Shown here piece after piece: positions 1 to 64,000 of a stretch of DNA of 64,000 bases (within the stretch, counting starts at the first letter, position 1; every line of letters begins with the position of its first letter). The stretch lies in NCBI GenBank assembly GCA_031382175.1, contig JANMYO010000048.1, positions 31,927 through 95,926 on the forward strand. Direction: 5' to 3'. Made by a program: the position numbers and the translations under genes. The notes under the pieces were generated by a model. That model saw only the letters and a program-made list of their open reading frames with translations, had not been told where the DNA came from and did no database searches. Source of the DNA: Bacteroidia bacterium (GTDB taxonomy: Bacteria; Bacteroidota; Bacteroidia; Cytophagales; Cyclobacteriaceae).

Positions 1-1
1 C

Positions 2-14
2 AAAAAAGCTTTAG
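2..14 (+). promoter_or_regulatory. Programmed -1 frameshift site A AAA AAG joining orfA to orfB
   Basis: Bases 2-8 are AAAAAAG. In the frame read as A AAA AAG the next codons are CTT TAG, so orfA would end at 12-14. The -1 frame (AAA AAA GCT...) runs straight into the transposase core. This is the classic IS3 arrangement. Confidence 0.7.
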
Positions 15-823
15 CGCCTGACGAGAAAGGCAGTCTGGTTCAGTTCATGATCGAAGGACATGGAGTGAGCCAACGCCAGGCGTGTATTGCTTTAGACGTG
101 CCACGTAGTACCATTCAGTACACACCAAGACCAAAAGAGGATGGCGAGCTCATTGATCATCTCCAGGAGTTAGTGACTAAACATCCAGCCATTGGATTTT
201 GGAAGTGCTTCTACCGTATTCGTAAAAAAGGATTTCAATGGAACCATAAACGCGTTTATAGGGTCTATACAGCACTAAAATTGAACATTCGCAGGAGACA
301 TAAAAAGCGTCTGCCGGCACGCATCAAGCAGGCTTTATTTCAACCAGAAGCCATGAACCAAGTATGGTCAATTGATTACATGAATGACAGCCTGTGGGAT
401 GGAAGAAAATTTCGATTACTCAATGTAATTGATGATTACAATCGCGAAATACTAGCCATGGAAGCTGATCTTTCATTACCTGCTTTGCGGGTTATTCGGG
501 TACTGGAGTACTTGAGAGAATTTAGAGGTTTGCCACAAATGATTCGAGCTGATAACGGTCCTGAATTTATTTCTGATGCACTCCATCAGTGGTGTCGGGA
601 AAACAAGATTACATTGGCGTACATTCAGCCCGGTAAGCCAACACAAAATGCTTATGTGGAACGGTGCAATGGAAATATCCGTAGAGAGTTTTTGAATGCT
701 TCTATTTTTCAAACGCTCTCAGAGGTGCAAGAAAAAATGAACGATTGGATGTACGACTACAACCATCATCGACCACATCAGGCGCTTAATTTCAGAACAC
801 CTGTGGAATTATTAACTTTATGA
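2..823 (+). CDS. IS3-family transposase OrfB (DDE/rve integrase core), 5-prime partial
   Basis: The reading frame is open from base 2; KKALAPDEKGSLVQF precedes the first Met at 47. WSIDYM, RADNGPEF and YVERCNGNIRRE motifs match the DD(35)E core of IS3-family OrfB proteins. Confidence 0.9.
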   Translation, partial: KKALAPDEKGSLVQFMIEGHGVSQRQACIALDVPRSTIQYTPRPKEDGELIDHLQELVTKHPAIGFWKCFYRIRKKGFQWNHKRVYRVYTALKLNIRRRHKKRLPARIKQALFQPEAMNQVWSIDYMNDSLWDGRKFRLLNVIDDYNREILAMEADLSLPALRVIRVLEYLREFRGLPQMIRADNGPEFISDALHQWCRENKITLAYIQPGKPTQNAYVERCNGNIRREFLNASIFQTLSEVQEKMNDWMYDYNHHRPHQALNFRTPVELLTL

Positions 824-870
824 ACATCAAAAGTCAATTAATAGATGGCCCAACTTCAGGGAAGCTTACA

Positions 871-907
871 TCCTGACTCCTGACTTCTGTCTTTCCGACT
901 TCCCGTC
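871..907. repeat. Degenerate 7-8 nt word array
   Basis: Units are tcctgac tcctgac ttctgtc tttccgac ttcccgtc, directly after the presumed IS end. A second short array (cttggaa ctcgaaa cctgaaa) lies at 942-964. Confidence 0.6.
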
Positions 908-971
908 TTCAATTTTTCATCTCTCGAAAAGAAACCGGCAACTTGGAACTCGAAACCTGAAACAATACCTC

Positions 972-1730
972 CTACACCCCGCTATCCACCGCAGCAATAA
1001 CCAGGGCATTGAAGGCTCCGTTGCGCAAAGGATAAAGTGCCCCATTCACCTCCTGCTGGAATTCAATCCCAAAAGCAAGGAACAAAGGCTTGGTGCTGGC
1101 AGGCGTAACCGCTTGCGTCAGTGTCAAGGCCGGCAACGGTGCAGGAGATAATAGAAAGTTCGCACTTTGTGAAGTGCTGGCCACATAGGTTCCCTGTTCA
1201 AAATCAACCTCGGCCGCCCCGGCTATAAGTCGGAAATGAGTGGAGCCCGGAGGAGCTGCAATCATATTGGACGGAATAAATTCCGGGATGTCTACAGAGA
1301 GAGTTCCGCTGGTACGGTCAATGACAGAAGTATAAGGAGCAAAAAATGTTTTGTCCACCCTTCCATTCTCATTGAACTCAAATCCGCGAAGAAGCACCGC
1401 CTCGCCATCAATCACATTGCGTTTTCCGCGCGTGTTCGTGGCATCCGCCTGAATCACCTTCATCATCTGGCGGGTAAGCCGGCTGGCCATCCTGCCATCC
1501 GCTACAGTGAGGATCAACGTGCGCAGTGCCGTGCGCAATAACTTACTGGAAGCCCCGGCTCGCCCAAACTCTTCTCCGTTTTCACGGGTGCGGGCAAAGG
1601 CCGGATCATTTTTAATACGCTCCCCATCCACTCCGCTCTTTAGCCGGACGAGGTGCCCATCCTGGGACTTATAGAAGGAGATGCCCCCCATCTGTCCCGT
1701 CAACTTGATAACGCCATCTTGTCGCGCCAT
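972..1730 (-). CDS. Hypothetical protein (252 aa), no family recognised with confidence
   Basis: Long uninterrupted ORF with an ATG start. By eye it is much more G+C-rich than its flanks. It is bounded on both sides by word-repeat arrays and lies next to an IS3 end. Confidence 0.6.
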   Translation of the reverse strand: MARQDGVIKLTGQMGGISFYKSQDGHLVRLKSGVDGERIKNDPAFARTRENGEEFGRAGASSKLLRTALRTLILTVADGRMASRLTRQMMKVIQADATNTRGKRNVIDGEAVLLRGFEFNENGRVDKTFFAPYTSVIDRTSGTLSVDIPEFIPSNMIAAPPGSTHFRLIAGAAEVDFEQGTYVASTSQSANFLLSPAPLPALTLTQAVTPASTKPLFLAFGIEFQQEVNGALYPLRNGAFNALVIAAVDSGV

Positions 1731-1935
1731 AAATTAAATTGTTTAATTGGTCCACCCTGTTTGTTCAGGCACAGGTTGGATAAGCCTTCGCTGCAGCGTA
1801 AGCCAAACATAAAAGGAGTGGCGATAAAAAAGGAAGACGCGCTTCCGCAAGTGGTCATCAACGTTCCCTTATTCCGCTACGACCGAAATCGTTCAAAGTT
1901 GAAATTTTCAACACTTCATTCCGCATTCATTTCTT

Positions 1936-1983
1936 AATCTTTCAATTTTCAAATCTTCAAATTTTCAAATCTTCTAATCCATC
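1936..1983. repeat. Six phase-locked 8-nt units containing a solo copy of the four-helix-bundle cassette terminal repeat
   Basis: Units are aatctttc aattttca aatcttca aattttca aatcttct aatccatc. The 15-mer tcaaattttcaaatc at 1957-1971 is identical to 53057-53071 and to the reverse complement of 52681-52695. Confidence 0.85.
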
Positions 1984-1998
1984 TTCCCCAGGTCTTAA

Positions 1999-2029
1999 GC
2001 ATAGATAAAGCGTAGATAAAGCATAGGGA
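1999..2029. repeat. Tandem 11-nt repeat, about 2.8 copies
   Basis: The copies gcatagataaa gcgtagataaa gcataggga can be read directly. Confidence 0.7.
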
Positions 2030-2053
2030 GTGTATGAAAAAAAATGATACGAA

Positions 2054-2289
2054 ATTGCGAGCACCTGGGTTGGATATGCGCTGGAGCGAAGCAATCCCCT
2101 AATGTTGAAGACCGATGTTAATTTGGTTTTTCAAACCTCCATGCCAATTAACAACGGATATCAAAATAATCACACGTCAATTGCGACCCCGATAGCTATC
2201 GGGGGAAGCAATCCCATAATGTTGCGGGATCACTACCAAGGGCAAGCCCTCTAAATTGTCAAGGTCATTTCGAGTGTGAGCGAGAAATC
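2054..2289. repeat. Cluster of Bacteroidota-type intergenic palindromic repeats
   Basis: A 20-mer, gaagcaatccc(c/a)taatgttg, occurs at 2088-2107 and 2205-2224 with 1 mismatch. Each copy is preceded by an attgcga...gcaat hairpin. The second hairpin carries the perfect 18-nt palindrome ccccgatagctatcgggg (2187-2204). A gtcatttcgagtgtgagcgagaaatc hairpin-like element lies at 2264-2289. Confidence 0.7.
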
Positions 2290-2436
2290 TAACAGATAGC
2301 TTTCCACGGATTGCTTAAGAAATTTACTTCCTGGATTTTGAGAGCTGATCAATTGAATGGAAAACGATTGTGCGATGAGAAGGGTATGAAAATTTAGATT
2401 TATTAGCCACCTTCACAACAATAACAAGTGAGCTGA

Positions 2437-3018
2437 ATGAAGGTTTACAACTCCATAAAAAGGGCAATAGATTTTTTAATGGCAATACTTTTACTGACGT
2501 TGCTTTCGGGGTGGCTCATCCTGATGATGTTGACGTATTGGCTGTTGGGGGAACATCCCATTTTTTTTAAGAGTTGGCGCAGTGGAAAAAACAAAGCTCC
2601 TTTTTGGATGCTGAAATTCAGAACCCTTTCAACGGATGAAAAAAAACCATTACACGAAAGACGATTCCTCATGGGCAACTTCCTACGCAAAACAAACCTG
2701 GATGAATTGCCACAGTTATGGAATGTTCTGAAAGGGGAGATGTCGCTTATTGGGCCTCGGCCTCTGCCGGTAGAGTATACATCATTACTTTCGGAAGAGC
2801 AAAGTAAAAGATATGAGGTAAAACCCGGCATCACAGGCTGGGCCCAGGTAAACGACAGACACTCTATTTCATGGCAAAAGAAATTTGAATTGGATAACGA
2901 TTACATTAGGAATGTTTCTTTTGGCTTTGATCTTCTCATACTTTTAAAAACCATTGTATTACTTTTATCCTTTCGAAAAGATAATTCTCTGGTGGAAGAA
3001 AAATTCAAAGGCAATTGA
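2437..3018 (+). CDS. Undecaprenyl-phosphate sugar phosphotransferase, small PglC/WbaP-C-terminal type
   Basis: There is a single N-terminal TM segment. The DELPQLWNVLKGEMSLIGPRP and KPGITGWAQV motifs are those of the bacterial sugar transferase family. Confidence 0.85.
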   Translation: MKVYNSIKRAIDFLMAILLLTLLSGWLILMMLTYWLLGEHPIFFKSWRSGKNKAPFWMLKFRTLSTDEKKPLHERRFLMGNFLRKTNLDELPQLWNVLKGEMSLIGPRPLPVEYTSLLSEEQSKRYEVKPGITGWAQVNDRHSISWQKKFELDNDYIRNVSFGFDLLILLKTIVLLLSFRKDNSLVEEKFKGN

Positions 3019-3659
3019 AAGAAGACATCGCAATCTATGGGGCGGGCGGACTGGGCCGCGAATTGGCACTGATGATTCAACAAATCAATGCGGTGCAGGA
3101 GCGATGGAACATCATCGGATTTTTTGATGATGGACTAAAGCAAAATGACAACATTGATAATTGGAAAATTATAGGCGGACTAACCGAAGCGTGTCAATGG
3201 AATCAGCCGCTGGCAATAGTAATAGCGATCGCAGATCCTCATGTTCGGGTTGCGTTAGTGAAACAGTTAGTAAATCCAAAGCTGAGATTCCCAACCTTAA
3301 TTCATCCAACGTGCAATAGGGGAGATGAGCAGAGGAATCATATCGGTAAAGGAGTAATCCTTACATCCAATGTGATACTGACAACGAATGTGAGATTGGA
3401 AGACTTTGTTATCATTAACCTGAGCACCACCATCGGTCACGATGTAACCATTGGAGCAGGTTCATCCATCATGCCGGGGTGTAGCATTTCAGGGAATGTA
3501 AAAATAGGAGCAAGATGCCTGATCGGTACGGGAGCTCGCTTCTTACAAAACATTTCCATTGGGGAGGATAGTATCATCGGGGCAGGAGCAGTAGTAACGA
3601 AGGACTTCGGGCCCAACAACAAGATCATAGGGGTGCCGGCAAGGAAGGTTGCAAAATGA
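3015..3659 (+). CDS. NeuD/PglD-family sugar N-acetyltransferase (left-handed beta-helix)
   Basis: An N-terminal IAIYGAGGLGRE Rossmann-like segment is followed by hexapeptide repeats (IGAGSSI, IGARCLIGTGA, IGEDSIIGAGAVV). The TTG start overlaps the upstream stop (TTGA). Confidence 0.8.
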   Translation: MKEDIAIYGAGGLGRELALMIQQINAVQERWNIIGFFDDGLKQNDNIDNWKIIGGLTEACQWNQPLAIVIAIADPHVRVALVKQLVNPKLRFPTLIHPTCNRGDEQRNHIGKGVILTSNVILTTNVRLEDFVIINLSTTIGHDVTIGAGSSIMPGCSISGNVKIGARCLIGTGARFLQNISIGEDSIIGAGAVVTKDFGPNNKIIGVPARKVAK

Positions 3660-4204
3660 ATTGGAAAGAAAATCGCCCGGCTTTAAAGTTTCTGGGTTTA
3701 TTCCTGGGAGTGTACGGGATCGGCAACCTCCTCTATGGCTTCTACATAGAATACAACTACCCGCGGGTAGATCAAATGACACAGTGGGTATCCAAACAAT
3801 CGTCATGGCTTATCAATCTGCTATCGGATGTGGAAACTACTTCCGTGTTGAGTACCTCAAGTCCCATCACCCTGATGGTGGAAAACGGAAAAACAGTGCT
3901 CCGCATTTACGAAGGGTGCAATGGTATCAATGTCATGATTGTATTCATCGCCTTCATCATGTCGTTTGGCGGCCTCACCAAAAGAGGAACATTATTCATG
4001 TCCGGAGGAGTGCTGACAATTCATTTGGCAAACGTGATTAGAATCGCGCTGTTGTTTTGGGTAGCAAAGCATCATGAAACATGGTTCTATTATGTTCATA
4101 AATATATTTTCACGGCCGCGCTGTACGTGATTGTGCTGCTGCTGTGGTGGGTGTGGGTGTCCAAAATGATAAAGACAAATGACCGTGCCAAACAACAAAC
4201 TTGA
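3656..4204 (+). CDS. xrtF: Exosortase family protein XrtF
   Basis: A 182-aa polytopic membrane protein. It has the exosortase catalytic-type Cys in YEGCNGINV (Cys codon 3917-3919), an Arg in LANVIRIALL and downstream His residues. Its size and its pairing with the next gene match the Bacteroidota XrtF system. The start overlaps the previous stop (ATGA). Confidence 0.75.
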   Translation: MNWKENRPALKFLGLFLGVYGIGNLLYGFYIEYNYPRVDQMTQWVSKQSSWLINLLSDVETTSVLSTSSPITLMVENGKTVLRIYEGCNGINVMIVFIAFIMSFGGLTKRGTLFMSGGVLTIHLANVIRIALLFWVAKHHETWFYYVHKYIFTAALYVIVLLLWWVWVSKMIKTNDRAKQQT

Positions 4205-4625
4205 TACACGAACCGTGCTGATGCTAATCGCAGGGCTGATCGGCCTGGCACTGGTCTATGTTTTTCAGCGATTCAATTACGGCCAGCTCCTGCTGCAGGT
4301 ATTGGGAATTGAAGCAGGAGAAAATGTAATATTCATTGTGAACAAGACACTGCGCTTGCTGGTGAATGATACCATCGGCTGCCTGATGATTTTTGCTGTC
4401 TTCAAAGAGAGAAAGGAACGACAAATTGCAATGGTGATTTTTTTGGTAGAATTGTTGGTGATTTTACCCGCCTATCTGATCATGAAATTAACATGGGAGG
4501 GAAGCAGTGAAATTTCCTCTCCTTTGCTCTCCTTCATCCACCGCCTGGTGGTCAATCCAACATTGATGGTAATAACCGGAATAGCCCTGGCCTATCAGAA
4601 ATTTGTGTACCCCAATCATAACTGA
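4179..4625 (+). CDS. Exosortase F system-associated membrane protein
   Basis: A 148-aa multi-TM protein that overlaps the xrtF 3-prime end, the arrangement reported for the XrtF partner family. The start could instead be the Met at 4221. Confidence 0.6.
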   Translation: MTVPNNKLDTRTVLMLIAGLIGLALVYVFQRFNYGQLLLQVLGIEAGENVIFIVNKTLRLLVNDTIGCLMIFAVFKERKERQIAMVIFLVELLVILPAYLIMKLTWEGSSEISSPLLSFIHRLVVNPTLMVITGIALAYQKFVYPNHN

Positions 4626-4744
4626 TGTTACACAGGTATTGTCAGCCTGAGGCCCTCGAAGGCGATTTAGCATATGGTTATCAGTTTTCGTCCCGATAGC
4701 TATCGCGATCAAACTGACAGATTCATTAGTTTTGCGTAACATCA
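4623..4744. repeat. About 120-nt nested inverted-repeat element in the xrtF-partner / aminotransferase spacer
   Basis: The outer 9-bp arms are tgatgttac (4623-4631) and gtaacatca (4736-4744). Inner arms are tgtcag/ctgaca and tcagttt/aaactga. The core is the 12-nt palindrome cgatagctatcg (4694-4705), also seen at 2189-2202 and 40584-40597. Confidence 0.6.
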
Positions 4745-4758
4745 CTTCATAATGTATA

Positions 4759-5874
4759 ATGGCTCAAATTTCAGTACCACTTTCATATTCAAAAATTGCC
4801 GGTGAGGAATTGCTGCGCGTTTTGGCAGAGTGGGAGGGCAAATCCCATGAAGAACTGATTAAGGCATTTGAAAATAAAATAGCTGAAATAACCACCAGCC
4901 CATTTGCCGTGGCGCTCAACTCGGGCACAGCCTCCATCCACTTAGCCTTGAGGATGCTAGGTGTATCAACCGGTGATATCGTTCCTGTATCTAACTTTAC
5001 CTATGTAGGATCAGTAAGTCCCATTTTTTATTTAGGAGCCCGGCCTGCATTGATTGATAGCGAAGCGGAGACTTGGAATATGGATCCCGGATTATTGGAG
5101 ACCTGCCTCAGAGATTTATCCTCCCAAAAAAGATTGCCAAAGGCTATCATCGTGGTGCATGCATATGGAATGCCTGCAAAAATGGAAGAGATTGTTGCGA
5201 TTGCAAAGGCCTTCGGTATACCCATCATTGAAGATGCGGCCGAAGCGCTCGGTGCAAAATACAAGGGCCAGGTTACTGGTAGCTTGGGAGAAATTGGCGT
5301 TTTGTCCTTCAATAGCAATAAATCAATAACAACATTTGGCGGTGGCGCATTGTTGACCAAATCCAGGGAAGTATATGAGAAAGCAAAATTTCTGGCTACC
5401 CAGGCACGGGAAGACCGACCGTTTTATGAGCATAAAGAAGTAGGGTATAACTACCGGATGAGTCCTTTGAATGCTGCTTATGGGTTAGCGCAATTAGGGA
5501 AAATGTCCCAAATAATTGAGGAGAGGAGGGCAACTTTTGAACAGTACAGAAAAAACTTGAAGTCACCAGAAATTGGCTTTTTAGACGAACCGGAGCACTT
5601 TTTCTCGAGCCGTTGGCTTTCCACAGTTCTTTTGGGGCCAAAGCATGATCCAGTATCAATCCAGTCAAAACTTAGTGAAGCAGGCATTGAAACCCGCCCG
5701 CTGTGGAATCCAATGCACTGTCAGCCTGCGTTTATAAAGGAAATAGCCTACAAGAGCGGAGTAGCGGAGCAACTTTTCAGGAGAGGATTGTGCTTACCCT
5801 CTGGAGAAAATTTATCGCGTGAGGCACAGGAAAAAGTAATCGTGGAGTTGCAGAGAAGTTTGGGTTACAAATGA
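4759..5874 (+). CDS. DegT/DnrJ/EryC1/StrS-family PLP-dependent sugar aminotransferase (PglE-like)
   Basis: The ALNSGTASIHLAL and IIEDAAEALGA motifs are present, with the PLP-lysine context SFNSNKSITTFGGGALL. Confidence 0.85.
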   Translation: MAQISVPLSYSKIAGEELLRVLAEWEGKSHEELIKAFENKIAEITTSPFAVALNSGTASIHLALRMLGVSTGDIVPVSNFTYVGSVSPIFYLGARPALIDSEAETWNMDPGLLETCLRDLSSQKRLPKAIIVVHAYGMPAKMEEIVAIAKAFGIPIIEDAAEALGAKYKGQVTGSLGEIGVLSFNSNKSITTFGGGALLTKSREVYEKAKFLATQAREDRPFYEHKEVGYNYRMSPLNAAYGLAQLGKMSQIIEERRATFEQYRKNLKSPEIGFLDEPEHFFSSRWLSTVLLGPKHDPVSIQSKLSEAGIETRPLWNPMHCQPAFIKEIAYKSGVAEQLFRRGLCLPSGENLSREAQEKVIVELQRSLGYK

Positions 5875-5915
5875 GTTTTATAGGGCATTTAAAGTGATTT
5901 AGAGTGGTAATTTAT

Positions 5916-5923
5916 TACTTTTG
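5916..5923 (+). promoter_or_regulatory. Candidate Bacteroidota -7 promoter box (TAnnTTTG)
   Basis: TACTTTTG lies 28 nt upstream of the ATG at 5951. No clear -33 TTG was found. Confidence 0.35.
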
Positions 5924-5950
5924 TTAAAACTGCAGAAATTGAACTTTAAG

Positions 5951-8900
5951 ATGGGAAAGCTAATCGTGTTACTCCTGTTACTTCCAGCGATGGTAATGGC
6001 TCAGGACGGAGACTACAGATCGAGGCAAACGGGTAATTGGGCTACTGCCACAACATGGCAAGTGCGTGTGAGCGGAGTTTTCCAGAATCTTGAAACGGCA
6101 GCGGCAATACCCTATCAAAATGTCATCCCCCAAACTTCCGCCAGCCCTGCCACTGGTGTTATAACAATCTCAAATAACGTTACCGTATCAACTGCAATAA
6201 CGGCTGATCAAGTCACAATTACAGCCAACACCCTTACCATTTCAGGTGCAGGAGTATTGACCATCGCAGATGGAAGCGGAGATGATCTAACTCTTTCGGG
6301 TGGAGCAATATCGGTAACCACAGGCGTATTGGTTATCAATGCAGGAGCAACCTACAATCATGCGCGCAATGGAGGAACCATTCCTCTGGCAACCTGGAAC
6401 ACAGGGTCAACCTGTTTGGTAACAGGGATCGCTGGTACCTCGCCAACGTTGAATGCATTGAGCAGCTATCAGAATTTTACCTGGAATTGCCCTGGACAAA
6501 CAGCTACGATTACCCTCGCCAGCAACCTGCGGGATGTTAATGTGAATTTAAGTATTGAAGATACAAATGATCAGCAGCTACGGTTTGGAACAGCAACTGC
6601 CTACACGCTGAATATCGATGGTGATTTTAATGTCACAGGCAACTCGCGGATAGCCTTTGGTACAACGGCTGCTGCTGTAGTAATCAACCTGCTGGGTTCA
6701 TTCGATTTCTCATCAACTGCTGTTACGGCATCCTTACTAAAGTCCTCAGGTTCGTATACTTTTAATGTTGGTGCCGATTTTTCGGTGACTTCAGGGTTAT
6801 TGACAATGTCAACCGGAAATAATGCGGGTACCGTCAATGTAGGAGGAGATTTTTCGCAACTCCCAAGTACAATTACTGAAACAGGTGGAGGAAGCGGTGC
6901 TTTTGTTTTCAACGGCAGTGTTTCTCAAAGCCTAAATTCAACCGGTACAATCTCAAGTACCATCAATTTTCAAGTGAACAATGCTGCCGGTGTTGTTCTC
7001 AACTCACCATTCTCTTTTCCTGGGGCGCTAACGCAAACGCTGGGAGATATTGACCTTAATAACAACATTGTTACCCTCAATGGAAATTTTAGCCGAGTAA
7101 GTGGAAATTTGATTTTAAGCCCCTCAGTAGAGTTAATAATTCAAGGCGCTGGAACATTACCGGCATCAGTAAGCTTCAGCGGAACAGATTTATCCAGACT
7201 TGAAATGAACAGGGCAGCAACGACACTGACAACGAGCAGTAATTTTACAGTGACAACGTTAAATCTTCTAAATGGTACGGTGACGCATAGTGGTACATTG
7301 ACCATAGCGGATGGGGGAACTATTGAAAGAAGAAGTGGAAGCATAACAAACGCCCCTGCAGCAGCCAATGTCTACAATGTCTTATACAGCAATACAGGAG
7401 CAATTAATACAGGGCCTGAACTTCCTGCCTCAGCAACAACACTAAACAACCTGACCAAGCAAGGGGCTGGTACCGCTACATTGAATCAAGCTTTAGTTAC
7501 TATTAACGGCAACTTCACAACAGTGGCTGCCGGAGGAACATTTGCAATGGCTGCAAATAGCATCTCTTTGGCTGGTAACTTCACCAGCGCTGCTGCCTTG
7601 ACAGCTACCACTGCATCAGCATCTACATTCACTATTACTGGCAATTGTGTGCTTACAAGTACAACTACACCTCAAGTCAATAATCTGGTAGTAACCGGAA
7701 CATTAACCCCTGCCGGAACGGGCAACTACAGAGTAAATGGAAACTATACCGTCAATCCGGCTGCAACAGTCAATGCTGGTGTGGGTACGGTAACCTTCGG
7801 TGGTACAACCGTGGTGACAAATAATGGAACCATGAATTTGCGTAACGTGACCTTTGGTGCTGCTGCCAACACAATGACTGCGCCTGTCACAACCATGGGA
7901 ATTGCCGGCAACTTTACATCAAACGGAGTATTCACCAATGGGGGAGGCACCATTTTATTCAATGGAACTACAGCCCTTTCTGCAGCAGAAGTATATAATA
8001 ACATCACGATATCAGGTACGGTTACCAGCGCGAATGTGGGACAGACAGTTGCAGGAAATATGATCAATAACGGATCCTTCAATATTGGCACGGGTAATTT
8101 GACGTGGTCTGGAAGCGGAACGTTGTCGGGGACAGGCACTACTACGGTTGCAGATGTCAACGTAAGCGGAACATCGTTCACCTACACAGCATCCGGGAAT
8201 TTGACGCTGAACGATGATATTTTAGGTGCAGGAAGTTTTGACTCATCAGGATCGTCAGGTACTGTAATTTTTGCGGGAGGTGCATCTTCCATTGCGGCAG
8301 GTGGAGCAAGAACGCTCAGAAGCATTTCAGTGACGGGTACTTTTACACCTGCAACTACCTACACGTTAGTTGGTGTGGGTGGGTTGGATGTTACAGGAAC
8401 GCTAGCCTCTGGAGGTACTATTGTATTTGGAGGAACTACCCAAACCATTACGGGGTCCAGCAATGCTATTGCCTTCAATACATTTACTACCAATGTGGGT
8501 TCAATTCTCTCCATTACACCTAACATTACCATTAACGGAAATTTAGCGGGCGCAGGAAGTATTACATCCGCAGGCACAATCACTTTTGTGGGCCTTACCA
8601 TGTCGGGTACAGGCACGAAGAACTTTACAAATGTTACGGTAGGAGCAGGGACATTTACCCCAAATGCTAATTACACCATCACAGGGAATCTTGTTGTAAC
8701 AGGAACACTGGCAGCCGGTAATGCAACCACTACTTTTGGTGGTACAACCCTTATTACAGGGACACCGACTTTCAATAATGTGATTATCACAAACACACTA
8801 ATATCTTCCACCGGTACGATTACTATGGTTGGGAATTTTACGAACAATGGAACCTTTAATCATAATTCCGGAACGGTTGCCTTCAGTGCGGCTGCAGGGG

Positions 8901-11900
8901 CATTGAAAAATATTTTGGGTTCTCAGAGCATCACATTTAATAATTTGCAAATCAATAATACCGTTGCAGGCACGGATGTTATAATCGGTAATGGGCAGTC
9001 AGTTAGCCTTGCAGGTAACCTTACTTTCGGTGAAGTAAATGCAACAATAGATACAAACGGTCAGGCATTTACAATTTTGTCTACAACAGATTCAAATGCA
9101 TCAACTAATGGAATGATTGGTAACATTACATTGGTCGGGTCTAACATTGTGGGTAACATTACAGCACAACGGTTTGTAAGTAGTGAAAACAGAATTTATA
9201 GATATATATCTTCGCCAGTGATAAATGCAACCGTTGCTGAACTGCAGAGTGTGATCCCTGTAACTGGGACTTTCACAGGTCCTTCAGATGGATCTTCATC
9301 CCCTCCATGCATAGGTTGTATTTCTACTTCACCTTCATTATTTCGTTACAATGCTGCTACTGCAGCGTATGAAGCCTTTCCTGCTTCCGGATTGCCAAGT
9401 GCAGCTATTTTTGAGAGTGGACGTGGTTATGCAGCATTTTTCCGTCACACGGGTTCAGGCGCGATTGGTACAGTGACACTTCATTTTACCGGCACCAACC
9501 CGTCAGGTAGTGTTCCAGTAACAGTTTCACCGTCTACAAATGGATATAGTCTTGTTGGAAACCCATATGCCTCACCGATTCGATGGGATAATAGTGCGGG
9601 TTGGGCAAAAACCAACATTGCGGATAACATTGTTGTAAGAAATAATGATGGTGGAGGTGATCAAATTTATAGCGCATTGGCAGGGACGGGTGTTATTGCG
9701 CCTGGTCAATCTTTTTGGGTACAATCAACTGCTCCGGGTGCATCGTTAACCATAAATCAGTCGGCAAAAACGCTCACATTAGGTACGTTCTATAAAGGTG
9801 GGGCTCCAATTTTGGATGAACTTGATCTAGTGTTGACAAAAACAGCTACCAGCGCAACGTATAAGGCAAAAGTGTCTGTGCAGTCAAACTCACTTCAAAC
9901 ATATGACCAATTCGATTTGGACGCTGACATTTACAATAGTATTGATGGTGTATCAACGGCACGTTATATTTCTACCCAATCCAGTGATGCGAGAGTACTT
10001 GGTGTAAATGCTGTCCCCAACATTATTTGTAATCAATCTTTTGATGTGAAGGTTACTAATTTTATTACTACCGGGGAGACGATAGTTAACTTTACATTAA
10101 CTGTAAACCCTTCAGGTTCATTGAAGGGAATTTCATGGGTGCTTCATGATAACTATCCTGCCCCTGGTGCTGATATAGATGTTTCTTTAAATCCAACGTA
10201 TAGCTTTAGTGTAGATAATTCAATCCCGTTGTCAAAGGTGTCAAATCGATTTAGTTTAAAAGCAGTTGCTGCTCCTGCAATTGATTTGACTAAGTCAGTG
10301 ACAGCAAGTGCATCAGTATGCACCGGGAGTGAAGCTGTGCTTACAGTTGCCAGCCAGAATGGCTTTACTTATGGAGCAGAAATTAATAATGGAAGCACAA
10401 CTACTTTCTATTCAAATCTTGCCCAAGGTGATGGTGGAGACATTATCATCTTTCTGGAGGACGCCTGGTTGAGTGTTGGAAGTAATAACACAATCAGAAT
10501 AAAGGCTAGCTCCGGCTGTGATTCACAATTTCTAACAGCATCCACTCAAATCACGAAAGAAGATCTTTACACGGCTGCTGGAATATCGGCATCAAGTTGT
10601 GTGACGGGATCGGTAACTCTTTCTGCCACCGGGGCGGCTCAGCCAACGAATTATCATTGGTACGCAAGTGAAACATCCTCCACCGTTCTGGCCTCAGGTG
10701 ATCAATTTACTACACCGGTACTTTCAGATACTACTACCTACTATGTTGCGGCTTTCAATTCACAAGGTTGTGATGGAAAGCGCATCCCGGTAACGGCCTA
10801 CATCAATAATCTCGCGGATCAATTTTTGGTGGATGCAAGTGCAGCCATCGTCTGCCGCAATAGCACCATTACATTCTCGGCAAACAGCGCGGTAAGTGGC
10901 ACCTACAAATGGTATGAAACACCTTCTTCTATAGATGTTATTTCTGCAAATGCAGAATTTACAACGCCTCCCTTAGCAAATACAACAAAGTATTATGTAT
11001 CGTTCACCAATGGTGCAGCCTGTGAAGGCGACCGAAAAGAAGTGACGGCCCAGATTTCTAATTTTGCACCCGTGCTGTGGGCCGATAATGATAAGAATGG
11101 GAAACAAATATGCCCGCAGGGTTCCTATGTGTTTACGGCAAATGGTGCACCGGTAAATACTTCCTACGCATGGTTTGAGTCCATGGAGGGTGAGGAACCG
11201 ATCACAGAGTCAACCAACTTCACAACCCCTTCACTGGATGCCTCAAGAAATTATTATCTGGCAGCTAAAAATGAATTAGGCTGCTTCACAGACCGCTTTG
11301 TAGTGGAGGCCGTTGTTGATGAATCGAAGCCTGTTGCCAATTTCTCCTATACCTATGATAAGGTGTGTAAGAATGATGTATCGAAAGTGAAGTTAAGTTC
11401 CACCGAGTCAACCAATACAACCTACCGTTGGTATGAGTCGCCTTCAAGTGAAGTAAGCTTGAAAGAAGGTTTTGAATACACCACAGATGTGATTGGTGAC
11501 GATCAGACCTACTATGTCGCTGCAGTGAATGCCAATGGTTGTGAAGGAAACGTAAGGAAAGAAGTAGTCGTAGTGGTCACCAAATTCCCTGATCCTGTCA
11601 TTGAAGCTTCCCAAGGTTTACTAACTTCTAATTTTGCAGCTGGAAATGAGTGGTTCTATGATGAGGAATTACTGGGAAATGAAAAGAGCCAGACACTAAC
11701 CGTGACAAAACCTGGGCTATACAATTTAAAAGTTTCCTTTAATGGCTGTTTTGAATGGGCATCTCCAATATTCAGAACGGATTTCGTTACGGGCTTGGAA
11801 GACGAAGTCAGAACGATTGAGTTATATCCTAATCCAACATCCGATGTACTTTCAATTCGCGTGTCAAGTGTAGAGCCGGTGAAAGGTGAATTCTTTGACG

Positions 11901-12052
11901 AACGTGGCATCCGTGTACTACCGGTGTCTTTAAAACAGGAGGCAGAGAGTTGGAATGCAGACCTTGATGTGAGAGCCTTAAGCAAAGGATTGTATTTTCT
12001 AAAACTGTCATCCGGTGCTAAGTCAATAACCCATAAAGTGATCATTAAGTGA
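5951..12052 (+). CDS. Giant secreted cell-surface protein / adhesin with T9SS type-A C-terminal sorting domain
   Basis: The ATG at 5951 gives the signal peptide MGKLIVLLLLLPAMVMAQ; the track ORF starts at an upstream TTG. About 1000 aa of Thr/Gly/Asn-rich beta-helix-like repeats are followed by four Ig-like modules and a terminal CTD. Confidence 0.85.
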   Translation: MGKLIVLLLLLPAMVMAQDGDYRSRQTGNWATATTWQVRVSGVFQNLETAAAIPYQNVIPQTSASPATGVITISNNVTVSTAITADQVTITANTLTISGAGVLTIADGSGDDLTLSGGAISVTTGVLVINAGATYNHARNGGTIPLATWNTGSTCLVTGIAGTSPTLNALSSYQNFTWNCPGQTATITLASNLRDVNVNLSIEDTNDQQLRFGTATAYTLNIDGDFNVTGNSRIAFGTTAAAVVINLLGSFDFSSTAVTASLLKSSGSYTFNVGADFSVTSGLLTMSTGNNAGTVNVGGDFSQLPSTITETGGGSGAFVFNGSVSQSLNSTGTISSTINFQVNNAAGVVLNSPFSFPGALTQTLGDIDLNNNIVTLNGNFSRVSGNLILSPSVELIIQGAGTLPASVSFSGTDLSRLEMNRAATTLTTSSNFTVTTLNLLNGTVTHSGTLTIADGGTIERRSGSITNAPAAANVYNVLYSNTGAINTGPELPASATTLNNLTKQGAGTATLNQALVTINGNFTTVAAGGTFAMAANSISLAGNFTSAAALTATTASASTFTITGNCVLTSTTTPQVNNLVVTGTLTPAGTGNYRVNGNYTVNPAATVNAGVGTVTFGGTTVVTNNGTMNLRNVTFGAAANTMTAPVTTMGIAGNFTSNGVFTNGGGTILFNGTTALSAAEVYNNITISGTVTSANVGQTVAGNMINNGSFNIGTGNLTWSGSGTLSGTGTTTVADVNVSGTSFTYTASGNLTLNDDILGAGSFDSSGSSGTVIFAGGASSIAAGGARTLRSISVTGTFTPATTYTLVGVGGLDVTGTLASGGTIVFGGTTQTITGSSNAIAFNTFTTNVGSILSITPNITINGNLAGAGSITSAGTITFVGLTMSGTGTKNFTNVTVGAGTFTPNANYTITGNLVVTGTLAAGNATTTFGGTTLITGTPTFNNVIITNTLISSTGTITMVGNFTNNGTFNHNSGTVAFSAAAGALKNILGSQSITFNNLQINNTVAGTDVIIGNGQSVSLAGNLTFGEVNATIDTNGQAFTILSTTDSNASTNGMIGNITLVGSNIVGNITAQRFVSSENRIYRYISSPVINATVAELQSVIPVTGTFTGPSDGSSSPPCIGCISTSPSLFRYNAATAAYEAFPASGLPSAAIFESGRGYAAFFRHTGSGAIGTVTLHFTGTNPSGSVPVTVSPSTNGYSLVGNPYASPIRWDNSAGWAKTNIADNIVVRNNDGGGDQIYSALAGTGVIAPGQSFWVQSTAPGASLTINQSAKTLTLGTFYKGGAPILDELDLVLTKTATSATYKAKVSVQSNSLQTYDQFDLDADIYNSIDGVSTARYISTQSSDARVLGVNAVPNIICNQSFDVKVTNFITTGETIVNFTLTVNPSGSLKGISWVLHDNYPAPGADIDVSLNPTYSFSVDNSIPLSKVSNRFSLKAVAAPAIDLTKSVTASASVCTGSEAVLTVASQNGFTYGAEINNGSTTTFYSNLAQGDGGDIIIFLEDAWLSVGSNNTIRIKASSGCDSQFLTASTQITKEDLYTAAGISASSCVTGSVTLSATGAAQPTNYHWYASETSSTVLASGDQFTTPVLSDTTTYYVAAFNSQGCDGKRIPVTAYINNLADQFLVDASAAIVCRNSTITFSANSAVSGTYKWYETPSSIDVISANAEFTTPPLANTTKYYVSFTNGAACEGDRKEVTAQISNFAPVLWADNDKNGKQICPQGSYVFTANGAPVNTSYAWFESMEGEEPITESTNFTTPSLDASRNYYLAAKNELGCFTDRFVVEAVVDESKPVANFSYTYDKVCKNDVSKVKLSSTESTNTTYRWYESPSSEVSLKEGFEYTTDVIGDDQTYYVAAVNANGCEGNVRKEVVVVVTKFPDPVIEASQGLLTSNFAAGNEWFYDEELLGNEKSQTLTVTKPGLYNLKVSFNGCFEWASPIFRTDFVTGLEDEVRTIELYPNPTSDVLSIRVSSVEPVKGEFFDERGIRVLPVSLKQEAESWNADLDVRALSKGLYFLKLSSGAKSITHKVIIK
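10583..11583 (+). repeat. Four tandem ~80-aa Ig-like modules inside the adhesin
   Basis: The pattern C..GS..L.A......Y.WY.......G..FTTP.L...T.YYV.A.N..GC.G.R..V.A recurs four times. It resembles the CHU_C-associated Ig-like repeats of Cytophaga/Flavobacterium surface proteins. Confidence 0.7.
11816..12049 (+). other. T9SS (Por) type-A C-terminal sorting domain
   Basis: The adhesin ends IELYPNPTSDVLSIRV...RALSKGLYFLKLSSGAKSITHKVIIK. Confidence 0.85.
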
Positions 12053-12053
12053 T

Positions 12054-12245
12054 ATGAAAGTTCGCCTCATTTTTTGCTTCATACTCTTCTTTGTCTTCAT
12101 CACAGGAAGTCTGCTTGCCCAACCTGGTGATCCTGCGGGAGATCCTGATGTTCCCATTACGGGCATTGAAATTCTTCTAGGCCTGGGAGCTGCGTTGGGG
12201 GTCAAACGGATTCTTGGGCTAAACAGGAAATCAAAAAATCCTTAA
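12054..12245 (+). CDS. 63-aa secreted mini-protein with a PEP-CTERM-like tail (motif DVPITG, TM helix, basic cluster)
   Basis: The sequence splits as MKVRLIFCFILFFVFITGSLLAQ (signal peptide), then PGDPAGDPDVPITG, then IEILLGLGAALGV, then KRILGLNRKSKNP. The ORF fills the adhesin/dehydratase spacer exactly, starting 1 nt after the upstream stop and ending 2 nt before the next start. Confidence 0.6.
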   Translation: MKVRLIFCFILFFVFITGSLLAQPGDPAGDPDVPITGIEILLGLGAALGVKRILGLNRKSKNP

Positions 12246-12247
12246 CC

Positions 12248-14146
12248 GTGCTTACGAATACAATTCGTAGCCTAAAAATTCTTCCCCGCTGGGTCATCAT
12301 CGCCTTAGACCTGACCATCGTAGCTTTCTCGTGCATCATGGGCTACCTCCTTCGTTTTAATTTTTCAACAGATGATATCATAAGAAATAATGTATTTCAG
12401 GGTACATTACTTTATGTGGTGTGCGGCCTGGTGGCGGTGTTATTAACAAATAGTTACAAAGGGATAATCCGTTACACCGGCATTCAGGATGGTGCCCGTA
12501 TCATCTACATGGTGGTGCTGAATACGCTATTGGTGTGTAGTATTGACCTGGCATACTACTACAATCTGCACATCAATATTATTCCCTACTCAGTAGTATT
12601 AATTAGTTCGCTGTGTTCATTCCTCTTCCTGTTCAACTATAGATTGCTGGTCAAATATATCTTTACGTATTATAAGAATGCCATTTTGAAAAAATCACGG
12701 GTGATCATTTTTGGGGCAGGGCAAACGGGAATCATCACACGCCATGTCATCGATTCGACTCCGCGCATGCGCATAGCCGGCTACCTGGAAGACGACAAAA
12801 ATAAGATTGGAAAAGTACTGGACGGAGCAAAAATATACGATGCAAACAGTGAAGGACTGGAGGGTATACTGAAGGAACTCAATGTGGATGAGCTCATCTT
12901 CACAGCCAAAGACATTTCGCTGGAAAGAAAGAATGAGGTGGTAGACATATGTATTAGAAATCAGGTGAAAGTGCGAACAGTGCCTCCGGTGGAGAAATGG
13001 GTGAGGGGTGAACTAAGCTTCAATCAGATCAAAGAGGTGAACATTGAGGATTTGCTAGGAAGAGAATCGATTAAAATAAAGAATGAAAATGTTGAAGCAG
13101 ATATAAAAGGCAAGCGCGTTCTAATAACCGGGGCAGCGGGATCGATCGGAAGTGAATTGGTAAGACAGGTGCTTCAGTATAATCCGGATGCGCTGGTGCT
13201 GGTGGATCAGGCAGAGTCGGCCCTGTATGAAATGGAGCGGGAGTTGAAACTGCATTCTGGTGTAACAAAAGTGGCACTATACCTGGCGGACATTACAAAC
13301 AAAGAGAGAGTAGCCACTATTTTTAAAGACCATCGCCCTGAAATCATCTACCACGCGGCTGCTTACAAGCACGTTCCGGTAATGGAAAGCAATCCCTCCG
13401 AAGCCGTCTCGTGTAACATTTTAGGGACGAAGATCATGGCCGATTTGGCCATCGAGTTCAAGGCAATAAAGTTTGTGATGATCTCAACGGACAAAGCGGT
13501 GAATCCCACCAATGTAATGGGCTGTTCCAAACGCATTGCGGAAATCTATGTGCAGTCATTGAACAATTATTTGCAGGCAGAGCCGATAGCGAGAACCATC
13601 TTTGTCACAACCCGCTTTGGTAATGTGTTGGGCTCCAACGGTTCGGTAATCCCGCTCTTTGCAAAGCAAATAAAAATGGGTGGCCCCATCACAGTAACGC
13701 ATCCGGAAGTATCTCGTTTCTTCATGACCATTCCGGAAGCCTGTCAGTTGGTAATCGAAGCAGGAACCATGGGCAAAGGAGGGGAGATCTTTATTTTCGA
13801 CATGGGCAGGTCCATTAAGATACTCGACTTGGCTAAAAAAATGATCCGCTTATCGGGCCTGGATCCGGAGCGGGATATGAATATTGTCTTTACTGGATTA
13901 AGGGAAGGAGAGAAGTTATACGAAGAGCTGCTCACAAAATCAGAGAACACGATCCCTACCCATCATCAGAAGATCATGATTGCCAAAGTGCAGGAGTACT
14001 CCTATTTGGAAATCAACAGGTATGTGGAGTTGTTCAACGACTTAATCAATGACCGCAACGAGTTAAAGATGGTAACACTGATGAAAGAGCTGGTGCCGGA
14101 ATACAAGAGCAATTATTCCCGCTACGAAGTGCTTGATAAAGCGTAA
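12248..14146 (+). CDS. Membrane-anchored NDP-sugar 4,6-dehydratase, CapD/PglF/WbpM family polysaccharide biosynthesis protein
   Basis: N-terminal TM helices are followed by two Rossmann segments (VIIFGAGQTG and VLITGAAGSIGSEL) and the AAAYKHVPVME catalytic region. The start is GTG. Confidence 0.85.
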   Translation: MLTNTIRSLKILPRWVIIALDLTIVAFSCIMGYLLRFNFSTDDIIRNNVFQGTLLYVVCGLVAVLLTNSYKGIIRYTGIQDGARIIYMVVLNTLLVCSIDLAYYYNLHINIIPYSVVLISSLCSFLFLFNYRLLVKYIFTYYKNAILKKSRVIIFGAGQTGIITRHVIDSTPRMRIAGYLEDDKNKIGKVLDGAKIYDANSEGLEGILKELNVDELIFTAKDISLERKNEVVDICIRNQVKVRTVPPVEKWVRGELSFNQIKEVNIEDLLGRESIKIKNENVEADIKGKRVLITGAAGSIGSELVRQVLQYNPDALVLVDQAESALYEMERELKLHSGVTKVALYLADITNKERVATIFKDHRPEIIYHAAAYKHVPVMESNPSEAVSCNILGTKIMADLAIEFKAIKFVMISTDKAVNPTNVMGCSKRIAEIYVQSLNNYLQAEPIARTIFVTTRFGNVLGSNGSVIPLFAKQIKMGGPITVTHPEVSRFFMTIPEACQLVIEAGTMGKGGEIFIFDMGRSIKILDLAKKMIRLSGLDPERDMNIVFTGLREGEKLYEELLTKSENTIPTHHQKIMIAKVQEYSYLEINRYVELFNDLINDRNELKMVTLMKELVPEYKSNYSRYEVLDKA

Positions 14147-14152
14147 CTCTGA

Positions 14153-15046
14153 TTAGCGTTTAATGCCACCCCGCTTGTTGTAGCGGTAAGTAGGACTCTT
14201 TCTGCGCTGATTGTAACTGGGTTTCTTCTTAATGCCACCTCCACCAAGCTGAAAATTGCTAGGCAGATAATATTCGAGTTTGGCATTTAATAAAAAATAT
14301 CCGTCATTATTATCGGGACTGCCGCGCTGAGTACCGGCCGCTACTTCAGGCAATCCTAACTCGGGACGTCTGTCCGATAAAGCACCTGCAATAGGATCAG
14401 AAAATGCGGCAGATCCTTTGTGTACCGTGCTGACATCATCTAAATAATCAGTAAAGGTCTTACGATATCCACCCTCAATCGAAAGGTTGAGGAAGGGTGT
14501 CAACTTCAAACGTGCTCCTAATCCAAAAGGAAGAACCAGCGCAACTTTGCTATAATGAATGCCTTCTGTTTCCAGAGGTTGTAGAGCATATTTCTTTCCA
14601 AGATACTCGGTAGTCGGGTTAAAATAAGTTACTCCAAGTCCACCAAATCCATAAAGATTAAAGCCTGGCCTTCTGTAATAACGATTGCCTTGTGGAAAAA
14701 AACTCACGGCACCAGTAAGGCTTAACTCTACATTATTCGAACTGAAGGATAAATTCCTTTTTTTTCGGCTATTGTCATCAGCTTGTGCATCCGAACCCTT
14801 TAAGGTAAACCAGGTGGCTTCAGCGCGGGCACTTATCCTGGGTGTGAAGAAATATTGAAGACCGGCATTGATATTAAGTTTGGGATCAAGATAGTCTCCA
14901 TCATTTTTCAATTCCCCAAAATAAGAGGATGAACCCGTACCAGCCACCAAAATTAATGACCGCTCTCTCCGCAATGAATAGAAGCTTTGAGCAGAAGCCC
15001 ACTGGACAGATAATAAGAGTACCCAAATGGTTAAAAGTCTTGCCAT
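14153..15046 (-). CDS. Outer-membrane beta-barrel protein (porin-family-like), function unknown
   Basis: It has the signal peptide MARLLTIWVLLLSVQWASAQ, alternating beta-strand patterning and a basic C-terminal tail. Confidence 0.45.
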   Translation of the reverse strand: MARLLTIWVLLLSVQWASAQSFYSLRRERSLILVAGTGSSSYFGELKNDGDYLDPKLNINAGLQYFFTPRISARAEATWFTLKGSDAQADDNSRKKRNLSFSSNNVELSLTGAVSFFPQGNRYYRRPGFNLYGFGGLGVTYFNPTTEYLGKKYALQPLETEGIHYSKVALVLPFGLGARLKLTPFLNLSIEGGYRKTFTDYLDDVSTVHKGSAAFSDPIAGALSDRRPELGLPEVAAGTQRGSPDNNDGYFLLNAKLEYYLPSNFQLGGGGIKKKPSYNQRRKSPTYRYNKRGGIKR

Positions 15047-15104
15047 AGATCAAAAAAATCCCCTGAAAGTTAATAAAAAATGAAACAGAAAGGAAACCAT
15101 GGAG

Positions 15105-16316
15105 TTAGGCTAAAACTTCTTTAATTTTCTGAGCAGCATCTTTAAGCAGGATAGCTGAAAACACCTTCAGCCCTGAGCTTTGGATGATTTTGGCTCCTTC
15201 CTCAGCATTGGTTCCCTGAAGTCTGACAATAATGGGAACGGGTATATTCCCCACCTTTTTGTAGGCCTCCACAACACCACTGGCAACCCGGTCGCACCGC
15301 ACAATGCCTCCGAAGATGTTGATTAAGATGGCTTTAACGTTGGGGTCCTTAAGGATAATCCTGAACCCCGCCTCCACGGTCTCGGCATTAGCCCCACCAC
15401 CCACATCCAGGAAATTGGCAGGCTCTCCACCAGAGATTTTTATGATATCCATCGTGGCCATGGCCAGACCGGCACCGTTGACCATACATCCTACATTTCC
15501 GTCAAGCTTTACATAATTAAGACCTGATTTGCTAGCCTCTACTTCGAGCGGATCTTCCTCTGCAAGATCACGAAGTTCCTCTAAATCCTTATGACGGTAC
15601 AAAGCATTATCATCAAGATTGACCTTGCCATCCACCGCAATAACCCGGTCATCTGAAGTCTTTAAAACGGGATTGATTTCAAACATAGAAGCATCCAGTC
15701 CCATATAAGCAGCATAGAGAGAATGAATGAATTTCACCATCTCTTTAAAAGCGTTTCCTTCCAGACCCAAAGCAAAGGCCACTTTGCGGGCCTGAAATGC
15801 CTGAAGACCAATAGCAGGATTAATCCATTCCTTGATTATTTTTTCGGGTGTGGCTGCAGCCACTTCCTCAATGTTCATTCCTCCTTCGGTGGAGGCCATG
15901 ATCACCGGTTTGCTGGTAGCCCGGTCCAGAAGAATGCTCATGTAGAATTCCTTGGGCTCAGATGTGCCGGGATAATATACATCTTCGGTAATAAGCACTT
16001 TATTAACTTTCTTTCCCGCAGGTCCTGTCTGATGAGTGACCAGGGTTCCTCCCAAAATCGCCTTTGACTTTTCAAATACCTCATCAAAACTTTTAGAGAG
16101 CACCACGCCCTTAGATCCGGTTTCTTTAATGGTACCTTTGCCACGGCCTCCGGCATGAATCTGTGATTTAACAACAAACCATTTGCTTCCGGTTTCAGCC
16201 TGCAATTGTTTGGCAGCTGCTACAGCTTTATCAGGTGTATCGGCAACGATACCGCGCTGAATAGCAACACCAAATTTCTTGAGAAGGTCCTTAGCCTGAT
16301 ATTCGTGGATGTTCAT
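15105..16316 (-). CDS. sucC: Succinate--CoA ligase (ADP-forming) subunit beta
   Basis: The [17 protein letters not shown] start and the GGRGKG and [13 protein letters not shown] motifs are present. I use the ATG at 16316 rather than the upstream track start. Confidence 0.95.
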
Positions 16317-16383
16317 GCGTAATAATTTAGGAAGCAAGCTACTTTTTTTAAACCTTTATTTCAAGAATTAAAAAACGGAACAA

Positions 16384-17037
16384 ATGCTGAAAGCAGAAGG
16401 ATTGAAAAAGAGTTATGGATCACTCCAGGTATTAAAGGGTGTGGATGTCACAGTGGCCAAAGGGGAGGTAGTCGTAATTGTAGGAGCCTCCGGGGCGGGG
16501 AAAAGCACGCTGCTTCATATTTTAGGAACGCTCGATACTCCTGATGCCGGTAAAGTCATGATCAAGGACAAGGAAGCTTCGGGCCAGACTTCAGCCAAGC
16601 TATCGCAATTTAGAAATACACACATAGGCTTCGTGTTTCAATTTCACAATCTGCTGCCGGAATTCTCTGCGATTGAGAACGTAATGATCCCTGGATTGAT
16701 TGGCAAACGAGAAGAGAAGGTGGTAAGAAAGCGCGCAGAAGAGCTTCTTCAGATTTTAGGAATCGCGGAGCGAATGCACCATAAGCCGTCAGAGATGTCG
16801 GGAGGGGAGCAACAACGTGCTGCGGTGGCCCGGGCCCTGATCAATTCTCCGGATATCGTTTTTGCAGATGAGCCAAGCGGAAACCTGGACTCCAAAAATG
16901 CGTCTGAACTCCATCGCTTGTTCTTTAAACTACGGGCCGAGTTGGGCTATACCTTTGTTATTGTAACCCATAATGCAGAGTTTGCAGAAATGGCGGACCG
17001 GAAAATTGAGATTAAGGATGGTATTATAATCGCCTGA
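16384..17037 (+). CDS. ABC transporter ATP-binding protein, LolD-like
   Basis: Walker A is GASGAGKST, the signature is MSGGEQQR and Walker B is VFADEPSGNLD. Confidence 0.85.
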   Translation: MLKAEGLKKSYGSLQVLKGVDVTVAKGEVVVIVGASGAGKSTLLHILGTLDTPDAGKVMIKDKEASGQTSAKLSQFRNTHIGFVFQFHNLLPEFSAIENVMIPGLIGKREEKVVRKRAEELLQILGIAERMHHKPSEMSGGEQQRAAVARALINSPDIVFADEPSGNLDSKNASELHRLFFKLRAELGYTFVIVTHNAEFAEMADRKIEIKDGIIIA

Positions 17038-17108
17038 TAGTCATTAAACAAAAGTAGTTTATGTAATGTAAACTAGCGATAAAAATACCTTGTCTGTTGA
17101 GCTTTTTG

Positions 17109-17140
17109 TCATGTTGAGCTTGTCGAAACATGCATGTTTT
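17109..17140. terminator. Hairpin/palindrome between convergent genes (candidate bidirectional terminator)
   Basis: A catgtt...aacatg hairpin overlaps the 14-nt perfect palindrome aaacatgcatgttt (17126-17139), which is followed by a T-run. The element belongs to the gtcatgttgagcttgtcgaaacatg repeat type common in Bacteroidota spacers. Confidence 0.4.
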
Positions 17141-17167
17141 AGAGATAACAAGTATAAATTAGTGTAG

Positions 17168-18487
17168 CTAATGGACGAGTACCGCGGCAGAATCTTCTGC
17201 CAGCATAAGACCTTGATCGTTGAGAGCAGTTAATCTTACGCTTTTAATTTCGTTGATAAGAAGAGGGTCATAGGTAACGGCCACTCTGATATAGTTCTCA
17301 GTGAAACCATGCATCATCCCTTCCTCCACATCATTCTCAAACAAAACAGAAGTCACAGTTCCACAATTTTCTTGATAGAAAGCTCTCTTCTTTTTATCGG
17401 ATAGAATATGCAGCATTCTGGACCGTTCCTGCCGCTGGCTCATCGGCACCGAATCAGGTAATTCAGCAGCAAGGGTATGATCTCGCTCTGAATATGTGAA
17501 TACATGTAAGTAGGAGATATTCAATTGGTTAAGAAACTCATAGGTTTCTAAAAAATCTTTTTTTGTTTCCCCGGGAAAGCCAACGATCACATCAACTCCG
17601 ATACAGCAATTGGGCATAAGGGATTTTATCTTCTCCACCCGATGGACGTAATGTTCACGCTGATAACGCCTGCGCATGAGCTTCAGTATCTTATTGGATC
17701 CTGATTGTAACGGGATATGAAAATGAGGAACAAAGCGCTTCGAATGATCGACAAACTCAATGATCTCATCACTCAGTAAATTGGGCTCAATAGAGGAGAT
17801 TCGGAACCGCTCGATGCCCTCCACCTGATCGAGCTCCTTAATTAAATCAATAAATTTAGCCACACGCTCTCCACCGTGAAGACCGAAATCACCAGTATTA
17901 ACTCCCGTCAGTACAATTTCCTTTACCTCCGTTCGGGCGATTTCACGAGCATTCTTTACAATGTTTTCGATACTATCACTACGACTTTTTCCACGGGCGA
18001 GGGGAATGGTGCAGAAGGAGCAGGAATAATCGCAGCCATCCTGCACCTTGAGAAAGGTACGGGTGCGATCGTGTAAAGAATAGGAAGTATTGAAATCATA
18101 CGCTGCCTCAATGGAGGAAGCGAGTACCTGTGGCTGTGCTGTTCTCACAAACCCATCAAGAAGCTCAATCAACCTGAATTTCTCTGCGGCACCCAGCACG
18201 GCATCTACTCCTGGTATTTCAGAAATTTCCTTGGGCTTGAGTTGCGCATAGCAACCAATAATGGCTACATAAGCATGAGGAGAAATTGCCCTGGCTTCGC
18301 GCACGAGCTTATGACATTTCTTATCCGCATGCTCTGTCACAGAGCAGGTGTTGATGATGAAGATGTCAGGAGTGTCGCTAAAATCAACCTTCCGATACCC
18401 TTTCTCTTCAAACTGCCGGGAAATAGTGGAGGTCTCAGAATAATTGAGTTTGCAGCCAAGGGTATAAAACGCTACTTTTTTCATCAC
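17168..18487 (-). CDS. mtaB: tRNA t6A37 methylthiotransferase MtaB (radical SAM, MiaB family)
   Basis: It has the FYTLGCKLNYSE N-terminal domain, the CDYSCSFCTIP radical-SAM cluster motif and a TRAM-like C-terminus. Confidence 0.85.
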   Translation of the reverse strand: MMKKVAFYTLGCKLNYSETSTISRQFEEKGYRKVDFSDTPDIFIINTCSVTEHADKKCHKLVREARAISPHAYVAIIGCYAQLKPKEISEIPGVDAVLGAAEKFRLIELLDGFVRTAQPQVLASSIEAAYDFNTSYSLHDRTRTFLKVQDGCDYSCSFCTIPLARGKSRSDSIENIVKNAREIARTEVKEIVLTGVNTGDFGLHGGERVAKFIDLIKELDQVEGIERFRISSIEPNLLSDEIIEFVDHSKRFVPHFHIPLQSGSNKILKLMRRRYQREHYVHRVEKIKSLMPNCCIGVDVIVGFPGETKKDFLETYEFLNQLNISYLHVFTYSERDHTLAAELPDSVPMSQRQERSRMLHILSDKKKRAFYQENCGTVTSVLFENDVEEGMMHGFTENYIRVAVTYDPLLINEIKSVRLTALNDQGLMLAEDSAAVLVH

Positions 18488-18596
18488 AAGGGGGCAAAGA
18501 TAGCGTTTCAGTAGGACTCCTTCAAAGGAGTAACATCGTAAGCTATTGCTGCCATTTGCTTGTGAAAAGAGAGTAATCTAACTTGAAAAGCCCGTC

Positions 18597-19100
18597 ATGA
18601 AGCAAAGACTGACCACCATAATTTTACTCCTGCTGTCGCTACATGGTTTGTTCTCATTAGCGTTCATCTTTGATCCACCGGTCTTACCTCCTTCCCGACT
18701 TGCAACATTTTACAAAGTGTATTTGCTGCCAGGTCCTTTCTTTACTGAATCCAGAATAATAGAGAGCCAATCCCTCCATCTTTCCTGGAAGATGAAGGAT
18801 CAATGGCAGCCTCCAATAAATACTAGTAAAGAGAATTACGATAATTACCGAGCCTGCTTTAACCCAACCTACCTTTTCAGAAGTAGGCTTGAACATACTT
18901 TCTATGTGCGCATTTTGCGCGAACCATACGCTTCCTTGGAGAAGAAGGAAAGAGCAAAGGAAATAGAGCAACTCAGGCAGTACTTAAGTGACACTTATGT
19001 TCCTAAGGAAGCTGACTCCTTGCGCATCGTGATGATAAAAAGCAGAGCGCAGAATTTTAAGGTAAAAGTAGATTCACTCCAGATGATATTTGCCCGGTGA
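18597..19100 (+). CDS. Hypothetical membrane-anchored protein (167 aa)
   Basis: It has an N-terminal hydrophobic anchor. Its stop overlaps the GTG start of the next gene (GTGA). Confidence 0.5.
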   Translation: MKQRLTTIILLLLSLHGLFSLAFIFDPPVLPPSRLATFYKVYLLPGPFFTESRIIESQSLHLSWKMKDQWQPPINTSKENYDNYRACFNPTYLFRSRLEHTFYVRILREPYASLEKKERAKEIEQLRQYLSDTYVPKEADSLRIVMIKSRAQNFKVKVDSLQMIFAR

Positions 19101-19945
19101 TCTCAATCACATCATACCGAAAATATCTGATCAGTGTTCTGCAGAGAGAAAATAGCCCTGAGTTATTGAGAAATGTCTTTTGTAAGTCTCTTTACGTCTT
19201 TCTTTTTGCAAAAATTATTTTTTTAGAACCTGTCCTTAAAGAGGTCATTGCATATTTGCCTGTTGAGTTGAATTCAACCTGGCATCACATTCTTTACGCT
19301 CCAATTAAACTGGCGCAAGTTGCGTTGAACGTGTTTCTCCTATTAATACAAATTGTAATATTGATTGCCTTATTCGTAAGGGTAAATTATTTCACGTCTG
19401 CCTTGATCTTCTGGTTTTCGTTTAGCCTTAGCCGATTAACGCAGCCGTTGGCCAATGGCTCCGATCAGGTGCTGAATCTTTTTTTATTCATTTCTATTTT
19501 TCTCTCAGCGAAACCATCCCTGCCGGCAACCTTAAAAGAGTCGCAAAAGATTATTTCAAATTTTGCCTGGCTGCTCTGTCAGCTTCAGCTCGTGCTGATC
19601 TACCTGTTATCGGGATATGACAAATTGATGAGCAAAGCCTGGCGCTCAGGCGATGCAATATACTCAATCACTAATTTGGAGACCTACTCTAATCCGTGGT
19701 TTGCCATCACGCTCAATAAATCAATTTTTGCGGTGATAGCATGGTGGGTGATCCTTTTTGAACTAAGCTTCCCGTTGTTGATTTGGTTCAGCCGATTTCG
19801 CATACCAATCTTAATAATTGGCTTCCTTTTTCATATGGGGATAATTTTCTTCTTAAACTTGCCCGATTTTGGAATCATAATGATACTGTCTTATATTTTA
19901 TTTATCCCTTACCAAAGAGAGAACAAGATTTTAAGTTCGTCCTAA
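19097..19945 (+). CDS. Polytopic membrane protein, HTTM (vitamin-K-carboxylase-like) domain suspected
   Basis: There are multiple TM helices. LSGYDKLMSKAWRSGDAIYSI resembles the aGl.Kl..dW..G motif of HTTM domains. Confidence 0.45.
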   Translation: MISITSYRKYLISVLQRENSPELLRNVFCKSLYVFLFAKIIFLEPVLKEVIAYLPVELNSTWHHILYAPIKLAQVALNVFLLLIQIVILIALFVRVNYFTSALIFWFSFSLSRLTQPLANGSDQVLNLFLFISIFLSAKPSLPATLKESQKIISNFAWLLCQLQLVLIYLLSGYDKLMSKAWRSGDAIYSITNLETYSNPWFAITLNKSIFAVIAWWVILFELSFPLLIWFSRFRIPILIIGFLFHMGIIFFLNLPDFGIIMILSYILFIPYQRENKILSSS

Positions 19946-19951
19946 ATGACG

Positions 19952-20404
19952 TTAGTGAGAAAGCAGTCTCCGATGATAGTTAATCTGTCCTAAATGATAC
20001 TCTAAGTGAGCCGTGAGGTGGATAAGAAAATACATTGTGGTCATAGGCTCTTCAAATACGAGGATGGGGTAATTCTTCTCCAGTTGGGCTGGATCCATCT
20101 TGGCCATTGCATTCTTGATGGCCTCTTTGGTAGTGATGACTTCTCGCACAAGATCTTTGGCGGAAAGGCCTGTTAAACTAAATTCTTTCTCACGGTTGCG
20201 GACATAGCCCGAATTTCCAAGAATAGCTCTGATAAAATGTTGAAGGTTGCCGCAGAGGTGCAAGCATAAATTACCTCCCGGGTTTTTGATTTCGCCTCGG
20301 ACCTCCCATAAGGAATTCAGAGTAGGATATAAGGAAATCTCTTTCTCGAGTTTATCAAGATCACGAAGAAGAATTTTGGAAGTAGATTCAATAAAGTGGT
20401 TCAT
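19952..20404 (-). CDS. DinB-family (DUF1572-like) four-helix metalloprotein
   Basis: The His triad context is present (LHLCGNLQHF, HLTAHLEYHLGQI), and the 150-aa size fits. Confidence 0.7.
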   Translation of the reverse strand: MNHFIESTSKILLRDLDKLEKEISLYPTLNSLWEVRGEIKNPGGNLCLHLCGNLQHFIRAILGNSGYVRNREKEFSLTGLSAKDLVREVITTKEAIKNAMAKMDPAQLEKNYPILVFEEPMTTMYFLIHLTAHLEYHLGQINYHRRLLSH

Positions 20405-22125
20405 TGGATAATGTCGTTTTCGATGGCTTTTATTTTCTCATCTAATTGCTGATTCATTTTTTTAAAATCCCCTTTCGATTGGAGTTTTGTTTTCACACTG
20501 ATGTAGAACTTTATTTTTGGTTCTGTTCCAGACGGTCGCACGGATATTTTACTTCCATCTTCGCAGTAGAATTGAAGGACGTCAGAGGCGGGGAGAGGGA
20601 TGGCGGAAATAATGCCGGTAACTAAATTTTTCTCTTGCCGGGATTTATAATCTAACGCTCTGGCTACGGTAAGCCCACCTAGTGTGAGGGGAGGATTAGT
20701 TCTAAATCTCTCCATCATGGCTTTGATCTGTTGCTCTCCTTCAGCTCCTTTTCGGGTGAGATTGACCAATCCTTCTTTATACAAATCAAAGTCAGTATAC
20801 ATTTGCAGGAGCCAGTCGTAAAGAGTTTGGTTTTCATCTTTGGCAGCGGCTGTCATGGCGCTAAAAAAAACACAGGCAGAGACGGCATCTTTATCCCGAA
20901 CAAAATCCCCGACCATGTACCCATAACTTTCTTCACCGGCTGCAACAAATTTCTGCTTGTTTTCAAGCTCGCCCATGAGCTCGGCAATGTATTTAAATCC
21001 GGTAAGGGTATTGTAACATTCAACACCAAAGTGTTTAGCCATGGTGTCAACTAATTCAGTAGTTACAATGGTCTTGGCGATATAGGTTCCTTTCGTCTCT
21101 TTTAGATTTTTTAGAATGAACCACATCATCAGACTAAAGGCCTGATTGCCATTCAGTAGGAAAAACTCATTGTGATCATCTTTAATCCCAATGCCAACAC
21201 GATCAGCATCGGGATCGGTGGCCATCACTAATTCTGCGTTGAGTTCCTTTGCTTTTAACAAGGCCAGTTTCATGGCCGAATGCTCTTCCGGATTGGGCGA
21301 TTGAACGGTAGGAAAATTTCCGTTAGGTATGCGTTGCTCTTCAATGATCGAGACATTGGTAAAACCCAATCGTTTTAAGGCTTCGGGAACCATGGTGATA
21401 CCGGAACCATGCAAGCTGGAATAAACGAGTGAAATGGTGGATTGCCTTAAAATGCATTCCTTTTTTGGAATAAGCTGATTTACCTTTTCATAATAGGCAT
21501 CTTCAAGTTCAACGCCTGGAGTATGGATCTTTGTTGGGTCTGCCTTGAATTTTATTTTATCAAAACTGGAGATTGCATTCACTTCGGTGATTACATTTTT
21601 GTCATGAGGTGGAACGAGCTGGGCACCGTCTGACCAATAGGCTTTGTAGCCATTGTATTCTTTTGGGTTGTGCGAGGCAGTAATGACTACACCCGAGTCA
21701 CACTGAAGATGACGGATAGCAAAAGAAAGCAGAGGCGTTGGGCGAAGTTCAGGGAAGAGATAGACAGCCATTCCATTGGCGGAGAATACATCTGCAGTAA
21801 TTTGAGCAAAGAACTTGCTGTTGTTGCGGCAGTCGTAGGCAATGGCAACTTTAATCTCCTTGTCAGGCAATTGCTTCTTAAGGTAGTTGGCAAGCCCTTG
21901 GGTGGCACTGCCAAGGGTATATTTGTTCATACAGTTCGGTCCAACGCCCATGATACCCCGAAGCCCACCGGTACCAAATTCCAGATTTTTATAAAAACTG
22001 TCGATCAACTCTTTTTTATCCGGGCTGGCCAGGAGGGATTTAATTCTGTTTCTTGATTCGATATCGATATCGCTGCTAAGCCATTGGTTAGCGTTGGTAG
22101 TAGCTATAGAAAGTAAGTCAGTCAT
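20401..22125 (-). CDS. Phospho-sugar mutase (phosphoglucomutase/phosphomannomutase family)
   Basis: It has the active-site serine loop TASHNPKEYNGYK, the metal loop DPDADR and the GEESYG sugar-binding loop. Confidence 0.9.
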   Translation of the reverse strand: MTDLLSIATTNANQWLSSDIDIESRNRIKSLLASPDKKELIDSFYKNLEFGTGGLRGIMGVGPNCMNKYTLGSATQGLANYLKKQLPDKEIKVAIAYDCRNNSKFFAQITADVFSANGMAVYLFPELRPTPLLSFAIRHLQCDSGVVITASHNPKEYNGYKAYWSDGAQLVPPHDKNVITEVNAISSFDKIKFKADPTKIHTPGVELEDAYYEKVNQLIPKKECILRQSTISLVYSSLHGSGITMVPEALKRLGFTNVSIIEEQRIPNGNFPTVQSPNPEEHSAMKLALLKAKELNAELVMATDPDADRVGIGIKDDHNEFFLLNGNQAFSLMMWFILKNLKETKGTYIAKTIVTTELVDTMAKHFGVECYNTLTGFKYIAELMGELENKQKFVAAGEESYGYMVGDFVRDKDAVSACVFFSAMTAAAKDENQTLYDWLLQMYTDFDLYKEGLVNLTRKGAEGEQQIKAMMERFRTNPPLTLGGLTVARALDYKSRQEKNLVTGIISAIPLPASDVLQFYCEDGSKISVRPSGTEPKIKFYISVKTKLQSKGDFKKMNQQLDEKIKAIENDIIQ

Positions 22126-22176
22126 TAGGAGTGTAGTGATGATAAAAACAATAATTCATATATTTCCATTGAACCC

Positions 22177-22471
<295 letters not shown>

Positions 22472-23560
22472 CAAAGAAAAGGGTAGGGCGATCCTGAACA
22501 GGCTTGGTAAAAATTTGCAAGAGATAGCCCTCTTCGTCCCGGTCGATAAGGATGTTTTGCTTTTTCAATTGTTGAAAGTCTTCATTGATATGTCCCACCC
22601 GGTCAAGCACGTCTTCATAATACGTGTCGGGAACATAGAGGAACTCAACACCTCTTCTTCTCAACTCAGAAACGGTTTCAATGATATCATCTGTAGCGAT
22701 GGCGATATGTTGGACCCCCGGGCCCTTGTAAAAATCAAGGTATTCTTCGATCTGCGACTTCTTCTTCCCTTTGGCAGGCTCGTTGATCGGAAATTTAATA
22801 TAGCCATTCCCATTGGAAACAACTTTCGACATCAAGGCGCTATACTCAGTAGAGATATCCTTATCGTCAAAGGTGAGTAATAATTTAAAGCCCATCACCT
22901 GTTCGTAGAAATCCACCCATGTATTCATTTGCCCCAATTCTACATTGCCGACACAATGATCTACATATTTCAGACCGATGGGATTGGCCTTCAAATTATT
23001 TTTTACAGCCTTAAAACCAGGAAGAAAAATTCCTTTGTGATTTTTTCGTTCTACGAAAGTATGTAAAGTCTCTCCATATGTTTTTATGGAGGACACAACA
23101 ACTTCTCCGAATTCATCTTTCAGAGTTTTTGGCTCACTTGCAGCAACTGCGCCACGCAATGTAGTTTCTTTGAAGGAGTGGGCAGCATCATCAACCCACA
23201 GTGCCAGTACCTTCACGCCATCACCATGCTTTTTCACATGCTCACTAATTGGTGAATCAGGTACAAGGGAGCTGGTCAGGACAAAACGGATCTTGTTTTG
23301 TTGGATAACATAGGAGGCTTGGTTACGCACACCTGTTTCAGGACCCGCATACGCTACAAGTTCAAAACCAAAACAATGCTGGTAGAAGAGTGATGCCTGC
23401 TTGGCATTGCCCACATAGAATTCGATGTAATCGGTACCTTTCAAGGGTAAGAAATCCTGCTCCATGGTAGTTGGATTTTTAGAATTGTAAAATTACGTAT
23501 TCTGCTCTTTTTATTTTTAAAATACGCAGCATTTCTATAATCTTGACAAAAATTTAAGCT

Positions 23561-23968
23561 ATGGATTTAAAAGCTCTCGATAAAGCCTTGCAGGACATCG
23601 TTAAACGGAGAATGGAGTTGCAGAAGCTGGATTATAACAATCCGAAATATGATGACCTTGAAGAAGAACTGCATGACCTGGAGGATGCTTTTCAGGAGAG
23701 TCATGGTAAGTACATGGAGGAGGTATTACAATCTATTCATGATGAGCATTGTCCCGATACCGATGTGCTCTATCCCATAGCGTACATCGGGAAGGTATAT
23801 CAGGTAAACAGTAAGAAAGAGTTTACTGTTGCCGGTACCGAAGGCGTTTTTGTAGAAGTAGATAAGTACCCTGGCAAAGAAACGAAGTTGGTCATTGTAC
23901 CCAACCCCGTTCGTGTTTTATTAAACATTGGAAAAGATAATCAACAGGTGGTTTGGACTTCAAAGTAG
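23561..23968 (+). CDS. Hypothetical protein (135 aa)
   Basis: Clean ORF with an ATG start; no motif recognised. Confidence 0.5.
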   Translation: MDLKALDKALQDIVKRRMELQKLDYNNPKYDDLEEELHDLEDAFQESHGKYMEEVLQSIHDEHCPDTDVLYPIAYIGKVYQVNSKKEFTVAGTEGVFVEVDKYPGKETKLVIVPNPVRVLLNIGKDNQQVVWTSK

Positions 23969-23969
23969 C

Positions 23970-24941
23970 TTATCGGAAACCTAATTTTTTTCTTACTTTA
24001 TCAATCACCTGATTGGCGATTACCCTCGCCTTGGCTTCACCCAGAAGGAGCTTCTTTTCGAGCTCATCAGGATGGCTCATATAGAAATTAAAGGCTTCTC
24101 GTTCTTTAGAGAACTTAGAAATTATCAGATCAAAAAGTTCTTGTTTGGCATGACCGTATCCATAATTTCCAGCTGCATATTTATTTTTCATGGCAATGAC
24201 CTGCTCCGCAGAGGCCAATAATTTGTAGATAGCGAAAACATTATCCGAATCGGGATTTTTGGGAGCTTCAACAGGAGTGCTATCGGTGACGATCGATTTT
24301 ACTTGTTTTAAGAGCTCCTTATCAGGAAGAAAAATATCGATGAAATTTCCATACGATTTACTCATCTTCTCACCATCTGTGCCGGGGATGGTCATTACTT
24401 CTTCTTCAATTCTGACTTCAGGGATAACAAAGGTTTCACCATATTGATTGTTAAAGATGGATGCAATATCACGCGCCATCTCCACATGCTGGCGTTGGTC
24501 TTTTCCGACCGGCACAAAGTTAGCGTCATAGAGAATGATATCGGCAGTCATCAGCACCGGATAGGTGAAAAGCCCTGCATTCACATCAGCAAGCCGGTCC
24601 GACTTATCCTTAAATGAATGGGCATTGGCAAGCATGGGGAAGGGCGTAAGGCAATCGAGGTACCAGGTAAGTTCACAGACTTCTGGAATATGGCTTTGAC
24701 GGTATAGCACGTTGTGCTCAATATCAAATCCAAAGGCAAGCCAGGCGGCAGCAACAGCCTGAATGTTCTCTTTCCTTACGTTGGCATCTTTAATCGTGGT
24801 AAGTGAATGAAGATCTGCAATAAAGAAAAATGATTCATTGCCGGGTTGCTGAGAAAGTTTAATGGCAGGGATGATGGCCCCCAGCAAATTACCAAGGTGA
24901 GGACGACCGCTGCTTTGTATTCCTGTTAAAATTCTTGACAT
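23970..24941 (-). CDS. trpS: Tryptophan--tRNA ligase
   Basis: It has the class-I HIGH-type motif GRPHLGNLLG and the KMSKS motif. Confidence 0.95.
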   Translation of the reverse strand: MSRILTGIQSSGRPHLGNLLGAIIPAIKLSQQPGNESFFFIADLHSLTTIKDANVRKENIQAVAAAWLAFGFDIEHNVLYRQSHIPEVCELTWYLDCLTPFPMLANAHSFKDKSDRLADVNAGLFTYPVLMTADIILYDANFVPVGKDQRQHVEMARDIASIFNNQYGETFVIPEVRIEEEVMTIPGTDGEKMSKSYGNFIDIFLPDKELLKQVKSIVTDSTPVEAPKNPDSDNVFAIYKLLASAEQVIAMKNKYAAGNYGYGHAKQELFDLIISKFSKEREAFNFYMSHPDELEKKLLLGEAKARVIANQVIDKVRKKLGFR

Positions 24942-24999
24942 AGTTTTGCAAAGTAAAACAGGGTTAGGGTAATTCCGCTTACTTTTGCGTGATAATTAT

Positions 25000-26073
25000 A
25001 TGAGATCACTAATTTTTATTTGCCTGGTAATGCACTTACCAATGTTTGGACAGCAGGCCGAACCAATTGTTTTCGGGGAGAAGATTCATGATTTTGGCGA
25101 AATAGCTGAAGAGGGAGGTAACGCAGAGTTTGAATTTGCATTAGTTAACAACAGCGGACGAACAATCAAGATCGTGTCAGTTCAAGCCTCTTGCGGATGC
25201 ACGACTCCGGGTTGGACTCAACAGCCTATTGCTCAGGGCAAAGGTGGATTTGTAAAGGTGAGTTTTGATCCACGTGGCAGACCTGGTTATTTCAGTAAGT
25301 CACTTACCGTGACCACAGATTTTGATGCCAATCCCATCATACTCCAAATTAAGGGGCAGGTCAAGAGTGGAACGATAGAGGCATCTTCAAAGGACTTTCC
25401 GGCTGCGAATGGAAATTTAAGATTCAAATTCAATTCTTTTAATTTGGGTAGAGTCTATTTAAATAAGGGGGCTCAGGCAAAAGAATTTTCTATCTATAAC
25501 GGGGGAGATAAGGCAATTCATTTTGATAAAGCAATAACTCCTGCGCAGATCAAGGTTCAATTGCCGGAAACGATAAATCCAAAGGAAGAAAAGAAGATAA
25601 AGATTTCTTTTGATGCGAAGAGTCGTGGCGAATATGGTTTTATAACCGATACTATTGAAATACTTACTGATGATGTTGACCAGCCGAGAAAATCATTTCC
25701 CGTTTATACTACCGTAGAAGAGTATTTTCCCCCACTTACCGCGGAAGAATCCAGACTTGCTCCACAATTACTTTTGGATGCAAATGCAGTAGATATGGGA
25801 CGCGCACGACAAGGGATAAGTCTGGAGAAAGAAGCTGTCATTAAAAATAATGGCAAGAAGGAATTGTTCATTAGGGCTGTGAAACCCAATTGTAAGTGTA
25901 TATCTACTACACTCAGTCAGAACAAAATACCAGTAGGTGGTGAAGCACGACTTAATATCCTGCTGACGTCTGAAGGGAGAACAGGTACGCAGCAGAAGGC
26001 AATCACCATCTATTCGAATGACCCGAGAAACCCGGTTCAGCGAATTACGCTGACAGCGTATATTGAGAATTGA
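25000..26073 (+). CDS. DUF1573 domain-containing secreted protein (repeated DUF1573 modules)
   Basis: The ATG at 25000 gives the signal peptide MRSLIFICLVMHLPMFGQQ. The module signatures ASCGCTTP and KPNCKCIST are present. Confidence 0.7.
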   Translation: MRSLIFICLVMHLPMFGQQAEPIVFGEKIHDFGEIAEEGGNAEFEFALVNNSGRTIKIVSVQASCGCTTPGWTQQPIAQGKGGFVKVSFDPRGRPGYFSKSLTVTTDFDANPIILQIKGQVKSGTIEASSKDFPAANGNLRFKFNSFNLGRVYLNKGAQAKEFSIYNGGDKAIHFDKAITPAQIKVQLPETINPKEEKKIKISFDAKSRGEYGFITDTIEILTDDVDQPRKSFPVYTTVEEYFPPLTAEESRLAPQLLLDANAVDMGRARQGISLEKEAVIKNNGKKELFIRAVKPNCKCISTTLSQNKIPVGGEARLNILLTSEGRTGTQQKAITIYSNDPRNPVQRITLTAYIEN

Positions 26074-26087
26074 ATTTGGTTTAAGAT

Positions 26088-27173
26088 TTAAAGCTTAAGA
26101 GCAAGCAGGGCATTGGCAATAAGTTCAGCAGCTTTTCCATTGCCGTAAAGATTAGGTTTAGCAACAACTGTCTTCGTAAGGGCTTCATGAAAGCCTTTCA
26201 AAATAGCATTCCTATCAGCGCCTACAAGGGTATTGACTCCAGCCTCTACCAGCTCAGTCCATTCTGTTTGATCGCGCAGGGTGAGACAATATCTATTAAA
26301 GAAGTAAGCTTCTTTTTGTAAGCCGCCACTGTCGGTGATCACAAGGCTGCAACCTTCGAGGAGTGCGAGCATATCAAAATAGCCAACCGGATCGATGAGT
26401 CTGGCATCGAGTTTAAGATTTTGATCTTTTAAGAAAGCTCTCGTTCGCGGATGAAGGGGAAGTATAATCTGTATTTTCTTGTTGATTTCATTTAGTGCTT
26501 TACAGATTTCTGCTAAGCGCAAAGGGTTATTTGTATTTTCTGCCCGATGAATAGTGGCAAGAATGAATTTTTTATTTCCAGGATTTTCTTTTTGAATAAT
26601 CGTTGAATGAGTTTTTATTTTTTGCTTATAAAATAATACGGCATCATACATCACGTCTCCTGAAAGTATAACGTCACAATCAAAGTTTTTGAATCCTTCT
26701 TTTTCAAGATTGCTGATGGCGGTTTCAGTAGGGCAGAAGAGAACCCTGCTGATGCGGTCGGTTAAGATGCGGTTGATCTCTTCCGGCATTTTCATTTCAA
26801 AGCTTCTGAGCCCGGCCTCTACGTGGGCTACAGGTATATGAAGCTTTGCTGCGGCAAGCGCTCCGGCAAGCGTAGAATTAGTATCGCCATAGACCAAAAC
26901 ACAATCGGGCTTTTCTTTTAGCAAGACCTCTTCAATTTTTTCAATCATCCTGCCCGTCATCGCCCCATGATTTAATCCTTGTATTTCCAGGTTGTAATCA
27001 GGAGCAGGGATTTCCATCTCATCAAAAAATACCTGCGACATATTAGCATCAAAGTGCTGACCGGTGTGAATGATCACCTCGCTGATGCCAGCCTTCTTTA
27101 GCTCACGCGAAACAGTAGCGGCTTTGATGAATTGTGGACGGGCGCCTAATACTGTAACGATTTCCATTCTCAT
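26088..27173 (-). CDS. wecB: UDP-N-acetylglucosamine 2-epimerase (non-hydrolysing)
   Basis: MEIVTVLGARPQFIK, HTGQHFD, VYGDTNSTLAGALAA and HVEAGLRS motifs are present. The start is set at MRMEIV (27173) rather than the upstream track start. Confidence 0.9.
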   Translation of the reverse strand: MRMEIVTVLGARPQFIKAATVSRELKKAGISEVIIHTGQHFDANMSQVFFDEMEIPAPDYNLEIQGLNHGAMTGRMIEKIEEVLLKEKPDCVLVYGDTNSTLAGALAAAKLHIPVAHVEAGLRSFEMKMPEEINRILTDRISRVLFCPTETAISNLEKEGFKNFDCDVILSGDVMYDAVLFYKQKIKTHSTIIQKENPGNKKFILATIHRAENTNNPLRLAEICKALNEINKKIQIILPLHPRTRAFLKDQNLKLDARLIDPVGYFDMLALLEGCSLVITDSGGLQKEAYFFNRYCLTLRDQTEWTELVEAGVNTLVGADRNAILKGFHEALTKTVVAKPNLYGNGKAAELIANALLALKL

Positions 27174-27230
27174 TGATTTTAAAAAAAGTGCCATCACTAG
27201 TGTAATGGCACTTACTAAAGCCGTATTCAA

Positions 27231-28451
27231 TTAAACAAAAGCCGGTATCCCTGTAATCTCGTTTCCCAAAATCAATAAATGAATATCGTGTGTTCCTTCA
27301 TAGGTTACGACTGACTCAAGATTCATCATGTGGCGCATGATGGGATACTCTCCGGTAATGCCCATGCCGCCATGCATTTGCCGCGCCTCACGGGCAATCT
27401 CAAGGGCAAGAGCCACATTGTTTCGCTTCGCCAGGGATATTTGAGGTGTGGTCGCTTTGCCTTCATTCATCAACGTACCCAATCGCCAGTTAAGAAGTTG
27501 GGCTTTGGTAATCTCCGTGAGCATTTCAGCCAGTTTCTTTTGCTGAAGTTGGAAGGAGGCAATCGGTTTTCCGAATTGAATTCTTTCGGCTGTATACCGT
27601 CTTGCTGATTCGTAACAGTCCATCGCTGCACCCAAAGCGCCCCAGGCTATTCCATAACGTGCGGAATCTAAACACATCATCGGTGCGCCTAGGCCTGTCT
27701 TGCCGGTCAATAAATTTCCCTTGGGAACTTTAACATTATCAAAGACTAATTCGCCTGTGGCACTTGCCCGCAACGACCATTTGCCGTGAGTCTCAGGAGT
27801 CGTGAATCCTGGCATGCCGCGCTCGACAATTAGTCCATGAATTCTTCCGGCTTCATTTTTTGCCCACACCACCGCGACATCTGCTTTTGGTGAGTTAGAA
27901 ATCCACATCTTGGCACCATTGAGAAGATAATGATCTCCCATGTCTTTGAAGTTAGTCACCATACCACTTGGATTAGATCCGTGATCGGGTTCTGTCAAAC
28001 CAAAGCAGCCCAGCCATTCGCCCGATGCGAGTTTGGGTAAGTATTTTTTTCGCTGAGCCTCTGATCCAAACTTATAGATAGGATACATCACCAACGAGCC
28101 TTGCACGGAAGCAGTCGAGCGCATGCCGGAGTCTCCTCGCTCAATTTCTTGCATGATAATGCCATATGAAATATAATCGAGCCCACCACATCCATACTCT
28201 ACAGGGAGTGTTGGACCAAAGGCACCGATTTCTCCAAACTTTCTTACAATTTCATATGGGAAATGGGCACGCTGCGCCCAATCTTCAATGTAGGGGCTGA
28301 TTTCTTTCTTCACAAAATCCCGTATGGAACTGCGGATAAGTTTGTGCTCTTCAGTGAGCAGACTATCTACGGAATAGAAATCCGGTTGCTCATAGCGGTC
28401 TTGTTTCAATGATTTTTTGGCCTTGGGCTCGGCAGCAGAACTCTGTGACAT
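27231..28451 (-). CDS. Acyl-CoA dehydrogenase, glutaryl-CoA dehydrogenase-like
   Basis: The architecture is ACAD-like (GCFGLTEPDHGSNP, the ARYGIAWGALGAA region, C-terminal YEGTHDIH). The length and motifs resemble GcdH. Confidence 0.75.
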   Translation of the reverse strand: MSQSSAAEPKAKKSLKQDRYEQPDFYSVDSLLTEEHKLIRSSIRDFVKKEISPYIEDWAQRAHFPYEIVRKFGEIGAFGPTLPVEYGCGGLDYISYGIIMQEIERGDSGMRSTASVQGSLVMYPIYKFGSEAQRKKYLPKLASGEWLGCFGLTEPDHGSNPSGMVTNFKDMGDHYLLNGAKMWISNSPKADVAVVWAKNEAGRIHGLIVERGMPGFTTPETHGKWSLRASATGELVFDNVKVPKGNLLTGKTGLGAPMMCLDSARYGIAWGALGAAMDCYESARRYTAERIQFGKPIASFQLQQKKLAEMLTEITKAQLLNWRLGTLMNEGKATTPQISLAKRNNVALALEIAREARQMHGGMGITGEYPIMRHMMNLESVVTYEGTHDIHLLILGNEITGIPAFV

Positions 28452-28511
28452 ATCGTTTTTTTGGTTATTCTTTTCTAAACCTTCAAATTTACTGAACTTA
28501 TTAACAAAAAA

Positions 28512-29471
28512 ATGGACAAATCCCCTTTGAATTCAAGCCTGCAAGAGCAATTAAATAAGCTACAACAAAAGTATGATGTCATGGGCCAGGATCTGTCTTC
28601 GTATCTGGATGGTCTCTTGCATTCTGACTACCTGACCTATTGGGATTACATCCATTTAGATACGCTCTTAAGTCTCCAGAACCCAAAGACACGCTTTCCC
28701 GATGAGAAAGTATTTATCATCTATCACCAGATCACGGAGCTATACTTTAAACTGATTCTGTTGGAGATTGAGCAAATCGCTGAAAGGCAAAACATAGAGG
28801 CTAAATTCTTCCTCGACCGCCTAACTCGTATGGTTCGCTATTTTCGTCAGCTCGAAAGTTCTTTCACGATTATGGTCGAAGGCTTGGAGAAAGAACAATT
28901 TCTAAAATTCAGAATGGCCTTGTTGCCTTCCAGCGGATTTCAATCTGCACAGTATCGGCTTATTGAGATTTGCGCTACCGATATGATTAATCTTGTTGAT
29001 GCCGGGGAGCGAGAGGCGATGGTGGAATACAGTGATCTCGATGCCCAACTTGAAAAATTGTATTGGAGAAGTGGAGCTACCGAGCTGTCGTCTGGGAAGA
29101 AAACATTGACCCTTAGACAGTTTGAGGAAAAGTATTTGCAACTATTTCTGGAAACAGGAATGAAGTATCGTGATAAAAATCTTAGAAAGATATACCTGAA
29201 AGATTTCAAGAATGTTCCTGAGATCATTGCCGGCTTGCGCGAGTTTGATCAACTCGCCAACGTATTGTGGCCACTGGCGCACTTAAAATCTGCCGGAAGG
29301 TATCTTCATAAAGATCCTGAAGATATCAAAGCAACCGGAGGTACGAATTGGCAGAAATACTTACCGCCACGTTTTCAAAAAAGGATGTTTTTTCCGGAGC
29401 TATGGTCTGAGCAAGAGAAAGCGGAGTGGGGTAAAACAGGCGTACTAAATGCACTGAAGGCTCATCATTAA
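28512..29471 (+). CDS. kynA: Tryptophan 2,3-dioxygenase family protein
   Basis: YWDYIHLDTLLSLQ, IIYHQITELYFKL and SGFQSAQYRLIE regions are typical of bacterial TDO. Confidence 0.7.
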   Translation: MDKSPLNSSLQEQLNKLQQKYDVMGQDLSSYLDGLLHSDYLTYWDYIHLDTLLSLQNPKTRFPDEKVFIIYHQITELYFKLILLEIEQIAERQNIEAKFFLDRLTRMVRYFRQLESSFTIMVEGLEKEQFLKFRMALLPSSGFQSAQYRLIEICATDMINLVDAGEREAMVEYSDLDAQLEKLYWRSGATELSSGKKTLTLRQFEEKYLQLFLETGMKYRDKNLRKIYLKDFKNVPEIIAGLREFDQLANVLWPLAHLKSAGRYLHKDPEDIKATGGTNWQKYLPPRFQKRMFFPELWSEQEKAEWGKTGVLNALKAHH

Positions 29472-29509
29472 TACCTATTTTATCATAACTTTGTTACTCT
29501 AACAATCTC

Positions 29510-31324
29510 ATGGTGAACAGGTTTCTGGTTGGTACACTCTTAACGATCCTACCGGGCTTTCTTCTCGGGCAGGGAATCACTCGCTCCACCTACCATGATG
29601 CTGCCAAAAAAAACCTTAAAGAAGTATTTCAGGTTCGGGATACAATTAATAACACGCTTCACGGCCGGTATATTTCTTATTTCCTCAACGGAAACATAGA
29701 ATCGAAAGGACAATTCATGAACAATGAAACCACTGGAGTTTGGCAGTTTTATTTTGAAACAGGTAACTTGAAAATGCGGGGCATCCTCCGTCAGAATTCA
29801 AACTATGGCTTATGGGAATACTTCTATGAGAACGGTTCTAAGAGTATGGAAGGAACCATCAACGGTAAAAACAAAGAGGGAGAATGGAAAATTTTTTATG
29901 AGAGCGGAAATTTAAAAGAAAGTGGAAACTACACAGAAAACAAACGCTCGGGTTTGTGGAAAACCTACTTTGAAGATGGCACACTGCGGGGGGAGATAGA
30001 GTATAGTGATGATCATGGGCGCTACATTGAATATTATCATTCAGGTAAAATTCTTGGCGAAGGCCCGAGGGCTGGAGCTCGTAACGTGGGACGTTGGAGA
30101 TTCTTTGCAGAAGATGGAACGCTGGAGGGCGAAGGAGACTACTCTGGCGGTAAGAAGAATGGAGAATGGAAATATTATTTTCCTTCTGGAAAAGTGACTT
30201 CTTCTGGCGTGTATGAGAATGATGAGCCAATTGGCAAATGGAATTATTATTTTGAAGATGGATCGCTAAGTTCAAGCGGGGAATTTGTAGGAGGAAAAAA
30301 GAATGGATATTGGAGTTCCTTCAACAAAGATGGTTCTAAGAAAAGTGAAACTACTTTTGATAAGGGCTCAGGAGAATATCGGGAATATTATTCAAGCGGA
30401 AAACTGAAAGCGAAAGGTCAAATAGTTGATGGAAAGAATCAAGGCCGATGGCAATACTTTTTTGAAGATGGAAAATTGGAAGGCGAATGTGAATTTGATC
30501 AGGGAAAAGGTACTTATTATGGTTATTATAGCACGGGTACAGTGCAAACCAAAGGTCAGATCGAAGATGATTTGAGAGTGGGTACGTGGGAGCTTTATGA
30601 ACAGGATGGGAAGCTATCGGGTTATTATAAACCCTTTTATGAAAATAGTGCTTTGGCCAATGAGATTGAATCATTAGCGAATAAGAGCACTGTTGTTGCC
30701 CCAAAGAAAGCCAAAGCTAAACCCACCGGTTTTACTTATTTCAAACCAAGAAACCCGGAATATCATGGGGTCATTCTTGGAGGAAATCCGATGATGGTAT
30801 TTCTTGGAAGTTTTCCTTTTGCTGTTGAATTTTATAATGAAGGCAGGCTTGGGCATGAATTTGTTTTTGAAGGCATCCGCGATCCTTTCTTTACATCAGA
30901 CGCTGATGTTGCTCAGGACAAAACATTTATGAGAGGTTACGCGATAGCCGTTCGCCAGAAATTTTATAACCCGCTCAAAACAGGGATGTGGTATTTCGCG
31001 CACGAAATCAGGTTTACCAATGTCGGATATTTTTCAAACGTATCCTTCCCTCAAGCGCCCTCAAGGGTCATCACCGCGAGTGCTTCTGAACAAAAAGCTG
31101 AATATGGAATTCTGCTGGGTGCTCGGCTGATGCAACGCAATGATGGAGATGGTTTTACAATGGATGCATTTGCAGGCTATGCTATAGGTTATAGATTGTT
31201 TGACGTTGAACCTATTTATAGCGAAGTATTTAGTACCGTTAATAACGACAATTTTTCTCAGACCTTTCGGTTTGGATTGAATATCGGTTATTCACTTTCA
31301 TTTGACGGACGAAGAAAGAGATAA
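29510..31324 (+). CDS. MORN-variant (YwqK-like) repeat protein with an unassigned ~200-aa C-terminal domain
   Basis: A signal peptide is followed by about 12 repeats of G.W..Y...G.L...G.Y..G...G.W. The C-terminal part is rich in aromatic-terminated strands and may be a beta-barrel. Confidence 0.6.
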   Translation: MVNRFLVGTLLTILPGFLLGQGITRSTYHDAAKKNLKEVFQVRDTINNTLHGRYISYFLNGNIESKGQFMNNETTGVWQFYFETGNLKMRGILRQNSNYGLWEYFYENGSKSMEGTINGKNKEGEWKIFYESGNLKESGNYTENKRSGLWKTYFEDGTLRGEIEYSDDHGRYIEYYHSGKILGEGPRAGARNVGRWRFFAEDGTLEGEGDYSGGKKNGEWKYYFPSGKVTSSGVYENDEPIGKWNYYFEDGSLSSSGEFVGGKKNGYWSSFNKDGSKKSETTFDKGSGEYREYYSSGKLKAKGQIVDGKNQGRWQYFFEDGKLEGECEFDQGKGTYYGYYSTGTVQTKGQIEDDLRVGTWELYEQDGKLSGYYKPFYENSALANEIESLANKSTVVAPKKAKAKPTGFTYFKPRNPEYHGVILGGNPMMVFLGSFPFAVEFYNEGRLGHEFVFEGIRDPFFTSDADVAQDKTFMRGYAIAVRQKFYNPLKTGMWYFAHEIRFTNVGYFSNVSFPQAPSRVITASASEQKAEYGILLGARLMQRNDGDGFTMDAFAGYAIGYRLFDVEPIYSEVFSTVNNDNFSQTFRFGLNIGYSLSFDGRRKR

Positions 31325-31364
31325 TCATTTTTTCAGATAACGTAAAGGATAAATACCTTTCATT

Positions 31365-32960
31365 TTGAGTACAATAGAAATTGATTTACCACCCGAAGAG
31401 GCATTTGAAGAGGTCATTTTTCAGCAAGCTATTTTTCAACGCCTGAAACTAAACCCAGCTGAGATTTATTTACATCCCTTGAGGAGATCCATTGATGCGC
31501 GTGGAAAAAAGGTACTTGTTAAATTCTCAGTCGAGCTTGTTCCTATTGATCAAAAAAAACCTCCTTTCACAAACATAAACTATCAGGATGTCACTAGTTC
31601 TGATAAAGTCATTATAGTAGGAGCTGGCCCTGCTGGATTGTTTGCTGCACTGCGTTTAATTGAAATGGGAATCAAACCGATCGTTATTGAACGAGGAAAG
31701 GATGTTCAATCCAGAAGAAGAGATATTGCGGCCCTTAATAAGGAGCATGTAGTTAATCCCGAATCCAACTATTGTTTTGGAGAAGGAGGTGCTGGAACCT
31801 ATTCGGACGGTAAACTCTATACGAGATCCAAAAAACGGGGTGATGTTAAAAGAATTTTAGAGATTCTTGTGGCGCATGGTGCTAAGGAAGAAATCCTTTA
31901 CGATGCACATCCTCATATTGGCACTAACAAGCTTCCGCAATTGGTTCAAGAATTACGGGAAAGTATTAAAAAAGCTGGCGGAGAAATTCATTTCAATACC
32001 AAAGTTACTGACTTCATTTTAAGAGGTGATGAGATGAAGGGCGTAAAGACAGCATCAGGAGATATCCTGGAAGCAGCAGCTATAATTTTGGCCACAGGAC
32101 ATTCAGCTCGAGATATTTTTTCATTGCTATCTGCAAAAGAGATTACCATTGAAGCTAAGCCATTTGCAGTAGGCGTTCGGGTAGAGCATCCTCAAAATCT
32201 AATTGATAAAATTCAATACCACTGCCCGACTGATCGGGGCCAATACCTTCCAGCCTCATCGTATGCACTAGTTCATCAGGCTACGATTGCAGGAAAAGAG
32301 AGAGGTGTCTTTTCATTTTGCATGTGCCCGGGAGGATTTATTGTACCGGCAGCAACAGCACCTGGAGAAATTGTAGTCAATGGCATGAGTCCGTCCCGTA
32401 GAGACTCTAAATATGCCAACTCAGGTATTGTTGTTGGTGTAGAAGCAAATGATTTCAAGACCTATTCGAAACATGGACCCTTGGCAGGGATGTATTTCCA
32501 AGCCGATATTGAAAGGAAGGCCTGCGAAATTGCTGGAGGGACGCAAAAAGCTCCTGCTCAACGTTTAATCGATTTTCTGGAGAATAAAAATTCTTCATCT
32601 CTGGTAGACACATCGTACCAACCGGGATTATTAAGCATAGAAATGAAGGAAGTTTTGCCAACGTTTGTGCACGAAGCATTACTTCAGGGATTTCGAAATT
32701 TTGGTCAGAAGATGAGAGGTTATCTTACGAACGAAGCACAGCTCGTTGGTGTTGAAAGTAGAACTTCATCTCCTGTAAAAGTACCAAGAGACAAGGAAAC
32801 ACTTGAGCACCCACAAATGAAAAGGCTATTTCCTTGTGGGGAAGGAGCAGGATATGCCGGAGGTATTGTATCGGCTGCGATGGACGGTGAGCGCTGCGCT
32901 GAAGCAGTTGTACAACAATATTTCAAGTCGTTCGCTGGGATTGAGAGAACAGGCGGATAA
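31365..32960 (+). CDS. NAD(P)/FAD-dependent oxidoreductase (COG2509-like)
   Basis: It has the dinucleotide fold VIIVGAGPAGLFAALRL and the C-terminal GEGAGYAGGIVSAAMDG. The start is TTG. Confidence 0.7.
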   Translation: MSTIEIDLPPEEAFEEVIFQQAIFQRLKLNPAEIYLHPLRRSIDARGKKVLVKFSVELVPIDQKKPPFTNINYQDVTSSDKVIIVGAGPAGLFAALRLIEMGIKPIVIERGKDVQSRRRDIAALNKEHVVNPESNYCFGEGGAGTYSDGKLYTRSKKRGDVKRILEILVAHGAKEEILYDAHPHIGTNKLPQLVQELRESIKKAGGEIHFNTKVTDFILRGDEMKGVKTASGDILEAAAIILATGHSARDIFSLLSAKEITIEAKPFAVGVRVEHPQNLIDKIQYHCPTDRGQYLPASSYALVHQATIAGKERGVFSFCMCPGGFIVPAATAPGEIVVNGMSPSRRDSKYANSGIVVGVEANDFKTYSKHGPLAGMYFQADIERKACEIAGGTQKAPAQRLIDFLENKNSSSLVDTSYQPGLLSIEMKEVLPTFVHEALLQGFRNFGQKMRGYLTNEAQLVGVESRTSSPVKVPRDKETLEHPQMKRLFPCGEGAGYAGGIVSAAMDGERCAEAVVQQYFKSFAGIERTGG

Positions 32961-32971
32961 AAATAATAAGA

Positions 32972-33337
32972 ATGAAAAAGACAGTAGTCATCGGTGCAAC
33001 GACAAATCCATCGCGGTATGCTTATATCGCTTCGGAGATGCTGACTGAATATAAACATGAAATTGTCCCCGTTGGAATTAAATCCGGAGAAGTTTTCGGT
33101 AAACAAATTTTGGATATTCGTAAGAAACCGGATGTGAAAGAAGTAGATACGGTTACGCTTTACATTGGACCTCAGCACCAGGAGGAATGGTATCAATATA
33201 TTCTTAGTTTAAATCCCAGGCGAATTATTTTTAATCCCGGAACTAAAAATCCTGAGTTTGAAAAGAAAGCTGAGGATTTGGGTATTGAAGTAATAGAAGG
33301 ATGCACGCTTGTTATGCTGCGGAGCAATCAATATTAA
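32972..33337 (+). CDS. CoA-binding domain protein (YccU-like)
   Basis: KKTVVIGATTNPSRYAY with a ~120-aa Rossmann-like fold. Confidence 0.65.
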   Translation: MKKTVVIGATTNPSRYAYIASEMLTEYKHEIVPVGIKSGEVFGKQILDIRKKPDVKEVDTVTLYIGPQHQEEWYQYILSLNPRRIIFNPGTKNPEFEKKAEDLGIEVIEGCTLVMLRSNQY

Positions 33338-33360
33338 GAATTTAAAAAAGAGGTGAGCTC

Positions 33361-33819
33361 TTACTTAGGGTATTTAGCGATAGCTCCAACGCAGACCACC
33401 TTCCATTTACCATCTTTCTTTTCCAGCACTCTTATTTGTGAAGTCTCGTCCCGGTCGATCTCATCATCCACCTTCTGAACAAAGCGAGCATAAGCGCCTG
33501 TACCATAGACTCTCACCTCTATCCATTCATTAGTGATTTTCGCTTTTGAAGGTTTCTGTGTTTTAAAATACTCATCAAATGTTTTGTTCAAAGCTTCCCA
33601 GCCTTCTACAAAGCTGGTACCTGTGGAATCAGAATAAGACCAATAGGAGTAAGGCGCCTGATGCCAGGTTTCTGCCCAGGTCTTCCGATCAACATTCATA
33701 AACGATTGTGTCTCCTTTGTGATAACCGCTTTTATAGCCTCTTTATCGACTTGCGCAGATGTAGTAATGTACACCAGCCAAAACAGACCGGTGAATGAAA
33801 AATACGATAGTGTTTTCAT
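33361..33819 (-). CDS. Secreted NTF2-like/SnoaL-like fold protein (hypothetical)
   Basis: It has a signal peptide and a size and pattern compatible with DUF4440/NTF2-like proteins. Confidence 0.4.
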   Translation of the reverse strand: MKTLSYFSFTGLFWLVYITTSAQVDKEAIKAVITKETQSFMNVDRKTWAETWHQAPYSYWSYSDSTGTSFVEGWEALNKTFDEYFKTQKPSKAKITNEWIEVRVYGTGAYARFVQKVDDEIDRDETSQIRVLEKKDGKWKVVCVGAIAKYPK

Positions 33820-34041
33820 GGCGTCTTGTTATTTGGTAAGCAATAGAAATTTAAAGAAAAATCCCGTAAATATGGGTAGATGATTGCCTTTTTTTTAAGA
33901 TTTGAATGAAAGCCTCGAAACTGGCCAAAGAATCAATTTCTATTCGATTTTTGCTTAGGAATTTATTAGAAGAATATGACAAAAATCATATTGATCTTCG
34001 GGGTTCAAGATTAGCTTTATGTAATAAACCAATGGCAATTT

Positions 34042-34995
34042 ATGTTAACCGATGAAAAACTAATCCGCTTTAAGGACCTTGTTGTGAGACCCAACAAAAA
34101 AATAAAACTCAAGGATTTTGATACTAAGTATGAAGGCAAGGCGCTCAATAAGCAAGAGGCTGAGCAAATTCTTGAAATGAGCCGCAAGCATTTAGCAGAA
34201 ATTCAAGATGAGCTTTATGCGCATAACAAGTATAGTGTACTCATTGTATTTCAGGCCATGGATGCGGCTGGAAAGGATGGAGCAGTGAAGCACATCATGT
34301 CAGGGTTTAATCCTTTGGGTGTAAAGGTTCATAGTTTCAAAGCTCCCAATTCACATGAATTAGATCACGATTATTTTTGGAGGCATGAATTAGCATTGCC
34401 TGCCCGGGGTGAGATTGCAATTCACAATCGCTCTCACTATGAAAATGTTCTTGTCACTCGTGTTCACCCAAGTTACATATTGGGAGAAAATATTCCTGGG
34501 ATCGATTCATTAAAGAAAATAGATAAAGGTTTTTGGGAGTCACGCTATAAGCAGATACGCAGATTTGAAAAGAACCTGACCGACAATGGCACAATCATTT
34601 TAAAATTCTTCCTCAACGTTTCCAAAAAAGAACAGAAGAAACGTTTCCTTGAGCGTATTGAAGATCCTACTAAAAACTGGAAATTCTCTTTAGGTGATTT
34701 GAAAGAGCGTGCGTATTGGGACCAGTATCAGGAAGCTTATCAGGAGGCTATTAGTGCCACATCAACAGAAAGCGCGCCATGGTTTGTAATTCCTGCCGAT
34801 GATAAGTGGTATGCCCGCCTGGCAATTGCTTCTGTGATTTATCATCAATTCAATAAGTTAGAGTTGGGCTATCCTGTAGTAAGTGAGGCACAAAAGGCGG
34901 AGCTGCAAAAAGCAAAAATCCAACTGTTGGGAGAAGACGGAGATAAAAAACCAAAAAAGAAGAAGTCAGGTAAACCCGTTGCTAAGAAAGCATAG
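34042..34995 (+). CDS. ppk2: Polyphosphate kinase 2 family protein (polyphosphate:nucleotide phosphotransferase)
   Basis: It has the Walker-A-like FQAMDAAGKDG, the HNRSHYE lid region, and PWFVIPADDKWYARL. Confidence 0.85.
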   Translation: MLTDEKLIRFKDLVVRPNKKIKLKDFDTKYEGKALNKQEAEQILEMSRKHLAEIQDELYAHNKYSVLIVFQAMDAAGKDGAVKHIMSGFNPLGVKVHSFKAPNSHELDHDYFWRHELALPARGEIAIHNRSHYENVLVTRVHPSYILGENIPGIDSLKKIDKGFWESRYKQIRRFEKNLTDNGTIILKFFLNVSKKEQKKRFLERIEDPTKNWKFSLGDLKERAYWDQYQEAYQEAISATSTESAPWFVIPADDKWYARLAIASVIYHQFNKLELGYPVVSEAQKAELQKAKIQLLGEDGDKKPKKKKSGKPVAKKA

Positions 34996-35279
34996 GGCTG
35001 GCATTCTGGCTATTGATTCTCTAGGTAGAGCTTAGCAAGGATTATACTTTGTTAAGCCCTATTCTATTTTGGCCCTTGAATATTCCCTTCCGGTTAGCTC
35101 GATTTTTTAAGCCTGAAGTGGTCTATTTTCATTCTTTATTGAGTCGATAAAACCGGGTTTTAAAACCTAATCCCTTTCCCATTTTCAACTAACCTTTTAG
35201 AGGGGATAAAACCGCTTTTTTGTACCAAAATTATAGGTTTTTTTGCCGCTGCAATAGCGATAGCTAGCCTAAAAAATAG

Positions 35280-37265
<1,986 letters not shown>

Positions 37266-37361
37266 CAGTAAGGATTTTCATCGACTTTGAATTCACAATA
37301 AGGTATACAGGAGACGTGACATTTTTTTAACTTGAGAGAATAGAAGTAAATCTGGTTTGAC

Positions 37362-39494
37362 ATGGAGAGCATTAATGAAGTTGTGGCGGCTGGTAATCCA
37401 ACAAAACAGATATTTGAGAGCAATTACATCAGCAGAGATTTAAGCTGGTTACAATTCAACTATCGGGTACTCGATCAGGCTAAACACATTGATCGGAGCA
37501 TCTTTGACCGCATCAAATTTCTTTGCATAACGGCTTCCAATTTAGATGAGTTCTGTACCATCCGCTTGGGAAGTCTTTACAACTACCTTGATTACGGTAA
37601 GGAACGATTTGACTATAGCGGCTTAAGAGAGGCTCCATTTAGGGATTACTTACTCTCACAAATACAAGAACTGGTTCATGAGCAACATGATTACTACCTT
37701 AAAAAATTAAAACCACTTTTCGAGAAGAATAACTTTAGCATTTGCGATTACAAATCGCTGTCTCCTGCCGATGCTGAAAAAGTTGATGGCTATTTTAAGA
37801 GAGTTATTTATCCCATGCTCACGCCCATGGTGTTTGATAACTACCATACCTTTCCGACACTAAAAAATAATCGTCTGCTTTTTGGGGTTGTCACCAAGGC
37901 TCCCAACGAAAATATCAATAACAGGAAAGCCTCATTTATTCAGGTACCGAGTAACATTCCCAGGTTCTATGAAATTTTGGGAATAGATGGTGTAATCAAT
38001 TTTGTTCCTATTGAAGAAATCATCAAGCATAACATTTACCAGCTTTTTCGAAACATTGAAATTGCGAGTGTTAATTTATTCCGAATCAATAGAAATGGAG
38101 ACTTCACACTCGAAGAGAGTGAAGATATTGAATCTAATTTTTTAGAAGAACTTAAGCGTAAATTACAAACGCGTAGGACGGGAAGAGTAGTTCGATTGGA
38201 GGTGCAGGGTGAACCCGATGAATGGATGATCCGGCAGCTTAAAATTCAGTGGGATCTGGATGACCAGAATATTATCCATGTTCCCGAGAGCAGTCTTGTG
38301 GATATCACCGGGTTAACGCAAATCATCAATCACGGAGAATTCAAAAGCAAACGATCTCAGCTTCGCCCTCCGGTGAAGCCATTGACGTTTCCAGAGCAAG
38401 GCACACGAGATCTTTTTGAAGTGCTTAAGGAAAGGGATATTTTACTTCATCACCCTTACAATTCCATGGAGCCGGTTCTTGAATTGTTGGAAAAGGCTGC
38501 GGATGATCCCTTCGTGCTTTCGATTAAGATAACCATCTATCGGGTAGCAAAAGAATCCAGAGTGACAGCGGCTCTTTTGAAAGCTGCTGAAGCTGGGAAG
38601 CATGTTTCTGTTTTGTTTGAAGTAAAGGCTCGCTTTGATGAAGAAAACAACCTGCGGGAAGCACAGCGATTGCAGAAGGCTGGATGTTTTGTTATCTACG
38701 GAGTGAATAGTCTGAAGACGCATACAAAACTTTTGCTCATTGTTCGCAATGAACCTGATAAAGTATATCGATATGTCCATCTTTCAAGTGGAAATTATAA
38801 TGAGACAACTTCCAGACTTTATACGGATATTGGACTACTAAGTACCAATGAGACTTATGCTAATGATGTGTCTGAATTTTTTAATGTCATTACAGGACAT
38901 TCACAACCAACGGCCTATCAAAATCTGATCACATCCCCCCGGGATATGCGGATTCAGCTTTGCAACCTGGTTCAGCGTGAAGCAGAGAATGCCAGAAATG
39001 GTATTCCTTCAGGAATTGTTATCAAACTTAATTCGATACAGGATAAAGAACTCATTGATAACCTTTATTTAGCTTCTCAGGCAGGTGTGAAAATCAAGCT
39101 AATTGTAAGGGGAATGTGTTGTGTTCGGCCGGGCCGGACCGGACTCAGCGAGAATATTGAGGTAATCTCAATTGTAGGAGAATACCTGGAGCACTCCCGT
39201 GTCTATTATTTTCATAATGCCGGTAATCCTAAAGTATATATAGGCAGCGCAGATGCCATGGTGAGAAGTTTTGACCGAAGAATTGAATCCTTGTTCCTGT
39301 TGGAGGCTGAAATGCTAAAGAAACAGACGATGAATATCTTGCGTTATAATCTACGGGATAACGTCAACGCTTATTCCATGAAGGAAGATGGCTCTTATGT
39401 GATTAAAGAATTAAACGGAGAACCCCCGTTTAATATTCAAAAGGAATTTTACTCAATTACACCCGAAAAAGTAGTGGATGTAAAGCTTTTTTAA
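37362..39494 (+). CDS. ppk1: Polyphosphate kinase 1
   Basis: RDLSWLQFNYRVL is at the N-terminus. The phospho-His region is KTHTKLLLIV, and two PLD-like C-terminal domains are present. Confidence 0.93.
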   Translation: MESINEVVAAGNPTKQIFESNYISRDLSWLQFNYRVLDQAKHIDRSIFDRIKFLCITASNLDEFCTIRLGSLYNYLDYGKERFDYSGLREAPFRDYLLSQIQELVHEQHDYYLKKLKPLFEKNNFSICDYKSLSPADAEKVDGYFKRVIYPMLTPMVFDNYHTFPTLKNNRLLFGVVTKAPNENINNRKASFIQVPSNIPRFYEILGIDGVINFVPIEEIIKHNIYQLFRNIEIASVNLFRINRNGDFTLEESEDIESNFLEELKRKLQTRRTGRVVRLEVQGEPDEWMIRQLKIQWDLDDQNIIHVPESSLVDITGLTQIINHGEFKSKRSQLRPPVKPLTFPEQGTRDLFEVLKERDILLHHPYNSMEPVLELLEKAADDPFVLSIKITIYRVAKESRVTAALLKAAEAGKHVSVLFEVKARFDEENNLREAQRLQKAGCFVIYGVNSLKTHTKLLLIVRNEPDKVYRYVHLSSGNYNETTSRLYTDIGLLSTNETYANDVSEFFNVITGHSQPTAYQNLITSPRDMRIQLCNLVQREAENARNGIPSGIVIKLNSIQDKELIDNLYLASQAGVKIKLIVRGMCCVRPGRTGLSENIEVISIVGEYLEHSRVYYFHNAGNPKVYIGSADAMVRSFDRRIESLFLLEAEMLKKQTMNILRYNLRDNVNAYSMKEDGSYVIKELNGEPPFNIQKEFYSITPEKVVDVKLF

Positions 39495-39497
39495 GGG

Positions 39498-40442
39498 CTA
39501 GGATTTTAGCCGAATGGTTTTCCTTCCTTGAGATTGATCTTCCTTATTAATAAACTCAACTTTTTTCTTCTTCGAATTCTGTTCAAAGAGATGGAGCATA
39601 ATTCCATCCTTAAGACCCACTTCGGGCACCAGGATGGACTTTGAATGTGCCCATTCCATTACTTTGATATAAATGTCGCTGGCAGGTATAATTACATCAG
39701 CACGATCGGGGTTCATCTGAAGCTTATAAATCCGATCTTCGATGGAGTAGCTCTCTACCATTTTTTTTATGTCCTTTACCATTTTCAGAGACATCTCCTT
39801 ACCGGTTTCTAGCTCAGACAGTTCAAATAGTTTACTGATGTTTCCACCCGTCCCTACTGAGGTCAACTTTCCATACGCTTCCTTCACATGATCTTTTATC
39901 CACTTCTCCATATCGCGCCACATCACAGGAGAGTCATGATGCTCCAGCACCCTTACAGAACCTATCTTAAATGAACGCGTCTTGATCTTTTTACCATGGG
40001 TGTAGAGATTCAATTCTGTACTACCACCACCTACATCAATGTGCAGATACGTTTTGTCCGTAAGGTAAGAGTGGATGGCTTTATTGATTAAATCCGCCTC
40101 TTGCTTGCCATCGATGATATTAATGGTGATTCCCAACTCGTCATGGACTTCCTTTGCCAGTTGCTCTCCATTTTCGGATTCACGCATGGCGGAAGTAGCA
40201 CAAAACATGTAATCATCTACCTCGTAAAGCTCAATGAGAAGCTTATAGGTCTTCATTAGCTTTTTAAACTTCTCTATGCTCTTAGGACTGATTCGGTTGG
40301 TTCCGAATACATCATGCCCTAATCGCAATGGAAAGCGCACATATTCCATCTTTTTGAACATGATGGTTGATCCATTGTCGAGAACTGAGGATACTTGAAA
40401 GCGAATGGCGTTAGAGCCTATATCAATGGCAGCGAGTTTCAA
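39498..40442 (-). CDS. ppx: Exopolyphosphatase (Ppx/GppA family)
   Basis: AAIDIGSNAIRF and HIDVGGGSTEL are ASKHA-fold phosphate loops. The gene is convergent with ppk1, 3 nt apart. Confidence 0.85.
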   Translation of the reverse strand: MKLAAIDIGSNAIRFQVSSVLDNGSTIMFKKMEYVRFPLRLGHDVFGTNRISPKSIEKFKKLMKTYKLLIELYEVDDYMFCATSAMRESENGEQLAKEVHDELGITINIIDGKQEADLINKAIHSYLTDKTYLHIDVGGGSTELNLYTHGKKIKTRSFKIGSVRVLEHHDSPVMWRDMEKWIKDHVKEAYGKLTSVGTGGNISKLFELSELETGKEMSLKMVKDIKKMVESYSIEDRIYKLQMNPDRADVIIPASDIYIKVMEWAHSKSILVPEVGLKDGIMLHLFEQNSKKKKVEFINKEDQSQGRKTIRLKS

Positions 40443-40530
40443 TGAGGAGTAGCGTTTAGTAGTTAACTATTAAACCTCAAAATAAGCACTTTGATTTTTT
40501 ATTTTACTATAAGATTGCGTTTCTTTGTGA

Positions 40531-40652
40531 TGCTTATCCAGAAAGACTGAGGGACAGGGCCCGTTGAAGTCTTAGCAACCTCCCCGATAGCTATCGGGGT
40601 ACTTGGTGCTAACTCCCTTTTCTTCTGAACCATCAGGAGGAAGAAGATGAGC
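40531..40652 (+). promoter_or_regulatory. SAM-I (S-box) riboswitch aptamer upstream of the metH modules
   Basis: The aptamer reads tgCTTATCcAGAaAG.ctGAGGGAc.GGGCCCgtTGAAG.....GCAACC-[P3 hairpin ccccgatagctatcgggg]-..GGTGCtAAcTCC-[P4]-GAAGATGAG. P1 forms between CTTATC and GATGAG. A near-consensus -7 box, TAAGATTG, lies at 40510-40517. Confidence 0.85.
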
Positions 40653-40669
40653 GGCCATTCTCTAAGGCT

Positions 40670-40684
40670 CTTTCTGGATAAGCA
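40670..40684 (+). promoter_or_regulatory. Expression-platform segment perfectly complementary to the 5-prime P1/P2 strand of the riboswitch
   Basis: ctttctggataagca is the exact reverse complement of tgcttatccagaaag (40531-40545). It ends 11 nt before the ATG at 40696. Confidence 0.7.
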
Positions 40685-40695
40685 CAGACTTAACA

Positions 40696-41718
40696 ATGGG
40701 AAGAGTGAAAATACAAGATATTTTAAAAGAACGGATACTCGTGTTGGATGGGGCGATGGGCACTATGATCCAGCGTCATCCCCTCGAGGAAGCCGATTTC
40801 AGAGGCGAGCGATTCAAGGATCATAAATATCCATTGAAAGGGAATAATGATTTATTGTCGATTACGCGTCCTGACATCATCAAAGATATTCATCGTCAGT
40901 ATTTTGAGGCGGGGGCTGACATTGCTGAAACAAATACGTTTAGCGGGACCACTATTGCACAGGCAGACTACCACCTTGAAAGCCTGGCGTACGAACTAAA
41001 TTACCAATCGGCTAAGATTGCCAAAGAAGTTGCCGATGAGTTTACAAAAAGAGAGCCACGAAAACCTCGGTTTGTTGCCGGAGCTATGGGACCCACCAAC
41101 CGTACGCTTTCATTATCCCCTGATGTTAATAATCCCGGTTACCGTGCTATAACATTCGATGAACTTAAGGTGGCGTATAAGGAACAGGCTAAAGGCCTCA
41201 TCGATGGGGGTGCTGATCTTATTTTGGTAGAGACTATTTTTGATACACTGAATGCCAAAGCGTGCCTCTTTGCGATACAAGAACTTTACGAGGAGATCGG
41301 CAAAGAACTTCCCATCATGGTTTCTGGGACCATTACTGATGCAAGCGGCCGGACTCTTTCCGGACAAACTACTGATGCTTTTCTAATTTCAGTGTCTCAT
41401 GCTCCCCTGTTAAGTGTAGGGCTGAATTGTGCGTTGGGAGCCAAACAGTTGAGACCCTATTTGCAAATACTAAACGAACAAGCGCCATTCTTTGTCAGCG
41501 CTTATCCTAATGCAGGTTTGCCAAATGAGTTTGGTCATTATGATCAAAGTCCGGATGAAATGGCCGAGCAAATTGAAGAATTTTTAAAAGAAGGATTGGT
41601 CAATATCGTAGGCGGGTGCTGTGGCACAACTCCGGACCATATTAAGAAGATAGCTGAAGTGGTCGGCAGATATAAACCAAGATTGGTCCATGGTCAGCAG
41701 GCAATAGTCCATAGTTGA
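40696..41718 (+). CDS. Homocysteine S-methyltransferase domain protein (MetH N-terminal module as a separate polypeptide)
   Basis: [21 protein letters not shown], and GLNCALG and GGCCGTTP (zinc-ligand cysteines) are present. Confidence 0.9.
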
Positions 41719-41738
41719 TTAATAATAAAATTTGAGGT

Positions 41739-42092
41739 ATGGCATTTAAGTTTGAGAATTTGAAAGTATGGCAAAGTGCGGTGGAGTTATCCGGGCAGAT
41801 TTCTGAATTGACTAAGAAATTTCCTAAGGAGGAATTATTTATTTTAACATCACAACTCAAAAGGGCAACAGATTCAATCGCCTTGAATATTGCGGAAGGC
41901 TCTACGGGGCAGACCAATCCGGAGTTTAAGAAATTTTTAGGTTATGCCCTTCGATCAGCAATTGAAGTGGTGAGTTGTTTTTATCTAGCAAGGCGAAGAA
42001 ACTTGGTTAACGATCAGGAATTTGATCACTTCTATAACTATTTAACAACGCTTGTTAAAAGTATTCAGTCACTGCGTAATTCAATTCGCTAA
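41739..42092 (+). CDS. Four-helix-bundle protein (23S rRNA intervening-sequence protein / Avd family)
   Basis: The 117-aa protein has [13 protein letters not shown] and [16 protein letters not shown], hallmarks of the TIGR02436-type family. Its stop overlaps the next start (TAATG). Confidence 0.85.
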
Positions 42093-44791
42093 TGTACCAT
42101 CGACCATCAACCATCGACCATGGACCTTTAAAATTAAGCGGACTTGAATCCGTTGTGCTTACGCGCGAATCAAACTTTGTAAATATTGGCGAGCGAACCA
42201 ATGTAACAGGCTCTGCCCGGTTCTTAAAACTGATCAAGGAAGATAAGTTCGATGAGGCATTGGAGGTAGCACTCGATCAAGTCAGGGGAGGTGCACAGGT
42301 TATTGATGTCAACATGGACGAAGGGATGCTTGATTCTAAAGCGGCCATGGTGAAATACCTGAATCTTATGGCATCCGAACCAGAGATTTCAAGAATTCCC
42401 GTGATGATTGATTCTTCAAAGTGGGAAGTAATTGAGGAAGGCTTGAAGTGTCTGCAAGGAAAAGGCATCGTTAACTCCATCAGCATGAAAGGTGGAGTAG
42501 AGGAATTTAAACGTCAGGCTAAATTGGTGAAGCGCTATGGGGCAGCCACGGTAGTGATGGCCTTTGATGAAGATGGTCAGGCTGATACTTACCAGCGAAG
42601 AATTGATATCTGCAAAAGGGCGTATAATATATTGGTTAACGAAGTTCATTTTGCCCCACAGGACATAATTTTCGATCCAAATATTTTTCCCGTGGCCACA
42701 GGAATCGATGAACATAGAAATTATGCCTTGGATTTTTTTAAGGCGGCTAAGTGGATTCGGGAAAACCTTCCTCATGCGCACGTAAGTGGAGGCGTTAGTA
42801 ACGTCTCATTCAGCTTTAGGGGGAATCAGAAAGTACGCGAAGCGATGCATTCGGTTTTTCTCTATCATGCTATCCAGAACGGTATGGACATGGGCATTGT
42901 AAACCCTACGATGTTGGAGGTATACGATGAGATTCCTAAAGATCTTCTTGAACGAGTCGAAGATGTTTTGTTAAACAGGAGGGAAGATGCCACGGAAAGG
43001 CTTCTGGAATTTGCCGAGACCGTAAAGGGTTCAGCAAAGAAGAAAGAGGTTGATGATGAATGGAGAAACGGGTCGGTGGAGGATAGAATAACCCATGCCT
43101 TGGTAAAAGGTATCATTGATTTTGTCGATGCCGATACAGAAGAAGCTCGTTTAAAGTATGGCAAGCCGTTGAACGTCATTGAAGGTCCATTGATGGCCGG
43201 GATGAACGTGGTCGGAGATTTATTTGGAGCGGGTAAAATGTTTTTGCCACAAGTGGTGAAGAGTGCTCGCGTTATGAAAAAATCAGTTGCTTATCTCACG
43301 CCTTTTTTGGAGGAAGAAAAAAGGCAAACAGGGAACACGGGCCAGGTGGCTCCTAAGATTTTATTAGCGACCGTAAAGGGAGATGTGCATGACATTGGAA
43401 AGAATATAGTAGGCGTTGTGTTGGCCTGCAACAACTACGATGTGATTGACTTGGGTGTTATGGTTCCAGCTGAGAAAATCCTGGAAGCGGCCAGACGTGA
43501 AAAAGTAGATGTGATTGGTTTAAGTGGATTGATTACTCCTTCCCTGGATGAGATGGTGCATTTTGCCAAAGAGATGGAGCGGGAGAAAATGACGTTACCG
43601 CTGTTGATAGGAGGGGCCACCACTTCACGGATACATACGGCTGTTAAGATCGATCCTGTTTATTCGGGTCCAGTCGTCCATGTCTTGGATGCATCACGTT
43701 CTGTTCCGGTAGCCAGCGAATTGATTAATCCCAAGACCCGAGGCGACTTCCAAACAAAGATGAAGTTGGAGTATACCAATATGAGGAAGGACCATGAGAA
43801 CAGGCAGCAGTTGAAAAATTATATCCCTTTAGTCGAGGCTCGGAAGAATAAAGTAAAAATCGATTGGGATAAATTTGAACCGCACAGACCTACCTTTCTG
43901 GGTAAGAAGATTTTGCTTGACTTCCCTCTTGCAGAGATCAGTAAATTCATCGATTGGACTCCGTTTTTCCAAACGTGGATGTTGGCCGGTCGTTATCCGG
44001 CTATTCTTGAAGACGCTGTCGTAGGTGTTGAGGCAAAAAAACTTTTTGCTGATGCACAGGTTATGCTTAAGAAGATTATCAGTGAAAACAGGTTGCATGC
44101 GAATGGTGTATTTGCCTTTTATCGGGCCAACACCAATGATAAAGATGACGTTATTCTTTATCAAAATGGAAAGGAATTTAGAAAACTTCATTTCTTACGT
44201 CAGCAAAATAAGAAGGCTCAAAATCTTCCAAACTTCTGCCTGTCAGATTTCATTGCGCCAACCTCAAGCGGTAAACAAGATTACATTGGCATGTTTGCCG
44301 TAACAGCAGGAGTGGGGATTGAGAAAATTTTAGAGGAGTTTAAGGCTCAGCATGATGACTATTCGGATATCATGGTAAAGGCCTTGGCAGATCGCCTGGC
44401 CGAAGCCTTTGCGGAATGCTTGCATGCAAAAGTGAGAAGAGAATACTGGGGATATGCTTCCCATGAGGCCTTAAGTAATGAGCAAATGATTCACGAGGAG
44501 TATGATGGTATCCGGCCAGCACCCGGTTACCCGGCTTGCCCTGATCACACAGAGAAGCAAACTATATTTGAATTGTTGGATGCTGAAAAAGAGGCAGGGA
44601 TCATGTTAACAGAATCTTTTGCCATGTATCCGGCCTCATCGGTTAGCGGATATTACTTTTCTAACTCAGCGTCAAAGTATTTTGGATTAGGCAACATTGA
44701 TAAAGATCAAGTCATTGAATATGCAACTCGAAAGGAAAAACCGGTAGCGGAAATGGAAAAATGGCTTTCGCCAAATTTATCCTACAATTGA
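42092..44791 (+). CDS. metH: Methionine synthase MetH, pterin-binding + B12-cap + B12-binding + AdoMet-activation modules
   Basis: LKLSGLE.....[13 protein letters not shown] marks the start of the pterin domain. [11 protein letters not shown] is the DxHxxG B12 ligand loop, and the C-terminal reactivation domain is present. Confidence 0.93.
42097..42124 (+). repeat. Four phase-locked 7-nt units at the 5-prime end of the metH ORF
   Basis: ccatcga ccatcaa ccatcga ccatgga encodes the non-conserved HRPSTIDHG linker that precedes the canonical LKLSGLE. Confidence 0.7.
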
Positions 44792-44831
44792 TAGATTCGT
44801 TGATGAGATGATTTGAAGATTCGTAGATGAA
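44792..44831 (+). repeat. Five phase-locked 8-nt units (GAT every 8 nt) in the metH-metF spacer
   Basis: Units are tagattcg ttgatgag atgatttg aagattcg tagatgaa. The 13-mer tgatttgaagatt (44809-44821) recurs at 52664-52676. Confidence 0.75.
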
Positions 44832-44900
44832 ATACATATTACCCGATTTGAATTAAGTAATCACCGAATTGATGCATTAACAAATTACCGAATTATTACT

Positions 44901-45857
44901 ATGAAAGTAACAGAACACATAAAGAACGCCAACGGCAAAACGCTTTTCAGCATCGAAATTCTTCCTCCCTTAAAAGGAGAGAATATCCGTACACTGTTTG
45001 ATAATATGGACCCATTGATGGAGTTTAAACCTCCGTTTATTGACGTTACCTATCATCGGGAGGAGTATGTTTATAAGAAGAAGGATAATGGACTTTTAGA
45101 AAAGCGATCCACCCGTAAGCGCCCAGGGACGGTAGGAATATGTGCAGCCATTCAAAATCATTACAAGGTAGATACCGTGCCTCATATTATCTGCGGGGGT
45201 TTTAGTAAGGAAGAAACAGAGAATGCCCTTATTGACTTACAATTTTTGGGAATAGATAATGTGCTGGCATTGCAGGGAGATGCAATTAAAAGTGAAGCGC
45301 GCTTTGTTGCTGAACCGGATGGGCATAAATATGCTTCTGAATTACTAGGCCAAATCGTGGCCATGAATAACGGAAAGTTCATTGAAGAAGAATTGCAACA
45401 TCCCAATCCTACCAATTTTTGTGTGGGCGTGGCAGCTTATCCTGAAAAGCACTTTTCTTCCCCTAACCTAAAGACGGATATCAAATACCTGAAGCATAAA
45501 GTAGATTTAGGAGCAGAGTATATCGTAACACAAATGTTTTTTAATAACGAGAGGTATTTCGAATTTGTGAAACTCTGCAGAGAGAATGATATTCATATCC
45601 CTATCATTCCGGGAATCAAGCCAATCACTGCAAAAGTTCAGACGACAGTGCTTCCTACCATATTTCACATTGATCTGCCTGATGAGTTGGCGGATGAAAT
45701 AGAGAAGTGTAAAGACAATACCGCTGTAAAGCAGGTGGGAATTGAATGGACCATAAGACAATCAAAAGAGTTGATGAAGTTTGGTGTGCCCACGTTGCAT
45801 TATTACTCGATGGGTAAATCTGATCCAATTTATAAGATTGCGAGAGAGTTATTTTAG
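44901..45857 (+). CDS. metF: Methylenetetrahydrofolate reductase
   Basis: FSIEILPP, DVTYH and TQMFFN motifs are present, and the gene lies in the met operon. Confidence 0.9.
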   Translation: MKVTEHIKNANGKTLFSIEILPPLKGENIRTLFDNMDPLMEFKPPFIDVTYHREEYVYKKKDNGLLEKRSTRKRPGTVGICAAIQNHYKVDTVPHIICGGFSKEETENALIDLQFLGIDNVLALQGDAIKSEARFVAEPDGHKYASELLGQIVAMNNGKFIEEELQHPNPTNFCVGVAAYPEKHFSSPNLKTDIKYLKHKVDLGAEYIVTQMFFNNERYFEFVKLCRENDIHIPIIPGIKPITAKVQTTVLPTIFHIDLPDELADEIEKCKDNTAVKQVGIEWTIRQSKELMKFGVPTLHYYSMGKSDPIYKIARELF

Positions 45858-45936
45858 AAAGCACTGTCCGGTCAATTGATGTTGTTCCATAATGAAGTCA
45901 AGAAATGCATATTGTCATTTTTTTTATATTTGAGTA

Positions 45937-46185
45937 ATGAATGTCACCAAAAGGAGACAAAATGAAAAGGAATTTGAGAATTGGACTAAAACATCTGGTG
46001 GAGGCAGGCAGTATTGGTTTGATGTGATGGGACGAAACGGAGGTAAAGCACGATATGTCAAAGAGGTTGATCTCAATGAAACAACCATAGCATTTTGGCA
46101 GGAGGTTTTTGATATACACGGAACAATGATTGAGCTACATGAAAAGTTTCCAATTGACAAGGGACATATAAAAATTGTACTATGA
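45937..46185 (+). CDS. Hypothetical small protein (82 aa), first gene of an overlapping pair
   Basis: ATG start. Its stop overlaps the next start (ATGA). No family assigned. Confidence 0.5.
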   Translation: MNVTKRRQNEKEFENWTKTSGGGRQYWFDVMGRNGGKARYVKEVDLNETTIAFWQEVFDIHGTMIELHEKFPIDKGHIKIVL

Positions 46186-46442
46186 TAACAAAGCAATCTA
46201 TCGCCATGCGGCTTTTAGCTTACATGAAGCATGAGATCAACCTGCCACAGTTAGTGACTTGGTCGGAAAACGCTATTATGCAGGGAGGCTTTGAGCCCGG
46301 AAGCGAAGGAGAGATTAAAATTGTATTAGGTAAGCTAGGCCTTGCTGATGTAAACAACTTTGGCCTGCTTTGGGAAGATTGTGAGCAGTTGATGGCACAA
46401 TTAGGATATAAAGTGAAAATCGAGGCGGCCTTAGTGGCTTAA
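46182..46442 (+). CDS. Hypothetical small protein (86 aa), second gene of the overlapping pair
   Basis: It overlaps the previous ORF by 4 nt. No family assigned. Confidence 0.5.
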   Translation: MITKQSIAMRLLAYMKHEINLPQLVTWSENAIMQGGFEPGSEGEIKIVLGKLGLADVNNFGLLWEDCEQLMAQLGYKVKIEAALVA

Positions 46443-46477
46443 TAGATTATAATTTGACTTGCCAACGTTAGCATTTC

Positions 46478-46534
46478 TACTCCATGGGTAAATCTGATCC
46501 GATTTACTGAATAGCCGGAGAGTTATTTTGAGCA
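46478..46534 (+). repeat. Second copy of the metF 3-prime end (compare 45804-45864)
   Basis: tactccatgggtaaatctgatccgatttactgaatagccggagagttattttgagca matches tactcgatgggtaaatctgatccaatttataagattgcgagagagttattttagaaagca. The copy has an in-frame TGA. Confidence 0.85.
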
Positions 46535-46683
46535 TTTGGAATTTTTAGTTCTTCTAAAACCTGACGTATCATGGTAGTCTTGCCCACCTGGCGCGGGCCA
46601 TAGATTGCCTGAATGAGCTTTCTGGGCTCCATCAGTCTTTTCATAACTAATTGATAGTGAGTTCTTTTTATTGAATTAATCAT
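46504..46683 (-). pseudogene. N-terminal fragment of an AAA-type ATPase (DUF4143-associated family), truncated
   Basis: MINSIKRTHYQLVMKRLMEPRKLIQAIYGPRQVGKTTMIRQVLEEL includes a Walker A motif. The reading frame then runs into the metF-end repeat and stops. Full-length relatives are several-fold longer. Confidence 0.65.
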
Positions 46684-46741
46684 TTTACTCAACATATTGA
46701 GTAAAATGTAATGAGCGCCTATTTTTTTGACCCTAAGAATG

Positions 46742-46778
46742 CCTGATTTACTGAATAGCCAAGGAATTGTTTTAAGCA
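46742..46778 (+). repeat. Third, shorter copy of the metF 3-prime end
   Basis: cctgatttactgaatagccaaggaattgttttaagca shares gatttactgaatagcc with copy 2, including the same in-frame TGA. Confidence 0.7.
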
Positions 46779-46781
46779 AAC

Positions 46782-46814
46782 AAAAAAAAGGGGCGAGAGC
46801 CCCTTTAATTTTCT
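46782..46814. terminator. Bidirectional rho-independent terminator
   Basis: The stem aaaggggc / gccccttt has an 8-bp pairing and a gaga loop. It is preceded by an A8 run (a U-run for the minus-strand gene) and followed by a T-rich tract. Confidence 0.8.
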
Positions 46815-46829
46815 ATTAGTTAAGATCAG

Positions 46830-48491
46830 TTAAGGTATGGGTAGACCTGTTCCTTTGTATTGACTAATATCCGTCAACGGTACTGTTGCTCCAAATTTTT
46901 CGTTGATAGCGGCAATAAACACTCGTGATAAGAATGCGTAGCCGCGACTATTTGGATGGACACCATCTTCAGAATAGATTCCTGTAGGAGGGGCAAGACT
47001 AGGTGTTATAGTTACGCCATTATAGACACCCGCTTTATTGGTAACAAGAGTTGCTAAAGCAGCGCTAACATCAGCTAGAGCAAGTCTTGTGGAATTTGCC
47101 GTAACATAATCCTTTACAGTTGTGTTAAAAGCCTCCCTTGCAGCCATAATAGCGGTAATCTCGCTAGGGATAAGCACACCGGCATCGCCCAAAGGAACAG
47201 TGACTCCGTTTACTTTTGTCGGATCGCCACCAACAAGCGTTCCTAAGACTGATCCGGTACCTAATGGTATAATATCAGTAGCTGTTGTTTGCCGAACCTT
47301 CTGATAAGGTGCAAGAGCTGTGCGTTGGCCTGCCGTAATAGCCCCAACGCCTAATAATCCATCAAAATAGGGTCCTAGGTCAGTCAGGGTTTCATCAGTG
47401 ATAAGAATCTTATTGGTACAACTTGCAGTAAATGTGACTTTGCGAGTACCAATTTCTGCTTTAAGTGCATCATTAATTCCAAATGCCACTGCGTTAGCAA
47501 TTAATCCATCAAGCGCTGCATTATAACCGGCAAAGCCTGTACTGACTGCAGATGCAGTTGCAGCATCCAAGGGAATTGGATTATACTTTACAGAGGTAAA
47601 ATGGGGCATTACAAAAATATCCGGAAAATTACCTACAACTCCCTTAAGATTTGGATTGGAAGCAAGCAATCCGGTAGTTGGGCTGAGTGCGGCATTGTAA
47701 TACGCACTAAAAAGTCCGGAAGAAGTTAAGGGTGCTTTAGTTGGATCTGCGCCAAAAGCCGCGTACAAAAAGAAATCATCAAGGCCCAACCAAAACATGA
47801 AGAATGTTCCTTGGGCAGCTGCTACATCTCCAATGATTGTTGTTGTACCACCGGGTGGAGGAGCTAATCTTGCATAGAACGGACTAAATCCAACAGCGGG
47901 ATTCGGTACAGCCCAGTTACCGGTGGCGGTAGTCAATGCCTGACCAAGCGTGATTGCAGGAACTCCGAAATTGTTAAGAGTTGTTTTTCCTCCAGTATAA
48001 ATGAATGCCGGGTTCAATGATGGGTTTGGAACTGCCTCAAGATTACCTACATCATATTTTTGGGCCGTTGGCTTGGGAGAGATTTTTCCCGTAGCGCAAT
48101 CAGGTGTAGTACTATTTTGAAGTAGCAATCTTCCAATAACTTTACTATCTGTGCCTGGATTCGGTGTAACGAATAGATTGTAACCTAAGGTAGCCTTAAT
48201 ATCAGGTTGAATAAAAGCACCTCCACCTACACCAGATATAGCAAATTGTTTAGCCATAATAGCGGGTAAAGAATTGGTCTGTCCTTCTGTAAACAAAGCT
48301 CCGCCTTGCATTCCGGCAACAAACGAATTACCGATGGCAATAAATTTTGTAAAATCAGCGGTACCCTTAGTCCCGGTAATAGGATCTGGTGTTACTGGAA
48401 CCTCTGGTTCAGGAACAATTGGTTCTTGCTTACACGACCCCACCAGGAGGACCGTGATCAGGAGAATATAGAGATATTTAGTGTTTTTCAT
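46830..48491 (-). CDS. SGNH/GDSL-hydrolase-like lipoprotein
   Basis: The ATG at 48491 gives the lipobox MKNTKYLYILLITVLLVGSC. The block I variant is FIAIGNSFVAGMQ and block V is DGVHPNSRGY. The gene lies immediately downstream of a TonB-dependent receptor. Confidence 0.55.
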   Translation of the reverse strand: MKNTKYLYILLITVLLVGSCKQEPIVPEPEVPVTPDPITGTKGTADFTKFIAIGNSFVAGMQGGALFTEGQTNSLPAIMAKQFAISGVGGGAFIQPDIKATLGYNLFVTPNPGTDSKVIGRLLLQNSTTPDCATGKISPKPTAQKYDVGNLEAVPNPSLNPAFIYTGGKTTLNNFGVPAITLGQALTTATGNWAVPNPAVGFSPFYARLAPPPGGTTTIIGDVAAAQGTFFMFWLGLDDFFLYAAFGADPTKAPLTSSGLFSAYYNAALSPTTGLLASNPNLKGVVGNFPDIFVMPHFTSVKYNPIPLDAATASAVSTGFAGYNAALDGLIANAVAFGINDALKAEIGTRKVTFTASCTNKILITDETLTDLGPYFDGLLGVGAITAGQRTALAPYQKVRQTTATDIIPLGTGSVLGTLVGGDPTKVNGVTVPLGDAGVLIPSEITAIMAAREAFNTTVKDYVTANSTRLALADVSAALATLVTNKAGVYNGVTITPSLAPPTGIYSEDGVHPNSRGYAFLSRVFIAAINEKFGATVPLTDISQYKGTGLPIP

Positions 48492-48515
48492 ATCTGTAGT
48501 TTTATGATTCACGGA

Positions 48516-51311
48516 TTATTTAAAGAATTCGTCAAAAGTGAGTGTGATATAGTATTGCTGGCCCACATAAGGTGCGCCAAGGTTAGTACGATAGTCACCA
48601 CCTCCGATATTAGTTGCTCCAATTTTTACCATGGATTTAATGGCAGACATTTTGTAGTTAAGCTGAGCGTCCACTACACCAAATTCAGGTACTTCCCAAA
48701 CCCCAAAGGAGGATTCCCACAGATACTTATACTGCCATCTGTAGTTAACATTGAAGCCAAGGTTCTTGGTTATTTTTCTGTTACTCAGGCCGACACTGAC
48801 TTTATTCTTAGGTGTATTAAACCCTGCCCTGAAATCTACAGATTCATTAGCATCAAACGTTGCCCAGCTCCAGTTCCCACTCACAACAAAGTTTTTAGGG
48901 AGACTATAGGAAGCTCCTAATCCAACACCCATTGATGTGACTTTCTGTGTAGAGTTTGTATAAGGAGAGAATAAGGTGCCAGCTTTAACGGCATTACCTT
49001 GGTGAGTGGTAGCGTTCTTGGAAACCACAGGCTCACCTCCGATAAAGTTCTTATAGCTGGTGTAATAGCCACTCAGATCAATGAGTAGCTTCTTATTAAT
49101 GATACCTTTGTAGCCAAGCTCATAGGATTGTAACTGCTCGGGTTGCACATAGTCAAAGTCTGAAGTTTGTAAAAGACTTGCATTTCCACCTGTTGGTGCA
49201 CCTGTGATAGGATCTAAGCTCCCACCCGAAGCACGATAGGCATCATAAGATACTTTACTATAAGCGCCACCATTGTGAATTCCATAGCGCTCAGCATTGG
49301 CCTTTGTACTTCCTACGAGCGTTCCACCAGAAGAGGGGAAATAAATAAACTGAGCCTGGGTATCTGGATTTCTAAAACCAGTTTGGAAAGAAGCCCTGAT
49401 GTTTTGATCACCTGAGAAACTATAAACTGCTGAAATTCTAGGTGTCACTTGACCATCAAAGTTTTCGTTCTTATCATAACGAAGTGAACCCGTTAGTTTT
49501 AGAGCGTCTGCAAATGTCTTGGCAATCTGAGCATATCCACCAAATTCGTCAATTTTTATTCGCTTAAAATTTACTCCATCATCGGGCGCCTCATTAAAGA
49601 TGGTGCCTGAAGAGTATAAATCGTACTGACGGTAATTACCACCAACTTGTACTTCCGCCCACTTAATTTGATCAAAGAACTTATAGTTGAACTCTACATG
49701 TCTTAATTTTGAATTGTCTTTAAATGAAGATCCTCCAGCTGCTCCGACAGGGGTTGTTTGAAAGAAATTATCCCTAACCGCCTTAGCTTTGTCAATAAAT
49801 TCCTGGGAGCCTGGTGCAGGCCGAGGCGCTAACGGATTATTGTCTGCTGCATTTCTTGCGGCAGCATGTGCTTGCGTTACATCACCTGCAGTTACCCCCG
49901 GCACATATCCCTGAAGGGCGAGCACGTAAGTCTGGGCGTAAAGAGGTGCCCATTGCGCTGCTGTTGGACTGATTGTCTCATTTAAGTAAATTCCCAATGC
50001 ACCTAAGTTGTAAGATTTACCCGCATCTGTTGCAGTCTGATAAGCTCTAATAAAGAAATTGTCACCCTTCAATTCAAGTTTATGGAATTGCTGAGAGAAG
50101 TCACGCAGCGCATACTTTTCAGTTCCCTGATACACAGAACTTCCACCGCCATATCTGTAGTTATAGATGGCTTCGATTTTATCATTAATTCTATAATGAA
50201 GAGCGGCATCTCCCTTTATACTTTTCGCATCGCGATCATCTGAGTAGGCCTTCAACAAGTCTTCTTCTTTATAGCCTGTTCTTCTAAGATCCAGCGTACC
50301 GAAGGTACCTCCGATAGGAACGGGTATTGGAAACTCATCACCGTAAGTATTAAGCCCATCGAAGTTTGCCTTACTACTTAAGTCGGTCTTCGATTCAGGA
50401 TTATTCCGATCGGTTTTATAATCATTACCCAGCCAATCCGTTGCGCTCATGTAGGAGAAATTCAATTTGAAAGCAAATTTATTGTTGAACGCCTTAGCAT
50501 AGCGTATGCTGTATTGAGACAATGCATTTGATCCTCCTGCATCGGAACTGGTTTGTCCTAATTTAACTTGTGCACTTAGCCCTTGATATTCAAAGGGATT
50601 TTTACTTCTCATCAGCATAATACCATTAAATGCATTGGGGCCGTACAGCGCAGAGGCAGCGCCAGGCACTAATTCAACACTTTCAGCATCTAGTTCTCCA
50701 ATACCAATTAGGTTACCAGTTGGAAAGTTAAGTAAGGGCGCCTGGGTGTCCATTCCGTCAACCAATTGTACAAAACGAACGTTGGCAATAGTGGCAAAGC
50801 CTCTCGTGTTAAGTGAGGTTAAGTTTAAACTGCCAGAGTTAGCCTGAACTCCTTTAATGTTTGCCATGGCATCATAAAAGTCAGGAGTTGCAGATTGGCG
50901 AATGGCCAAGACGTCCATTTTCTCAATCGTCACGGGCGATTTCAAAATACTTTCTTCCACACGTGAAGCAGAAACAACCACTTCTTGTCCTAGCAGCAAC
51001 TGCTCTTCCATCACAAGGTCAAGGCCAGTTGTGTTCGCATCTTTTATTTCAATCTCCTGAGTTTTGAACCCAATGAAAGAGAATGAAAGCGTAAAAGGTG
51101 GAGACTGACTTACTTTAAGATTAAATTGGCCGTTGGTGTCGGAGATAGTCCCCGCAACACGGCCTTTGACTATGATATTTACACCGGCAAGAGTTTCACT
51201 GGTGGTTCCGTCTTTAACCGTGCCGGATACGGTACTCTGCGCCAGGGCAGTTGCTCCACCTACCAACAACAGGATGACAGGTAAGAACGCTTTTAAGTAG
51301 AACTTCTTCAT
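48516..51311 (-). CDS. TonB-dependent outer-membrane receptor with carboxypeptidase-regulatory-like N-terminal domain
   Basis: The ATG at 51311 gives the signal peptide MKKFYLKAFLPVILLLVGGATALAQ. It is followed by TVSGTVKD....LAGVNIIVKG, a plug domain, and a long barrel ending in an aromatic residue. Confidence 0.85.
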   Translation of the reverse strand: MKKFYLKAFLPVILLLVGGATALAQSTVSGTVKDGTTSETLAGVNIIVKGRVAGTISDTNGQFNLKVSQSPPFTLSFSFIGFKTQEIEIKDANTTGLDLVMEEQLLLGQEVVVSASRVEESILKSPVTIEKMDVLAIRQSATPDFYDAMANIKGVQANSGSLNLTSLNTRGFATIANVRFVQLVDGMDTQAPLLNFPTGNLIGIGELDAESVELVPGAASALYGPNAFNGIMLMRSKNPFEYQGLSAQVKLGQTSSDAGGSNALSQYSIRYAKAFNNKFAFKLNFSYMSATDWLGNDYKTDRNNPESKTDLSSKANFDGLNTYGDEFPIPVPIGGTFGTLDLRRTGYKEEDLLKAYSDDRDAKSIKGDAALHYRINDKIEAIYNYRYGGGSSVYQGTEKYALRDFSQQFHKLELKGDNFFIRAYQTATDAGKSYNLGALGIYLNETISPTAAQWAPLYAQTYVLALQGYVPGVTAGDVTQAHAAARNAADNNPLAPRPAPGSQEFIDKAKAVRDNFFQTTPVGAAGGSSFKDNSKLRHVEFNYKFFDQIKWAEVQVGGNYRQYDLYSSGTIFNEAPDDGVNFKRIKIDEFGGYAQIAKTFADALKLTGSLRYDKNENFDGQVTPRISAVYSFSGDQNIRASFQTGFRNPDTQAQFIYFPSSGGTLVGSTKANAERYGIHNGGAYSKVSYDAYRASGGSLDPITGAPTGGNASLLQTSDFDYVQPEQLQSYELGYKGIINKKLLIDLSGYYTSYKNFIGGEPVVSKNATTHQGNAVKAGTLFSPYTNSTQKVTSMGVGLGASYSLPKNFVVSGNWSWATFDANESVDFRAGFNTPKNKVSVGLSNRKITKNLGFNVNYRWQYKYLWESSFGVWEVPEFGVVDAQLNYKMSAIKSMVKIGATNIGGGDYRTNLGAPYVGQQYYITLTFDEFFK

Positions 51312-51434
51312 AAGCGGAAAGGTTAAGTTTTTTTTAAATCTACAAGATTTTTGCAAAAAACAAACGATTGTGAGAGCCCTTTTTTGCTATCGATTGAAAA
51401 AAAACAGAGCAAAAAAGAAGTGAAATTCTTGCTT

Positions 51435-51764
51435 TTAGGATTTGGATGCACTCACCATTTTCACCAGTTTTTCGCAAAGGGCATTCATTTCATTGGCCAT
51501 GACTTCATCGCCTGTAGAAGTAAGAGAACTTTGGGCTAACCCTCCGAGGCAATCAATATAAAAACGCCTCATATCTTCTACGGGCATGTCTTTGGTCCAG
51601 AGGTCTATACGTAGTGTATTTTTTTGTTCGTGGTCCCACAACGAGATGCTTATAGATTTTGATTCTGAAATTCCATCTGGTTTATCTGTTGCCTCCCAGG
51701 TGATTTTCTCAGGCACGTTATTGTCGTCTAGTTCAATGGAGAATTGGATGGAAGATTTTTTCAT
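51435..51764 (-). CDS. gldC: Gliding motility protein GldC
   Basis: The 109-aa protein has VPEKITW, SLWDHEQKNTLRIDLWTKDMPVEDM and related motifs. It closely resembles Flavobacterium johnsoniae GldC as I recall it. Confidence 0.8.
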   Translation of the reverse strand: MKKSSIQFSIELDDNNVPEKITWEATDKPDGISESKSISISLWDHEQKNTLRIDLWTKDMPVEDMRRFYIDCLGGLAQSSLTSTGDEVMANEMNALCEKLVKMVSASKS

Positions 51765-51791
51765 TTACTTTTTTCAATTATTCTTTTCCTG

Positions 51792-51974
51792 TCAAAGGAT
51801 CTTTTTCACTTTTACTACCTGACCGGAGAATGAATAGATTACATCAGATCTTTTCATTCGATCGCGAACTTTACGTGCAAAATCTAACCGCTCAATAGGG
51901 GAGAATCTTAGAAATGCTTCGTCCTTTTGCTTTTGTTCTTCCTCAAAAGTAGTTTTAACAACTTTGTTAATCAT
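51792..51974 (-). CDS. Hypothetical small protein (60 aa)
   Basis: ATG start. The first seven residues, MINKVVK, are identical to the ScoA N-terminus. The ORF lies between scoB and gldC. Confidence 0.35.
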   Translation of the reverse strand: MINKVVKTTFEEEQKQKDEAFLRFSPIERLDFARKVRDRMKRSDVIYSFSGQVVKVKKIL

Positions 51975-52001
51975 TTGCCAAAGTTAGAGAAGGTAGATGG
52001 C

Positions 52002-52658
52002 TTATAAAAGCATCTCAGGCACATCATTTTCAGCAATTAACTTTCCGGCAGTCGCATTTTTTATTTGCTCAACTGAAATACCCGGTGCTCTTTCAAGGAG
52101 TTTGAATCCTCCTGTCGGTAGCACATCCAACACCGCCATATCGGAAACAATCCTTCTTACACACCTTAATCCGGTGATGGGTAAGGTGCATTCTTTAAGA
52201 AGCTTAGAAGCACCTTCCTTACTGCAATGCTGCATGGCAACGATAATGTGCTTAGCCGAAGCTACTAAGTCCATAGCGCCTCCCATTCCTTTCACCATTT
52301 TACCAGGCACTTTCCAATTGGCAATGTCACCGTTCTCAGACACTTCCATCGCGCCAAGAATCGTTAAGTCAACTTTGCCGCTGCGGATCATTCCAAAACT
52401 TTCAGCTGAACTAAATAAGGCGGAGCCGGGCATCATGGTGATAGTTTGCTTTCCGGCATTGATTAAATCGGGATCAACGTTTTCTTCCTTGGGAAAAGGA
52501 CCGATTCCCAGCAATCCATTTTCAGATTGCAATACGACATCTATATTTTTAGGAATGTAATTGGCTACCAGCGTAGGGATTCCAATGCCAAGATTGATGT
52601 ACATCCCATCTTTTACTTCCTGCGCTATTCGCTTTGCGATTCCTATTTTATCTAACAT
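52002..52658 (-). CDS. scoB: 3-oxoacid CoA-transferase subunit B
   Basis: It has the SENG catalytic-Glu motif (QSENGLLG) and GMGGAMDL. Confidence 0.9.
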   Translation of the reverse strand: MLDKIGIAKRIAQEVKDGMYINLGIGIPTLVANYIPKNIDVVLQSENGLLGIGPFPKEENVDPDLINAGKQTITMMPGSALFSSAESFGMIRSGKVDLTILGAMEVSENGDIANWKVPGKMVKGMGGAMDLVASAKHIIVAMQHCSKEGASKLLKECTLPITGLRCVRRIVSDMAVLDVLPTGGFKLLERAPGISVEQIKNATAGKLIAENDVPEMLL

Positions 52659-52677
52659 AAATTGATTTGAAGATTAG

Positions 52678-52695
52678 CTGATTTGAAAATTTGAG
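52678..52695. repeat. Left arm of the perfect 18-bp inverted repeat bracketing the four-helix-bundle gene
   Basis: gctgatttgaaaatttga is the exact reverse complement of 53057-53074. Confidence 0.95.
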
Positions 52696-52697
52696 GA

Positions 52698-53045
52698 TTA
52701 AACTTTAGAGGAGCTAATTATCTTTGAAATTATGCGAATGATACTCCGTAATTCTTCTAACATTAATTCCGGATTAGCGTAATGCTCTGATTCTTTACAA
52801 AGCAAAAGCCAATATTCCGTTTCGTCCGCCTCTTTCGCGGCTATTTTGAATTTATGAATGAAATCTGCTTTGCTCTCAGCATTCTGCGCTTCTCTTACAT
52901 TGGCACCAATTGAAGTTCCTGATTTCAACAATTGTCTGGCGAGTACATATTTTTTGCTGCTTTCAAGCTTCTCGCAAAAATCGAGAATAGCAAGAGAGAA
53001 TTTAAAAGTAAGGTCAACAATTAGATTGTCCTTGTCATTCCTCAT
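52698..53045 (-). CDS. Four-helix-bundle protein (23S rRNA intervening-sequence protein / Avd family)
   Basis: LLKSGTSIGANVREAQ and KEADETEYWL motifs are present. I use the ATG at 53045; the track ORF begins at a TTG at 53060 that lies inside the inverted repeat. Confidence 0.85.
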   Translation of the reverse strand: MRNDKDNLIVDLTFKFSLAILDFCEKLESSKKYVLARQLLKSGTSIGANVREAQNAESKADFIHKFKIAAKEADETEYWLLLCKESEHYANPELMLEELRSIIRIISKIISSSKV

Positions 53046-53056
53046 CACTGATATTT

Positions 53057-53074
53057 TCAAATTTTCAAATCAGC
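53057..53074. repeat. Right arm of the perfect 18-bp inverted repeat
   Basis: tcaaattttcaaatcagc is embedded in an 8-nt-periodic array (atattttc aaattttc aaatcagc atattttc aaattttt) spanning 53051-53090. Confidence 0.95.
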
Positions 53075-53080
53075 ATATTT

Positions 53081-53779
53081 TCAAATTTTTGAAATAGTTC
53101 TTTGTTCAATCCTCTTTTCATAATTTTCGCCTTGAAAAATCCGATGAACATAGATTCCGGGTGTGTGAATCATGTTGGGATCAAGCTGCCCTACCTGAAC
53201 AAGTTCTTCTACCTCGGCAATGGTAATCGTTCCGGCTGAGGCCATCATCGGGTTAAAGTTACGCGCGGTGCCTTTGTAAATTAAGTTCCCTGTCGTATCT
53301 CCCTTCCATGCCTTAACGATTGAAAAATCAGCCCTCAACCACTTCTCCATCAGGTAAATTTTTCCTTCAAAAGTTCTTGTCTCTTTCCCTTCAGCGACCT
53401 CTGTACCGACACCGGCAGGAGTGAAGAAGGCCGGTATCCCTGCACCTCCGGCTCGCACTCGTTCTGCCAGCGTGCCTTGCGGAATCAATTCCACTTCCAA
53501 TTCACCAGAGAGTAATTGTCTTTCAAATTCGGCATTTTCTCCTACGTAAGAAGAGATCATCTTTTTTACCTGACGTGTTTTAAGCAAAAGACCAATACCG
53601 AAGTCATCTACACCTGCGTTATTTGAAATGCAGGTTAAACCTTTGATGCCCCTTCGCAATAGTGCCGAAATACAATTCTCAGGAATACCACATAGCCCAA
53701 ATCCGCCAAGCATCATCGTGACGTTATCTGGAATGTCTTTGACCGCTTCATCAGCATCTTTCACTACTTTATTAATCAT
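53081..53779 (-). CDS. scoA: 3-oxoacid CoA-transferase subunit A
   Basis: [22 protein letters not shown] and [11 protein letters not shown] motifs are present. Confidence 0.9.
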
Positions 53780-53809
53780 GACAGGTATTGATAAATTTTT
53801 AAAGTTAGA

Positions 53810-54745
53810 TTACAACTTCCCTTTCAACGCGATTAAAGCTAACTCCTTATCTTTATGAAGTTGAACTTTTAACTCTTCGAGGTCTTTAAATTTCGAATCT
53901 GTGCGGAGTAATTTTTCAAAAGATACCTTCAGTTCTTCTCCATAGATTTCTTTTTCAAAGTTAAAAATATTCACTTCAATGGATCTTTTGCTTCCATCGA
54001 CAGTTGGTCGATTGCCAATGTAGAGCATTCCGCCATACTGTGCAGTAGCATGGGTAACGGTTACCGCATAAATGCCTTCGGCAGGCACCAGTTTATAGTG
54101 GGAATCGATGTCAATATTTGCTGTTGGAAATCCTAAGACACGACCGAGTTTGTCTCCCTTAACAACACGACCAACGATAGAATAGGTTCGACCAAGAAAG
54201 TGTGCAGCTGTTTCAACGTCACCTTCTTCAAGAGCTTTTCTAATCTTTGATGAACTAACTCCAATATGATCAATATCCTGTCGGGGAATTTCTTCTACTT
54301 CAAATCCAAGAGTAGGGCCGTTGGCTTTAAGTTCCTCAAAACTTCCCTCACGATTTTTACCAAATCGATGATCGTAGCCAATTACCAGTTTGCGTGTGCC
54401 AATCCTGTTCACTAATATTTGGGTGATAAACTCCGCAGAATGAAGTTGCGAAAATTCTTTTGTGAAAGGTATTCGAATAAGGTGTTGAATTCCTTGTTCC
54501 TTCAACAGCTCCGCTTTCTCTTCAAACGTGTTGAGCAGTTTAAGAGCCCCATCATTGGGTTTCAGAACAAGCCTGGGGTGAGGCCAAAATGAAATAACCA
54601 CCGTTTCTCCAGAATTTTTAGAAGCGATTTCTTTTAGTCGTGAAAGAATTCGTTGATGTCCCACATGAACGCCATCGAATGTACCACTGGTAACCACTGC
54701 AAATTGTAGTTTAGTGAAATCATCAATGTTGTGATAAATTTTCAT
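53810..54745 (-). CDS. ribF: Bifunctional riboflavin kinase / FAD synthetase
   Basis: GTFDGVHVGHQ marks the N-terminal FMN adenylyltransferase, and the C-terminal kinase region has GFPTAN. Confidence 0.92.
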   Translation of the reverse strand: MKIYHNIDDFTKLQFAVVTSGTFDGVHVGHQRILSRLKEIASKNSGETVVISFWPHPRLVLKPNDGALKLLNTFEEKAELLKEQGIQHLIRIPFTKEFSQLHSAEFITQILVNRIGTRKLVIGYDHRFGKNREGSFEELKANGPTLGFEVEEIPRQDIDHIGVSSSKIRKALEEGDVETAAHFLGRTYSIVGRVVKGDKLGRVLGFPTANIDIDSHYKLVPAEGIYAVTVTHATAQYGGMLYIGNRPTVDGSKRSIEVNIFNFEKEIYGEELKVSFEKLLRTDSKFKDLEELKVQLHKDKELALIALKGKL

Positions 54746-54760
54746 GAGTCTTTCACAATT

Positions 54761-55417
54761 TCATATTGCCTGATCAACCTGTTCAACGGTCAAAGCATCT
54801 GCTAATTTAAACGTACCAATCCGGGTTCTGCAAAGTTCGGCAAGGTAGGCCCCAACACCCAAGGTATTTCCAAAATCTCTTGCTAAACTTCTAATATAGG
54901 TTCCCTTAGAGCAAACTACTCTAAAATGGATTTCAGATTTTTCAATGGAAACAATTTCAAATTCGCTGATGACAATTTCTCTTGCTTTCAATTCAACGTC
55001 TTTTCCCTCCCGGGCCAATTCATAAGCACGTTTCCCATCTATTTTTATGGCAGAGTGAAGCGGAGGAATCTGGCTAATAGTTCCAATGAACTGTTTAGCT
55101 GCAAATTCGATTTCATTGCTCGTAATATGACTGATGTCCAAAGCAACAGTTGGTTTAGTCTCCATGTCATAGGATGGCGTTGTCTGTCCTATGATAAATT
55201 TCCCAGTATATTCTTTCTCCATGGCCTGGTATTCGTCAATGCGCTTTGTCATTTTACCGGTGCAGAGAATTAATAAGCCAGTTGCCAGTGGATCAAGAGT
55301 TCCCGCATGGCCTATTTTTTTTATTTTAAGAATATGTCTCAACTTCTTCACCACGTCAAAGGAGGTCCATCGAAGAGGTTTATCAATGAGCAGGACCCTA
55401 TCTTCCGTGACTTCCAC
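54761..55417 (-). CDS. truB: tRNA pseudouridine(55) synthase
   Basis: LLIDKPLRWTSFDVV and the catalytic-Asp motif GHAGTLDPLATG are present. The GTG start overlaps the uppP stop by 1 nt. Confidence 0.9.
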   Translation of the reverse strand: MEVTEDRVLLIDKPLRWTSFDVVKKLRHILKIKKIGHAGTLDPLATGLLILCTGKMTKRIDEYQAMEKEYTGKFIIGQTTPSYDMETKPTVALDISHITSNEIEFAAKQFIGTISQIPPLHSAIKIDGKRAYELAREGKDVELKAREIVISEFEIVSIEKSEIHFRVVCSKGTYIRSLARDFGNTLGVGAYLAELCRTRIGTFKLADALTVEQVDQAI

Positions 55418-56229
55418 TAGACAATTGATAATTGGATACCTAAATAATAAAAAATAAGAATGAGTAGGCCAACAAAGATACGGTAGTAGCCAAAAACTCT
55501 AAAGCCATGTTTCGTAAGGAAGGTGATTAATGATTTAATCGCAAAGATGGCCACCACAAAAGCTACCACATTTCCGAAGAGAAGAATTTTTATGTCTTCA
55601 TTTTCAAAACTATTTCCGAGGCTATAAAATTTGTAAAGCTTATAAGCGGTGGCGGCAAACATGGTAGGCACTGCGAGAAAGAATGAAAATTCCGCTGCCG
55701 ATTGCTTGTTGAGTTTTTGTGTCAGCCCTCCAATAATGGTGGCAGCAGAGCGAGAAACACCAGGTACCATGGCGATGGTTTGGAACAAGCCTATTTTAAA
55801 GGCAGTAGGGTAGGAGATTTCAGTTAATCCGTCCTTCTCAGTTTCCTGGAACAATTTGTCAATAAACAAAAATAGAATTCCACCCAGCACAAGAGTGTAT
55901 CCAACAACATCAACACGCTCAAGTAACAAATCGATGTAATCATTCAGTAAAAGTCCTACTACTGCTGCCGGTATAAACGCAATCAATAGTTTGCCATAAA
56001 AGCTAAGTATTTGGTTTAAGTCTTCTACCGGTAGAAATTTTCTCCAGTACAAAACAATGACAGAAAGAATTGCTCCAAATTGAATTGATATTGTGAACGT
56101 CTTGGTAAAAGGCTCGGAAGCAATTCCCATAAACGAAGAAGCGATGATCATGTGTCCTGTGGAAGAGACCGGTAAAAACTCGGTAAGGCCTTCTACGATG
56201 GCCAGGATGAGTGCTTCAAAAAAGGACAT
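55417..56229 (-). CDS. uppP: Undecaprenyl-diphosphate phosphatase
   Basis: The [14 protein letters not shown] and [10 protein letters not shown] motifs of BacA/UppP are present. Confidence 0.92.
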
Positions 56230-56239
56230 GAACGAATAG

Positions 56240-56446
56240 CTAAGATTTTTCTTTTGGCGTATGGAGAATGGCGAAAATCTCTACGATGAACCCCGAGATA
56301 ACAATAATAGGCCCTAAGGTGATTCCCATAAAACCAAATCCATGTTGCTCTTTATCCATCGCCATAATGGTGTAGCCCAAGGCAATGACAACCAGGCCAA
56401 TGACCATCAGCTGATAATTCTTTTTTCCGAAGGGGAGTTTGCTCAT
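56240..56446 (-). CDS. DUF3098-like small membrane protein
   Basis: A 68-aa protein with two TM helices, immediately downstream of ftsX as is common in Bacteroidota. Confidence 0.6.
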
Positions 56447-56447
56447 G

Positions 56448-57350
56448 TTAATACAATTCGTCCAGTGAAAGTTTTAGGTATTTTCGTACGGCCCGGTAGG
56501 TACTGATAACAGCAACCAACATTCCAACAATGATAAGTGCACCAAGTAATACGGTGATTCGATTAGAATTTTGAATAAGGCTGAGGTCTTCTATTCTTTT
56601 GTTGGCAAATGAAACCAATAGCATTAAAAGTCCTGATGCAATAATTCCTGCCAGTAGCCCATGAAGCGATGCTCTGAGGAGAAAGGGTTGTTGAATAAAC
56701 CAACGTTTAGCACCAACGAGCTGCATACTTCGGATCAAAAACCGCTGAGAGAATAGAGCAAGTCGCAATGTATTGTTGATTAATAAGACAACGGTTATCA
56801 ACAAAAGAGAGGCAATGCCTGCCAGAATGAGTCCAATTTTTGTCACATTCTTATTAATGGACTCAATTACATTCTCAACATAATACGCTTGAAACACACC
56901 ACTGATTTTTTCGACCTCTCCTTTAATCTTACTCATACTTGCTTTATCGTGATAGGCGGGGTCTACGGTGATTAAAAAGGCATCCCTCAACGGATTTTCT
57001 CCAAGAAATTTTTGAAAATCTTCACCCGTATCCTTAATAAATTGCCTGGCGGCATCCTCTTTTGAAATAAATTGAATTGATGCCTGGGGATTTTTTCTGG
57101 AAATGAAATAACGGGAAGATAGGTTTTTCTGAATCTGAAGATGCTGGGCTTCGTTGATATGGTTTTTAAGGTAGACCTGGATTTTAACGTTCTCTCTTAC
57201 CACACGTTCCAACTCCTTTGAATAGATTAATAGAAGGCCGAAGACACCAATCACAAATAGCGCCAGCGCAATGCTGAGCACAACACTGATATAAGGGTAG
57301 CTCCCCAATTTCTTCTTCCTGACTTTAAATTTGGGCTTTTCTGTGGTCAT
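56448..57350 (-). CDS. ftsX: Cell-division permease-like protein FtsX
   Basis: It has an N-terminal TM helix, a periplasmic domain and three C-terminal TM helices with the RSMQLVGA motif. Confidence 0.85.
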   Translation of the reverse strand: MTTEKPKFKVRKKKLGSYPYISVVLSIALALFVIGVFGLLLIYSKELERVVRENVKIQVYLKNHINEAQHLQIQKNLSSRYFISRKNPQASIQFISKEDAARQFIKDTGEDFQKFLGENPLRDAFLITVDPAYHDKASMSKIKGEVEKISGVFQAYYVENVIESINKNVTKIGLILAGIASLLLITVVLLINNTLRLALFSQRFLIRSMQLVGAKRWFIQQPFLLRASLHGLLAGIIASGLLMLLVSFANKRIEDLSLIQNSNRITVLLGALIIVGMLVAVISTYRAVRKYLKLSLDELY

Positions 57351-57403
57351 TCAGCCCCAAAGATAGCTACGATTTGATCAGGATTGAAAGGATATGAGTT
57401 TTG

Positions 57404-57440
57404 GAGAAAAAAAATATGCCAGAAGATCTGGCATATTTTT
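57404..57440 (-). terminator. Rho-independent terminator after the anti-sigma-like gene
   Basis: A 12-bp perfect stem (aaatatgccaga / tctggcatattt) has a 3-nt loop and is followed on the minus strand by a T-run. Confidence 0.8.
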
Positions 57441-57470
57441 CATTAACTGGATTGGGGCCTACTTCGTGGG

Positions 57471-58310
57471 CTATTGATTTCGATAGTCTTTTAATTTCTT
57501 AAGTAGTATTCCGTCACGTATAGGCTGAAGTGAAGTGATCTTCTTTTGCTTTTCATCCAACATAAAGTAATTGTCTTTGTAGAAAAGGAATACTGATTTC
57601 TTATCGCCATTGATTTCGAGAATCTCATAAAGCCCCTTATCAAAGGATCCATAGAGTAAAAGTTTGCCTTGTGTAAATTGATAGTGGAAGGAATACTTTT
57701 TGTTGGAAGAATCCATCGCTACTTCGATGTGGGAATTGGTAACGCCAGAATTGTTGTTTTGCCCTTTTACAATATCAGTAGAAGAATTTTCAACCAATTC
57801 ATCAGAAGGATCAGTCACTTCTATCTTGGGTTGATTTGGAGTGATCGGTTTTATTGATTCTTTTTTAACCTCCTTCTTCCTTATTTCTATTTCTGACTGA
57901 GCCTGGGCTGATTGCTTTTCTAACTCCTTATTTTCTATTACAGGAACGTCATCTTGTTGAATAGGGGCAGTAATTTCATTTTGTGTAATACTTACTTCTG
58001 GCTTCTTTTCTAACTCCTCAGGCTTCAAATAGAAATATAAAGCAGTTCCAACAAGAGCTGCTGTACCAACTATGGCAGCGAGTTTAGCTGCTGAAATTCC
58101 GGTTGTGTACCCACCTGAAATAGGGACATTATTAAGCATTGCTTTAAGCTCAGCCGCTCTGGCTTTCCTCACACTCCCAAGAATTTGCTTCTGCAATTCA
58201 ACGTCTGCCTTCAAGGCAGAATCGGAATTCATTTGTGCTTCAAATGAAGCTTTTTCCTGCTCTCCAAGACGATTGGTTAAAAAATCGTCTATTAATTCAA
58301 AATTGCTCAT
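57471..58310 (-). CDS. Putative anti-sigma factor / membrane protein
   Basis: It lies 4 nt downstream of the sigma factor gene. It has an N-terminal helical domain, one TM helix (LAAIVGTAALVGTALYF) and an extracytoplasmic C-terminal domain. Confidence 0.5.
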   Translation of the reverse strand: MSNFELIDDFLTNRLGEQEKASFEAQMNSDSALKADVELQKQILGSVRKARAAELKAMLNNVPISGGYTTGISAAKLAAIVGTAALVGTALYFYLKPEELEKKPEVSITQNEITAPIQQDDVPVIENKELEKQSAQAQSEIEIRKKEVKKESIKPITPNQPKIEVTDPSDELVENSSTDIVKGQNNNSGVTNSHIEVAMDSSNKKYSFHYQFTQGKLLLYGSFDKGLYEILEINGDKKSVFLFYKDNYFMLDEKQKKITSLQPIRDGILLKKLKDYRNQ

Positions 58311-58314
58311 ATTC

Positions 58315-58854
58315 TTAATCTAAAAAGTCTTGCTCAGAATACTGAGTCTTAACAAGTTCATCTAATTTTTGTTTGCACTTATACTTCTTTGTTTTGGCGG
58401 TATCGGTATTAGCAAAACCCAATTTATCTGCTATTTCCTGCATCGACATTTCATCAAAATAATAGTACATAAGCACTTTTTTGCATGTTTCACCTAGCTG
58501 ATTCATGCATAGAGCGATAATCTTTTCACGTTCCGGACTATCCATATCGATAGACACTGCGTTGTCTTTTTCTTCACTCGAAAGTCGTTTCTTTCGATCC
58601 AGCTCTTTTCTCCACAGATTTTGACAAATGCTGTAGACATAGGTACTTATTTTCGAGGTCAGAACCAGATTTCCCGATCGTGCTTTCTGCCAAAAAACCA
58701 CCAGGGCATCCTGATAAACATCTCTGGCTTCATCCTCAGTTCCACTATTCGTGATCACCAGCTTGATCATCATCCGATAGTACTTTTTATAAATGAATTC
58801 CAAAGCTTTTTCGTCTCCCTTCTGGATCCGTTCAAAAATCTCTTTTTCGTTCAT
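58315..58854 (-). CDS. RNA polymerase sigma factor, sigma-70/ECF-like
   Basis: The region 2 segment is DVYQDALVVFW and the region 4 HTH is MSMQEIADKLGF. The start is set at the ATG at 58854. Confidence 0.8.
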   Translation of the reverse strand: MNEKEIFERIQKGDEKALEFIYKKYYRMMIKLVITNSGTEDEARDVYQDALVVFWQKARSGNLVLTSKISTYVYSICQNLWRKELDRKKRLSSEEKDNAVSIDMDSPEREKIIALCMNQLGETCKKVLMYYYFDEMSMQEIADKLGFANTDTAKTKKYKCKQKLDELVKTQYSEQDFLD

Positions 58855-58974
58855 TTCTGCGCTTAACTTGAATACTCGTATCGCCACGGATGGTAACCTT
58901 TAGGTAAGGTGAAGGGAGTTTATAGGGAGGTAAAGATCACTATTTTTCGATAATTGGTTATTATGACCCGATAG

Positions 58975-59406
58975 CTAAATAACTTTTAGCCAGGTTTGAG
59001 TCCGATAGAACGGGCCTATGTAGCCCCTCACTTTGAGTTTGCCAGCCTCAAGCCAAACTTTGCACCGGTATACCTTCCCAACTTCTGGATCGAGGATACT
59101 TCCACCGCTGTACTCATCATCATCTTTTGCCATTTCCTTAATTATCTCCATTCCAATGATTTTTTTATTGAATCGCGCATCTTCAGGACTACACTTGTCA
59201 CAAATGGGATCAGGGTCTTCTTCCGGCTTGGGAAATAGCTTGATGATCTTTCCATATATTTTTCCCTCTCGTTCTATGATTTCCACGATAGACCTTGGGT
59301 CCCCTGTATTATCATCAACTGATTTCCATTTGCCAACAATGCTACTTTGAGCAGAGGCTACGGCAGAAACGCAAGATACCACCAGGATAATCACGTTGAT
59401 TTTCAT
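58975..59406 (-). CDS. DUF2147 domain-containing secreted protein
   Basis: It has a signal peptide. The GKWKSVDDNTG....I and GGSILDPEVGKVYRCKVWL......VRGY pattern is present. Confidence 0.7.
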   Translation of the reverse strand: MKINVIILVVSCVSAVASAQSSIVGKWKSVDDNTGDPRSIVEIIEREGKIYGKIIKLFPKPEEDPDPICDKCSPEDARFNKKIIGMEIIKEMAKDDDEYSGGSILDPEVGKVYRCKVWLEAGKLKVRGYIGPFYRTQTWLKVI

Positions 59407-59420
59407 TTACTAAAAATAGC

Positions 59421-59448
59421 AAAAAAAAAGCCATGCTATCCGCATGAC
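59421..59448 (-). terminator. Rho-independent terminator after hppA
   Basis: On the minus strand, a 7-bp stem (gtcatgc ggata gcatggc, one G-U pair) is followed by T9. Confidence 0.65.
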
Positions 59449-59470
59449 TTTTCCAGTTGGGTGAGTCTGG

Positions 59471-61762
59471 TTATTTTACTTCAGTTGTGGTCAATGTGCT
59501 CACTACTTCAACTTTAGTTTTTATTTCTTCCTTCTTCATAGAGGCAGAAGGTTGGTCAGGCACCAAAAGTGGCGCAATAACCAAGGCCACCACTGACATC
59601 AGTTTTAATAAGATATTTAACGATGGACCTGAAGTGTCTTTGAATGGATCTCCTACGGTATCTCCAACAACGGCAGCCTTGTGTGGCTCTGATTTTTTGT
59701 AATACATCTTACCGTTGATCTCTACACCTTCTTCAAAGCTCTTCTTGGCATTGTCCCACGCCCCACCGGCATTAGATTGGAAGATAGCCATCAGTACGCC
59801 TGTTACGGTGACACCGGCAAGCAATCCACCGAGCGCTTCAACACCCAATCCAGGCATAAATGCTACGGCAACAGGAACCACTACGGCCATCACACCAGGG
59901 AGAACCATTTCCCTTAAAGCCGCTTTAGTTGAAATTTCAACGCACTTACCATACTCGGCTGAGCCATCGGCATCATGGAAGGTTTTTTGTTCATCGGATG
60001 ACCATTCACTAACAGGCTTGTCACCATTTTTTTTCATTAACGCAAGCGCTGCTTTTAATTTAGGTATGTCGTTGAATTGCCTTCTTACTTCTTCAATCAT
60101 AGCCATTGCTGCGCGACCAACAGCACCCATGGCAAGAGCTGAGAATACAAATGGCAGCATACCTCCAATGAATAAGCCAGCCATTACGTTTGCTTTAGAA
60201 ACGTCAATCGTGCTGATCTTTGCAGTGGTCATGAAAGCACCAAATAAAGCAAGAGCAGTAAGTGCTGCTGATGCGATTGCAAAACCTTTTCCAATGGCTG
60301 CGGTGGTATTACCAACCGCGTCCAATTTATCCGTGCGTTGACGAACTTCTTTAGGAAGGTCAGACATCTCAGCAATACCACCGGCATTGTCGGAAATTGG
60401 TCCATAAGCATCAACTGCAAGTTGGATACCGAGATTTGATAACATACCTACAGCAGCAATAGCAATACCATAAAGACCTCCATAATGGAAAGCGCCAATG
60501 ATAGAAGCCGCAATGATCAGGATAGGCCACATGGTCGACATCATGCCAACGCCAAGGCCCGCAATAATATTGGTAGCGGCACCCGTTGAAGATTGCCTAA
60601 CGATTGAAAGTACAGGCTTCTTGCCCATGGCGGTATAGTATTCAGTAATCAAACCAATCGCCACACCGGCAACCAAACCGATTACCGTGGCGATGAAAAT
60701 ACCAGTTGAGGTATAATGATTTCCCAGCTCCGGATCGGCCCAAGCGTAAAGTGGATCCTGAAACCACCACTCAGCCGGCAGCATCCACTTGATAATAAAC
60801 CATGAAGCAGCAATCATGATAACGGAGGAAACAATTTCTCCCATGTTCAACGCGGTCTGAGGATTTCCACCTTCTTTAACTTTTACAAAAAATGTTCCTA
60901 AGAATGACATTACAATACCAACGCCTGCAAGCACAAGCGGAAGGAGTACAGCAGAAAGTCCATCAAAATTATCGCTGAAGCCCGGCACCATAAAGGCAGC
61001 ACCAAGTACCATCGTACCTACGATAGAACCCACATAGGATTCAAATAAATCAGCACCCATACCGGCCACATCGCCCACGTTGTCACCAACGTTATCTGCA
61101 ATAGTTGCAGGATTCAAAGGGTGATCTTCAGGAATACCGGCTTCAACTTTACCGACTAAGTCAGCACCAACATCTGCCGCCTTGGTGTAGATACCACCAC
61201 CGACACGAGCAAACAACGCGATAGATGAAGCACCAAATGAAAATCCGGTAATAATGGTGATCACTTGATTTAGGCCGGCCTGAGTATCAACACCATAAAT
61301 TTTTGAATAGATAATGAAGAGTACGCTAAGACCTAATACACCAATGCCTACCACACCCATACCCATTACAGATCCACCAACGAAGGCAACTTCTAGCGCT
61401 TTGCCAAGACTTGTTCTTGCTGCGTTTGTTGTTCTCACGTTTGCTTTGGTGGCCACACGCATTCCTATGAATCCCGCAAGAGCTGAACAGAATGCTCCAA
61501 GCGCAAATGAAACGCCTACCATCGGAGAAGAGGTTTCGCTATTGGCAGTGACTGCGAGTAAAGTTGCAACACAGACTACGAAGATCGCTAGAACTTTATA
61601 CTCCGCTTTCAAAAAGGCCATAGCTCCTTCGGCTATGTGGCCTGCAATTTTTTTCATTTTGTCCGTGCCGGCATCTTGCTTTGCTACCCAAGCACTTTTC
61701 CAAACGACATACAACAGCCCCATAACTCCGAACAGGGGTAAAACATACAGTAAATTTTGCAT
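59471..61762 (-). CDS. hppA: Membrane-bound proton/sodium-translocating pyrophosphatase
   Basis: [39 protein letters not shown] and [16 protein letters not shown] motifs are present, with about 16 TM helices. Confidence 0.95.
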
Positions 61763-61878
61763 ACAGGTTAAATAGGTTTATGATTCAAAAAAATCCCGCA
61801 AAAGAGGGATGAGGCTTAAAAAAGCTCCGCAAAGATAGAAGAAGCGATAATATTTTAAAATATGAGGAAAATGGGGAT

Positions 61879-62280
61879 TTAAGCTGAAAAAAGCTGTTTT
61901 AGAGCAGTCCACAGTTTTTGACGGGAGCCTTCATTAGCGATCAGCTCCAATAAACTTTCTGATAGCACCATTTTAGTGGATTCTGTCTCAATTAGCTCAA
62001 AGTAATTCAATCCTTTGATGGCTGGACCAAAGTAGATCAGTCTTTGAGGTTTTTCGAGCCAAGCGCTAAGATCAAGTGCAGGTGTATAAACAACTTGAAA
62101 TGCATCAAGATTTAACGTTGAGCTAATTCTCTGACGCAGCGCTTCGGTTATTTTTGTCAACTGCTCCTTTTCAGCTTCACTCAATTCGCCCCAAGGTTTG
62201 GTAATTATGACTTGAGTCTTTGGAGGCAGCTGATAAAGATCTTCTGTGTAGAGGCTTTCAAAAATAAGATTCTCGCTCAT
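61879..62280 (-). CDS. Hypothetical protein (133 aa)
   Basis: It overlaps the upstream thioesterase gene by 4 nt. No motif recognised. Confidence 0.5.
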   Translation of the reverse strand: MSENLIFESLYTEDLYQLPPKTQVIITKPWGELSEAEKEQLTKITEALRQRISSTLNLDAFQVVYTPALDLSAWLEKPQRLIYFGPAIKGLNYFELIETESTKMVLSESLLELIANEGSRQKLWTALKQLFSA

Positions 62281-62816
62281 TGGCTGTCCTTAATATCAAA
62301 GATGGACTTTAGCTCATGGGCCTCATTAGGATTCATTCTTCCTGAAAGAATTAAACGAAGTTGCCTTCTCCGTAAGGCGCCATTATAGAGTTCTTTCTCT
62401 TCATCCGTCTCGGGAACTACCTCAGGCACTTCTACCGGATTGCCATTTTTATCAACGGCCACGAAGGTAAAGTAGGCTGAATTGCTCGGCATTTTTTTCC
62501 CTTCTGGAATATTCTCCGCCTCAACATCAATTCTAATTTCAACGGATGAGTTGAATGATCTTGTCACTTTTGCCCTCAACGTGACAACATTCCCCAGTTG
62601 GATGGGGGAGCGAAATGAAATATTATCTACGGATGCTGTTACCACTATGCTATTACAATGCTTTTGGCCTGCAATGGCAGAAACAACATCCATCCAATGC
62701 ATGAGTCTTCCCCCCATCAGGTTATTGAGTGTATTGGTGTCGTTCGGCAATACCAGTTCAGTCATGCTGACGAAGGACTCTCGTGGGAATTTTTTCTTAC
62801 GGGCCATGGATTGCAA
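62277..62816 (-). CDS. Acyl-CoA thioesterase (hotdog fold, YciA-like)
   Basis: LVLPNDTNTLNNLMGGRLMHWMD and SVDNISFRSP are typical of YciA/Acot-type hotdog thioesterases. Confidence 0.8.
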   Translation of the reverse strand: MQSMARKKKFPRESFVSMTELVLPNDTNTLNNLMGGRLMHWMDVVSAIAGQKHCNSIVVTASVDNISFRSPIQLGNVVTLRAKVTRSFNSSVEIRIDVEAENIPEGKKMPSNSAYFTFVAVDKNGNPVEVPEVVPETDEEKELYNGALRRRQLRLILSGRMNPNEAHELKSIFDIKDSQ

Positions 62817-62921
62817 TCGTTATAGGTTCACTACTACGTGTTAGCTTTTGTTGAGCTCACAAAAATCATTAAAAATCTTTGCAATCCGAGAAGCTAATTG
62901 ATTAATTAGCACAAATAAACT

Positions 62922-63014
62922 ATGCAAGCCAATCAAAATATCGCAAAAGGTGCTTTCACATTGAAGATGAATGCCTTTGCCTGCACTATTATTGCCACCA
63001 CTATTACGGGGTAG
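62922..63014 (+). promoter_or_regulatory. Candidate Thr/Ile-rich leader peptide upstream of the aspartokinase gene
   Basis: The 30-codon ORF ends ...CTIIATTITG-stop, with 4 Thr and 3 Ile in the 8 codons TIIATTIT (residues 22-29). An alternative 15-codon version starts at 62967. A T8 run lies at 63050-63057. I could not find a convincing terminator stem. Confidence 0.35.
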
Positions 63015-63124
63015 CTCCCTACAGACTTTAATCCCGCTAAGACTGCTCATTTTTTTTCAACTAAGCCGAAGCAATTCTGGTTTGGTAGAGCAGAACGTAT
63101 TTCTCTCGCTCAATTTAACTACAA

Positions 63125-64000
63125 ATGAAAATTTTAAAATTTGGCGGCTCATCAGTAGCCACACCGGAACGGATAAAATCGGTAATAGAAATTATTAAAT
63201 CACTGGAAGGTAAGCCTTCAGTGACGATTGTTTTTTCTGCTTTTGGTGGCGTGACAGATATTTTGATTGAGCTTAGCAATGAAGCGCTGTCAGGAAATCA
63301 AGAGTATAAGAAAAAACTAACTGACCTTGAAACTCGGCATCTGGAAGCGGTAAGGGGCCTCATTAGTATTCATCATCAAAGTAGTATACTGGCGCAAGTT
63401 AAGTTCATGATTAACGAACTTGAGGATATCCTTCACGGAGTTTTTTTAGTGAAAGAGCGAACACCACGTACACTGGATTACATCATGAGCTTTGGTGAAC
63501 GTCTTTCAGCTTATATCATCGCAGAAGCTTTTCAGGAGGCGGCAATACCTTCTGAATTTTTGGATGCACGTCACGTAGTTCGCACAGATAATAATTTTGG
63601 GTTCGCTAAAGTAGATTTTGAAGTCACCAATAAATTAATACGTGATCATTTCAGCCATCATCAGGAGTTGCAAATTATTACCGGTTTTATTGGAACTTCC
63701 ATTACCGGAGAAACAACTACTCTTGGTAGAAGTGGTTCAGATTATACCGCTGCTATTTTTGCAGGCGCGCTGAAAGTTTCCAGCCTGGAGATATGGACGG
63801 ATGTAGATGGCATGATGACAGCAGACCCCCGCAAAGTAAGAAAAGCATTTACCGTCAAGGAGATGACGTATGAGGAAGCGATGGAGCTTTCGCATTTTGG
63901 GGCAAAAGTTATTTTTCCCTCTACGATGCAGCCTGCCATGGTCAACAAAATCCCTATCTGGATTAAAAACACGTTCAATCCTTCTTTTGCAGGAACATTG
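63125..64000 (+). CDS. thrA: Aspartate kinase (probably the N-terminal part of a bifunctional aspartokinase/homoserine dehydrogenase), 3-prime partial
   Basis: The frame is open from the ATG at 63125 to the window end. It is not in the ORF track because no stop is reached. MKILKFGGSSVATPE, LGRSGSDYTAA and IWTDVDGMMTADPR are amino-acid-kinase motifs. Confidence 0.85.
   Translation, partial: MKILKFGGSSVATPERIKSVIEIIKSLEGKPSVTIVFSAFGGVTDILIELSNEALSGNQEYKKKLTDLETRHLEAVRGLISIHHQSSILAQVKFMINELEDILHGVFLVKERTPRTLDYIMSFGERLSAYIIAEAFQEAAIPSEFLDARHVVRTDNNFGFAKVDFEVTNKLIRDHFSHHQELQIITGFIGTSITGETTTLGRSGSDYTAAIFAGALKVSSLEIWTDVDGMMTADPRKVRKAFTVKEMTYEEAMELSHFGAKVIFPSTMQPAMVNKIPIWIKNTFNPSFAGTL

Follow-up and report, generated by a model that had tools for sequence, protein, structure and literature searches.

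What does an XrtF-family exosortase act on when its gene stands inside a run of amino-sugar genes, next to a giant T9SS cargo? This question is raised by positions 2437–14146 of a 64,000-nucleotide stretch of DNA (the window) from a Bacteroidia bacterium of the Cyclobacteriaceae, where eight ORFs form a single string (Table 1). The reading favoured here, with moderate confidence and from sequence comparison, is that of an exopolysaccharide (EPS)-locus exosortase system with a dedicated mini-substrate, which XrtF would cleave and from which a peptide would be transferred to a non-protein acceptor. The gene order and families had been proposed in an earlier note; all eight ORFs lie where they had been placed, with profile matches agreeing with the families named, and the junctions listed there (a TTGA overlap, an ATGA overlap, a 26-nt overlap, a 1-nt gap, and a 2-nt gap) were all re-found.

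Table 1. Features of the exosortase and amino-sugar gene string and its flanks (positions in the window).
Feature	Position	Strand	Length	Profile matches and remarks
IS3-family transposase ORF	47–823	+		rve + rve_3 domains; context, not a system member
Gene string	2437–14146	+	8 ORFs	One tightly packed same-strand run
PglC-like small monotopic phosphoglycosyl transferase	2437–3018	+	193 aa	Pfam Bac_transf, 188.5 bits
NeuD/PglD-type amino-sugar N-acetyltransferase	3015–3659	+	214 aa	TIGR03570, 189 bits; PglD_N + Hexapep
XrtF-family exosortase (Cytophagales clade), polytopic membrane protein	3656–4204	+	182 aa	TIGR04128, 125.2 bits
XrtF-associated membrane protein (partner)	4179–4625	+	148 aa	TIGR04127, 29.8 bits, E 5.7e-7
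Intergenic spacer	4626–4758		133 nt	Non-conserved; the "hairpin" of the earlier note
DegT/PglE-type sugar 4-aminotransferase	4759–5874	+	371 aa	DegT_DnrJ_EryC1, 280.7 bits
Giant T9SS cargo	5951–12052	+	2033 aa from ATG 5951	Four Ig_7 + Por_Secre_tail
Mini-protein, candidate dedicated XrtF substrate	12054–12245	+	63 aa	No Pfam or NCBIfam family match
Membrane-anchored PglF/WbpM/CapD-type UDP-GlcNAc 4,6-dehydratase	12248–14146	+	632 aa	Polysacc_synt_2, 393.6 bits
DUF6089 outer-membrane beta-barrel gene, convergent	14153–15046	−		DUF6089 + OMP_b-brl

The string encodes homologues of four enzymes predicted to lead from UDP-GlcNAc to an undecaprenyl-PP-linked diacetamido-trideoxyhexose, that is, a bacillosamine-type route. 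This assignment, already made in the earlier note, is borne out by PDB matches, in which all four are closest to the Campylobacter bacillosamine enzymes. The PglC-like protein matches N,N'-diacetylbacillosaminyl-1-phosphate transferase (8G1N/8E37) over its full length (E 8.8e-42), and its stop codon overlaps the TTG start of the acetyltransferase gene (TTGA). The acetyltransferase, which exceeds the 160-bit cutoff of the NeuD/PglB/VioB model TIGR03570, matches VioB, WeeI (4M9C), the acetyltransferase domain of Neisseria PglB (4M98), and Campylobacter jejuni PglD (3BSS). The best matches of the aminotransferase are C. jejuni PglE structures 1O61 (E 1e-80) and 4ZTC, and that of the dehydratase, whose hydropathy profile shows four N-terminal helices, is C. 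jejuni PglF (5BJU, E 8.7e-91).

The exosortase scores well above the 90-bit XrtF cutoff and reaches 102.5 bits, below the cutoff of 170, with the XrtX model. Cys88 (in an EGCNG motif), Arg129, and His148 do not vary in the alignment of the Cytophagales clade (A1), nor do the equivalent residues in that of canonical XrtF (A3), and many of its 216 close homologues carry the name XrtF from JGI or NCBI. The obligate partner, with at least three hydrophobic helices by hydropathy, falls just below its 35-bit cutoff; it adjoins XrtF downstream in all 79 Cytophagales-type loci, usually with overlapping genes. In Flavobacterium johnsoniae, mutants deleted for xrtF or its partner share an identical phenotype row with those that lack porU, porZ, a very small hypothetical gene, or a DegT aminotransferase (PMC10936215).

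Order and tight spacing are kept in about 80 independent genomes of Cytophagales, an order living in soil and water (XrtF identity 40–67%), a recurrence that makes the arrangement more than chance, and look-ups started from the mini-protein reach the same cluster. Among Cytophagales-type loci, XrtF has a PglC homologue within 4 kb in 66 of 72, PglD directly upstream in 58 of 72 (the commonest junction being a 4-nt ATGA overlap), and a PglE homologue within 3 kb in 67 of 74; PglF is present in 40, the mini-protein in 42, and the giant, downstream of XrtF, in 43 of 48. The whole gene set is still together in three rearranged variants (L009, L032, L057). Two loci (L059, L078) retain only the XrtF pair and sugar genes, without the mini-protein, and four others (L047 and, labelled Chryseolinea, L040, L042, and L054) have PglC-PglD-PglD followed by the XrtF pair and nothing further. 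In P0252, a remoter XrtF clade (35% identity), PglD-like, XrtF, partner, and DegT genes follow one another as they do in the window, within a glycosyltransferase cluster. The string is vertically conserved across Cytophagales. The spacer between the partner and PglE genes is not: these genes abut or overlap in most relatives. It had been described as a 120-nt hairpin element, which is rejected, since its 15-nt arms are 87% complementary but its fold is no better than that of shuffled sequence (z = −0.97), it matches no Rfam family, and it has no second copy within the window; it is not regarded as a functional element.

The string is also the part that stays constant, at the 3' end, in a polysaccharide-biosynthesis locus whose other genes vary; here the IS3-family transposase ORF separates it from them. 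In a locus with the same gene order and an XrtF 100% identical to that of the window (L164), HTH_Tnp_1 and rve occupy the IS3 position, and upstream of the element lie GT4, Epimerase_2 (UDP-GlcNAc 2-epimerase), AbiEii, a second DegT, and a second Bac_transf (phosphoglycosyl transferase) gene. The statement that no glycosyltransferase is present in the window is therefore an edge effect, this GT4 lying just upstream of the position at which the window begins; relatives have glycosyltransferases and polymerase-like genes at the corresponding position. Downstream, at least 31 related loci have the DUF6089 gene immediately after PglF, with sucC and other housekeeping genes equally kept there; the DUF6089 gene is a conserved neighbour that may or may not belong to the system.

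A possible, though less likely, alternative is that these genes are neighbours only, with the pgl-like enzymes making an initiating sugar for O-antigen or EPS and the exosortase module present by descent, without any direct chemical link between sugar and peptide. For O-antigen loci it is ordinary that a variable set of polysaccharide genes ends in a constant dehydratase, aminotransferase, and transferase, and the conserved synteny runs on past the cluster to housekeeping genes that have nothing to do with it (sucC, an ABC ATPase, a MiaB-like gene), so part of the conservation of the cluster is simple vertical inheritance. Moreover, canonical XrtF loci lack the sugar genes: of 80 Flavobacterium-type loci, 42 on contigs of 6 kb or more were tabulated, and none of these has a Pgl homologue, giant, or mini-protein within 10 kb of XrtF, although the partner is present as in Cytophagales. 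The recurrent linkage of xrtF with Pgl homologues and the mini-protein, which the earlier note had proposed to look for, thus holds inside Cytophagales and fails outside; as a general property of xrtF it is refuted, and it is clade-specific. In the canonical loci, either the mini-protein, giant, and sugar genes are encoded elsewhere in the genome or the systems differ.

Loci of XrtX, the sister enzyme of XrtF beside which the PID-CTERM sorting signal is encoded, also bear on this alternative. In three of five examined, PID-CTERM proteins of 75–223 aa adjoin XrtX and its partner, and in one (L171) a T9SS giant, a 75-aa PID-CTERM mini-protein, XrtX, and the partner stand in series without Pgl genes. 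This giant shares the core domain of the window giant (28% identity, E 3e-21), and the giant–mini–exosortase triad thus recurs independently. The core functional unit is therefore giant, mini-protein, exosortase, and partner, with the sugar genes as clade-specific polysaccharide context. Against mere neighbourhood, however, stands the interleaving of the genes, which are not just juxtaposed: stop and start codons overlap, most commonly at the PglD/XrtF ATGA, only 2 nt separate the mini-protein from PglF in the window, and the interleaving is still seen where XrtF identity has fallen to 40%, as well as in the P0252 clade and in loci that have been rearranged. Exosortases as a class are, in addition, associated with EPS loci (summarised in PMC7468200).

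The giant, whose ORF opens at TTG 5921 (2043 aa from there), consists of a signal peptide, a Thr/Gly/Asn-rich repetitive N-terminal half, a conserved core of about 500 aa, the four Ig_7 domains, and a type A C-terminal sorting domain (Por_Secre_tail 46.6 bits, cutoff 27; TIGR04183 35.2 bits, cutoff 23). Por_Secre_tail was found in all four giants of related loci tested. The core (ORF residues ~900–1450) is the most conserved part among 53 giants compared, and no PDB relative was found by sequence or by fold.

The mini-protein comprises a signal peptide (..LLA|Q), whose predicted cleavage exposes Gln, a spacer QPGDPAGDPD, the motif VPITGIE, a Gly-rich helix, and a tail KR..NRKSK. In its family the motif VP-x-x-G(I/V/L)E is invariant and stands between a short Pro/Gly/Asp spacer and the helix, with a Lys/Arg tail at the end; Q-P, V-P, G, L, G, and G are invariant in the alignment (A2). 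Pre-proteins are 58–81 aa long, and as the cargo of a sorting system a peptide of ~12–35 residues would be unusually small. The mini-protein was found in 42 of the 42 loci that allow pairing of a giant with a same-strand PglF, at −14 to +18 nt from the giant, nearly always touching or overlapping its stop codon. The earlier claim of a sortase-type tail stands as to motif, transmembrane helix, and basic tail, but what is seen is an exosortase (PEP-CTERM-like) tail and not one of the LPXTG sortase kind. Sixteen of 41 relatives match the PID-CTERM model NF046080 at 14–24 bits, below the cutoff of 26 (positive controls score 33–48 bits), and no unrelated family is consistently matched by the 41. 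The tail is thus a sub-threshold variant of the PID-CTERM signal.

That the mini-protein instead assists the giant as a small single-pass membrane protein (for example as its tether, chaperone, or regulator), with XrtF targets encoded elsewhere, is unlikely. Its mature ectodomain is short (~12–35 residues) and of low complexity, its start abuts or overlaps the giant stop codon, pointing to the giant as partner, and the window's own member matches none of the curated sorting-signal models, PID-CTERM included. However, the invariant positions fall at the exosortase-motif site, immediately before the Gly-rich helix and basic tail; the relatives' matches are to PID-CTERM, true examples of which lie beside XrtX; and a six-frame translation of the window contains the motif a single time, no large ORF of the fetched loci contains it, and no other ORF of the window or of those loci has such a tail. 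The very improbable reading of the mini-protein as a chance ORF in the giant–PglF gap, suggested by its shortness, its lack of family matches, and an annotation as only "hypothetical", is refuted by conservation: it is a real gene, as listed in the earlier note, with frame, length class, signal peptide, and motif kept in 42 loci at 33–60% identity, tightly constrained spacing to both neighbours, and 428 database relatives (the best 120 all "hypothetical" proteins of 57–76 aa).

If the mini-protein is a dedicated substrate, it would be exported by Sec and cut before Gln by signal peptidase I, after which its Gly-rich C-terminal helix would keep it in the inner membrane. XrtF (Cys88/Arg129/His148) and its partner would then recognise VPITGIE and cleave there, and the freed Pro/Gly/Asp-rich peptide of ~12–35 residues would be transferred by XrtF to a non-protein acceptor, as has been proposed for other exo- and archaeosortases. 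More tentatively, this acceptor may be part of a glycan or glycolipid made by the locus, and at the cell surface the product may serve the T9SS giant encoded with it. Peptide, sugar, and adhesin may in this way be coupled chemically, with the peptide joined to the sugar or anchoring the adhesin. In published work, T9SS cargo is joined by an amide bond to a linking sugar that is amino-acylated, and the same authors speculate that exosortases attach their substrates to a similar sugar modified with an amino acid (PMC7468200). The 4-amino group of the sugar would be acetylated by PglD, and the N-terminal Gln of the mini-protein is probably cyclised, by the Bacteroidetes Q-rule (PMC5837995), so two obvious amine nucleophiles for such chemistry would be removed. 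Overall, the 63-residue mini-protein looks like the missing target of XrtF, and the question of what XrtF acts on thereby becomes testable.

The XrtF cassette is a conserved, tightly packed operon-like string of genes with identified enzymes. The eight open reading frames described in the earlier note were recovered on the forward strand at the coordinates that it gave, and their family assignments were borne out by profile searches, as listed in the table below, with the XrtF-associated protein scoring just under its cutoff. The very close spacing was confirmed as well, with three overlapping junctions and two gaps of 1 and 2 nt, the former between the giant T9SS cargo (hereafter, the giant) and the 63-aa protein downstream of it (the mini-protein) and the latter between the mini-protein and PglF. 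The spacer between the XrtF-associated membrane protein (the partner) and PglE, which had been taken for a 120-nt hairpin, did not hold up as a structured element: two 15-nt arms are present, its fold is not better than those of shuffled sequences (z = -0.97), neither an Rfam match nor a second copy within the window was found, and the junction is mostly without a spacer in relatives, together ruling out a hairpin or riboswitch at this position. A scan of positions 1700-14400 for promoters and terminators returned counts equal to the shuffled expectation, the sigma-70 consensus used being unsuited to Bacteroidota. An identical 14-nt palindromic stretch occurs three times in the window—before PglC, within the partner-PglE spacer, and within a SAM riboswitch lying directly upstream of a methionine-cycle operon—and its recurrence is probably due to chance (E 0.025 each). 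Elsewhere in the window, polyphosphate genes surround gyrB.

Features of the window, with assignments, nearest solved structures, and recurrence at Cytophagales XrtF loci (loci with enough sequence only)
Feature	Coordinates	Strand	Assignment or detail	Best PDB relative	Recurrence
XrtF cassette	2437-14146	+	eight genes, PglC to PglF		
Small phosphoglycosyl transferase (PglC-like)		+	Bac_transf profile	diNAcBac-1-phosphate transferase 8G1N/8E37, E 8.8e-42	within 4 kb of XrtF, 66/72
NeuD/PglD acetyltransferase		+	profile search	VioB (E 1.3e-22), then WeeI, Neisseria PglB, C. jejuni PglD	directly upstream of XrtF, 58/72
XrtF		+	TIGR04128, 125.2 bits (cutoff 90)		
XrtF-associated membrane protein (partner), 148 aa		+	TIGR04127, 29.8 bits, E 5.7e-7 (cutoff 35)		adjacent to XrtF, 79/79
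DegT aminotransferase (PglE-like)		+	profile search	C. jejuni PglE 1O61/4ZTC, E 1e-80	within 3 kb of XrtF, 67/74
Giant, 2033 or 2043 aa		+	four Ig_7 domains and type A T9SS sorting domain		downstream of XrtF, 43/48
Mini-protein, 63 aa	12054-12245	+			42/48
Dehydratase (PglF-like)		+	Polysacc_synt_2; four N-terminal helices	C. jejuni PglF 5BJU, E 8.7e-91	40/48
TTGA overlap	3015-3018				
ATGA overlap	3656-3659				
26-nt overlap	4179-4204				
Partner-PglE spacer	4626-4758				
1-nt gap, giant/mini	12053				
2-nt gap, mini/PglF	12246-12247				
14-nt palindrome, copy 1	2188-2201		upstream of PglC		
14-nt palindrome, copy 2	4692-4705		inside partner-PglE spacer		
14-nt palindrome, copy 3	40583-40596		inside SAM riboswitch		
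IS3-family transposase (rve)	47-823	+			
252-aa ORF	972-1730	-	no Pfam match		
Polyphosphate genes around gyrB	34042-40442				
PPK2	34042-34995				
gyrB	35307-37265				
PPK1	37362-39494				
Ppx/GppA	39498-40442	-			
SAM riboswitch	40531-40653	+	RF00162, 68.6 bits		
Homocysteine S-methyltransferase	40696-41718				
B12-dependent methionine synthase	42092-44791				
MTHFR	44901-45857				

Scanning of the XrtF homologue alignment against one genome per GTDB species yielded 80 loci from Cyclobacteriaceae, Flammeovirgaceae, Roseivirgaceae, Ohtaekwangia, Chryseolinea, and Fulvivirga, with XrtF identities of 40-67%. BLASTP of the window proteins against all open reading frames of these loci showed the same string—PglC, PglD, XrtF, partner, PglE, giant, mini-protein, PglF—almost everywhere. 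In three loci (L009, L032, and L057), the order is rearranged with the full set still together, and in two others (L059 and L078), only the XrtF pair and sugar genes are retained and the mini-protein is absent. A member of a more distant XrtF clade (P0252; 35% XrtF identity) has a PglD-like gene, XrtF, the partner, and a DegT gene in a glycosyltransferase cluster. In three Chryseolinea loci (L040, L042, and L054) and in L047, the XrtF pair follows PglC-PglD-PglD, and PglE, the giant, the mini-protein, and PglF are all absent within 10 kb, pointing to either a system that is split or a second paralogue; the full string is present in other Chryseolinea loci (L034, L041, and L049). Gene order is also conserved downstream of the cassette, where unrelated genes follow (those for a DUF6089 barrel, SucC, an ABC ATPase, a MiaB-like protein, and phosphoglucomutase), and part of the conservation is thus attributable to vertical inheritance of the block. 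In two relatives (L019 and L006), a second giant adhesin-like open reading frame directly follows the mini-protein at the usual position of PglF, indicating that the giant has been duplicated in places.

The four sugar genes are best read, by homology, as a predicted bacillosamine-type pathway, as the earlier note had proposed: all four enzyme types are present, and Pgl enzymes are their best or near-best relatives in the PDB. The top PDB matches of the PglC-, PglE-, and PglF-like enzymes are C. jejuni or C. concisus Pgl enzymes. The Campylobacter PglF/E/D/C enzymes provide the closest solved structures, or nearly so, for all four, and Campylobacter PglF has an N-terminal membrane domain in common with its counterpart in the window. 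Unlike in Campylobacter, however, no oligosaccharyltransferase was seen, the Pgl-type genes are split by non-sugar genes, and the locus resembles an O-antigen or exopolysaccharide (EPS) cluster more than an N-glycosylation locus. The claim that no glycosyltransferase is present is true of the window itself but reflects an edge effect, with a GT4 gene located upstream in a locus (L164) that contains an XrtF 100% identical to that of the window in the same gene order and reaches ~6.3 kb past the window start. There, just upstream of the IS3 transposase, lie GT4, a UDP-GlcNAc 2-epimerase, an AbiEii/DUF6922 pair, a second DegT gene, and a second Bac_transf gene. In relatives, the genes upstream of PglC are variable and by sequence look like GT4, WecA-like, epimerase, GT2, polymerase-like, and carbamoyltransferase genes, a second DegT gene and a second transferase being common among them. 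The polysaccharide locus as a whole is variable, and the cassette forms its constant 3' end. This locus (window 47-823 and L164 1-7200) has taken up mobile DNA: the IS3-family transposase separates the XrtF cassette from the other polysaccharide genes, and the toxin-antitoxin-like AbiEii/DUF6922 pair lies further upstream among those genes, between the UDP-GlcNAc 2-epimerase and the second DegT gene. The 252-aa open reading frame on the reverse strand is also found upstream of PglC in L045, L050, and L066, with 60-75% identity.

With respect to the exosortase, XrtX was the runner-up model at 102.5 bits, far below its cutoff of 170 and the 211 bits of a true XrtX control, ruling out an XrtX identity for the window enzyme. 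Cys88, Arg129, and His148, which we take to be catalytic from established knowledge of the exosortase/archaeosortase family, are invariant in the Cytophagales alignment, and their equivalents are invariant in canonical XrtF. No relative of XrtF with a solved structure was found in the PDB by sequence. The partner, which adjoins XrtF, gave no match at E <= 10 to NF046082, the model for the XrtX-associated membrane protein, whereas the partner in an XrtX locus (L171), used as a control, scored 119.8 bits; BLASTP between these two partners was not significant.

The mini-protein (MKVRLIFCFILFFVFITGSLLAQPGDPAGDPDVPITGIEILLGLGAALGVKRILGLNRKSKNP) belongs to a real protein family with an exosortase-type tail, restricted to the cassette context. 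A small open reading frame of 57-81 aa lies between the giant and PglF in 42 of the 42 loci with a paired giant and a same-strand PglF, and the distance from the giant stop codon to the mini-protein start codon is always between -14 and +18 nt, a 4-nt overlap occurring 15 times. In the family alignment, a signal peptide ending in A-Q is followed by an invariant Gln-Pro, a spacer rich in Pro, Gly, and Asp that varies in length (about 8-35 residues), the invariant motif V-P-[ILV]-x-G-[ILV]-E, a helix with L-L-x-x-G-x-x-x-G, and a Lys/Arg tail. All elements of a generic exosortase-type signal—signal peptide, motif, helix, and C-terminal basic cluster—are thus found in the sequence, the alignment, and the hydropathy profile. 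The Gln agrees with the Q-rule that applies across the phylum to substrates of signal peptidase I (PMC5837995). A profile search returned 428 relatives, the best 120 of which are 57-76 aa long and carry either no name or that of "hypothetical protein"; no member longer than ~80 aa was seen among the relatives listed or in the fetched loci, and look-ups from two divergent mini-proteins arrived at the same cluster. Six-frame translation of the window shows a single instance of the motif; among the 44 loci with the motif, 43 have one copy, and it was never found inside a large open reading frame. Bacteroidota O-glycosylation takes place at D-(S/T)-(A/I/L/V/M/T), and the residues around VPITG do not fit this motif, excluding it as an explanation of the mini-protein motif.

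In an NCBIfam scan of 41 aligned mini-proteins, 16 matched NF046080 (PID-CTERM) and none of the other families was matched consistently. These matches scored 14-24 bits, below the cutoff of 26, compared with 33-48 bits for true PID-CTERM controls; the mini-protein of the window gave no match to this model even at E <= 10, and PF28310 was absent from the precomputed Pfam annotation of the 120 mini-proteins listed. The tail of the window mini-protein (..DVPITGIEILLGLGAALGVKRILGLNRKSKNP) has the same layout as true PID-CTERM tails, such as ..EIPIDGGASLLVAGGVAYGLKKLRDRRKAR and ..NIPIDGGLSFLALGGIAFGISRVRKNKK.

The giant has the features of a type A T9SS cargo, with a Sec signal peptide at the N-terminus (MGKLIVLLLLLPAMVMAQ) and matches to PF18962 (Por_Secre_tail; 46.6 bits, cutoff 27) and TIGR04183 (35.2 bits, cutoff 23). 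A core of about 450 aa is shared with the giant of the XrtX locus (28% identity, E 3e-21), and the same core is the most conserved part in all 53 giants of the Cytophagales loci. A homologue search with this core gave 6 matches, low-complexity words having saturated the candidate list. By sequence, the giant has no relative in the PDB, and a fold search against the PDB with an AlphaFold model of the core, of mediocre quality (pLDDT 69, from a shallow alignment), found nothing significant (best E 0.07, TM about 0.1).

The cassette is the XrtF-family counterpart of the curated XrtX/PID-CTERM system (NF046081, NF046080, and NF046082; PF28310), interleaved with a bacillosamine-type pathway. Both systems pair a small exosortase with a small polytopic partner encoded downstream of it, and XrtX substrates, with [V/I]-P-I-x-G, a Gly-rich helix, and a K/R tail, have the same layout as the mini-protein. 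In the loci examined, PID-CTERM proteins adjoin XrtX and its partner, being 190-223 aa long in two further XrtX-type loci. The XrtX locus L171 contains the same string as the window, with a T9SS giant of 1532 aa that has a homologous core, a PID-CTERM mini-protein of 75 aa, XrtX, and the partner. Thus, a giant, a mini-type substrate, and an exosortase with its partner form a triad that recurs independently in the sister subfamily, without Pgl genes. Polysaccharide genes lie near other XrtX loci. The two systems differ in that the window enzyme scores as XrtF and its partner is probably of the F type (TIGR04127, matched just below the cutoff), the motif is VPITGIE rather than PIDGG with all tested mini-proteins below the PID-CTERM cutoff, and four Pgl-type genes are interspersed with the module in the window. 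In L171, the XrtX module is accompanied (1-1168, reverse strand) by genes for a CE4 polysaccharide deacetylase and a GNAT-type acetyltransferase of 369 aa, a pair reminiscent of VimE and VimA in the T9SS linking-sugar pathway.

Beyond the clade, 1279 relatives were recovered by a full HMMER search across 1.84 billion representatives, and NCBIfam typing and pairwise scores divided them into three groups: window-like, canonical XrtF (176-190 bits to TIGR04128), and XrtX. The canonical XrtF pair (Fjoh_1448/Fjoh_1449 type; TIGR04128/TIGR04127) resembles the window pair in the HMM family and catalytic residues of the enzyme and in having a partner next to it; the two enzymes are about 30-38% identical. 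Among 80 loci obtained by scanning metagenome contigs with the canonical-group alignment, the partner is adjacent to XrtF in 79, and a PID-like tail was found on no open reading frame in any of them; in the 42 tabulated contigs of >= 6 kb, no PglC/D/E/F homologue, giant, or mini-protein lies within 10 kb of XrtF. The conserved neighbours here appear instead to be a GAF-domain protein (assigned by profile) and rpsO, pnp, and a small Cys-rich protein (read from sequence). The linkage with sugar genes, giant, and mini-protein is therefore clade-specific, and the question raised in the earlier note, whether Pgl genes and a mini-protein recur at XrtF, is answered positively inside the Cytophagales clade but negatively at canonical XrtF loci.

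In F. johnsoniae, XrtF and its partner are needed for sand colonisation, biofilm formation, and zorb formation, biofilm formation also depends on T9SS genes and a DegT aminotransferase, and the substrates of XrtF remain to be found (PMC10936215); a later preprint likewise describes the XrtF targets as not known (10.1101/2024.12.02.626408). Six mutants share identical phenotype rows in Table 2 of the former study: xrtF, Fjoh_1449, porU, porZ, the DegT aminotransferase Fjoh_0334, and the hypothetical Fjoh_0651. The last was complemented with a 434-bp fragment that included the promoter (PMC10936215) and must therefore be a very small gene. As a possible counterpart of the mini-protein in Flavobacterium, Fjoh_0651 is a lead rather than evidence.

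We consider it likely that the mini-protein is a dedicated XrtF substrate. The fuller proposal, in which XrtF would cleave it at VPITGIE and transfer the short peptide to a non-protein acceptor, is somewhat less secure but still favoured. Among the closest known systems is also the PEP-CTERM/exosortase A (EpsH) system of Proteobacteria, in which a Sec signal is combined with a C-terminal motif, helix, and basic cluster, as in the mini-protein, and the exosortase gene lies in an EPS locus, as here; cleavage and transfer to an as yet unidentified acceptor have been proposed for PEP-CTERM systems (summarised in PMC7468200). That system has many substrates per genome, a PEP motif, and a larger exosortase, whereas the window system combines an obligate partner protein and a T9SS cargo with a single dedicated candidate mini-substrate.

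That the acceptor is the product of the flanking sugar pathway, and that this product serves the giant adhesin, is a much weaker proposal, to which we give a low probability. A precedent is found in the anchoring of T9SS cargo by PorU to A-LPS (Wbp/Vim; P. gingivalis, T. forsythia), in which a sortase-like transpeptidation joins the protein C-terminus to a glycolipid amine (PMC7468200). Veith et al. demonstrated an amide bond between T9SS cargo and an amino-acylated linking sugar and speculated that exosortase substrates are attached to a compound of a similar kind (PMC7468200). The window likewise has a type A sorting-domain cargo encoded with amino-sugar genes. However, its sugar route is predicted to lead to a 4-amino-4,6-dideoxy sugar rather than to the 2,3-diamino-uronic acid of Wbp, its operon is without VimA or VimE, and it contains an exosortase and mini-peptide that are absent from the PorU/A-LPS system. 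In a two-sortase relay, XrtF would attach the mini-peptide, rich in Pro, Gly, and Asp, to an amino sugar or glycan that is lipid-linked and made by the flanking Pgl-type enzymes, and the resulting peptide-bearing glycolipid would be the dedicated surface anchor or acceptor of the co-translated giant once PorU has removed its T9SS C-terminal domain. We regard this relay as a long shot. Three points count against the chemistry in detail: the 4-amine should be capped by PglD, cyclisation of the N-terminal Gln of the mini-protein is probable, and the XrtX module works with no Pgl genes close by.

For annotation, new models could capture both the mini-protein family, with at least 428 members, and the partner of this clade, which falls just below the curated cutoff. 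Across a whole order of Bacteroidota, the gene for an XrtF-family enzyme shares a string with that for one tiny exosortase-tailed protein, and the main value of the finding lies in a concrete candidate for the XrtF substrate and in the physical connection of an exosortase with T9SS surface attachment. The exosortase is physically tied to a T9SS cargo and an amino-sugar pathway, matching the common phenotype of xrtF, porU/porZ, and DegT mutants, and cooperation between the exosortase and type IX surface-attachment routes is suggested. If the relay were true, one molecule would be the meeting point of the exosortase and type IX sorting pathways, and a tiny hypothetical gene, for example Fjoh_0651, would also supply the missing XrtF substrate in Flavobacterium.

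Follow-up and report, generated by a model that had tools for sequence, protein, structure and literature searches.

A four-helix-bundle gene between the two parts of a split metH as a probable promoter-less cassette with inverted heptamer arms

The metH locus of a Bacteroidia bacterium of the family Cyclobacteriaceae (assembly GCA_031382175.1, contig JANMYO010000048.1) consists of two ORFs with a small gene for a four-helix-bundle (4HB) protein between them, which raises the question of what this gene is and whether its arrival split metH. The window is the whole stretch of DNA that was analyzed (64,000 nucleotides), and coordinates are those of the window. The 4HB gene together with the two short tandem arrays that flank it, termed arms, is referred to as a cassette. 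The features of the locus are:

40531..40653, + strand: SAM riboswitch, operon leader (Rfam RF00162, 68.6 bits versus a gathering score of 44.4)
40696..41718, + strand: metH homocysteine-binding (Hcy) module ORF, 340 aa (PF02574, 344.7 bits)
41683..41714, + strand: left arm, a decayed array of GTCCATR-type 7-nt units that contains the 11-bp repeat arm 41685-41695
41739..42092, + strand: 117-aa 4HB gene, PF05635/TIGR02436 (Pfam, 110.4 bits)
42092..44791, + strand: metH pterin/B12/activation ORF (the large ORF), 899 aa (Pterin_bind, B12-binding_2, B12-binding and Met_synt_B12)
42097..42128, + strand: right arm, four 7-nt units CCATCGA, CCATCAA, CCATCGA and CCATGGA (TRF and motif search)
44901..45857, + strand: metF (MTHFR), the next operon gene (PF02219, 222 bits)

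All MetH modules are present and complete over the two ORFs according to Pfam and NF007024, a full-length MetH model of 1234 positions. The Hcy ORF covers positions 11-339 of this model and the large ORF positions 344-1232 (1528 bits); therefore, metH is split exactly at the Hcy/pterin linker. At 42090-42094, the 4HB stop codon overlaps the start of the large ORF in a TAATG, and ATG 42092 is the only start codon that retains the conserved LKLSGLE in the large ORF. The separate module ORFs, the 4HB gene between them, the TAATG overlap and a non-conserved head of the large ORF had all been reported in a first-pass annotation, and each is borne out here: residues 1-12 are not conserved, the alignment with most relatives starts only at residue 13 (LKLSGLE), and conservation of this N-terminal linker independent of the insert was looked for among the relatives and not found. 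Similarly, the Hcy ORF tail beyond KPR lacks conservation among relatives. The gene neighbors of the locus are ppx and metF, and the 4HB gene and both metH ORFs are all downstream of the SAM riboswitch, which Rfam also places upstream of six other cassette-bearing metH loci. One SAM-riboswitch-controlled mRNA would carry all three ORFs with translational coupling, and the cassette would therefore use host expression without polar damage.

The 117-aa protein matches PF05635 with 110.4 bits (cutoff, 33.8) and TIGR02436 with 104.8 bits (cutoff, 24), while no NCBIfam model matched beyond TIGR02436 and two PRK12275 subfamilies. Its AF2 monomer model consists of four helices (pLDDT 77) and has Foldseek TM scores of 0.86-0.89 to 2GSC and 0.83-0.88 to 2RLD; in phmmer, the protein matches 2GSC, for which pentamers have been reported (PMC4990558), with an E-value of 1.8e-12. 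No nuclease fold or motif is recognizable in the 4HB protein. Within the 4HB subfamily, dN/dS ranges from 0.03 to 0.08, which indicates strong purifying selection on the protein.

The arms of the metH cassette are inverted relative to each other, as the right-arm units are the reverse complement of the left-arm type. The four 7-nt units read in the first-pass annotation from the head of the large ORF are recovered by TRF as ACCATCG with a period of 7 and 4.4 copies (42096-42126), and the motif CCATSGACYAT has two reverse occurrences in the left flank (41683-41693 and 41704-41714); thus, the 11-bp inverted repeat described before is the residue of two inverted arrays. This repeat, GGTCCATGGTC, is exact at 41685-41695 (+) and 42116-42126 (-), and its ungapped inverted-repeat score of 11 is higher than that of all 20 flank shuffles (maximum 8) and than the 95th percentile (9) of control positions at the same locus. 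In the close relatives L166, L167 and L170, four clean units are found where the left arm of the window sits. The 11-bp stem closes the metH cassette in both the MFE and centroid RNA folds, while the whole-region fold, with arms decayed to that stem, is not unusual (z = -1.33). No long direct repeat was found around the 4HB gene at the metH locus. Both arms are translated: the left arm codes for the C-terminal tail of the Hcy module (about the last 11 codons) and its stop, and the right arm codes for about the first 12 residues of the large ORF, in which the units correspond to residues 3-12.

The window contains a second cassette with the same architecture and a solo array:

52665..53086, - strand: second cassette, with arms 52665-52694 and 53057-53086
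52698..53060, - strand: 120-aa 4HB gene of the second cassette (PF05635, 79 bits)
1941..1979, + strand: solo array of four 8-nt units of the second cassette's arm type, with a shared exact 15-mer

The second cassette is found at the scoA|scoB junction, between the CoA-transferase subunit genes 53081-53779 and 52002-52658 (PF01144). Its inverted repeat is 30 nt long and 90% complementary, and both the MFE and the centroid fold of this cassette are closed by its arms (z = -2.45). The solo array and both arms of the second cassette share the exact 15-mer TCAAATTTTCAAATC, which has six matches versus 0.75 expected; the solo array has no partner arm, no 4HB gene and no ORF nearby. The first-pass annotation had also linked the two cassettes by the 11-mer AAAATTTGAGG. 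An exact second copy does exist, but at 52686-52696 rather than 52687-52697, and AAAATTTGAGG is unconvincing as a common cassette end. The two exact copies in the window compare with 0.18 expected by shuffles for an 11-mer that was picked post hoc, and the count is at chance level when one mismatch is permitted. Relative to the gene, AAAATTTGAGG is upstream and sense in the first cassette and downstream and antisense in the second, and related 4HB genes contain similar strings where they encode the N-terminal FENLR. The match between the two window cassettes is weak evidence.

The inverted-array layout also flanks nine metH-junction 4HB genes elsewhere, in addition to the second 4HB gene of the window; in these nine, the unit sequences differ while the complementarity of left and right arms matches. 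A wider comparison was made by a metagenome scan that used a 5-sequence 4HB subfamily alignment as query, so its broad statistics hold for one subfamily, and the cassettes are related by descent, so the cross-locus counts are not independent; read in this way, the median flanking inverted-repeat score is 14 in the 70 metagenomic cassettes with full flanks versus 7 in 248 same-locus controls, and 81% of the 70 exceed the 95th percentile of the controls (p = 5e-31). The ungapped score with same-locus controls was more informative than RNAduplex on wide windows, which gave diffuse structures and weak z-scores at some loci. Arm orientation in the metagenomic cassettes is polar (8-10:1), co-oriented genes flank 45 of 60 cassettes, and ATGA or TAATG overlaps are frequent. 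The two arms also differ in coding properties: 77 sense stops are found in left arms versus 28 in right arms, and all three frames are open in 40/59 right arms versus 19/59 left arms (p = 6e-5). Arm type co-varies with 4HB clade, which simple co-inheritance could explain.

The 4HB subfamily occurs at metH, aguB|aguA, recR and dozens of unrelated junctions. The 76% nucleotide identity between the cassettes of L120 (aguB|aguA) and L136 (recR side) is restricted to the gene and its arms; in cassettes at unrelated sites, similarity stops at the outer arm edges, so the terminal inverted repeats travel with the element. Sites are intermixed inside 4HB clades in neighbor-joining trees that carry no support values, and the agu site hosts both arm types. 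L148 and L149 have identical neighbors around a cassette of ~470 nt that is inverted between them, with breakpoints within the arms, while L001, the closest relative of the window, retains only the right arm and the last ~45 nt of the 4HB ORF as a deletion remnant. Every insert-bearing locus has an insert-free close relative, and unrelated 4HB subfamilies and GxxExxY and YhcG PDDEXK genes are also found at the metH junction. The arm-encoded head M-Y/N/S-x-R-P-S-T-I-D-H-R/G-P is restricted to loci with the cassette or its remnant. This finding, together with the arm architecture around related 4HB genes at many unrelated sites, supports the earlier suggestion of an inserted cassette whose end sequences now serve as linker codons. 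No transposase, integrase or reverse transcriptase is found in or beside the cassette, and in five pairs of occupied and empty loci, whose linkers are too diverged to fix the boundaries, neither a target-site duplication nor an exact boundary was visible. These comparisons show that the arms belong to the unit, that sites without relation to each other harbor it, and that it is able to flip between its arms and to vanish by internal deletion.

Based on these results, we propose that the 4HB gene and its flanking inverted 7-nt arrays probably constitute one promoter-less cassette, which belongs to a large family colonizing junctions of co-transcribed housekeeping genes in Bacteroidota. This family is apparently undescribed; our literature search, which covered few subscription journals, yielded no report of a connection between PF05635 genes and flanking repeat arrays or operon junctions. 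In DNA, the arms would determine recombination or mobility, and the cassette would not encode the enzyme responsible for its movement; in the transcript, the arms could pair to enclose the 4HB ORF in a panhandle similar to that of 23S rRNA intervening sequences. It is possible, though rather doubtful, that the arms act mainly in RNA, where RNase III would cut the stem, free the 4HB message and split the operon transcript, with the DNA events as by-products. The rRNA members of the family have complementary borders and are cut out by RNase III (PMC4990558), the folds of both window cassettes are closed by their arms, and left/right complementarity is preserved despite unit sequences that differ between cassettes. 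However, G.U (46) is not in excess over A.C (48) among the arm mismatches, and hence they give nothing specific for selection on a sense RNA stem. Moreover, ribosomes on the Hcy and large ORFs of the window must cross both arms and would melt the stem, and an RNA role leaves related cassettes at unrelated sites unexplained. An Rfam scan of 40 related cassette loci placed none of them in rRNA, the sole matches being SAM riboswitches, and Rfam finds no rRNA within the window.

That the 4HB gene is instead a domesticated, immobile member of the operon, such as a MetH assembly or regulatory factor with the arms as a local regulatory structure, appears very unlikely to us. Strong purifying selection on the protein, tight packing with translational coupling and the finding that the closest relatives (82-99% identical) all share the same junction and synteny are what such a member would lead one to expect; nevertheless, the gene is absent from most split metH loci and deleted in the closest relative, its subfamily is also found at aguB|aguA, recR and dozens of unrelated junctions, and the metH junction is also taken by unrelated 4HB subfamilies and by GxxExxY and YhcG genes. 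It is scarcely conceivable that the protein is Avd, the accessory protein of a diversity-generating retroelement (DGR), even though its fold resembles chain B of 8UB7 (TM 0.79) and PF05635 is the Pfam family that detects Avd-like proteins (PMC10053308). The identity to the Avd chain is 5%, the NCBIfam matches are limited to TIGR02436 and the two PRK12275 subfamilies, and with metH modules on both sides, neither a reverse transcriptase nor a template/variable repeat pair would fit; the gene content (ppx, metH modules and metF) excludes Avd of a DGR at this locus.

The first-pass annotation had left two routes into metH, an insertion that split a fused gene or one that used an existing split, and the second is favored. 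Most likely, judging from the sequences of related loci, metH was already split when the cassette inserted at the junction, and the cassette was then inherited vertically, as the nine closest relatives of the window are all split (9/9) and most split loci are insert-free. Among 73 sampled metH loci, 60 are split and 13 fused, with most gaps of only 4-40 nt and insert-free; the 4HB gene is present in 9 of the 60 split loci and is thus not a universal spacer. The nearest 4HB relatives (82-88% identical) share both the junction and the ppk-ppx-metH synteny. We consider it unlikely that the cassette itself split a fused metH at the Hcy/pterin linker, the left arm giving stops and the right arm with its overlapping ATG a coupled restart, and that insert-free splits are scars of lost cassettes. 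The stop, start and linker codons do come from the arms, left arms are stop-rich and right arms frame-open, L001 shows cassette loss that leaves a split gene with an arm-encoded head, and the interleaving of split and fused forms in the MetH tree hints that fission has occurred repeatedly at one linker. That tree is, however, an unsupported neighbor-joining tree, a fused nearest relative was found for no cassette-bearing locus, and the window clade is split throughout. In addition, in most split loci the spacers are short and the heads are conserved and non-repetitive, as with MADSDCKKYL in L033 and L060, and most non-metH cassette sites are junctions of never-fused genes, such as aguB|aguA and scoA|scoB.

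An apparent second split point in the large ORF was first seen in L023, L034, L050 and L059; in L023, L034 and L050, it is really an in-frame insertion of ~140 aa in a single ORF of 1043-1047 aa, with no cassette.

The closest known relative of the cassette is the 23S rRNA intervening sequence (IVS) of Leptospira and Coxiella, in which a PF05635 ('S23p') ORF lies in the loop. The window cassettes share both its protein family and its complementary borders, which are 11 bp and exact at metH, 30 nt in the second cassette and found family-wide. IVSs are sporadically distributed, regarded as selfish and located where an extra stem-loop is tolerated (PMC4990558). The host of an IVS is a helix of 23S (or 16S) rRNA, whereas that of the cassette is the protein-coding metH operon; unlike IVS borders, the cassette arms are tandem 7-8-nt arrays translated as the tail and head of the neighbors, and the cassette ORF is under strong purifying selection, whereas the Coxiella IVS ORF is decaying and apparently untranslated. 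Free-standing homing endonuclease genes and small selfish ORFs resemble the cassette as small single ORFs in tight junctions of conserved operons that are patchy among relatives. The nuclease-fold GxxExxY and YhcG PDDEXK genes share the metH junction with 4HB cassettes, and PF05635 ORFs and LAGLIDADG/GIY-YIG homing genes have common rRNA insertion sites, but conspicuous inverted repeat arms, which the cassette has, are not a feature of free-standing homing genes. Like MITEs and integron cassettes, 4HB cassettes have terminal inverted sequences and no mobility enzyme of their own, carry a promoter-less ORF that uses host transcription, and invert and recombine at their ends. However, short units repeated in tandem make up their arms, in place of a unique terminal repeat (MITE) or attC (integron), and on inspection the cassettes are single and scattered in operons rather than arrayed beside an integrase. 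Heptamer direct repeats (TAACTGA arrays and the cyanobacterial STRR) occur between genes in Beggiatoaceae, Cyanobacteria and Bacteroidetes, with their origin unexplained and horizontal spread suspected (PMC4679880). Like the cassette arms, they consist of 7-nt units in tandem, are located where genes start and end, and come from the same phyla, but they are direct and of other unit sequences, and inverted pairing, a PF05635 link, S23, IVS and four-helix proteins are absent from that paper (PMC4679880). Avd shares the four-helix-bundle subunit with the 4HB protein, while the 4HB locus has no reverse transcriptase, template or variable repeat; Avd forms a pentameric barrel, binds a structured RNA element and has been likened to S23 proteins (bioRxiv 10.1101/2023.10.23.563531).

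A ring-forming 4HB protein would bind the repeated arm units for the element's own maintenance or movement. A broader and tentative reading, to which we give a low probability, is that 4HB cassettes are an uncharacterized class of mobile elements, in which the ring protein recognizes its own arm units with one subunit per 7-8-nt unit and, as Avd does, recruits a host or trans-acting polymerase or recombinase. Stops in the left arm and open frames with an ATG in the right arm would allow such elements to land in operon junctions and inter-domain linkers, leading to recurrent gene fission, as at metH.

PF05635/TIGR02436 proteins number in the thousands, the 4HB subfamily alone accounting for at least 3,937 clusters at 90% identity, and two crystal structures are available for the family. 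It is new here that the genes of this family located outside rRNA form discrete cassettes whose arms are inverted tandem repeats, and that the cassettes change operon junctions, invert and decay and yet are strongly conserved. The finding brings together rRNA intervening sequences, Avd-like proteins and the heptamer arrays of Bacteroidota and Cyanobacteria, and gives the PF05635 family a concrete, testable biology of arm binding, RNA processing and mobility. It also explains odd repetitive N- and C-terminal extensions of neighboring housekeeping proteins and serves as a warning for annotation, in that repetitive heads and tails beside cassettes are element-derived. If cassettes can split genes at linkers, they would provide a mechanism of gene fission.

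The metH region of the window reads as a single, tightly packed operon with the following features.
40531-40653: SAM riboswitch (RF00162, 68.6 bits)
40696-41718: homocysteine-binding (Hcy) module ORF (PF02574)
41739-42092: 117-aa four-helix-bundle (4HB) ORF (PF05635, 110 bits), 20 nt after the Hcy ORF
42092-44791: pterin/B12/activation ORF, whose ATG overlaps the 4HB stop (TAATG)
44901-45857: metF, which follows next in the operon

The first-pass annotation described the metH modules as separate ORFs with the 4HB gene between them, and ORF and domain matches bear this out. The two metH ORFs correspond to positions 11-339 and 344-1232 of the 1234 positions of the full-length MetH model NF007024, against which metH lacks no part and is broken exactly at the Hcy/pterin linker. 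The 117-aa protein clearly belongs to PF05635/TIGR02436 (104.8 bits to TIGR02436, "four helix bundle protein"). Its AF2 model has four helices and superposes on the two solved members of the family, 2GSC (TM 0.86-0.89) and 2RLD (TM 0.83-0.88), and more distantly on 8UB7_B (TM 0.79, 5% identity), the Avd accessory chain of the ribonucleoprotein of a diversity-generating retroelement (DGR). Invariant polar residues include Q39, S46, N50, E53 and E76, within the SIxxNIAEG motif. To judge from pairwise dN/dS values of 0.03-0.08 within the 4HB subfamily, the protein is one that matters, unlike the ORF of the Coxiella 23S rRNA intervening sequence (IVS), which is decaying and apparently untranslated (PMC4990558).

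The 11-bp inverted repeat reported to bracket the insert, GGTCCATGGTC, is exact, with one copy per strand at 41685-41695 and 42116-42126. Allowing at most one mismatch, CCATSGACYAT has eight matches in 64 kb (3.2 expected), of which six lie at the metH cassette: the right flank has four, in forward orientation, and the left flank two, in reverse. Because these matches are inverted between the flanks, the 11-bp repeat is what remains of two inverted arrays, or arms, at 41683-41714 and 42097-42128. The 7-nt units noted earlier at the head of the large ORF are recovered by TRF as 4.4 copies at 42096-42126. Since ATG 42092 is the sole start codon that keeps the conserved LKLSGLE motif in the large ORF, the right arm must be translated (12 residues), and the left arm encodes the 11-residue tail of the Hcy ORF after the conserved KPR; comparative data support the suggestion that linker codons derive from cassette-end sequence. 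In the predicted RNA fold of 41670-42140, the 11-bp stem closes the cassette in the MFE and centroid structures alike; the total folding energy does not stand out (z = -1.33).

The window contains a second cassette.
52698-53060, minus strand: 120-aa PF05635 gene between two CoA-transferase subunit genes
Its flanks form a 30-nt inverted repeat that is 90% complementary and made up of 8-nt units, and its predicted fold is closed by the arms, as in the metH cassette. The 11-mer that the first-pass annotation reported in both cassettes does occur in both, at a corrected second position of 52686-52696, and is weak evidence. Four 8-nt units of the same type also form a solo array at 1941-1979, which has an exact 15-mer in common with both arms of the second cassette. 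This array lacks a partner arm and a neighbouring 4HB gene, and may be either the remains of a cassette or an array of separate origin.

Inverted arms are, on sequence comparison, evidently a property of the cassette family. They also flank the nine other metH-junction cassettes, where the units vary by locus (CCAACAA, GCCAGNA, CCCCAAT, GTCGACA and others) and left/right complementarity is kept. A metagenome scan with the 4HB subfamily of the window gave 80 further loci (56-73% identical), nearly all with upstream units of AGTCCATA, GTCGATA, GTCCACA or AGTCCGAA(A) and with downstream units that are their reverse complements. When the two 130-nt flanks were compared for their best ungapped inverted match, the median score was 14 for cassettes vs. 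7 for 248 same-locus control positions (Mann-Whitney p = 5e-31), and of the 70 cassettes whose flanks are complete, 81% exceeded the control 95th percentile. Arrays usually hold 2-5 units, and arm orientation relative to the 4HB gene is biased 8-10:1.

The two arms differ in coding properties. Among 59 cassettes with clear arms, which share ancestry and hence do not give independent counts, sense-strand stop triplets numbered 77 in left arms vs. 28 in right arms of equal total length, and all three frames were open in 40 of 59 right arms vs. 19 of 59 left arms (p = 6e-5). The gene 3' of the cassette often starts at, or overlaps, the 4HB stop. This asymmetry fits design, or filtering by selection, in which the upstream ORF would end in the left arm and the downstream ORF could start ahead of the right arm or inside it, so that polar damage would be avoided.

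Scanning genomes with the N-terminal 350 residues of the large metH ORF yielded 80 loci, in Cytophagales, Flavobacteriales and their relatives (locus numbers with L denote compared loci from other genomes or metagenomes). All three proposed states, fused, split and empty, and split with insert, were found: among the 73 loci holding both modules, metH is fused in 13 and split in 60, most split loci having a spacer of 4-40 nt without insert and nine having a PF05635 gene at exactly the Hcy/pterin junction. L048, with the gene at a contig end, is a tenth carrier. In the MetH tree insert-bearing loci are scattered tips, each beside an insert-free relative. The first-pass annotation had left open whether the insertion split a fused metH or used a pre-existing split; with metH split in 9/9 members of the window's own clade, the split is most simply read as older than the cassette. 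The nearest public 4HB proteins (82-99% identical) are all at the metH junction in ppk-ppx-metH synteny, with cleaner arms of four units each. The closest relative, L001 (91% identical), keeps the final ~45 nt of the 4HB ORF, followed by ATG and right-arm units, giving MSNQPSTIDHRPLQLSGLE; this is what an internal deletion has left. The relatives with the same synteny and the L001 remnant therefore indicate that within this lineage the cassette has a long history, with vertical inheritance and at least one loss.

Other genes and insertions were found at or near metH, as follows.
L023, junction: GxxExxY protein (TIGR04256)
L008, junction: YhcG PDDEXK nuclease
L018 3395-3835 and L019 3523-3978, junction: QueF-like gene, below the TIGR03139 cutoff
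L036, junction: 169-aa ORF with a signal-peptide/lipobox-like N-terminus and no Pfam/NCBIfam match
L023 5138-5616, L034 5230-5645 and L050 5200-5624: in-frame insertion in the large MetH ORF
L001 6994-7227, L002 6750-7148, L005 6773-6988 and L019 6763-7131: extra PF05635 gene 3' of metH

In L019 the order is 4HB gene, QueF-like gene and second heptamer array. The GxxExxY cassette of L023 (3415-3939) carries a long inverted repeat of its own and is followed by a GCCAAAG/GCTAACA array; as this array is similar to the right-hand arm of the 4HB cassette of L026 (3434-4001), a sister locus, one cassette is suggested to have replaced another at the same site. The in-frame insertions, in three Flavobacteriales loci, are of ~140 aa and fall around residue 412-420, separating the B12-cap region from the B12-binding region, in proteins of 1043-1047 aa. 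The extra PF05635 genes lie just 3' of metH, before the next gene, and two are shortened (71-77 aa). In L007 (3815-4001) the split-metH spacer has no gene and is taken up by tandem 7-nt arrays of several kinds (TTCAAAG/TTTAAAG, ACCCAAT/GACTAAT and GAAGTAA), and the spacers of L004 and L008 contain a hairpin of the form AATTTGGCAGACAGTGTCTGCCAAATT, which may be another small palindromic element. In L010, L014 and L076, of which two are Fulvivirga loci, the 4 kb preceding the large ORF contain no Hcy module, and the metH parts appear unlinked.

Cassettes recur at the aguB|aguA site (12-13 loci), split metH (9 loci) and the recR side (6-8 loci), and many occupy single sites; 45 of the 60 with both neighbours visible lie between genes co-oriented with the cassette. 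Clades of the 4HB protein are matched by arm type (8-nt TTYCGGAC vs. 7-nt YRTSGAC), cassette sites are intermixed within these clades, and the agu site hosts both arm types. Nucleotide identity between L120 (agu) and L136 (recR) is 76% and confined to gene plus arms. L148 and L149 have the same pair of neighbouring genes (DUF5686 and rhodanese/UPF0176) and carry the ~470-nt cassette in opposite orientations, with alignment breakpoints inside the arms. Taken with the patchy distribution and the L001 remnant, these observations show that the unit undergoes gain, loss, inversion and movement. Neither the cassette nor its vicinity encodes a mobility enzyme, and no target duplication was definable at the compared sites. 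By analogy with rRNA IVSs, Avd and the nuclease-type selfish genes that occupy the same metH junction and the same rRNA sites as PF05635 genes, we propose that the arms would act as DNA recombination determinants, that the transcript would form an IVS-like panhandle cut by RNase III and that a putative ring-forming 4HB protein would bind the arm units. Arm mismatches are G.U in 46 cases vs. A.C in 48, without an RNA-specific signal.

Other repeats occur in the window. The exact 18-nt palindrome CCCCGATAGCTATCGGGG, of which no copies are expected, is present at 2187-2204, in a 700-nt gene-free region with two copies of GCAATCCCMTAATGTTG, and at 40582-40599, inside the SAM riboswitch match; one possibility is a small palindromic repeat element that entered a loop of the riboswitch. 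At 22177-22472, a 150-nt unit in two tandem copies (93% identity), each opening with the hairpin CCATGGTCTGTG...CACAGACCA, overlaps the 3' end of the ORF at 22371-23465 (minus strand).

The element may work in a manner like that of an rRNA IVS, but it lacks the rRNA location that defines IVSs. Avd binds an RNA element (bioRxiv 10.1101/2023.10.23.563531); identity with a DGR is ruled out, as neither a reverse transcriptase nor a repeat pair is present. Heptamer direct-repeat arrays are known in Bacteroidetes and Cyanobacteria, without a link to PF05635 genes (PMC4679880), and in the part of the literature covered no paper was found that ties PF05635 genes to flanking arrays or operon junctions. 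The metH case is one well-documented example of a cassette family that is large, coherent and apparently undescribed.

Follow-up and report, generated by a model that had tools for sequence, protein, structure and literature searches.

Intervening sequences that carry an open reading frame (ORF) are known from 23S rRNA genes, among them those of Leptospira and of Coxiella burnetii, whose intervening sequence (IVS) encodes S23p (PMC4990558). The Coxiella element combines a 28-bp terminal stem, the S23p ORF and tandem GACAGAT heptamers, and is excised by RNase III; its ORF is reported as decaying and probably not translated (PMC4990558). The DGR protein Avd belongs to a homologous four-helix-bundle fold family, relatives of which are reported as pentameric (PMC10053308; PDB 2RLD). 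Short tandem repeats form a further group of comparable elements, including the cyanobacterial STRR repeats, the TAACTGA repeats of Beggiatoaceae, Cyanobacteria and Bacteroidetes, and the GGGAATC repeats of Xanthomonas (PMC4679880, PMC4692102). The TAACTGA heptamers, when placed upstream of start codons, were proposed to act as initiation leaders in organisms that rarely use Shine-Dalgarno sequences (PMC4679880). The locus described here bears on two questions of more than 30 years' standing. One is where rRNA intervening sequences, and the S23p/four-helix-bundle proteins that some of them encode, come from and what they do; the other is what the heptamer repeats abundant in cyanobacteria and other phyla signify.

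In the window, that is, the whole 64,000-nucleotide stretch of DNA analysed, a small gene of this family lies between the two subunit genes of 3-oxoacid CoA-transferase, and all three genes share one orientation (Table 1). The initial annotation had proposed a 115-aa four-helix-bundle gene between co-oriented scoA and scoB, which profile searches confirm (PF05635, TIGR02436, TIGR02429, TIGR02428). The 115-aa ORF begins at an ATG at 53045, and its product matches PF05635 with 79.4 bits (cut-off 33.8, E = 2.7e-22) and TIGR02436 with 92.9 bits (cut-off 24), the only families that it matches above cut-off; the family is named "23S rRNA intervening sequence protein". Residues 2-93 also match PDB 2RLD (E = 1.9e-23), the solved four-helix-bundle structure of a Bacteroides protein with 5 chains. 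The small protein is under purifying selection (pN/pS 0.22, with saturated synonymous sites), and the PADLOC defence and PHROG phage libraries gave no match to it. Its neighbours are BacA, TruB, RibF, ScoA, ScoB, a 60-aa ORF, a GldC-like protein and a TonB-dependent receptor. Neither a reverse transcriptase nor template/variable repeats, which adjoin Avd in a DGR, occur in this neighbourhood. The host is a pair of protein-coding genes and not a 23S or 16S rRNA gene, an Rfam scan of 44000-54500 matched no family, and further four-helix-bundle genes were found neither in the window nor in any of the 6.6-kb flanks of related loci. Since the cassette recurs at 99.1-100% identity in six independent assemblies from other samples, an assembly artefact is excluded.

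Table 1. Features of the cassette locus and related repeats in the window
Feature	Position	Strand	Details
scoA, 3-oxoacid CoA-transferase subunit A, upstream host gene	53081-53779	minus	PF01144; TIGR02429, 274.9 bits
5' arm, four tandem octamers	53055-53086	minus	ATTTGAAA / ATATGCTG / ATTTGAAA / ATTTGAAA on gene strand
Four-helix-bundle gene, 115 aa, subtype T1	52698-53045	minus	PF05635, TIGR02436, PDB 2RLD
3' arm, inverted octamer array	52662-52694	minus	TCAAATTTTCAAATCAGCTAATCTTCAAATCAA on gene strand
scoB, 3-oxoacid CoA-transferase subunit B, downstream host gene	52002-52658	minus	PF01144; TIGR02428, 314.9 bits
Gene-less, degenerate element of the same architecture, metH-metF junction	44795-44893	plus	ATTYG octamers 44795-44823 facing CRAAT units 44865-44893
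Solo arm, divergent intergenic region	about 1941-1975		TTCAAATTTTCAAATC twice in tandem; includes 15-nt core 1957-1971

The small gene is bracketed by two arms. An 8-nt unit, (R)ATTTGAA, is repeated in tandem in the 5' arm, and the 3' arm repeats its complement. Each arm holds one copy of a perfect 18-mer, GCTGATTTGAAAATTTGA at 52677-52694 in the 3' arm and its exact reverse complement at 53057-53074 in the 5' arm. The perfect 18-bp inverted repeat reported in the initial annotation thus exists with its right arm where it had been placed, whereas the left arm had been put at 52678-52695. Allowing mismatches, the inverted pair reaches 30 nt at 90% complementarity (52665-52694 / 53057-53086). 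The last two codons of scoA and its TGA stop (53081-53083) fall within the first octamer of the 5' arm, which supplies the stop codon, and the arm-encoded ScoA terminus reads ...RTISKI* as opposed to ...EQRTITK* in relatives with an empty site. On the other side, the 30-nt complementary part of the 3' arm ends at 52665, 6 nt ahead of the scoB ATG. Chance is a poor explanation for this inverted repeat. The cassette arms are the only perfect inverted pair of at least 18 nt at a spacing of 200-600 nt in the 64 kb, where 0.29 chance matches of the 18-mer with up to 3 mismatches are expected. Their inverted-repeat score of 24 was reached by none of 1000 shuffles (mean 8.2, maximum 15), and their duplex energy is -31.5 kcal/mol against -14.5 +/- 3.4 kcal/mol in shuffles (z = -5.1). 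The stem claimed at 18 bp is borne out as a pair of complementary arms, but its perfect part arises incidentally from the repetition of a single consensus octamer in opposite orientation on the two sides. Scans of the cassette recognised neither sigma-70-type nor Bacteroidota-type (TTTG-N17-23-TAnnTTTG) promoters and no intrinsic terminator; with the promoter scans blank and TTTG absent from the arms of a second subtype, T2, the idea that the arms are promoters was dropped.

The anatomy of the cassette resembles that of the ORF-bearing rRNA intervening sequences. Both have an ORF of the PF05635 family, a similar size (~420 nt here, 428-444 nt in Coxiella; PMC4990558), terminal inverted repeats that could form a stem of ~18-30 bp looping out the ORF, and a patchy distribution among relatives. 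In addition, short tandem repeats with a unit length not divisible by three adjoin the ORF, heptamers in Coxiella and octamers here. The two differ in that the cassette sits in an intercistronic junction of a protein operon instead of an rRNA helix, that purifying selection acts on its ORF while decay is reported for the ORF of Coxiella (PMC4990558), and that excision by RNase III, known for the Coxiella IVS, is for the cassette a prediction. The likeness to Avd lies in the fold family, but the cassette neighbourhood lacks the reverse transcriptase and the template or variable repeats, and Avd genes are not known to be flanked by inverted tandem-repeat arms.

We surveyed the scoA-scoB junction in 80 related Cytophagales species. 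An intact four-helix-bundle gene, belonging to one of at least three subtypes, occupies it in 34 species, gene fragments in 3, and short remnants or gene-less hairpins in 22; in 20 the junction is empty, scoA and scoB lying 1-12 nt apart, and such empty sites are what the initial annotation had suggested looking for. All occupied loci are co-oriented with the operon. The refuting case named in the initial annotation, in which all relatives carry the gene without inverted repeats, is not what is seen: flanking inverted repeats are significant in 26 of 28 occupied loci, with low direct-repeat controls. Each subtype has its own octamer (ATTTGAAA in T1, TAATTCGN in T2), of which the arms form inverted arrays. 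Across loci, the start of the 5' arm falls within -18 to +16 nt of the point where the scoA stop ends, 0-14 nt usually separate the 3' arm from the scoB ATG, and any extra sequence sits within the loop. Compared with L015, its closest relative and a carrier of T2, the window (T1) has 86-88% nucleotide identity in the flanks but only 62% amino acid identity in the small protein, and divergence begins sharply at the arms. Different subtypes also occupy the junction in three further close host pairs, a T2 cassette is found at scoA-scoB in Chryseotalea sanaruensis (BHXQ01), and the three subtypes are interleaved on the host tree, although the neighbour-joining tree is unbootstrapped and star-like, with only the pairwise-distance incongruence being robust. 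The complete Cytophagales genomes CP126125.1 and OZ257123.1 carry the cassette as well. When empty junctions are set against occupied ones, no host bases prove to be duplicated; the arm takes the place of the last scoA codon and of the stop. These comparisons support the view that the cassette is an insert and not a permanent component of the operon. If the small gene were simply an accessory gene of the sco operon, passed on vertically between AT-rich flanks complementary by chance, this could account for the purifying selection on the protein and for the truB-ribF-scoA-gene-scoB synteny kept in distant Cytophagales. This reading is extremely improbable, as it is contradicted by the 20 empty junctions, the 25 with remnants or fragments, the interleaved subtypes, the recurrence of the architecture in unrelated operons and phyla, and an inverted repeat far above chance.

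We favour, with moderate confidence, an IVS-type cassette, in which one PF05635/TIGR02436 ORF between inverted 8-nt arrays is placed precisely at the scoA-scoB junction. The host genes normally abut and their translation is presumably coupled. The cassette would be co-transcribed with scoA and scoB, and its arms would pair in the transcript as a helix of ~30 bp that loops out the ORF and renders the insertion tolerable by either of two routes. In the first, the helix would be cut by RNase III, as in rRNA intervening sequences; by that analogy, the arm stem may be an RNase III substrate. In the second, ribosomes finishing scoA inside the 5' arm would unmask the 3' arm, and scoB initiation would stay dependent on them. 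Because the repeat period is not a multiple of 3, an upstream ORF would be terminated in any frame; three-frame stop codons are present in 30 of 35 5' arms, against 37% of shuffled arms. As the initial annotation had anticipated, folding of the sense RNA in silico yields the long-range helix (18 + 7 bp), in the minimum-free-energy and the centroid structure alike.

Within a subtype, arms of the same locus pair no better than arms of different loci, both in T1 (own-arm score 20.4, cross-locus 21.6, p = 0.96) and in T2 (19.6 and 18.5, p = 0.08), showing no locus-specific compensatory covariation; the same comparison was marginal for gene-less hairpins (p = 0.044). Positions of the arms that are not Watson-Crick pairs comprise 37 G·U, 45 A·C and 106 others, without an excess of G·U, and gene-less hairpins likewise show no bias (16 G·U, 12 A·C). 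With no own-arm advantage and no G·U excess, the arms bear no evolutionary signature specific to an RNA stem. The proposal of an IVS-like cassette is thus supported in part, as regards an insert with the anatomy of ORF-bearing rRNA intervening sequences. Moreover, arm sequences are near-identical between species whose synonymous sites are saturated, and hence the constraint appears to act on the sequence itself and not on pairing alone. This conservation points to a constraint such as a putative binding site or homogenisation.

The same repeats occur beyond the scoA-scoB junction. In the window, the gene-less element between metH and metF has weak complementarity (p = 0.044) and an unremarkable fold (z = -0.4). 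The 15-nt core recurs at the second position given in the initial annotation, where it proves to be part of a two-unit tandem, a solo arm for which no partner arm was found. The exact T1 18-mer is present in at least 120 metagenome stretches; in 6 of these it adjoins a four-helix-bundle gene, and the remainder are mostly gene-less hairpins or solo arms in intergenic DNA. The repeat is not unique to this locus and brackets other four-helix-bundle genes: T1 arms enclose related genes at other junctions, for example between arsC-like and ACR3-like genes. Copies of the cassette in other contexts are ~65-70% identical and give no sign of recent transposition, and the loops of gene-less copies are unrelated to each other.

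This dispersal would fit a mobile element at the DNA level. A recombinase or transposase whose gene lies at another site, or else the four-helix-bundle protein, would recognise the arms as terminal repeats or hairpin-forming ends, and any RNA pairing would be incidental. A RAYT is a gene flanked by inverted copies of a REP repeat. The cassette is similarly a single gene between inverted repeat copies, and the same repeat is scattered over intergenic regions as many gene-less hairpins, which would then be non-autonomous derivatives comparable to REPINs (PMC3116915), although the evidence for REPIN-like dispersal comes from metagenomes and not from one genome. The presence/absence polymorphism, the replacement of subtypes at a single site whose sharp boundaries coincide with the arms, and an arm conservation that exceeds pairing needs without G·U bias also agree with mobility, and Ralph and McClelland, as cited in PMC4990558, proposed a mobility role for the IVS ORF. 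However, none of the loci examined showed a transposase, an integrase or a target-site duplication, the 115-aa helical bundle has no known catalytic motif, and no Y1 (HUH) transposase family is among its matches. Each arm repeats a short unit in tandem and is not a single palindrome, and no evidence of recent amplification was seen. Small transposons and MITEs share the terminal inverted repeats, the intergenic site and the presence/absence polymorphism, but the cassette has neither their target-site duplication nor a transposase in cis, and the unrelated loops of its gene-less copies are unlike those of a MITE family. Proteins of one subtype diverge in step with their hosts (Spearman 0.65-0.68), so movement is rare, and an effect at the transcript level accounts better for the strong co-orientation with host genes. 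We regard mobility of this kind as unlikely, and the "terminal repeat of a mobile cassette" offered as an alternative in the initial annotation is unproven.

Alternatively, the arms may be arrays of binding sites for a repeat-recognising protein, and their complementarity a side-effect of opposed orientation. The candidate binder is the four-helix-bundle protein, whose relatives S23p (a homopentamer; PMC4990558) and PDB 2RLD suggest a pentamer and which might regulate its own expression or that of scoB. Both arms are built of the subtype's consensus unit, the unit is kept where synonymous sites are saturated, and alike protein subfamilies carry alike units across phyla, as in the CAGT-type units of Chondrinema and Euhalothece and the TAATTCG units of Nostoc and Dolichospermum. 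Co-inheritance of protein and arms as one cassette would explain this correlation without binding, however. In addition, T2 proteins are no closer than T1 proteins to the cyanobacterial proteins with TAATTCG arms, and most hairpins have no such gene nearby. Binding as the primary role of the arms is, in our view, rather doubtful.

A further reading takes the arms as independent AU-rich leaders for translation initiation, the 5' arm serving the small gene and the 3' arm scoB, with no long-range pairing. Each arm ends a few to ~30 nt from a start codon, and MacGregor 2015 (PMC4679880) describes the same placement and three-frame stops for TAACTGA repeats. Likenesses to the heptamer families extend to intergenic units of 7-8 nt directly 5' of starts or overlapping upstream stops, frequent convergent pairs and the same phyla (PMC4679880, PMC4692102). 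Yet such leaders give no reason for the constant finding that the downstream array reverse-complements the upstream array, and paired arms would inhibit initiation, not enhance it. Moreover, where the 5' spacer is long, the 5' arm keeps its place at the end of scoA and lies 84-127 nt from the ATG of the small gene. Independent leaders are thus quite improbable. The arrays described here also differ from the heptamer families in forming inverted pairs around a specific gene family or a variable loop, and the passages searched in both papers name neither S23/four-helix-bundle genes nor cassette arms.

The IVS-type cassette is consistent with an architecture found well outside Cytophagales. Inverted tandem-heptamer arms flank 24 of 32 further family genes from other phyla (11/12 plasmid loci and 13/20 viral-contig loci), with members in Cyanobacteria, Spirochaetes, Chloroflexota, Firmicutes and phage-like contigs. 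Ten of the 12 plasmid loci are co-directional with the neighbour gene, the exceptions being those of Anabaena and Euhalothece. The gene-plus-arm cassette thus seems to be widespread, with the classic rRNA intervening sequences as one form of it. Because the scoA-scoB locus has empty, remnant and alternative-subtype alleles in relatives, it suggests that the IVS architecture is general, with a family ORF between inverted tandem-repeat arms settling in operon junctions, and that rRNA intervening sequences may be a special instance of this general cassette. Full-text literature searches gave no earlier description of the cassette architecture outside rRNA, or of the association between family genes and repeat arms. 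A broader proposal, possible and put forward tentatively, is that PF05635 proteins and the tandem 7-8-nt repeats of Cyanobacteria, Bacteroidota, Xanthomonas and Beggiatoaceae form one system. Gene-plus-arm cassettes would be its complete form and the much commoner gene-less junction hairpins its derivatives or targets; a pentamer would recognise the units and maintain, spread or regulate them, and 23S rRNA intervening sequences would be such cassettes that landed in rRNA.

The scoA-scoB junction offers a tractable test bed for these ideas, as it belongs to a two-subunit enzyme whose stoichiometry depends on the junction. Arm-driven RNase III processing, coupling across the 420-nt insert and recognition of the arms by the encoded protein all become testable there. 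For annotation, thousands of "four helix bundle protein" genes in metabolic and defence operons may be cassette cargo and not components of those systems. A search of viral contigs with a degenerate four-unit pattern returned mostly unrelated tandem repeats and no four-helix-bundle gene. The same search also revealed phage-like hairpins with other octamer arms.

The gene lodged between scoA and scoB very probably belongs to a dispersed cassette family in which inverted arms of tandem repeats enclose a four-helix-bundle ORF, the same architecture as in ORF-bearing rRNA intervening sequences (IVSs). The gene run is BacA-TruB-RibF-ScoA-X-ScoB-(60 aa)-GldC-like, with all relevant genes on one strand. 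The 115-aa ORF matches PF05635, '23S rRNA-intervening sequence protein' (79.4 bits, cut-off 33.8), TIGR02436, 'four helix bundle protein' (92.9 bits, cut-off 24), and the solved Bacteroides protein 2RLD (E = 1.9e-23). The perfect 18-bp inverted repeat described in the initial annotation is real, and its left arm lies one base further left than first placed. The pair lengthens to 30 nt with 90% complementarity, and the whole window has no other perfect inverted pair of at least 18 nt at 200-600 nt spacing. Its score was matched by 0 of 1000 shuffles, and its duplex energy has z = -5.1. The 3' arm is an inverted array of the 5'-arm octamers, and the scoB ATG lies 6 nt past the end of its complementary part. 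The cassette is 99.1-100% identical across six other assemblies. The 60-aa ORF after scoB has no Pfam match and shares its first seven residues, MINKVVK, with ScoA; it is found in the close assemblies L011-L014 and is missing from the same position in L007 (L-numbers denote comparison loci from relatives, metagenomes, plasmids and viral contigs).

Positions of the cassette, its neighbours and other repeat elements in the window
Feature	Position	Strand	Remarks
scoA	53081-53779	-	PF01144; TIGR02429
scoA stop TGA	53083-53081	-	inside first octamer of 5' arm
5' arm, gene strand	53086-53055	-	ATTTGAAA-ATATGCTG-ATTTGAAA-ATTTGAAA
Irregular octamer	53071-53078
18-mer GCTGATTTGAAAATTTGA	52677-52694
Exact reverse complement of 18-mer	53057-53074
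Lengthened inverted pair	52665-52694 / 53057-53086
Four-helix-bundle gene, 115 aa	52698-53045	-	PF05635; TIGR02436; same orientation as scoA/scoB
scoB	52002-52658	-	PF01144; TIGR02428
60-aa ORF	51792-51974	-	between scoB and GldC-like gene
metH	42092-44791	+
Degenerate gene-less element	44795-44893	+	between metH and metF
metF	44901-45857	+
Solo arm, TTCAAATTTTCAAATC x2	1941-1975		700-nt divergent intergenic region
Small palindrome gttgaaattttcaac	1899-1913		separate from solo arm

Family members in other phyla carry the same kind of arms. Among 12 plasmid genes (Bernardetia, Chondrinema, Nostoc, Dolichospermum, Anabaena, Euhalothece, Pseudanabaena, Planktothrix, Gloeocapsa, Chlorohelix, Treponema and a Monoglobus pseudogene), 11 have clear inverted tandem-heptamer arms and 10 are co-directional with a neighbouring gene, the exceptions being Anabaena and Euhalothece. 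TAATTCG x4 arms form perfect pairs of 35 bp in Nostoc and 33 bp in Dolichospermum, CAGT-type arms occur in Chondrinema and Euhalothece, and further units include GTAAAAA, GGATGAA, GATTTTA and GATTTAC. In several plasmid cassettes, the upstream gene takes its stop codon from the 5' arm. In the extreme case, Treponema saccharophilum plasmid pTS1 (L338), ~40 tandem GAAAGNG heptamers (~1700-2010) precede the gene; a short CTCTCCG array directly follows them, and a CTCTCCR array lies downstream of the gene (~2370-2470). On viral contigs, period-7 inverted arms flank 13 of 20 family genes, and the exceptions are mostly GC-rich. The plasmid genes often sit within operons (hsdS-X-hsdR, drmD-X-MmeI, RND adaptor-X-RND permease). 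Those in multi-gene operons (L342, L345, L343, L340, L344, L346, L336) lie mostly in defence systems, including helicase-X-methylase, DUF1156-X-HEPN and a place beside cas1 and cas2; the RND case is L336. Reported links of the four-helix-bundle family with defence systems may partly reflect cassette insertion.

For the Coxiella 23S IVS, the literature describes a 28-bp stem at the termini, tandem GACAGAT heptamers upstream of the S23p ORF, and excision by RNase III (PMC4990558). Two other papers document tandem heptamers as abundant and unexplained, adjoining start codons, holding three-frame stops and forming convergent pairs (PMC4679880, PMC4692102). A full-text literature search covering few subscription journals found no paper that ties tandem heptamers to PF05635 genes or reports IVS-like cassettes from mRNA operons. 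The cassette region matched no Rfam family.

A ScoB scan with one genome per species gave 80 Cytophagales loci (86-97% ScoB identity), and comparing them, much as the initial annotation had proposed, uncovered empty sites. The scoA-scoB spacer is 1-12 nt (e.g. taaTatg) at 20 loci and 26-173 nt at 22; 34 hold a full small gene, 3 only a fragment, and one (L062), with scoA and scoB ~2.8 kb apart, was left unclassed. Deletion remnants are visible in some short spacers: L038 keeps the first small-gene codons, and L056 both arms. Other short spacers are gene-less hairpins of different repeats, of GACTAAG-type heptamers in L040, L043, L059, L064 and L073 (82-109 nt) and of CGCAAAG type in L049 and L050 (173 nt). 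Gene-less hairpins of other tandem units also occupy the junction in L082 and L053, so more than one family of repeat hairpins is drawn to this site. ScoA ends in ...EQRTITK* at empty sites, and at occupied sites its C-terminus is rewritten by the arm (...SKI*, ...SNLKI*, ...SNSVIR*). Premature stops interrupt the small gene at two loci, L045 and L070. Together with fragments (L018, L036, L046) and remnants (L038, L056, L026, L024), these form a decay series in which the gene is lost before the arms.

Subtypes (at least three) were set ad hoc from N-terminal motif and length: T1 (MRNDKDNLIV..., 115 aa, including the window), T2 (..KKYNPDLKENLIV..., 123-137 aa) and T3 (MRNDKPNLIV..., 117 aa). 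The start of the ORF is intact at 35 loci, of which 32 come from the scan and the others are the window, L003 and L007; T1, T2 and T3 account for 16, 16 and 3 of them. The arm unit is (R)ATTTGAA in T1 and T3 and TAATTCGN in T2. Protein distance follows host-gene distance within a subtype (Spearman 0.65-0.68) and not across subtypes, and the closest host pairs differ in subtype (the window locus with L015, L057/L085, L035/L055, L007/L078). The flanks of the window and L015 are 86-88% identical in nucleotides, and similarity collapses exactly between a point ~15 nt before the scoA stop and the scoB ATG. Subtypes, empty sites and remnants are interleaved in a scoA+scoB neighbour-joining tree; this is unbootstrapped, so the incongruence rests on the pairwise distances. 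The cassette thus passes vertically over long periods, yet has repeatedly been lost, degraded and replaced.

Of the 28 occupied loci with two usable spacers, 26 show significant complementarity between the flanks, and direct-orientation controls are low. The geometry is conserved: measured from where the scoA stop codon ends, the 5' arm begins at -18 to +16 nt, usually 0-14 nt separate the 3' arm from the scoB ATG, and long spacers place their extra sequence between the 5' arm and the small-gene ATG, inside the loop. Neither of two classical signatures of an RNA helix is present. Within a subtype, a 5' arm pairs as well with the 3' arm of another locus as with that of its own, in T1 (own 20.4 vs 21.6, p = 0.96) and in T2 (own 19.6 vs 18.5, p = 0.08); cross-subtype pairing scores about half (10.6-12.8). 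Nor is there an excess of G·U among the non-Watson-Crick positions, of which 37 are G·U, 45 are A·C and 106 are of other kinds. The arms are thus complementary because each is an array of a single consensus unit. Many T1 arms hold an irregular octamer, ATGTGCTA / ATATGCTG, within otherwise regular ATTTGAAA arrays (e.g. L090, L228, L239, L248, L261, L319 and the window); often in one arm only, it would make an internal loop in the predicted helix. Each unit contains TGA or TAA, and its length is not divisible by three; as a result, 30 of 35 5' arms have stops in every frame, compared with 37% of shuffled arms, and so do 28 of 35 3' arms when read on the opposite strand. The arms are near-identical across species with saturated synonymous sites (pS ~0.85), and the small protein is under purifying selection (pN/pS 0.22).

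Folding of the sense RNA, also proposed initially, predicts a long-range helix (18 + 7 bp) looping out the ORF in both the minimum-free-energy and centroid structures. Scans of the cassette revealed neither a promoter of sigma-70 or Bacteroidota type nor an intrinsic terminator. We lean slightly towards a reading in which scoA, cassette and scoB would form one transcript where the arms pair, making the insertion tolerable. Either RNase III would excise the paired cassette, or scoB initiation would stay coupled to scoA termination, possibly because ribosomes that reach the end of scoA within the 5' arm release its partner arm beside the scoB AUG.

The T1 arm also occurs at other sites. The exact T1 18-mer ATTTGAAAATTTGAAAAT is present in at least 120 metagenome stretches; of those listed, one is a scoA-scoB locus, six adjoin a four-helix-bundle gene (e.g. 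L215, flanked by arsC-like and ACR3-like genes), and most others are gene-less hairpins or solo arms, the hairpin loops having no mutual relation. Among the listed matches, 10 of 106 classifiable ones lie inside ORFs; the 96 others comprise 78 between co-directional genes (39 '++', 39 '--'), 11 divergent and 7 convergent. These arms adjoin the upstream stop and downstream start. Since arm sequence is conserved and gene-less hairpins outnumber gene-bearing cassettes, two alternatives to pairing in the transcript stay live: a system that is REPIN-like or acts on DNA, and an encoded protein that recognises the repeat units.

The solo 15-nt copy reported initially is present within a two-unit tandem, for which no partner array was found. 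The metH-metF element has ATTYG octamer units facing CRAAT units, the same design as the cassette arms, and is weakly complementary (p = 0.044; fold z = -0.4). Phage-like IMG/VR contigs (sample 3300045988) carry hairpins with no four-helix-bundle gene nearby, in which AATGTGCR x4 / YGCACATT x4 arms enclose a conserved ~40-nt loop (L113, 10170-10350; L118, 1010-1115; L154, 105-215; L123, 5470-5600 and 5965-6075); in L123, a small ORF lies between the two hairpins.
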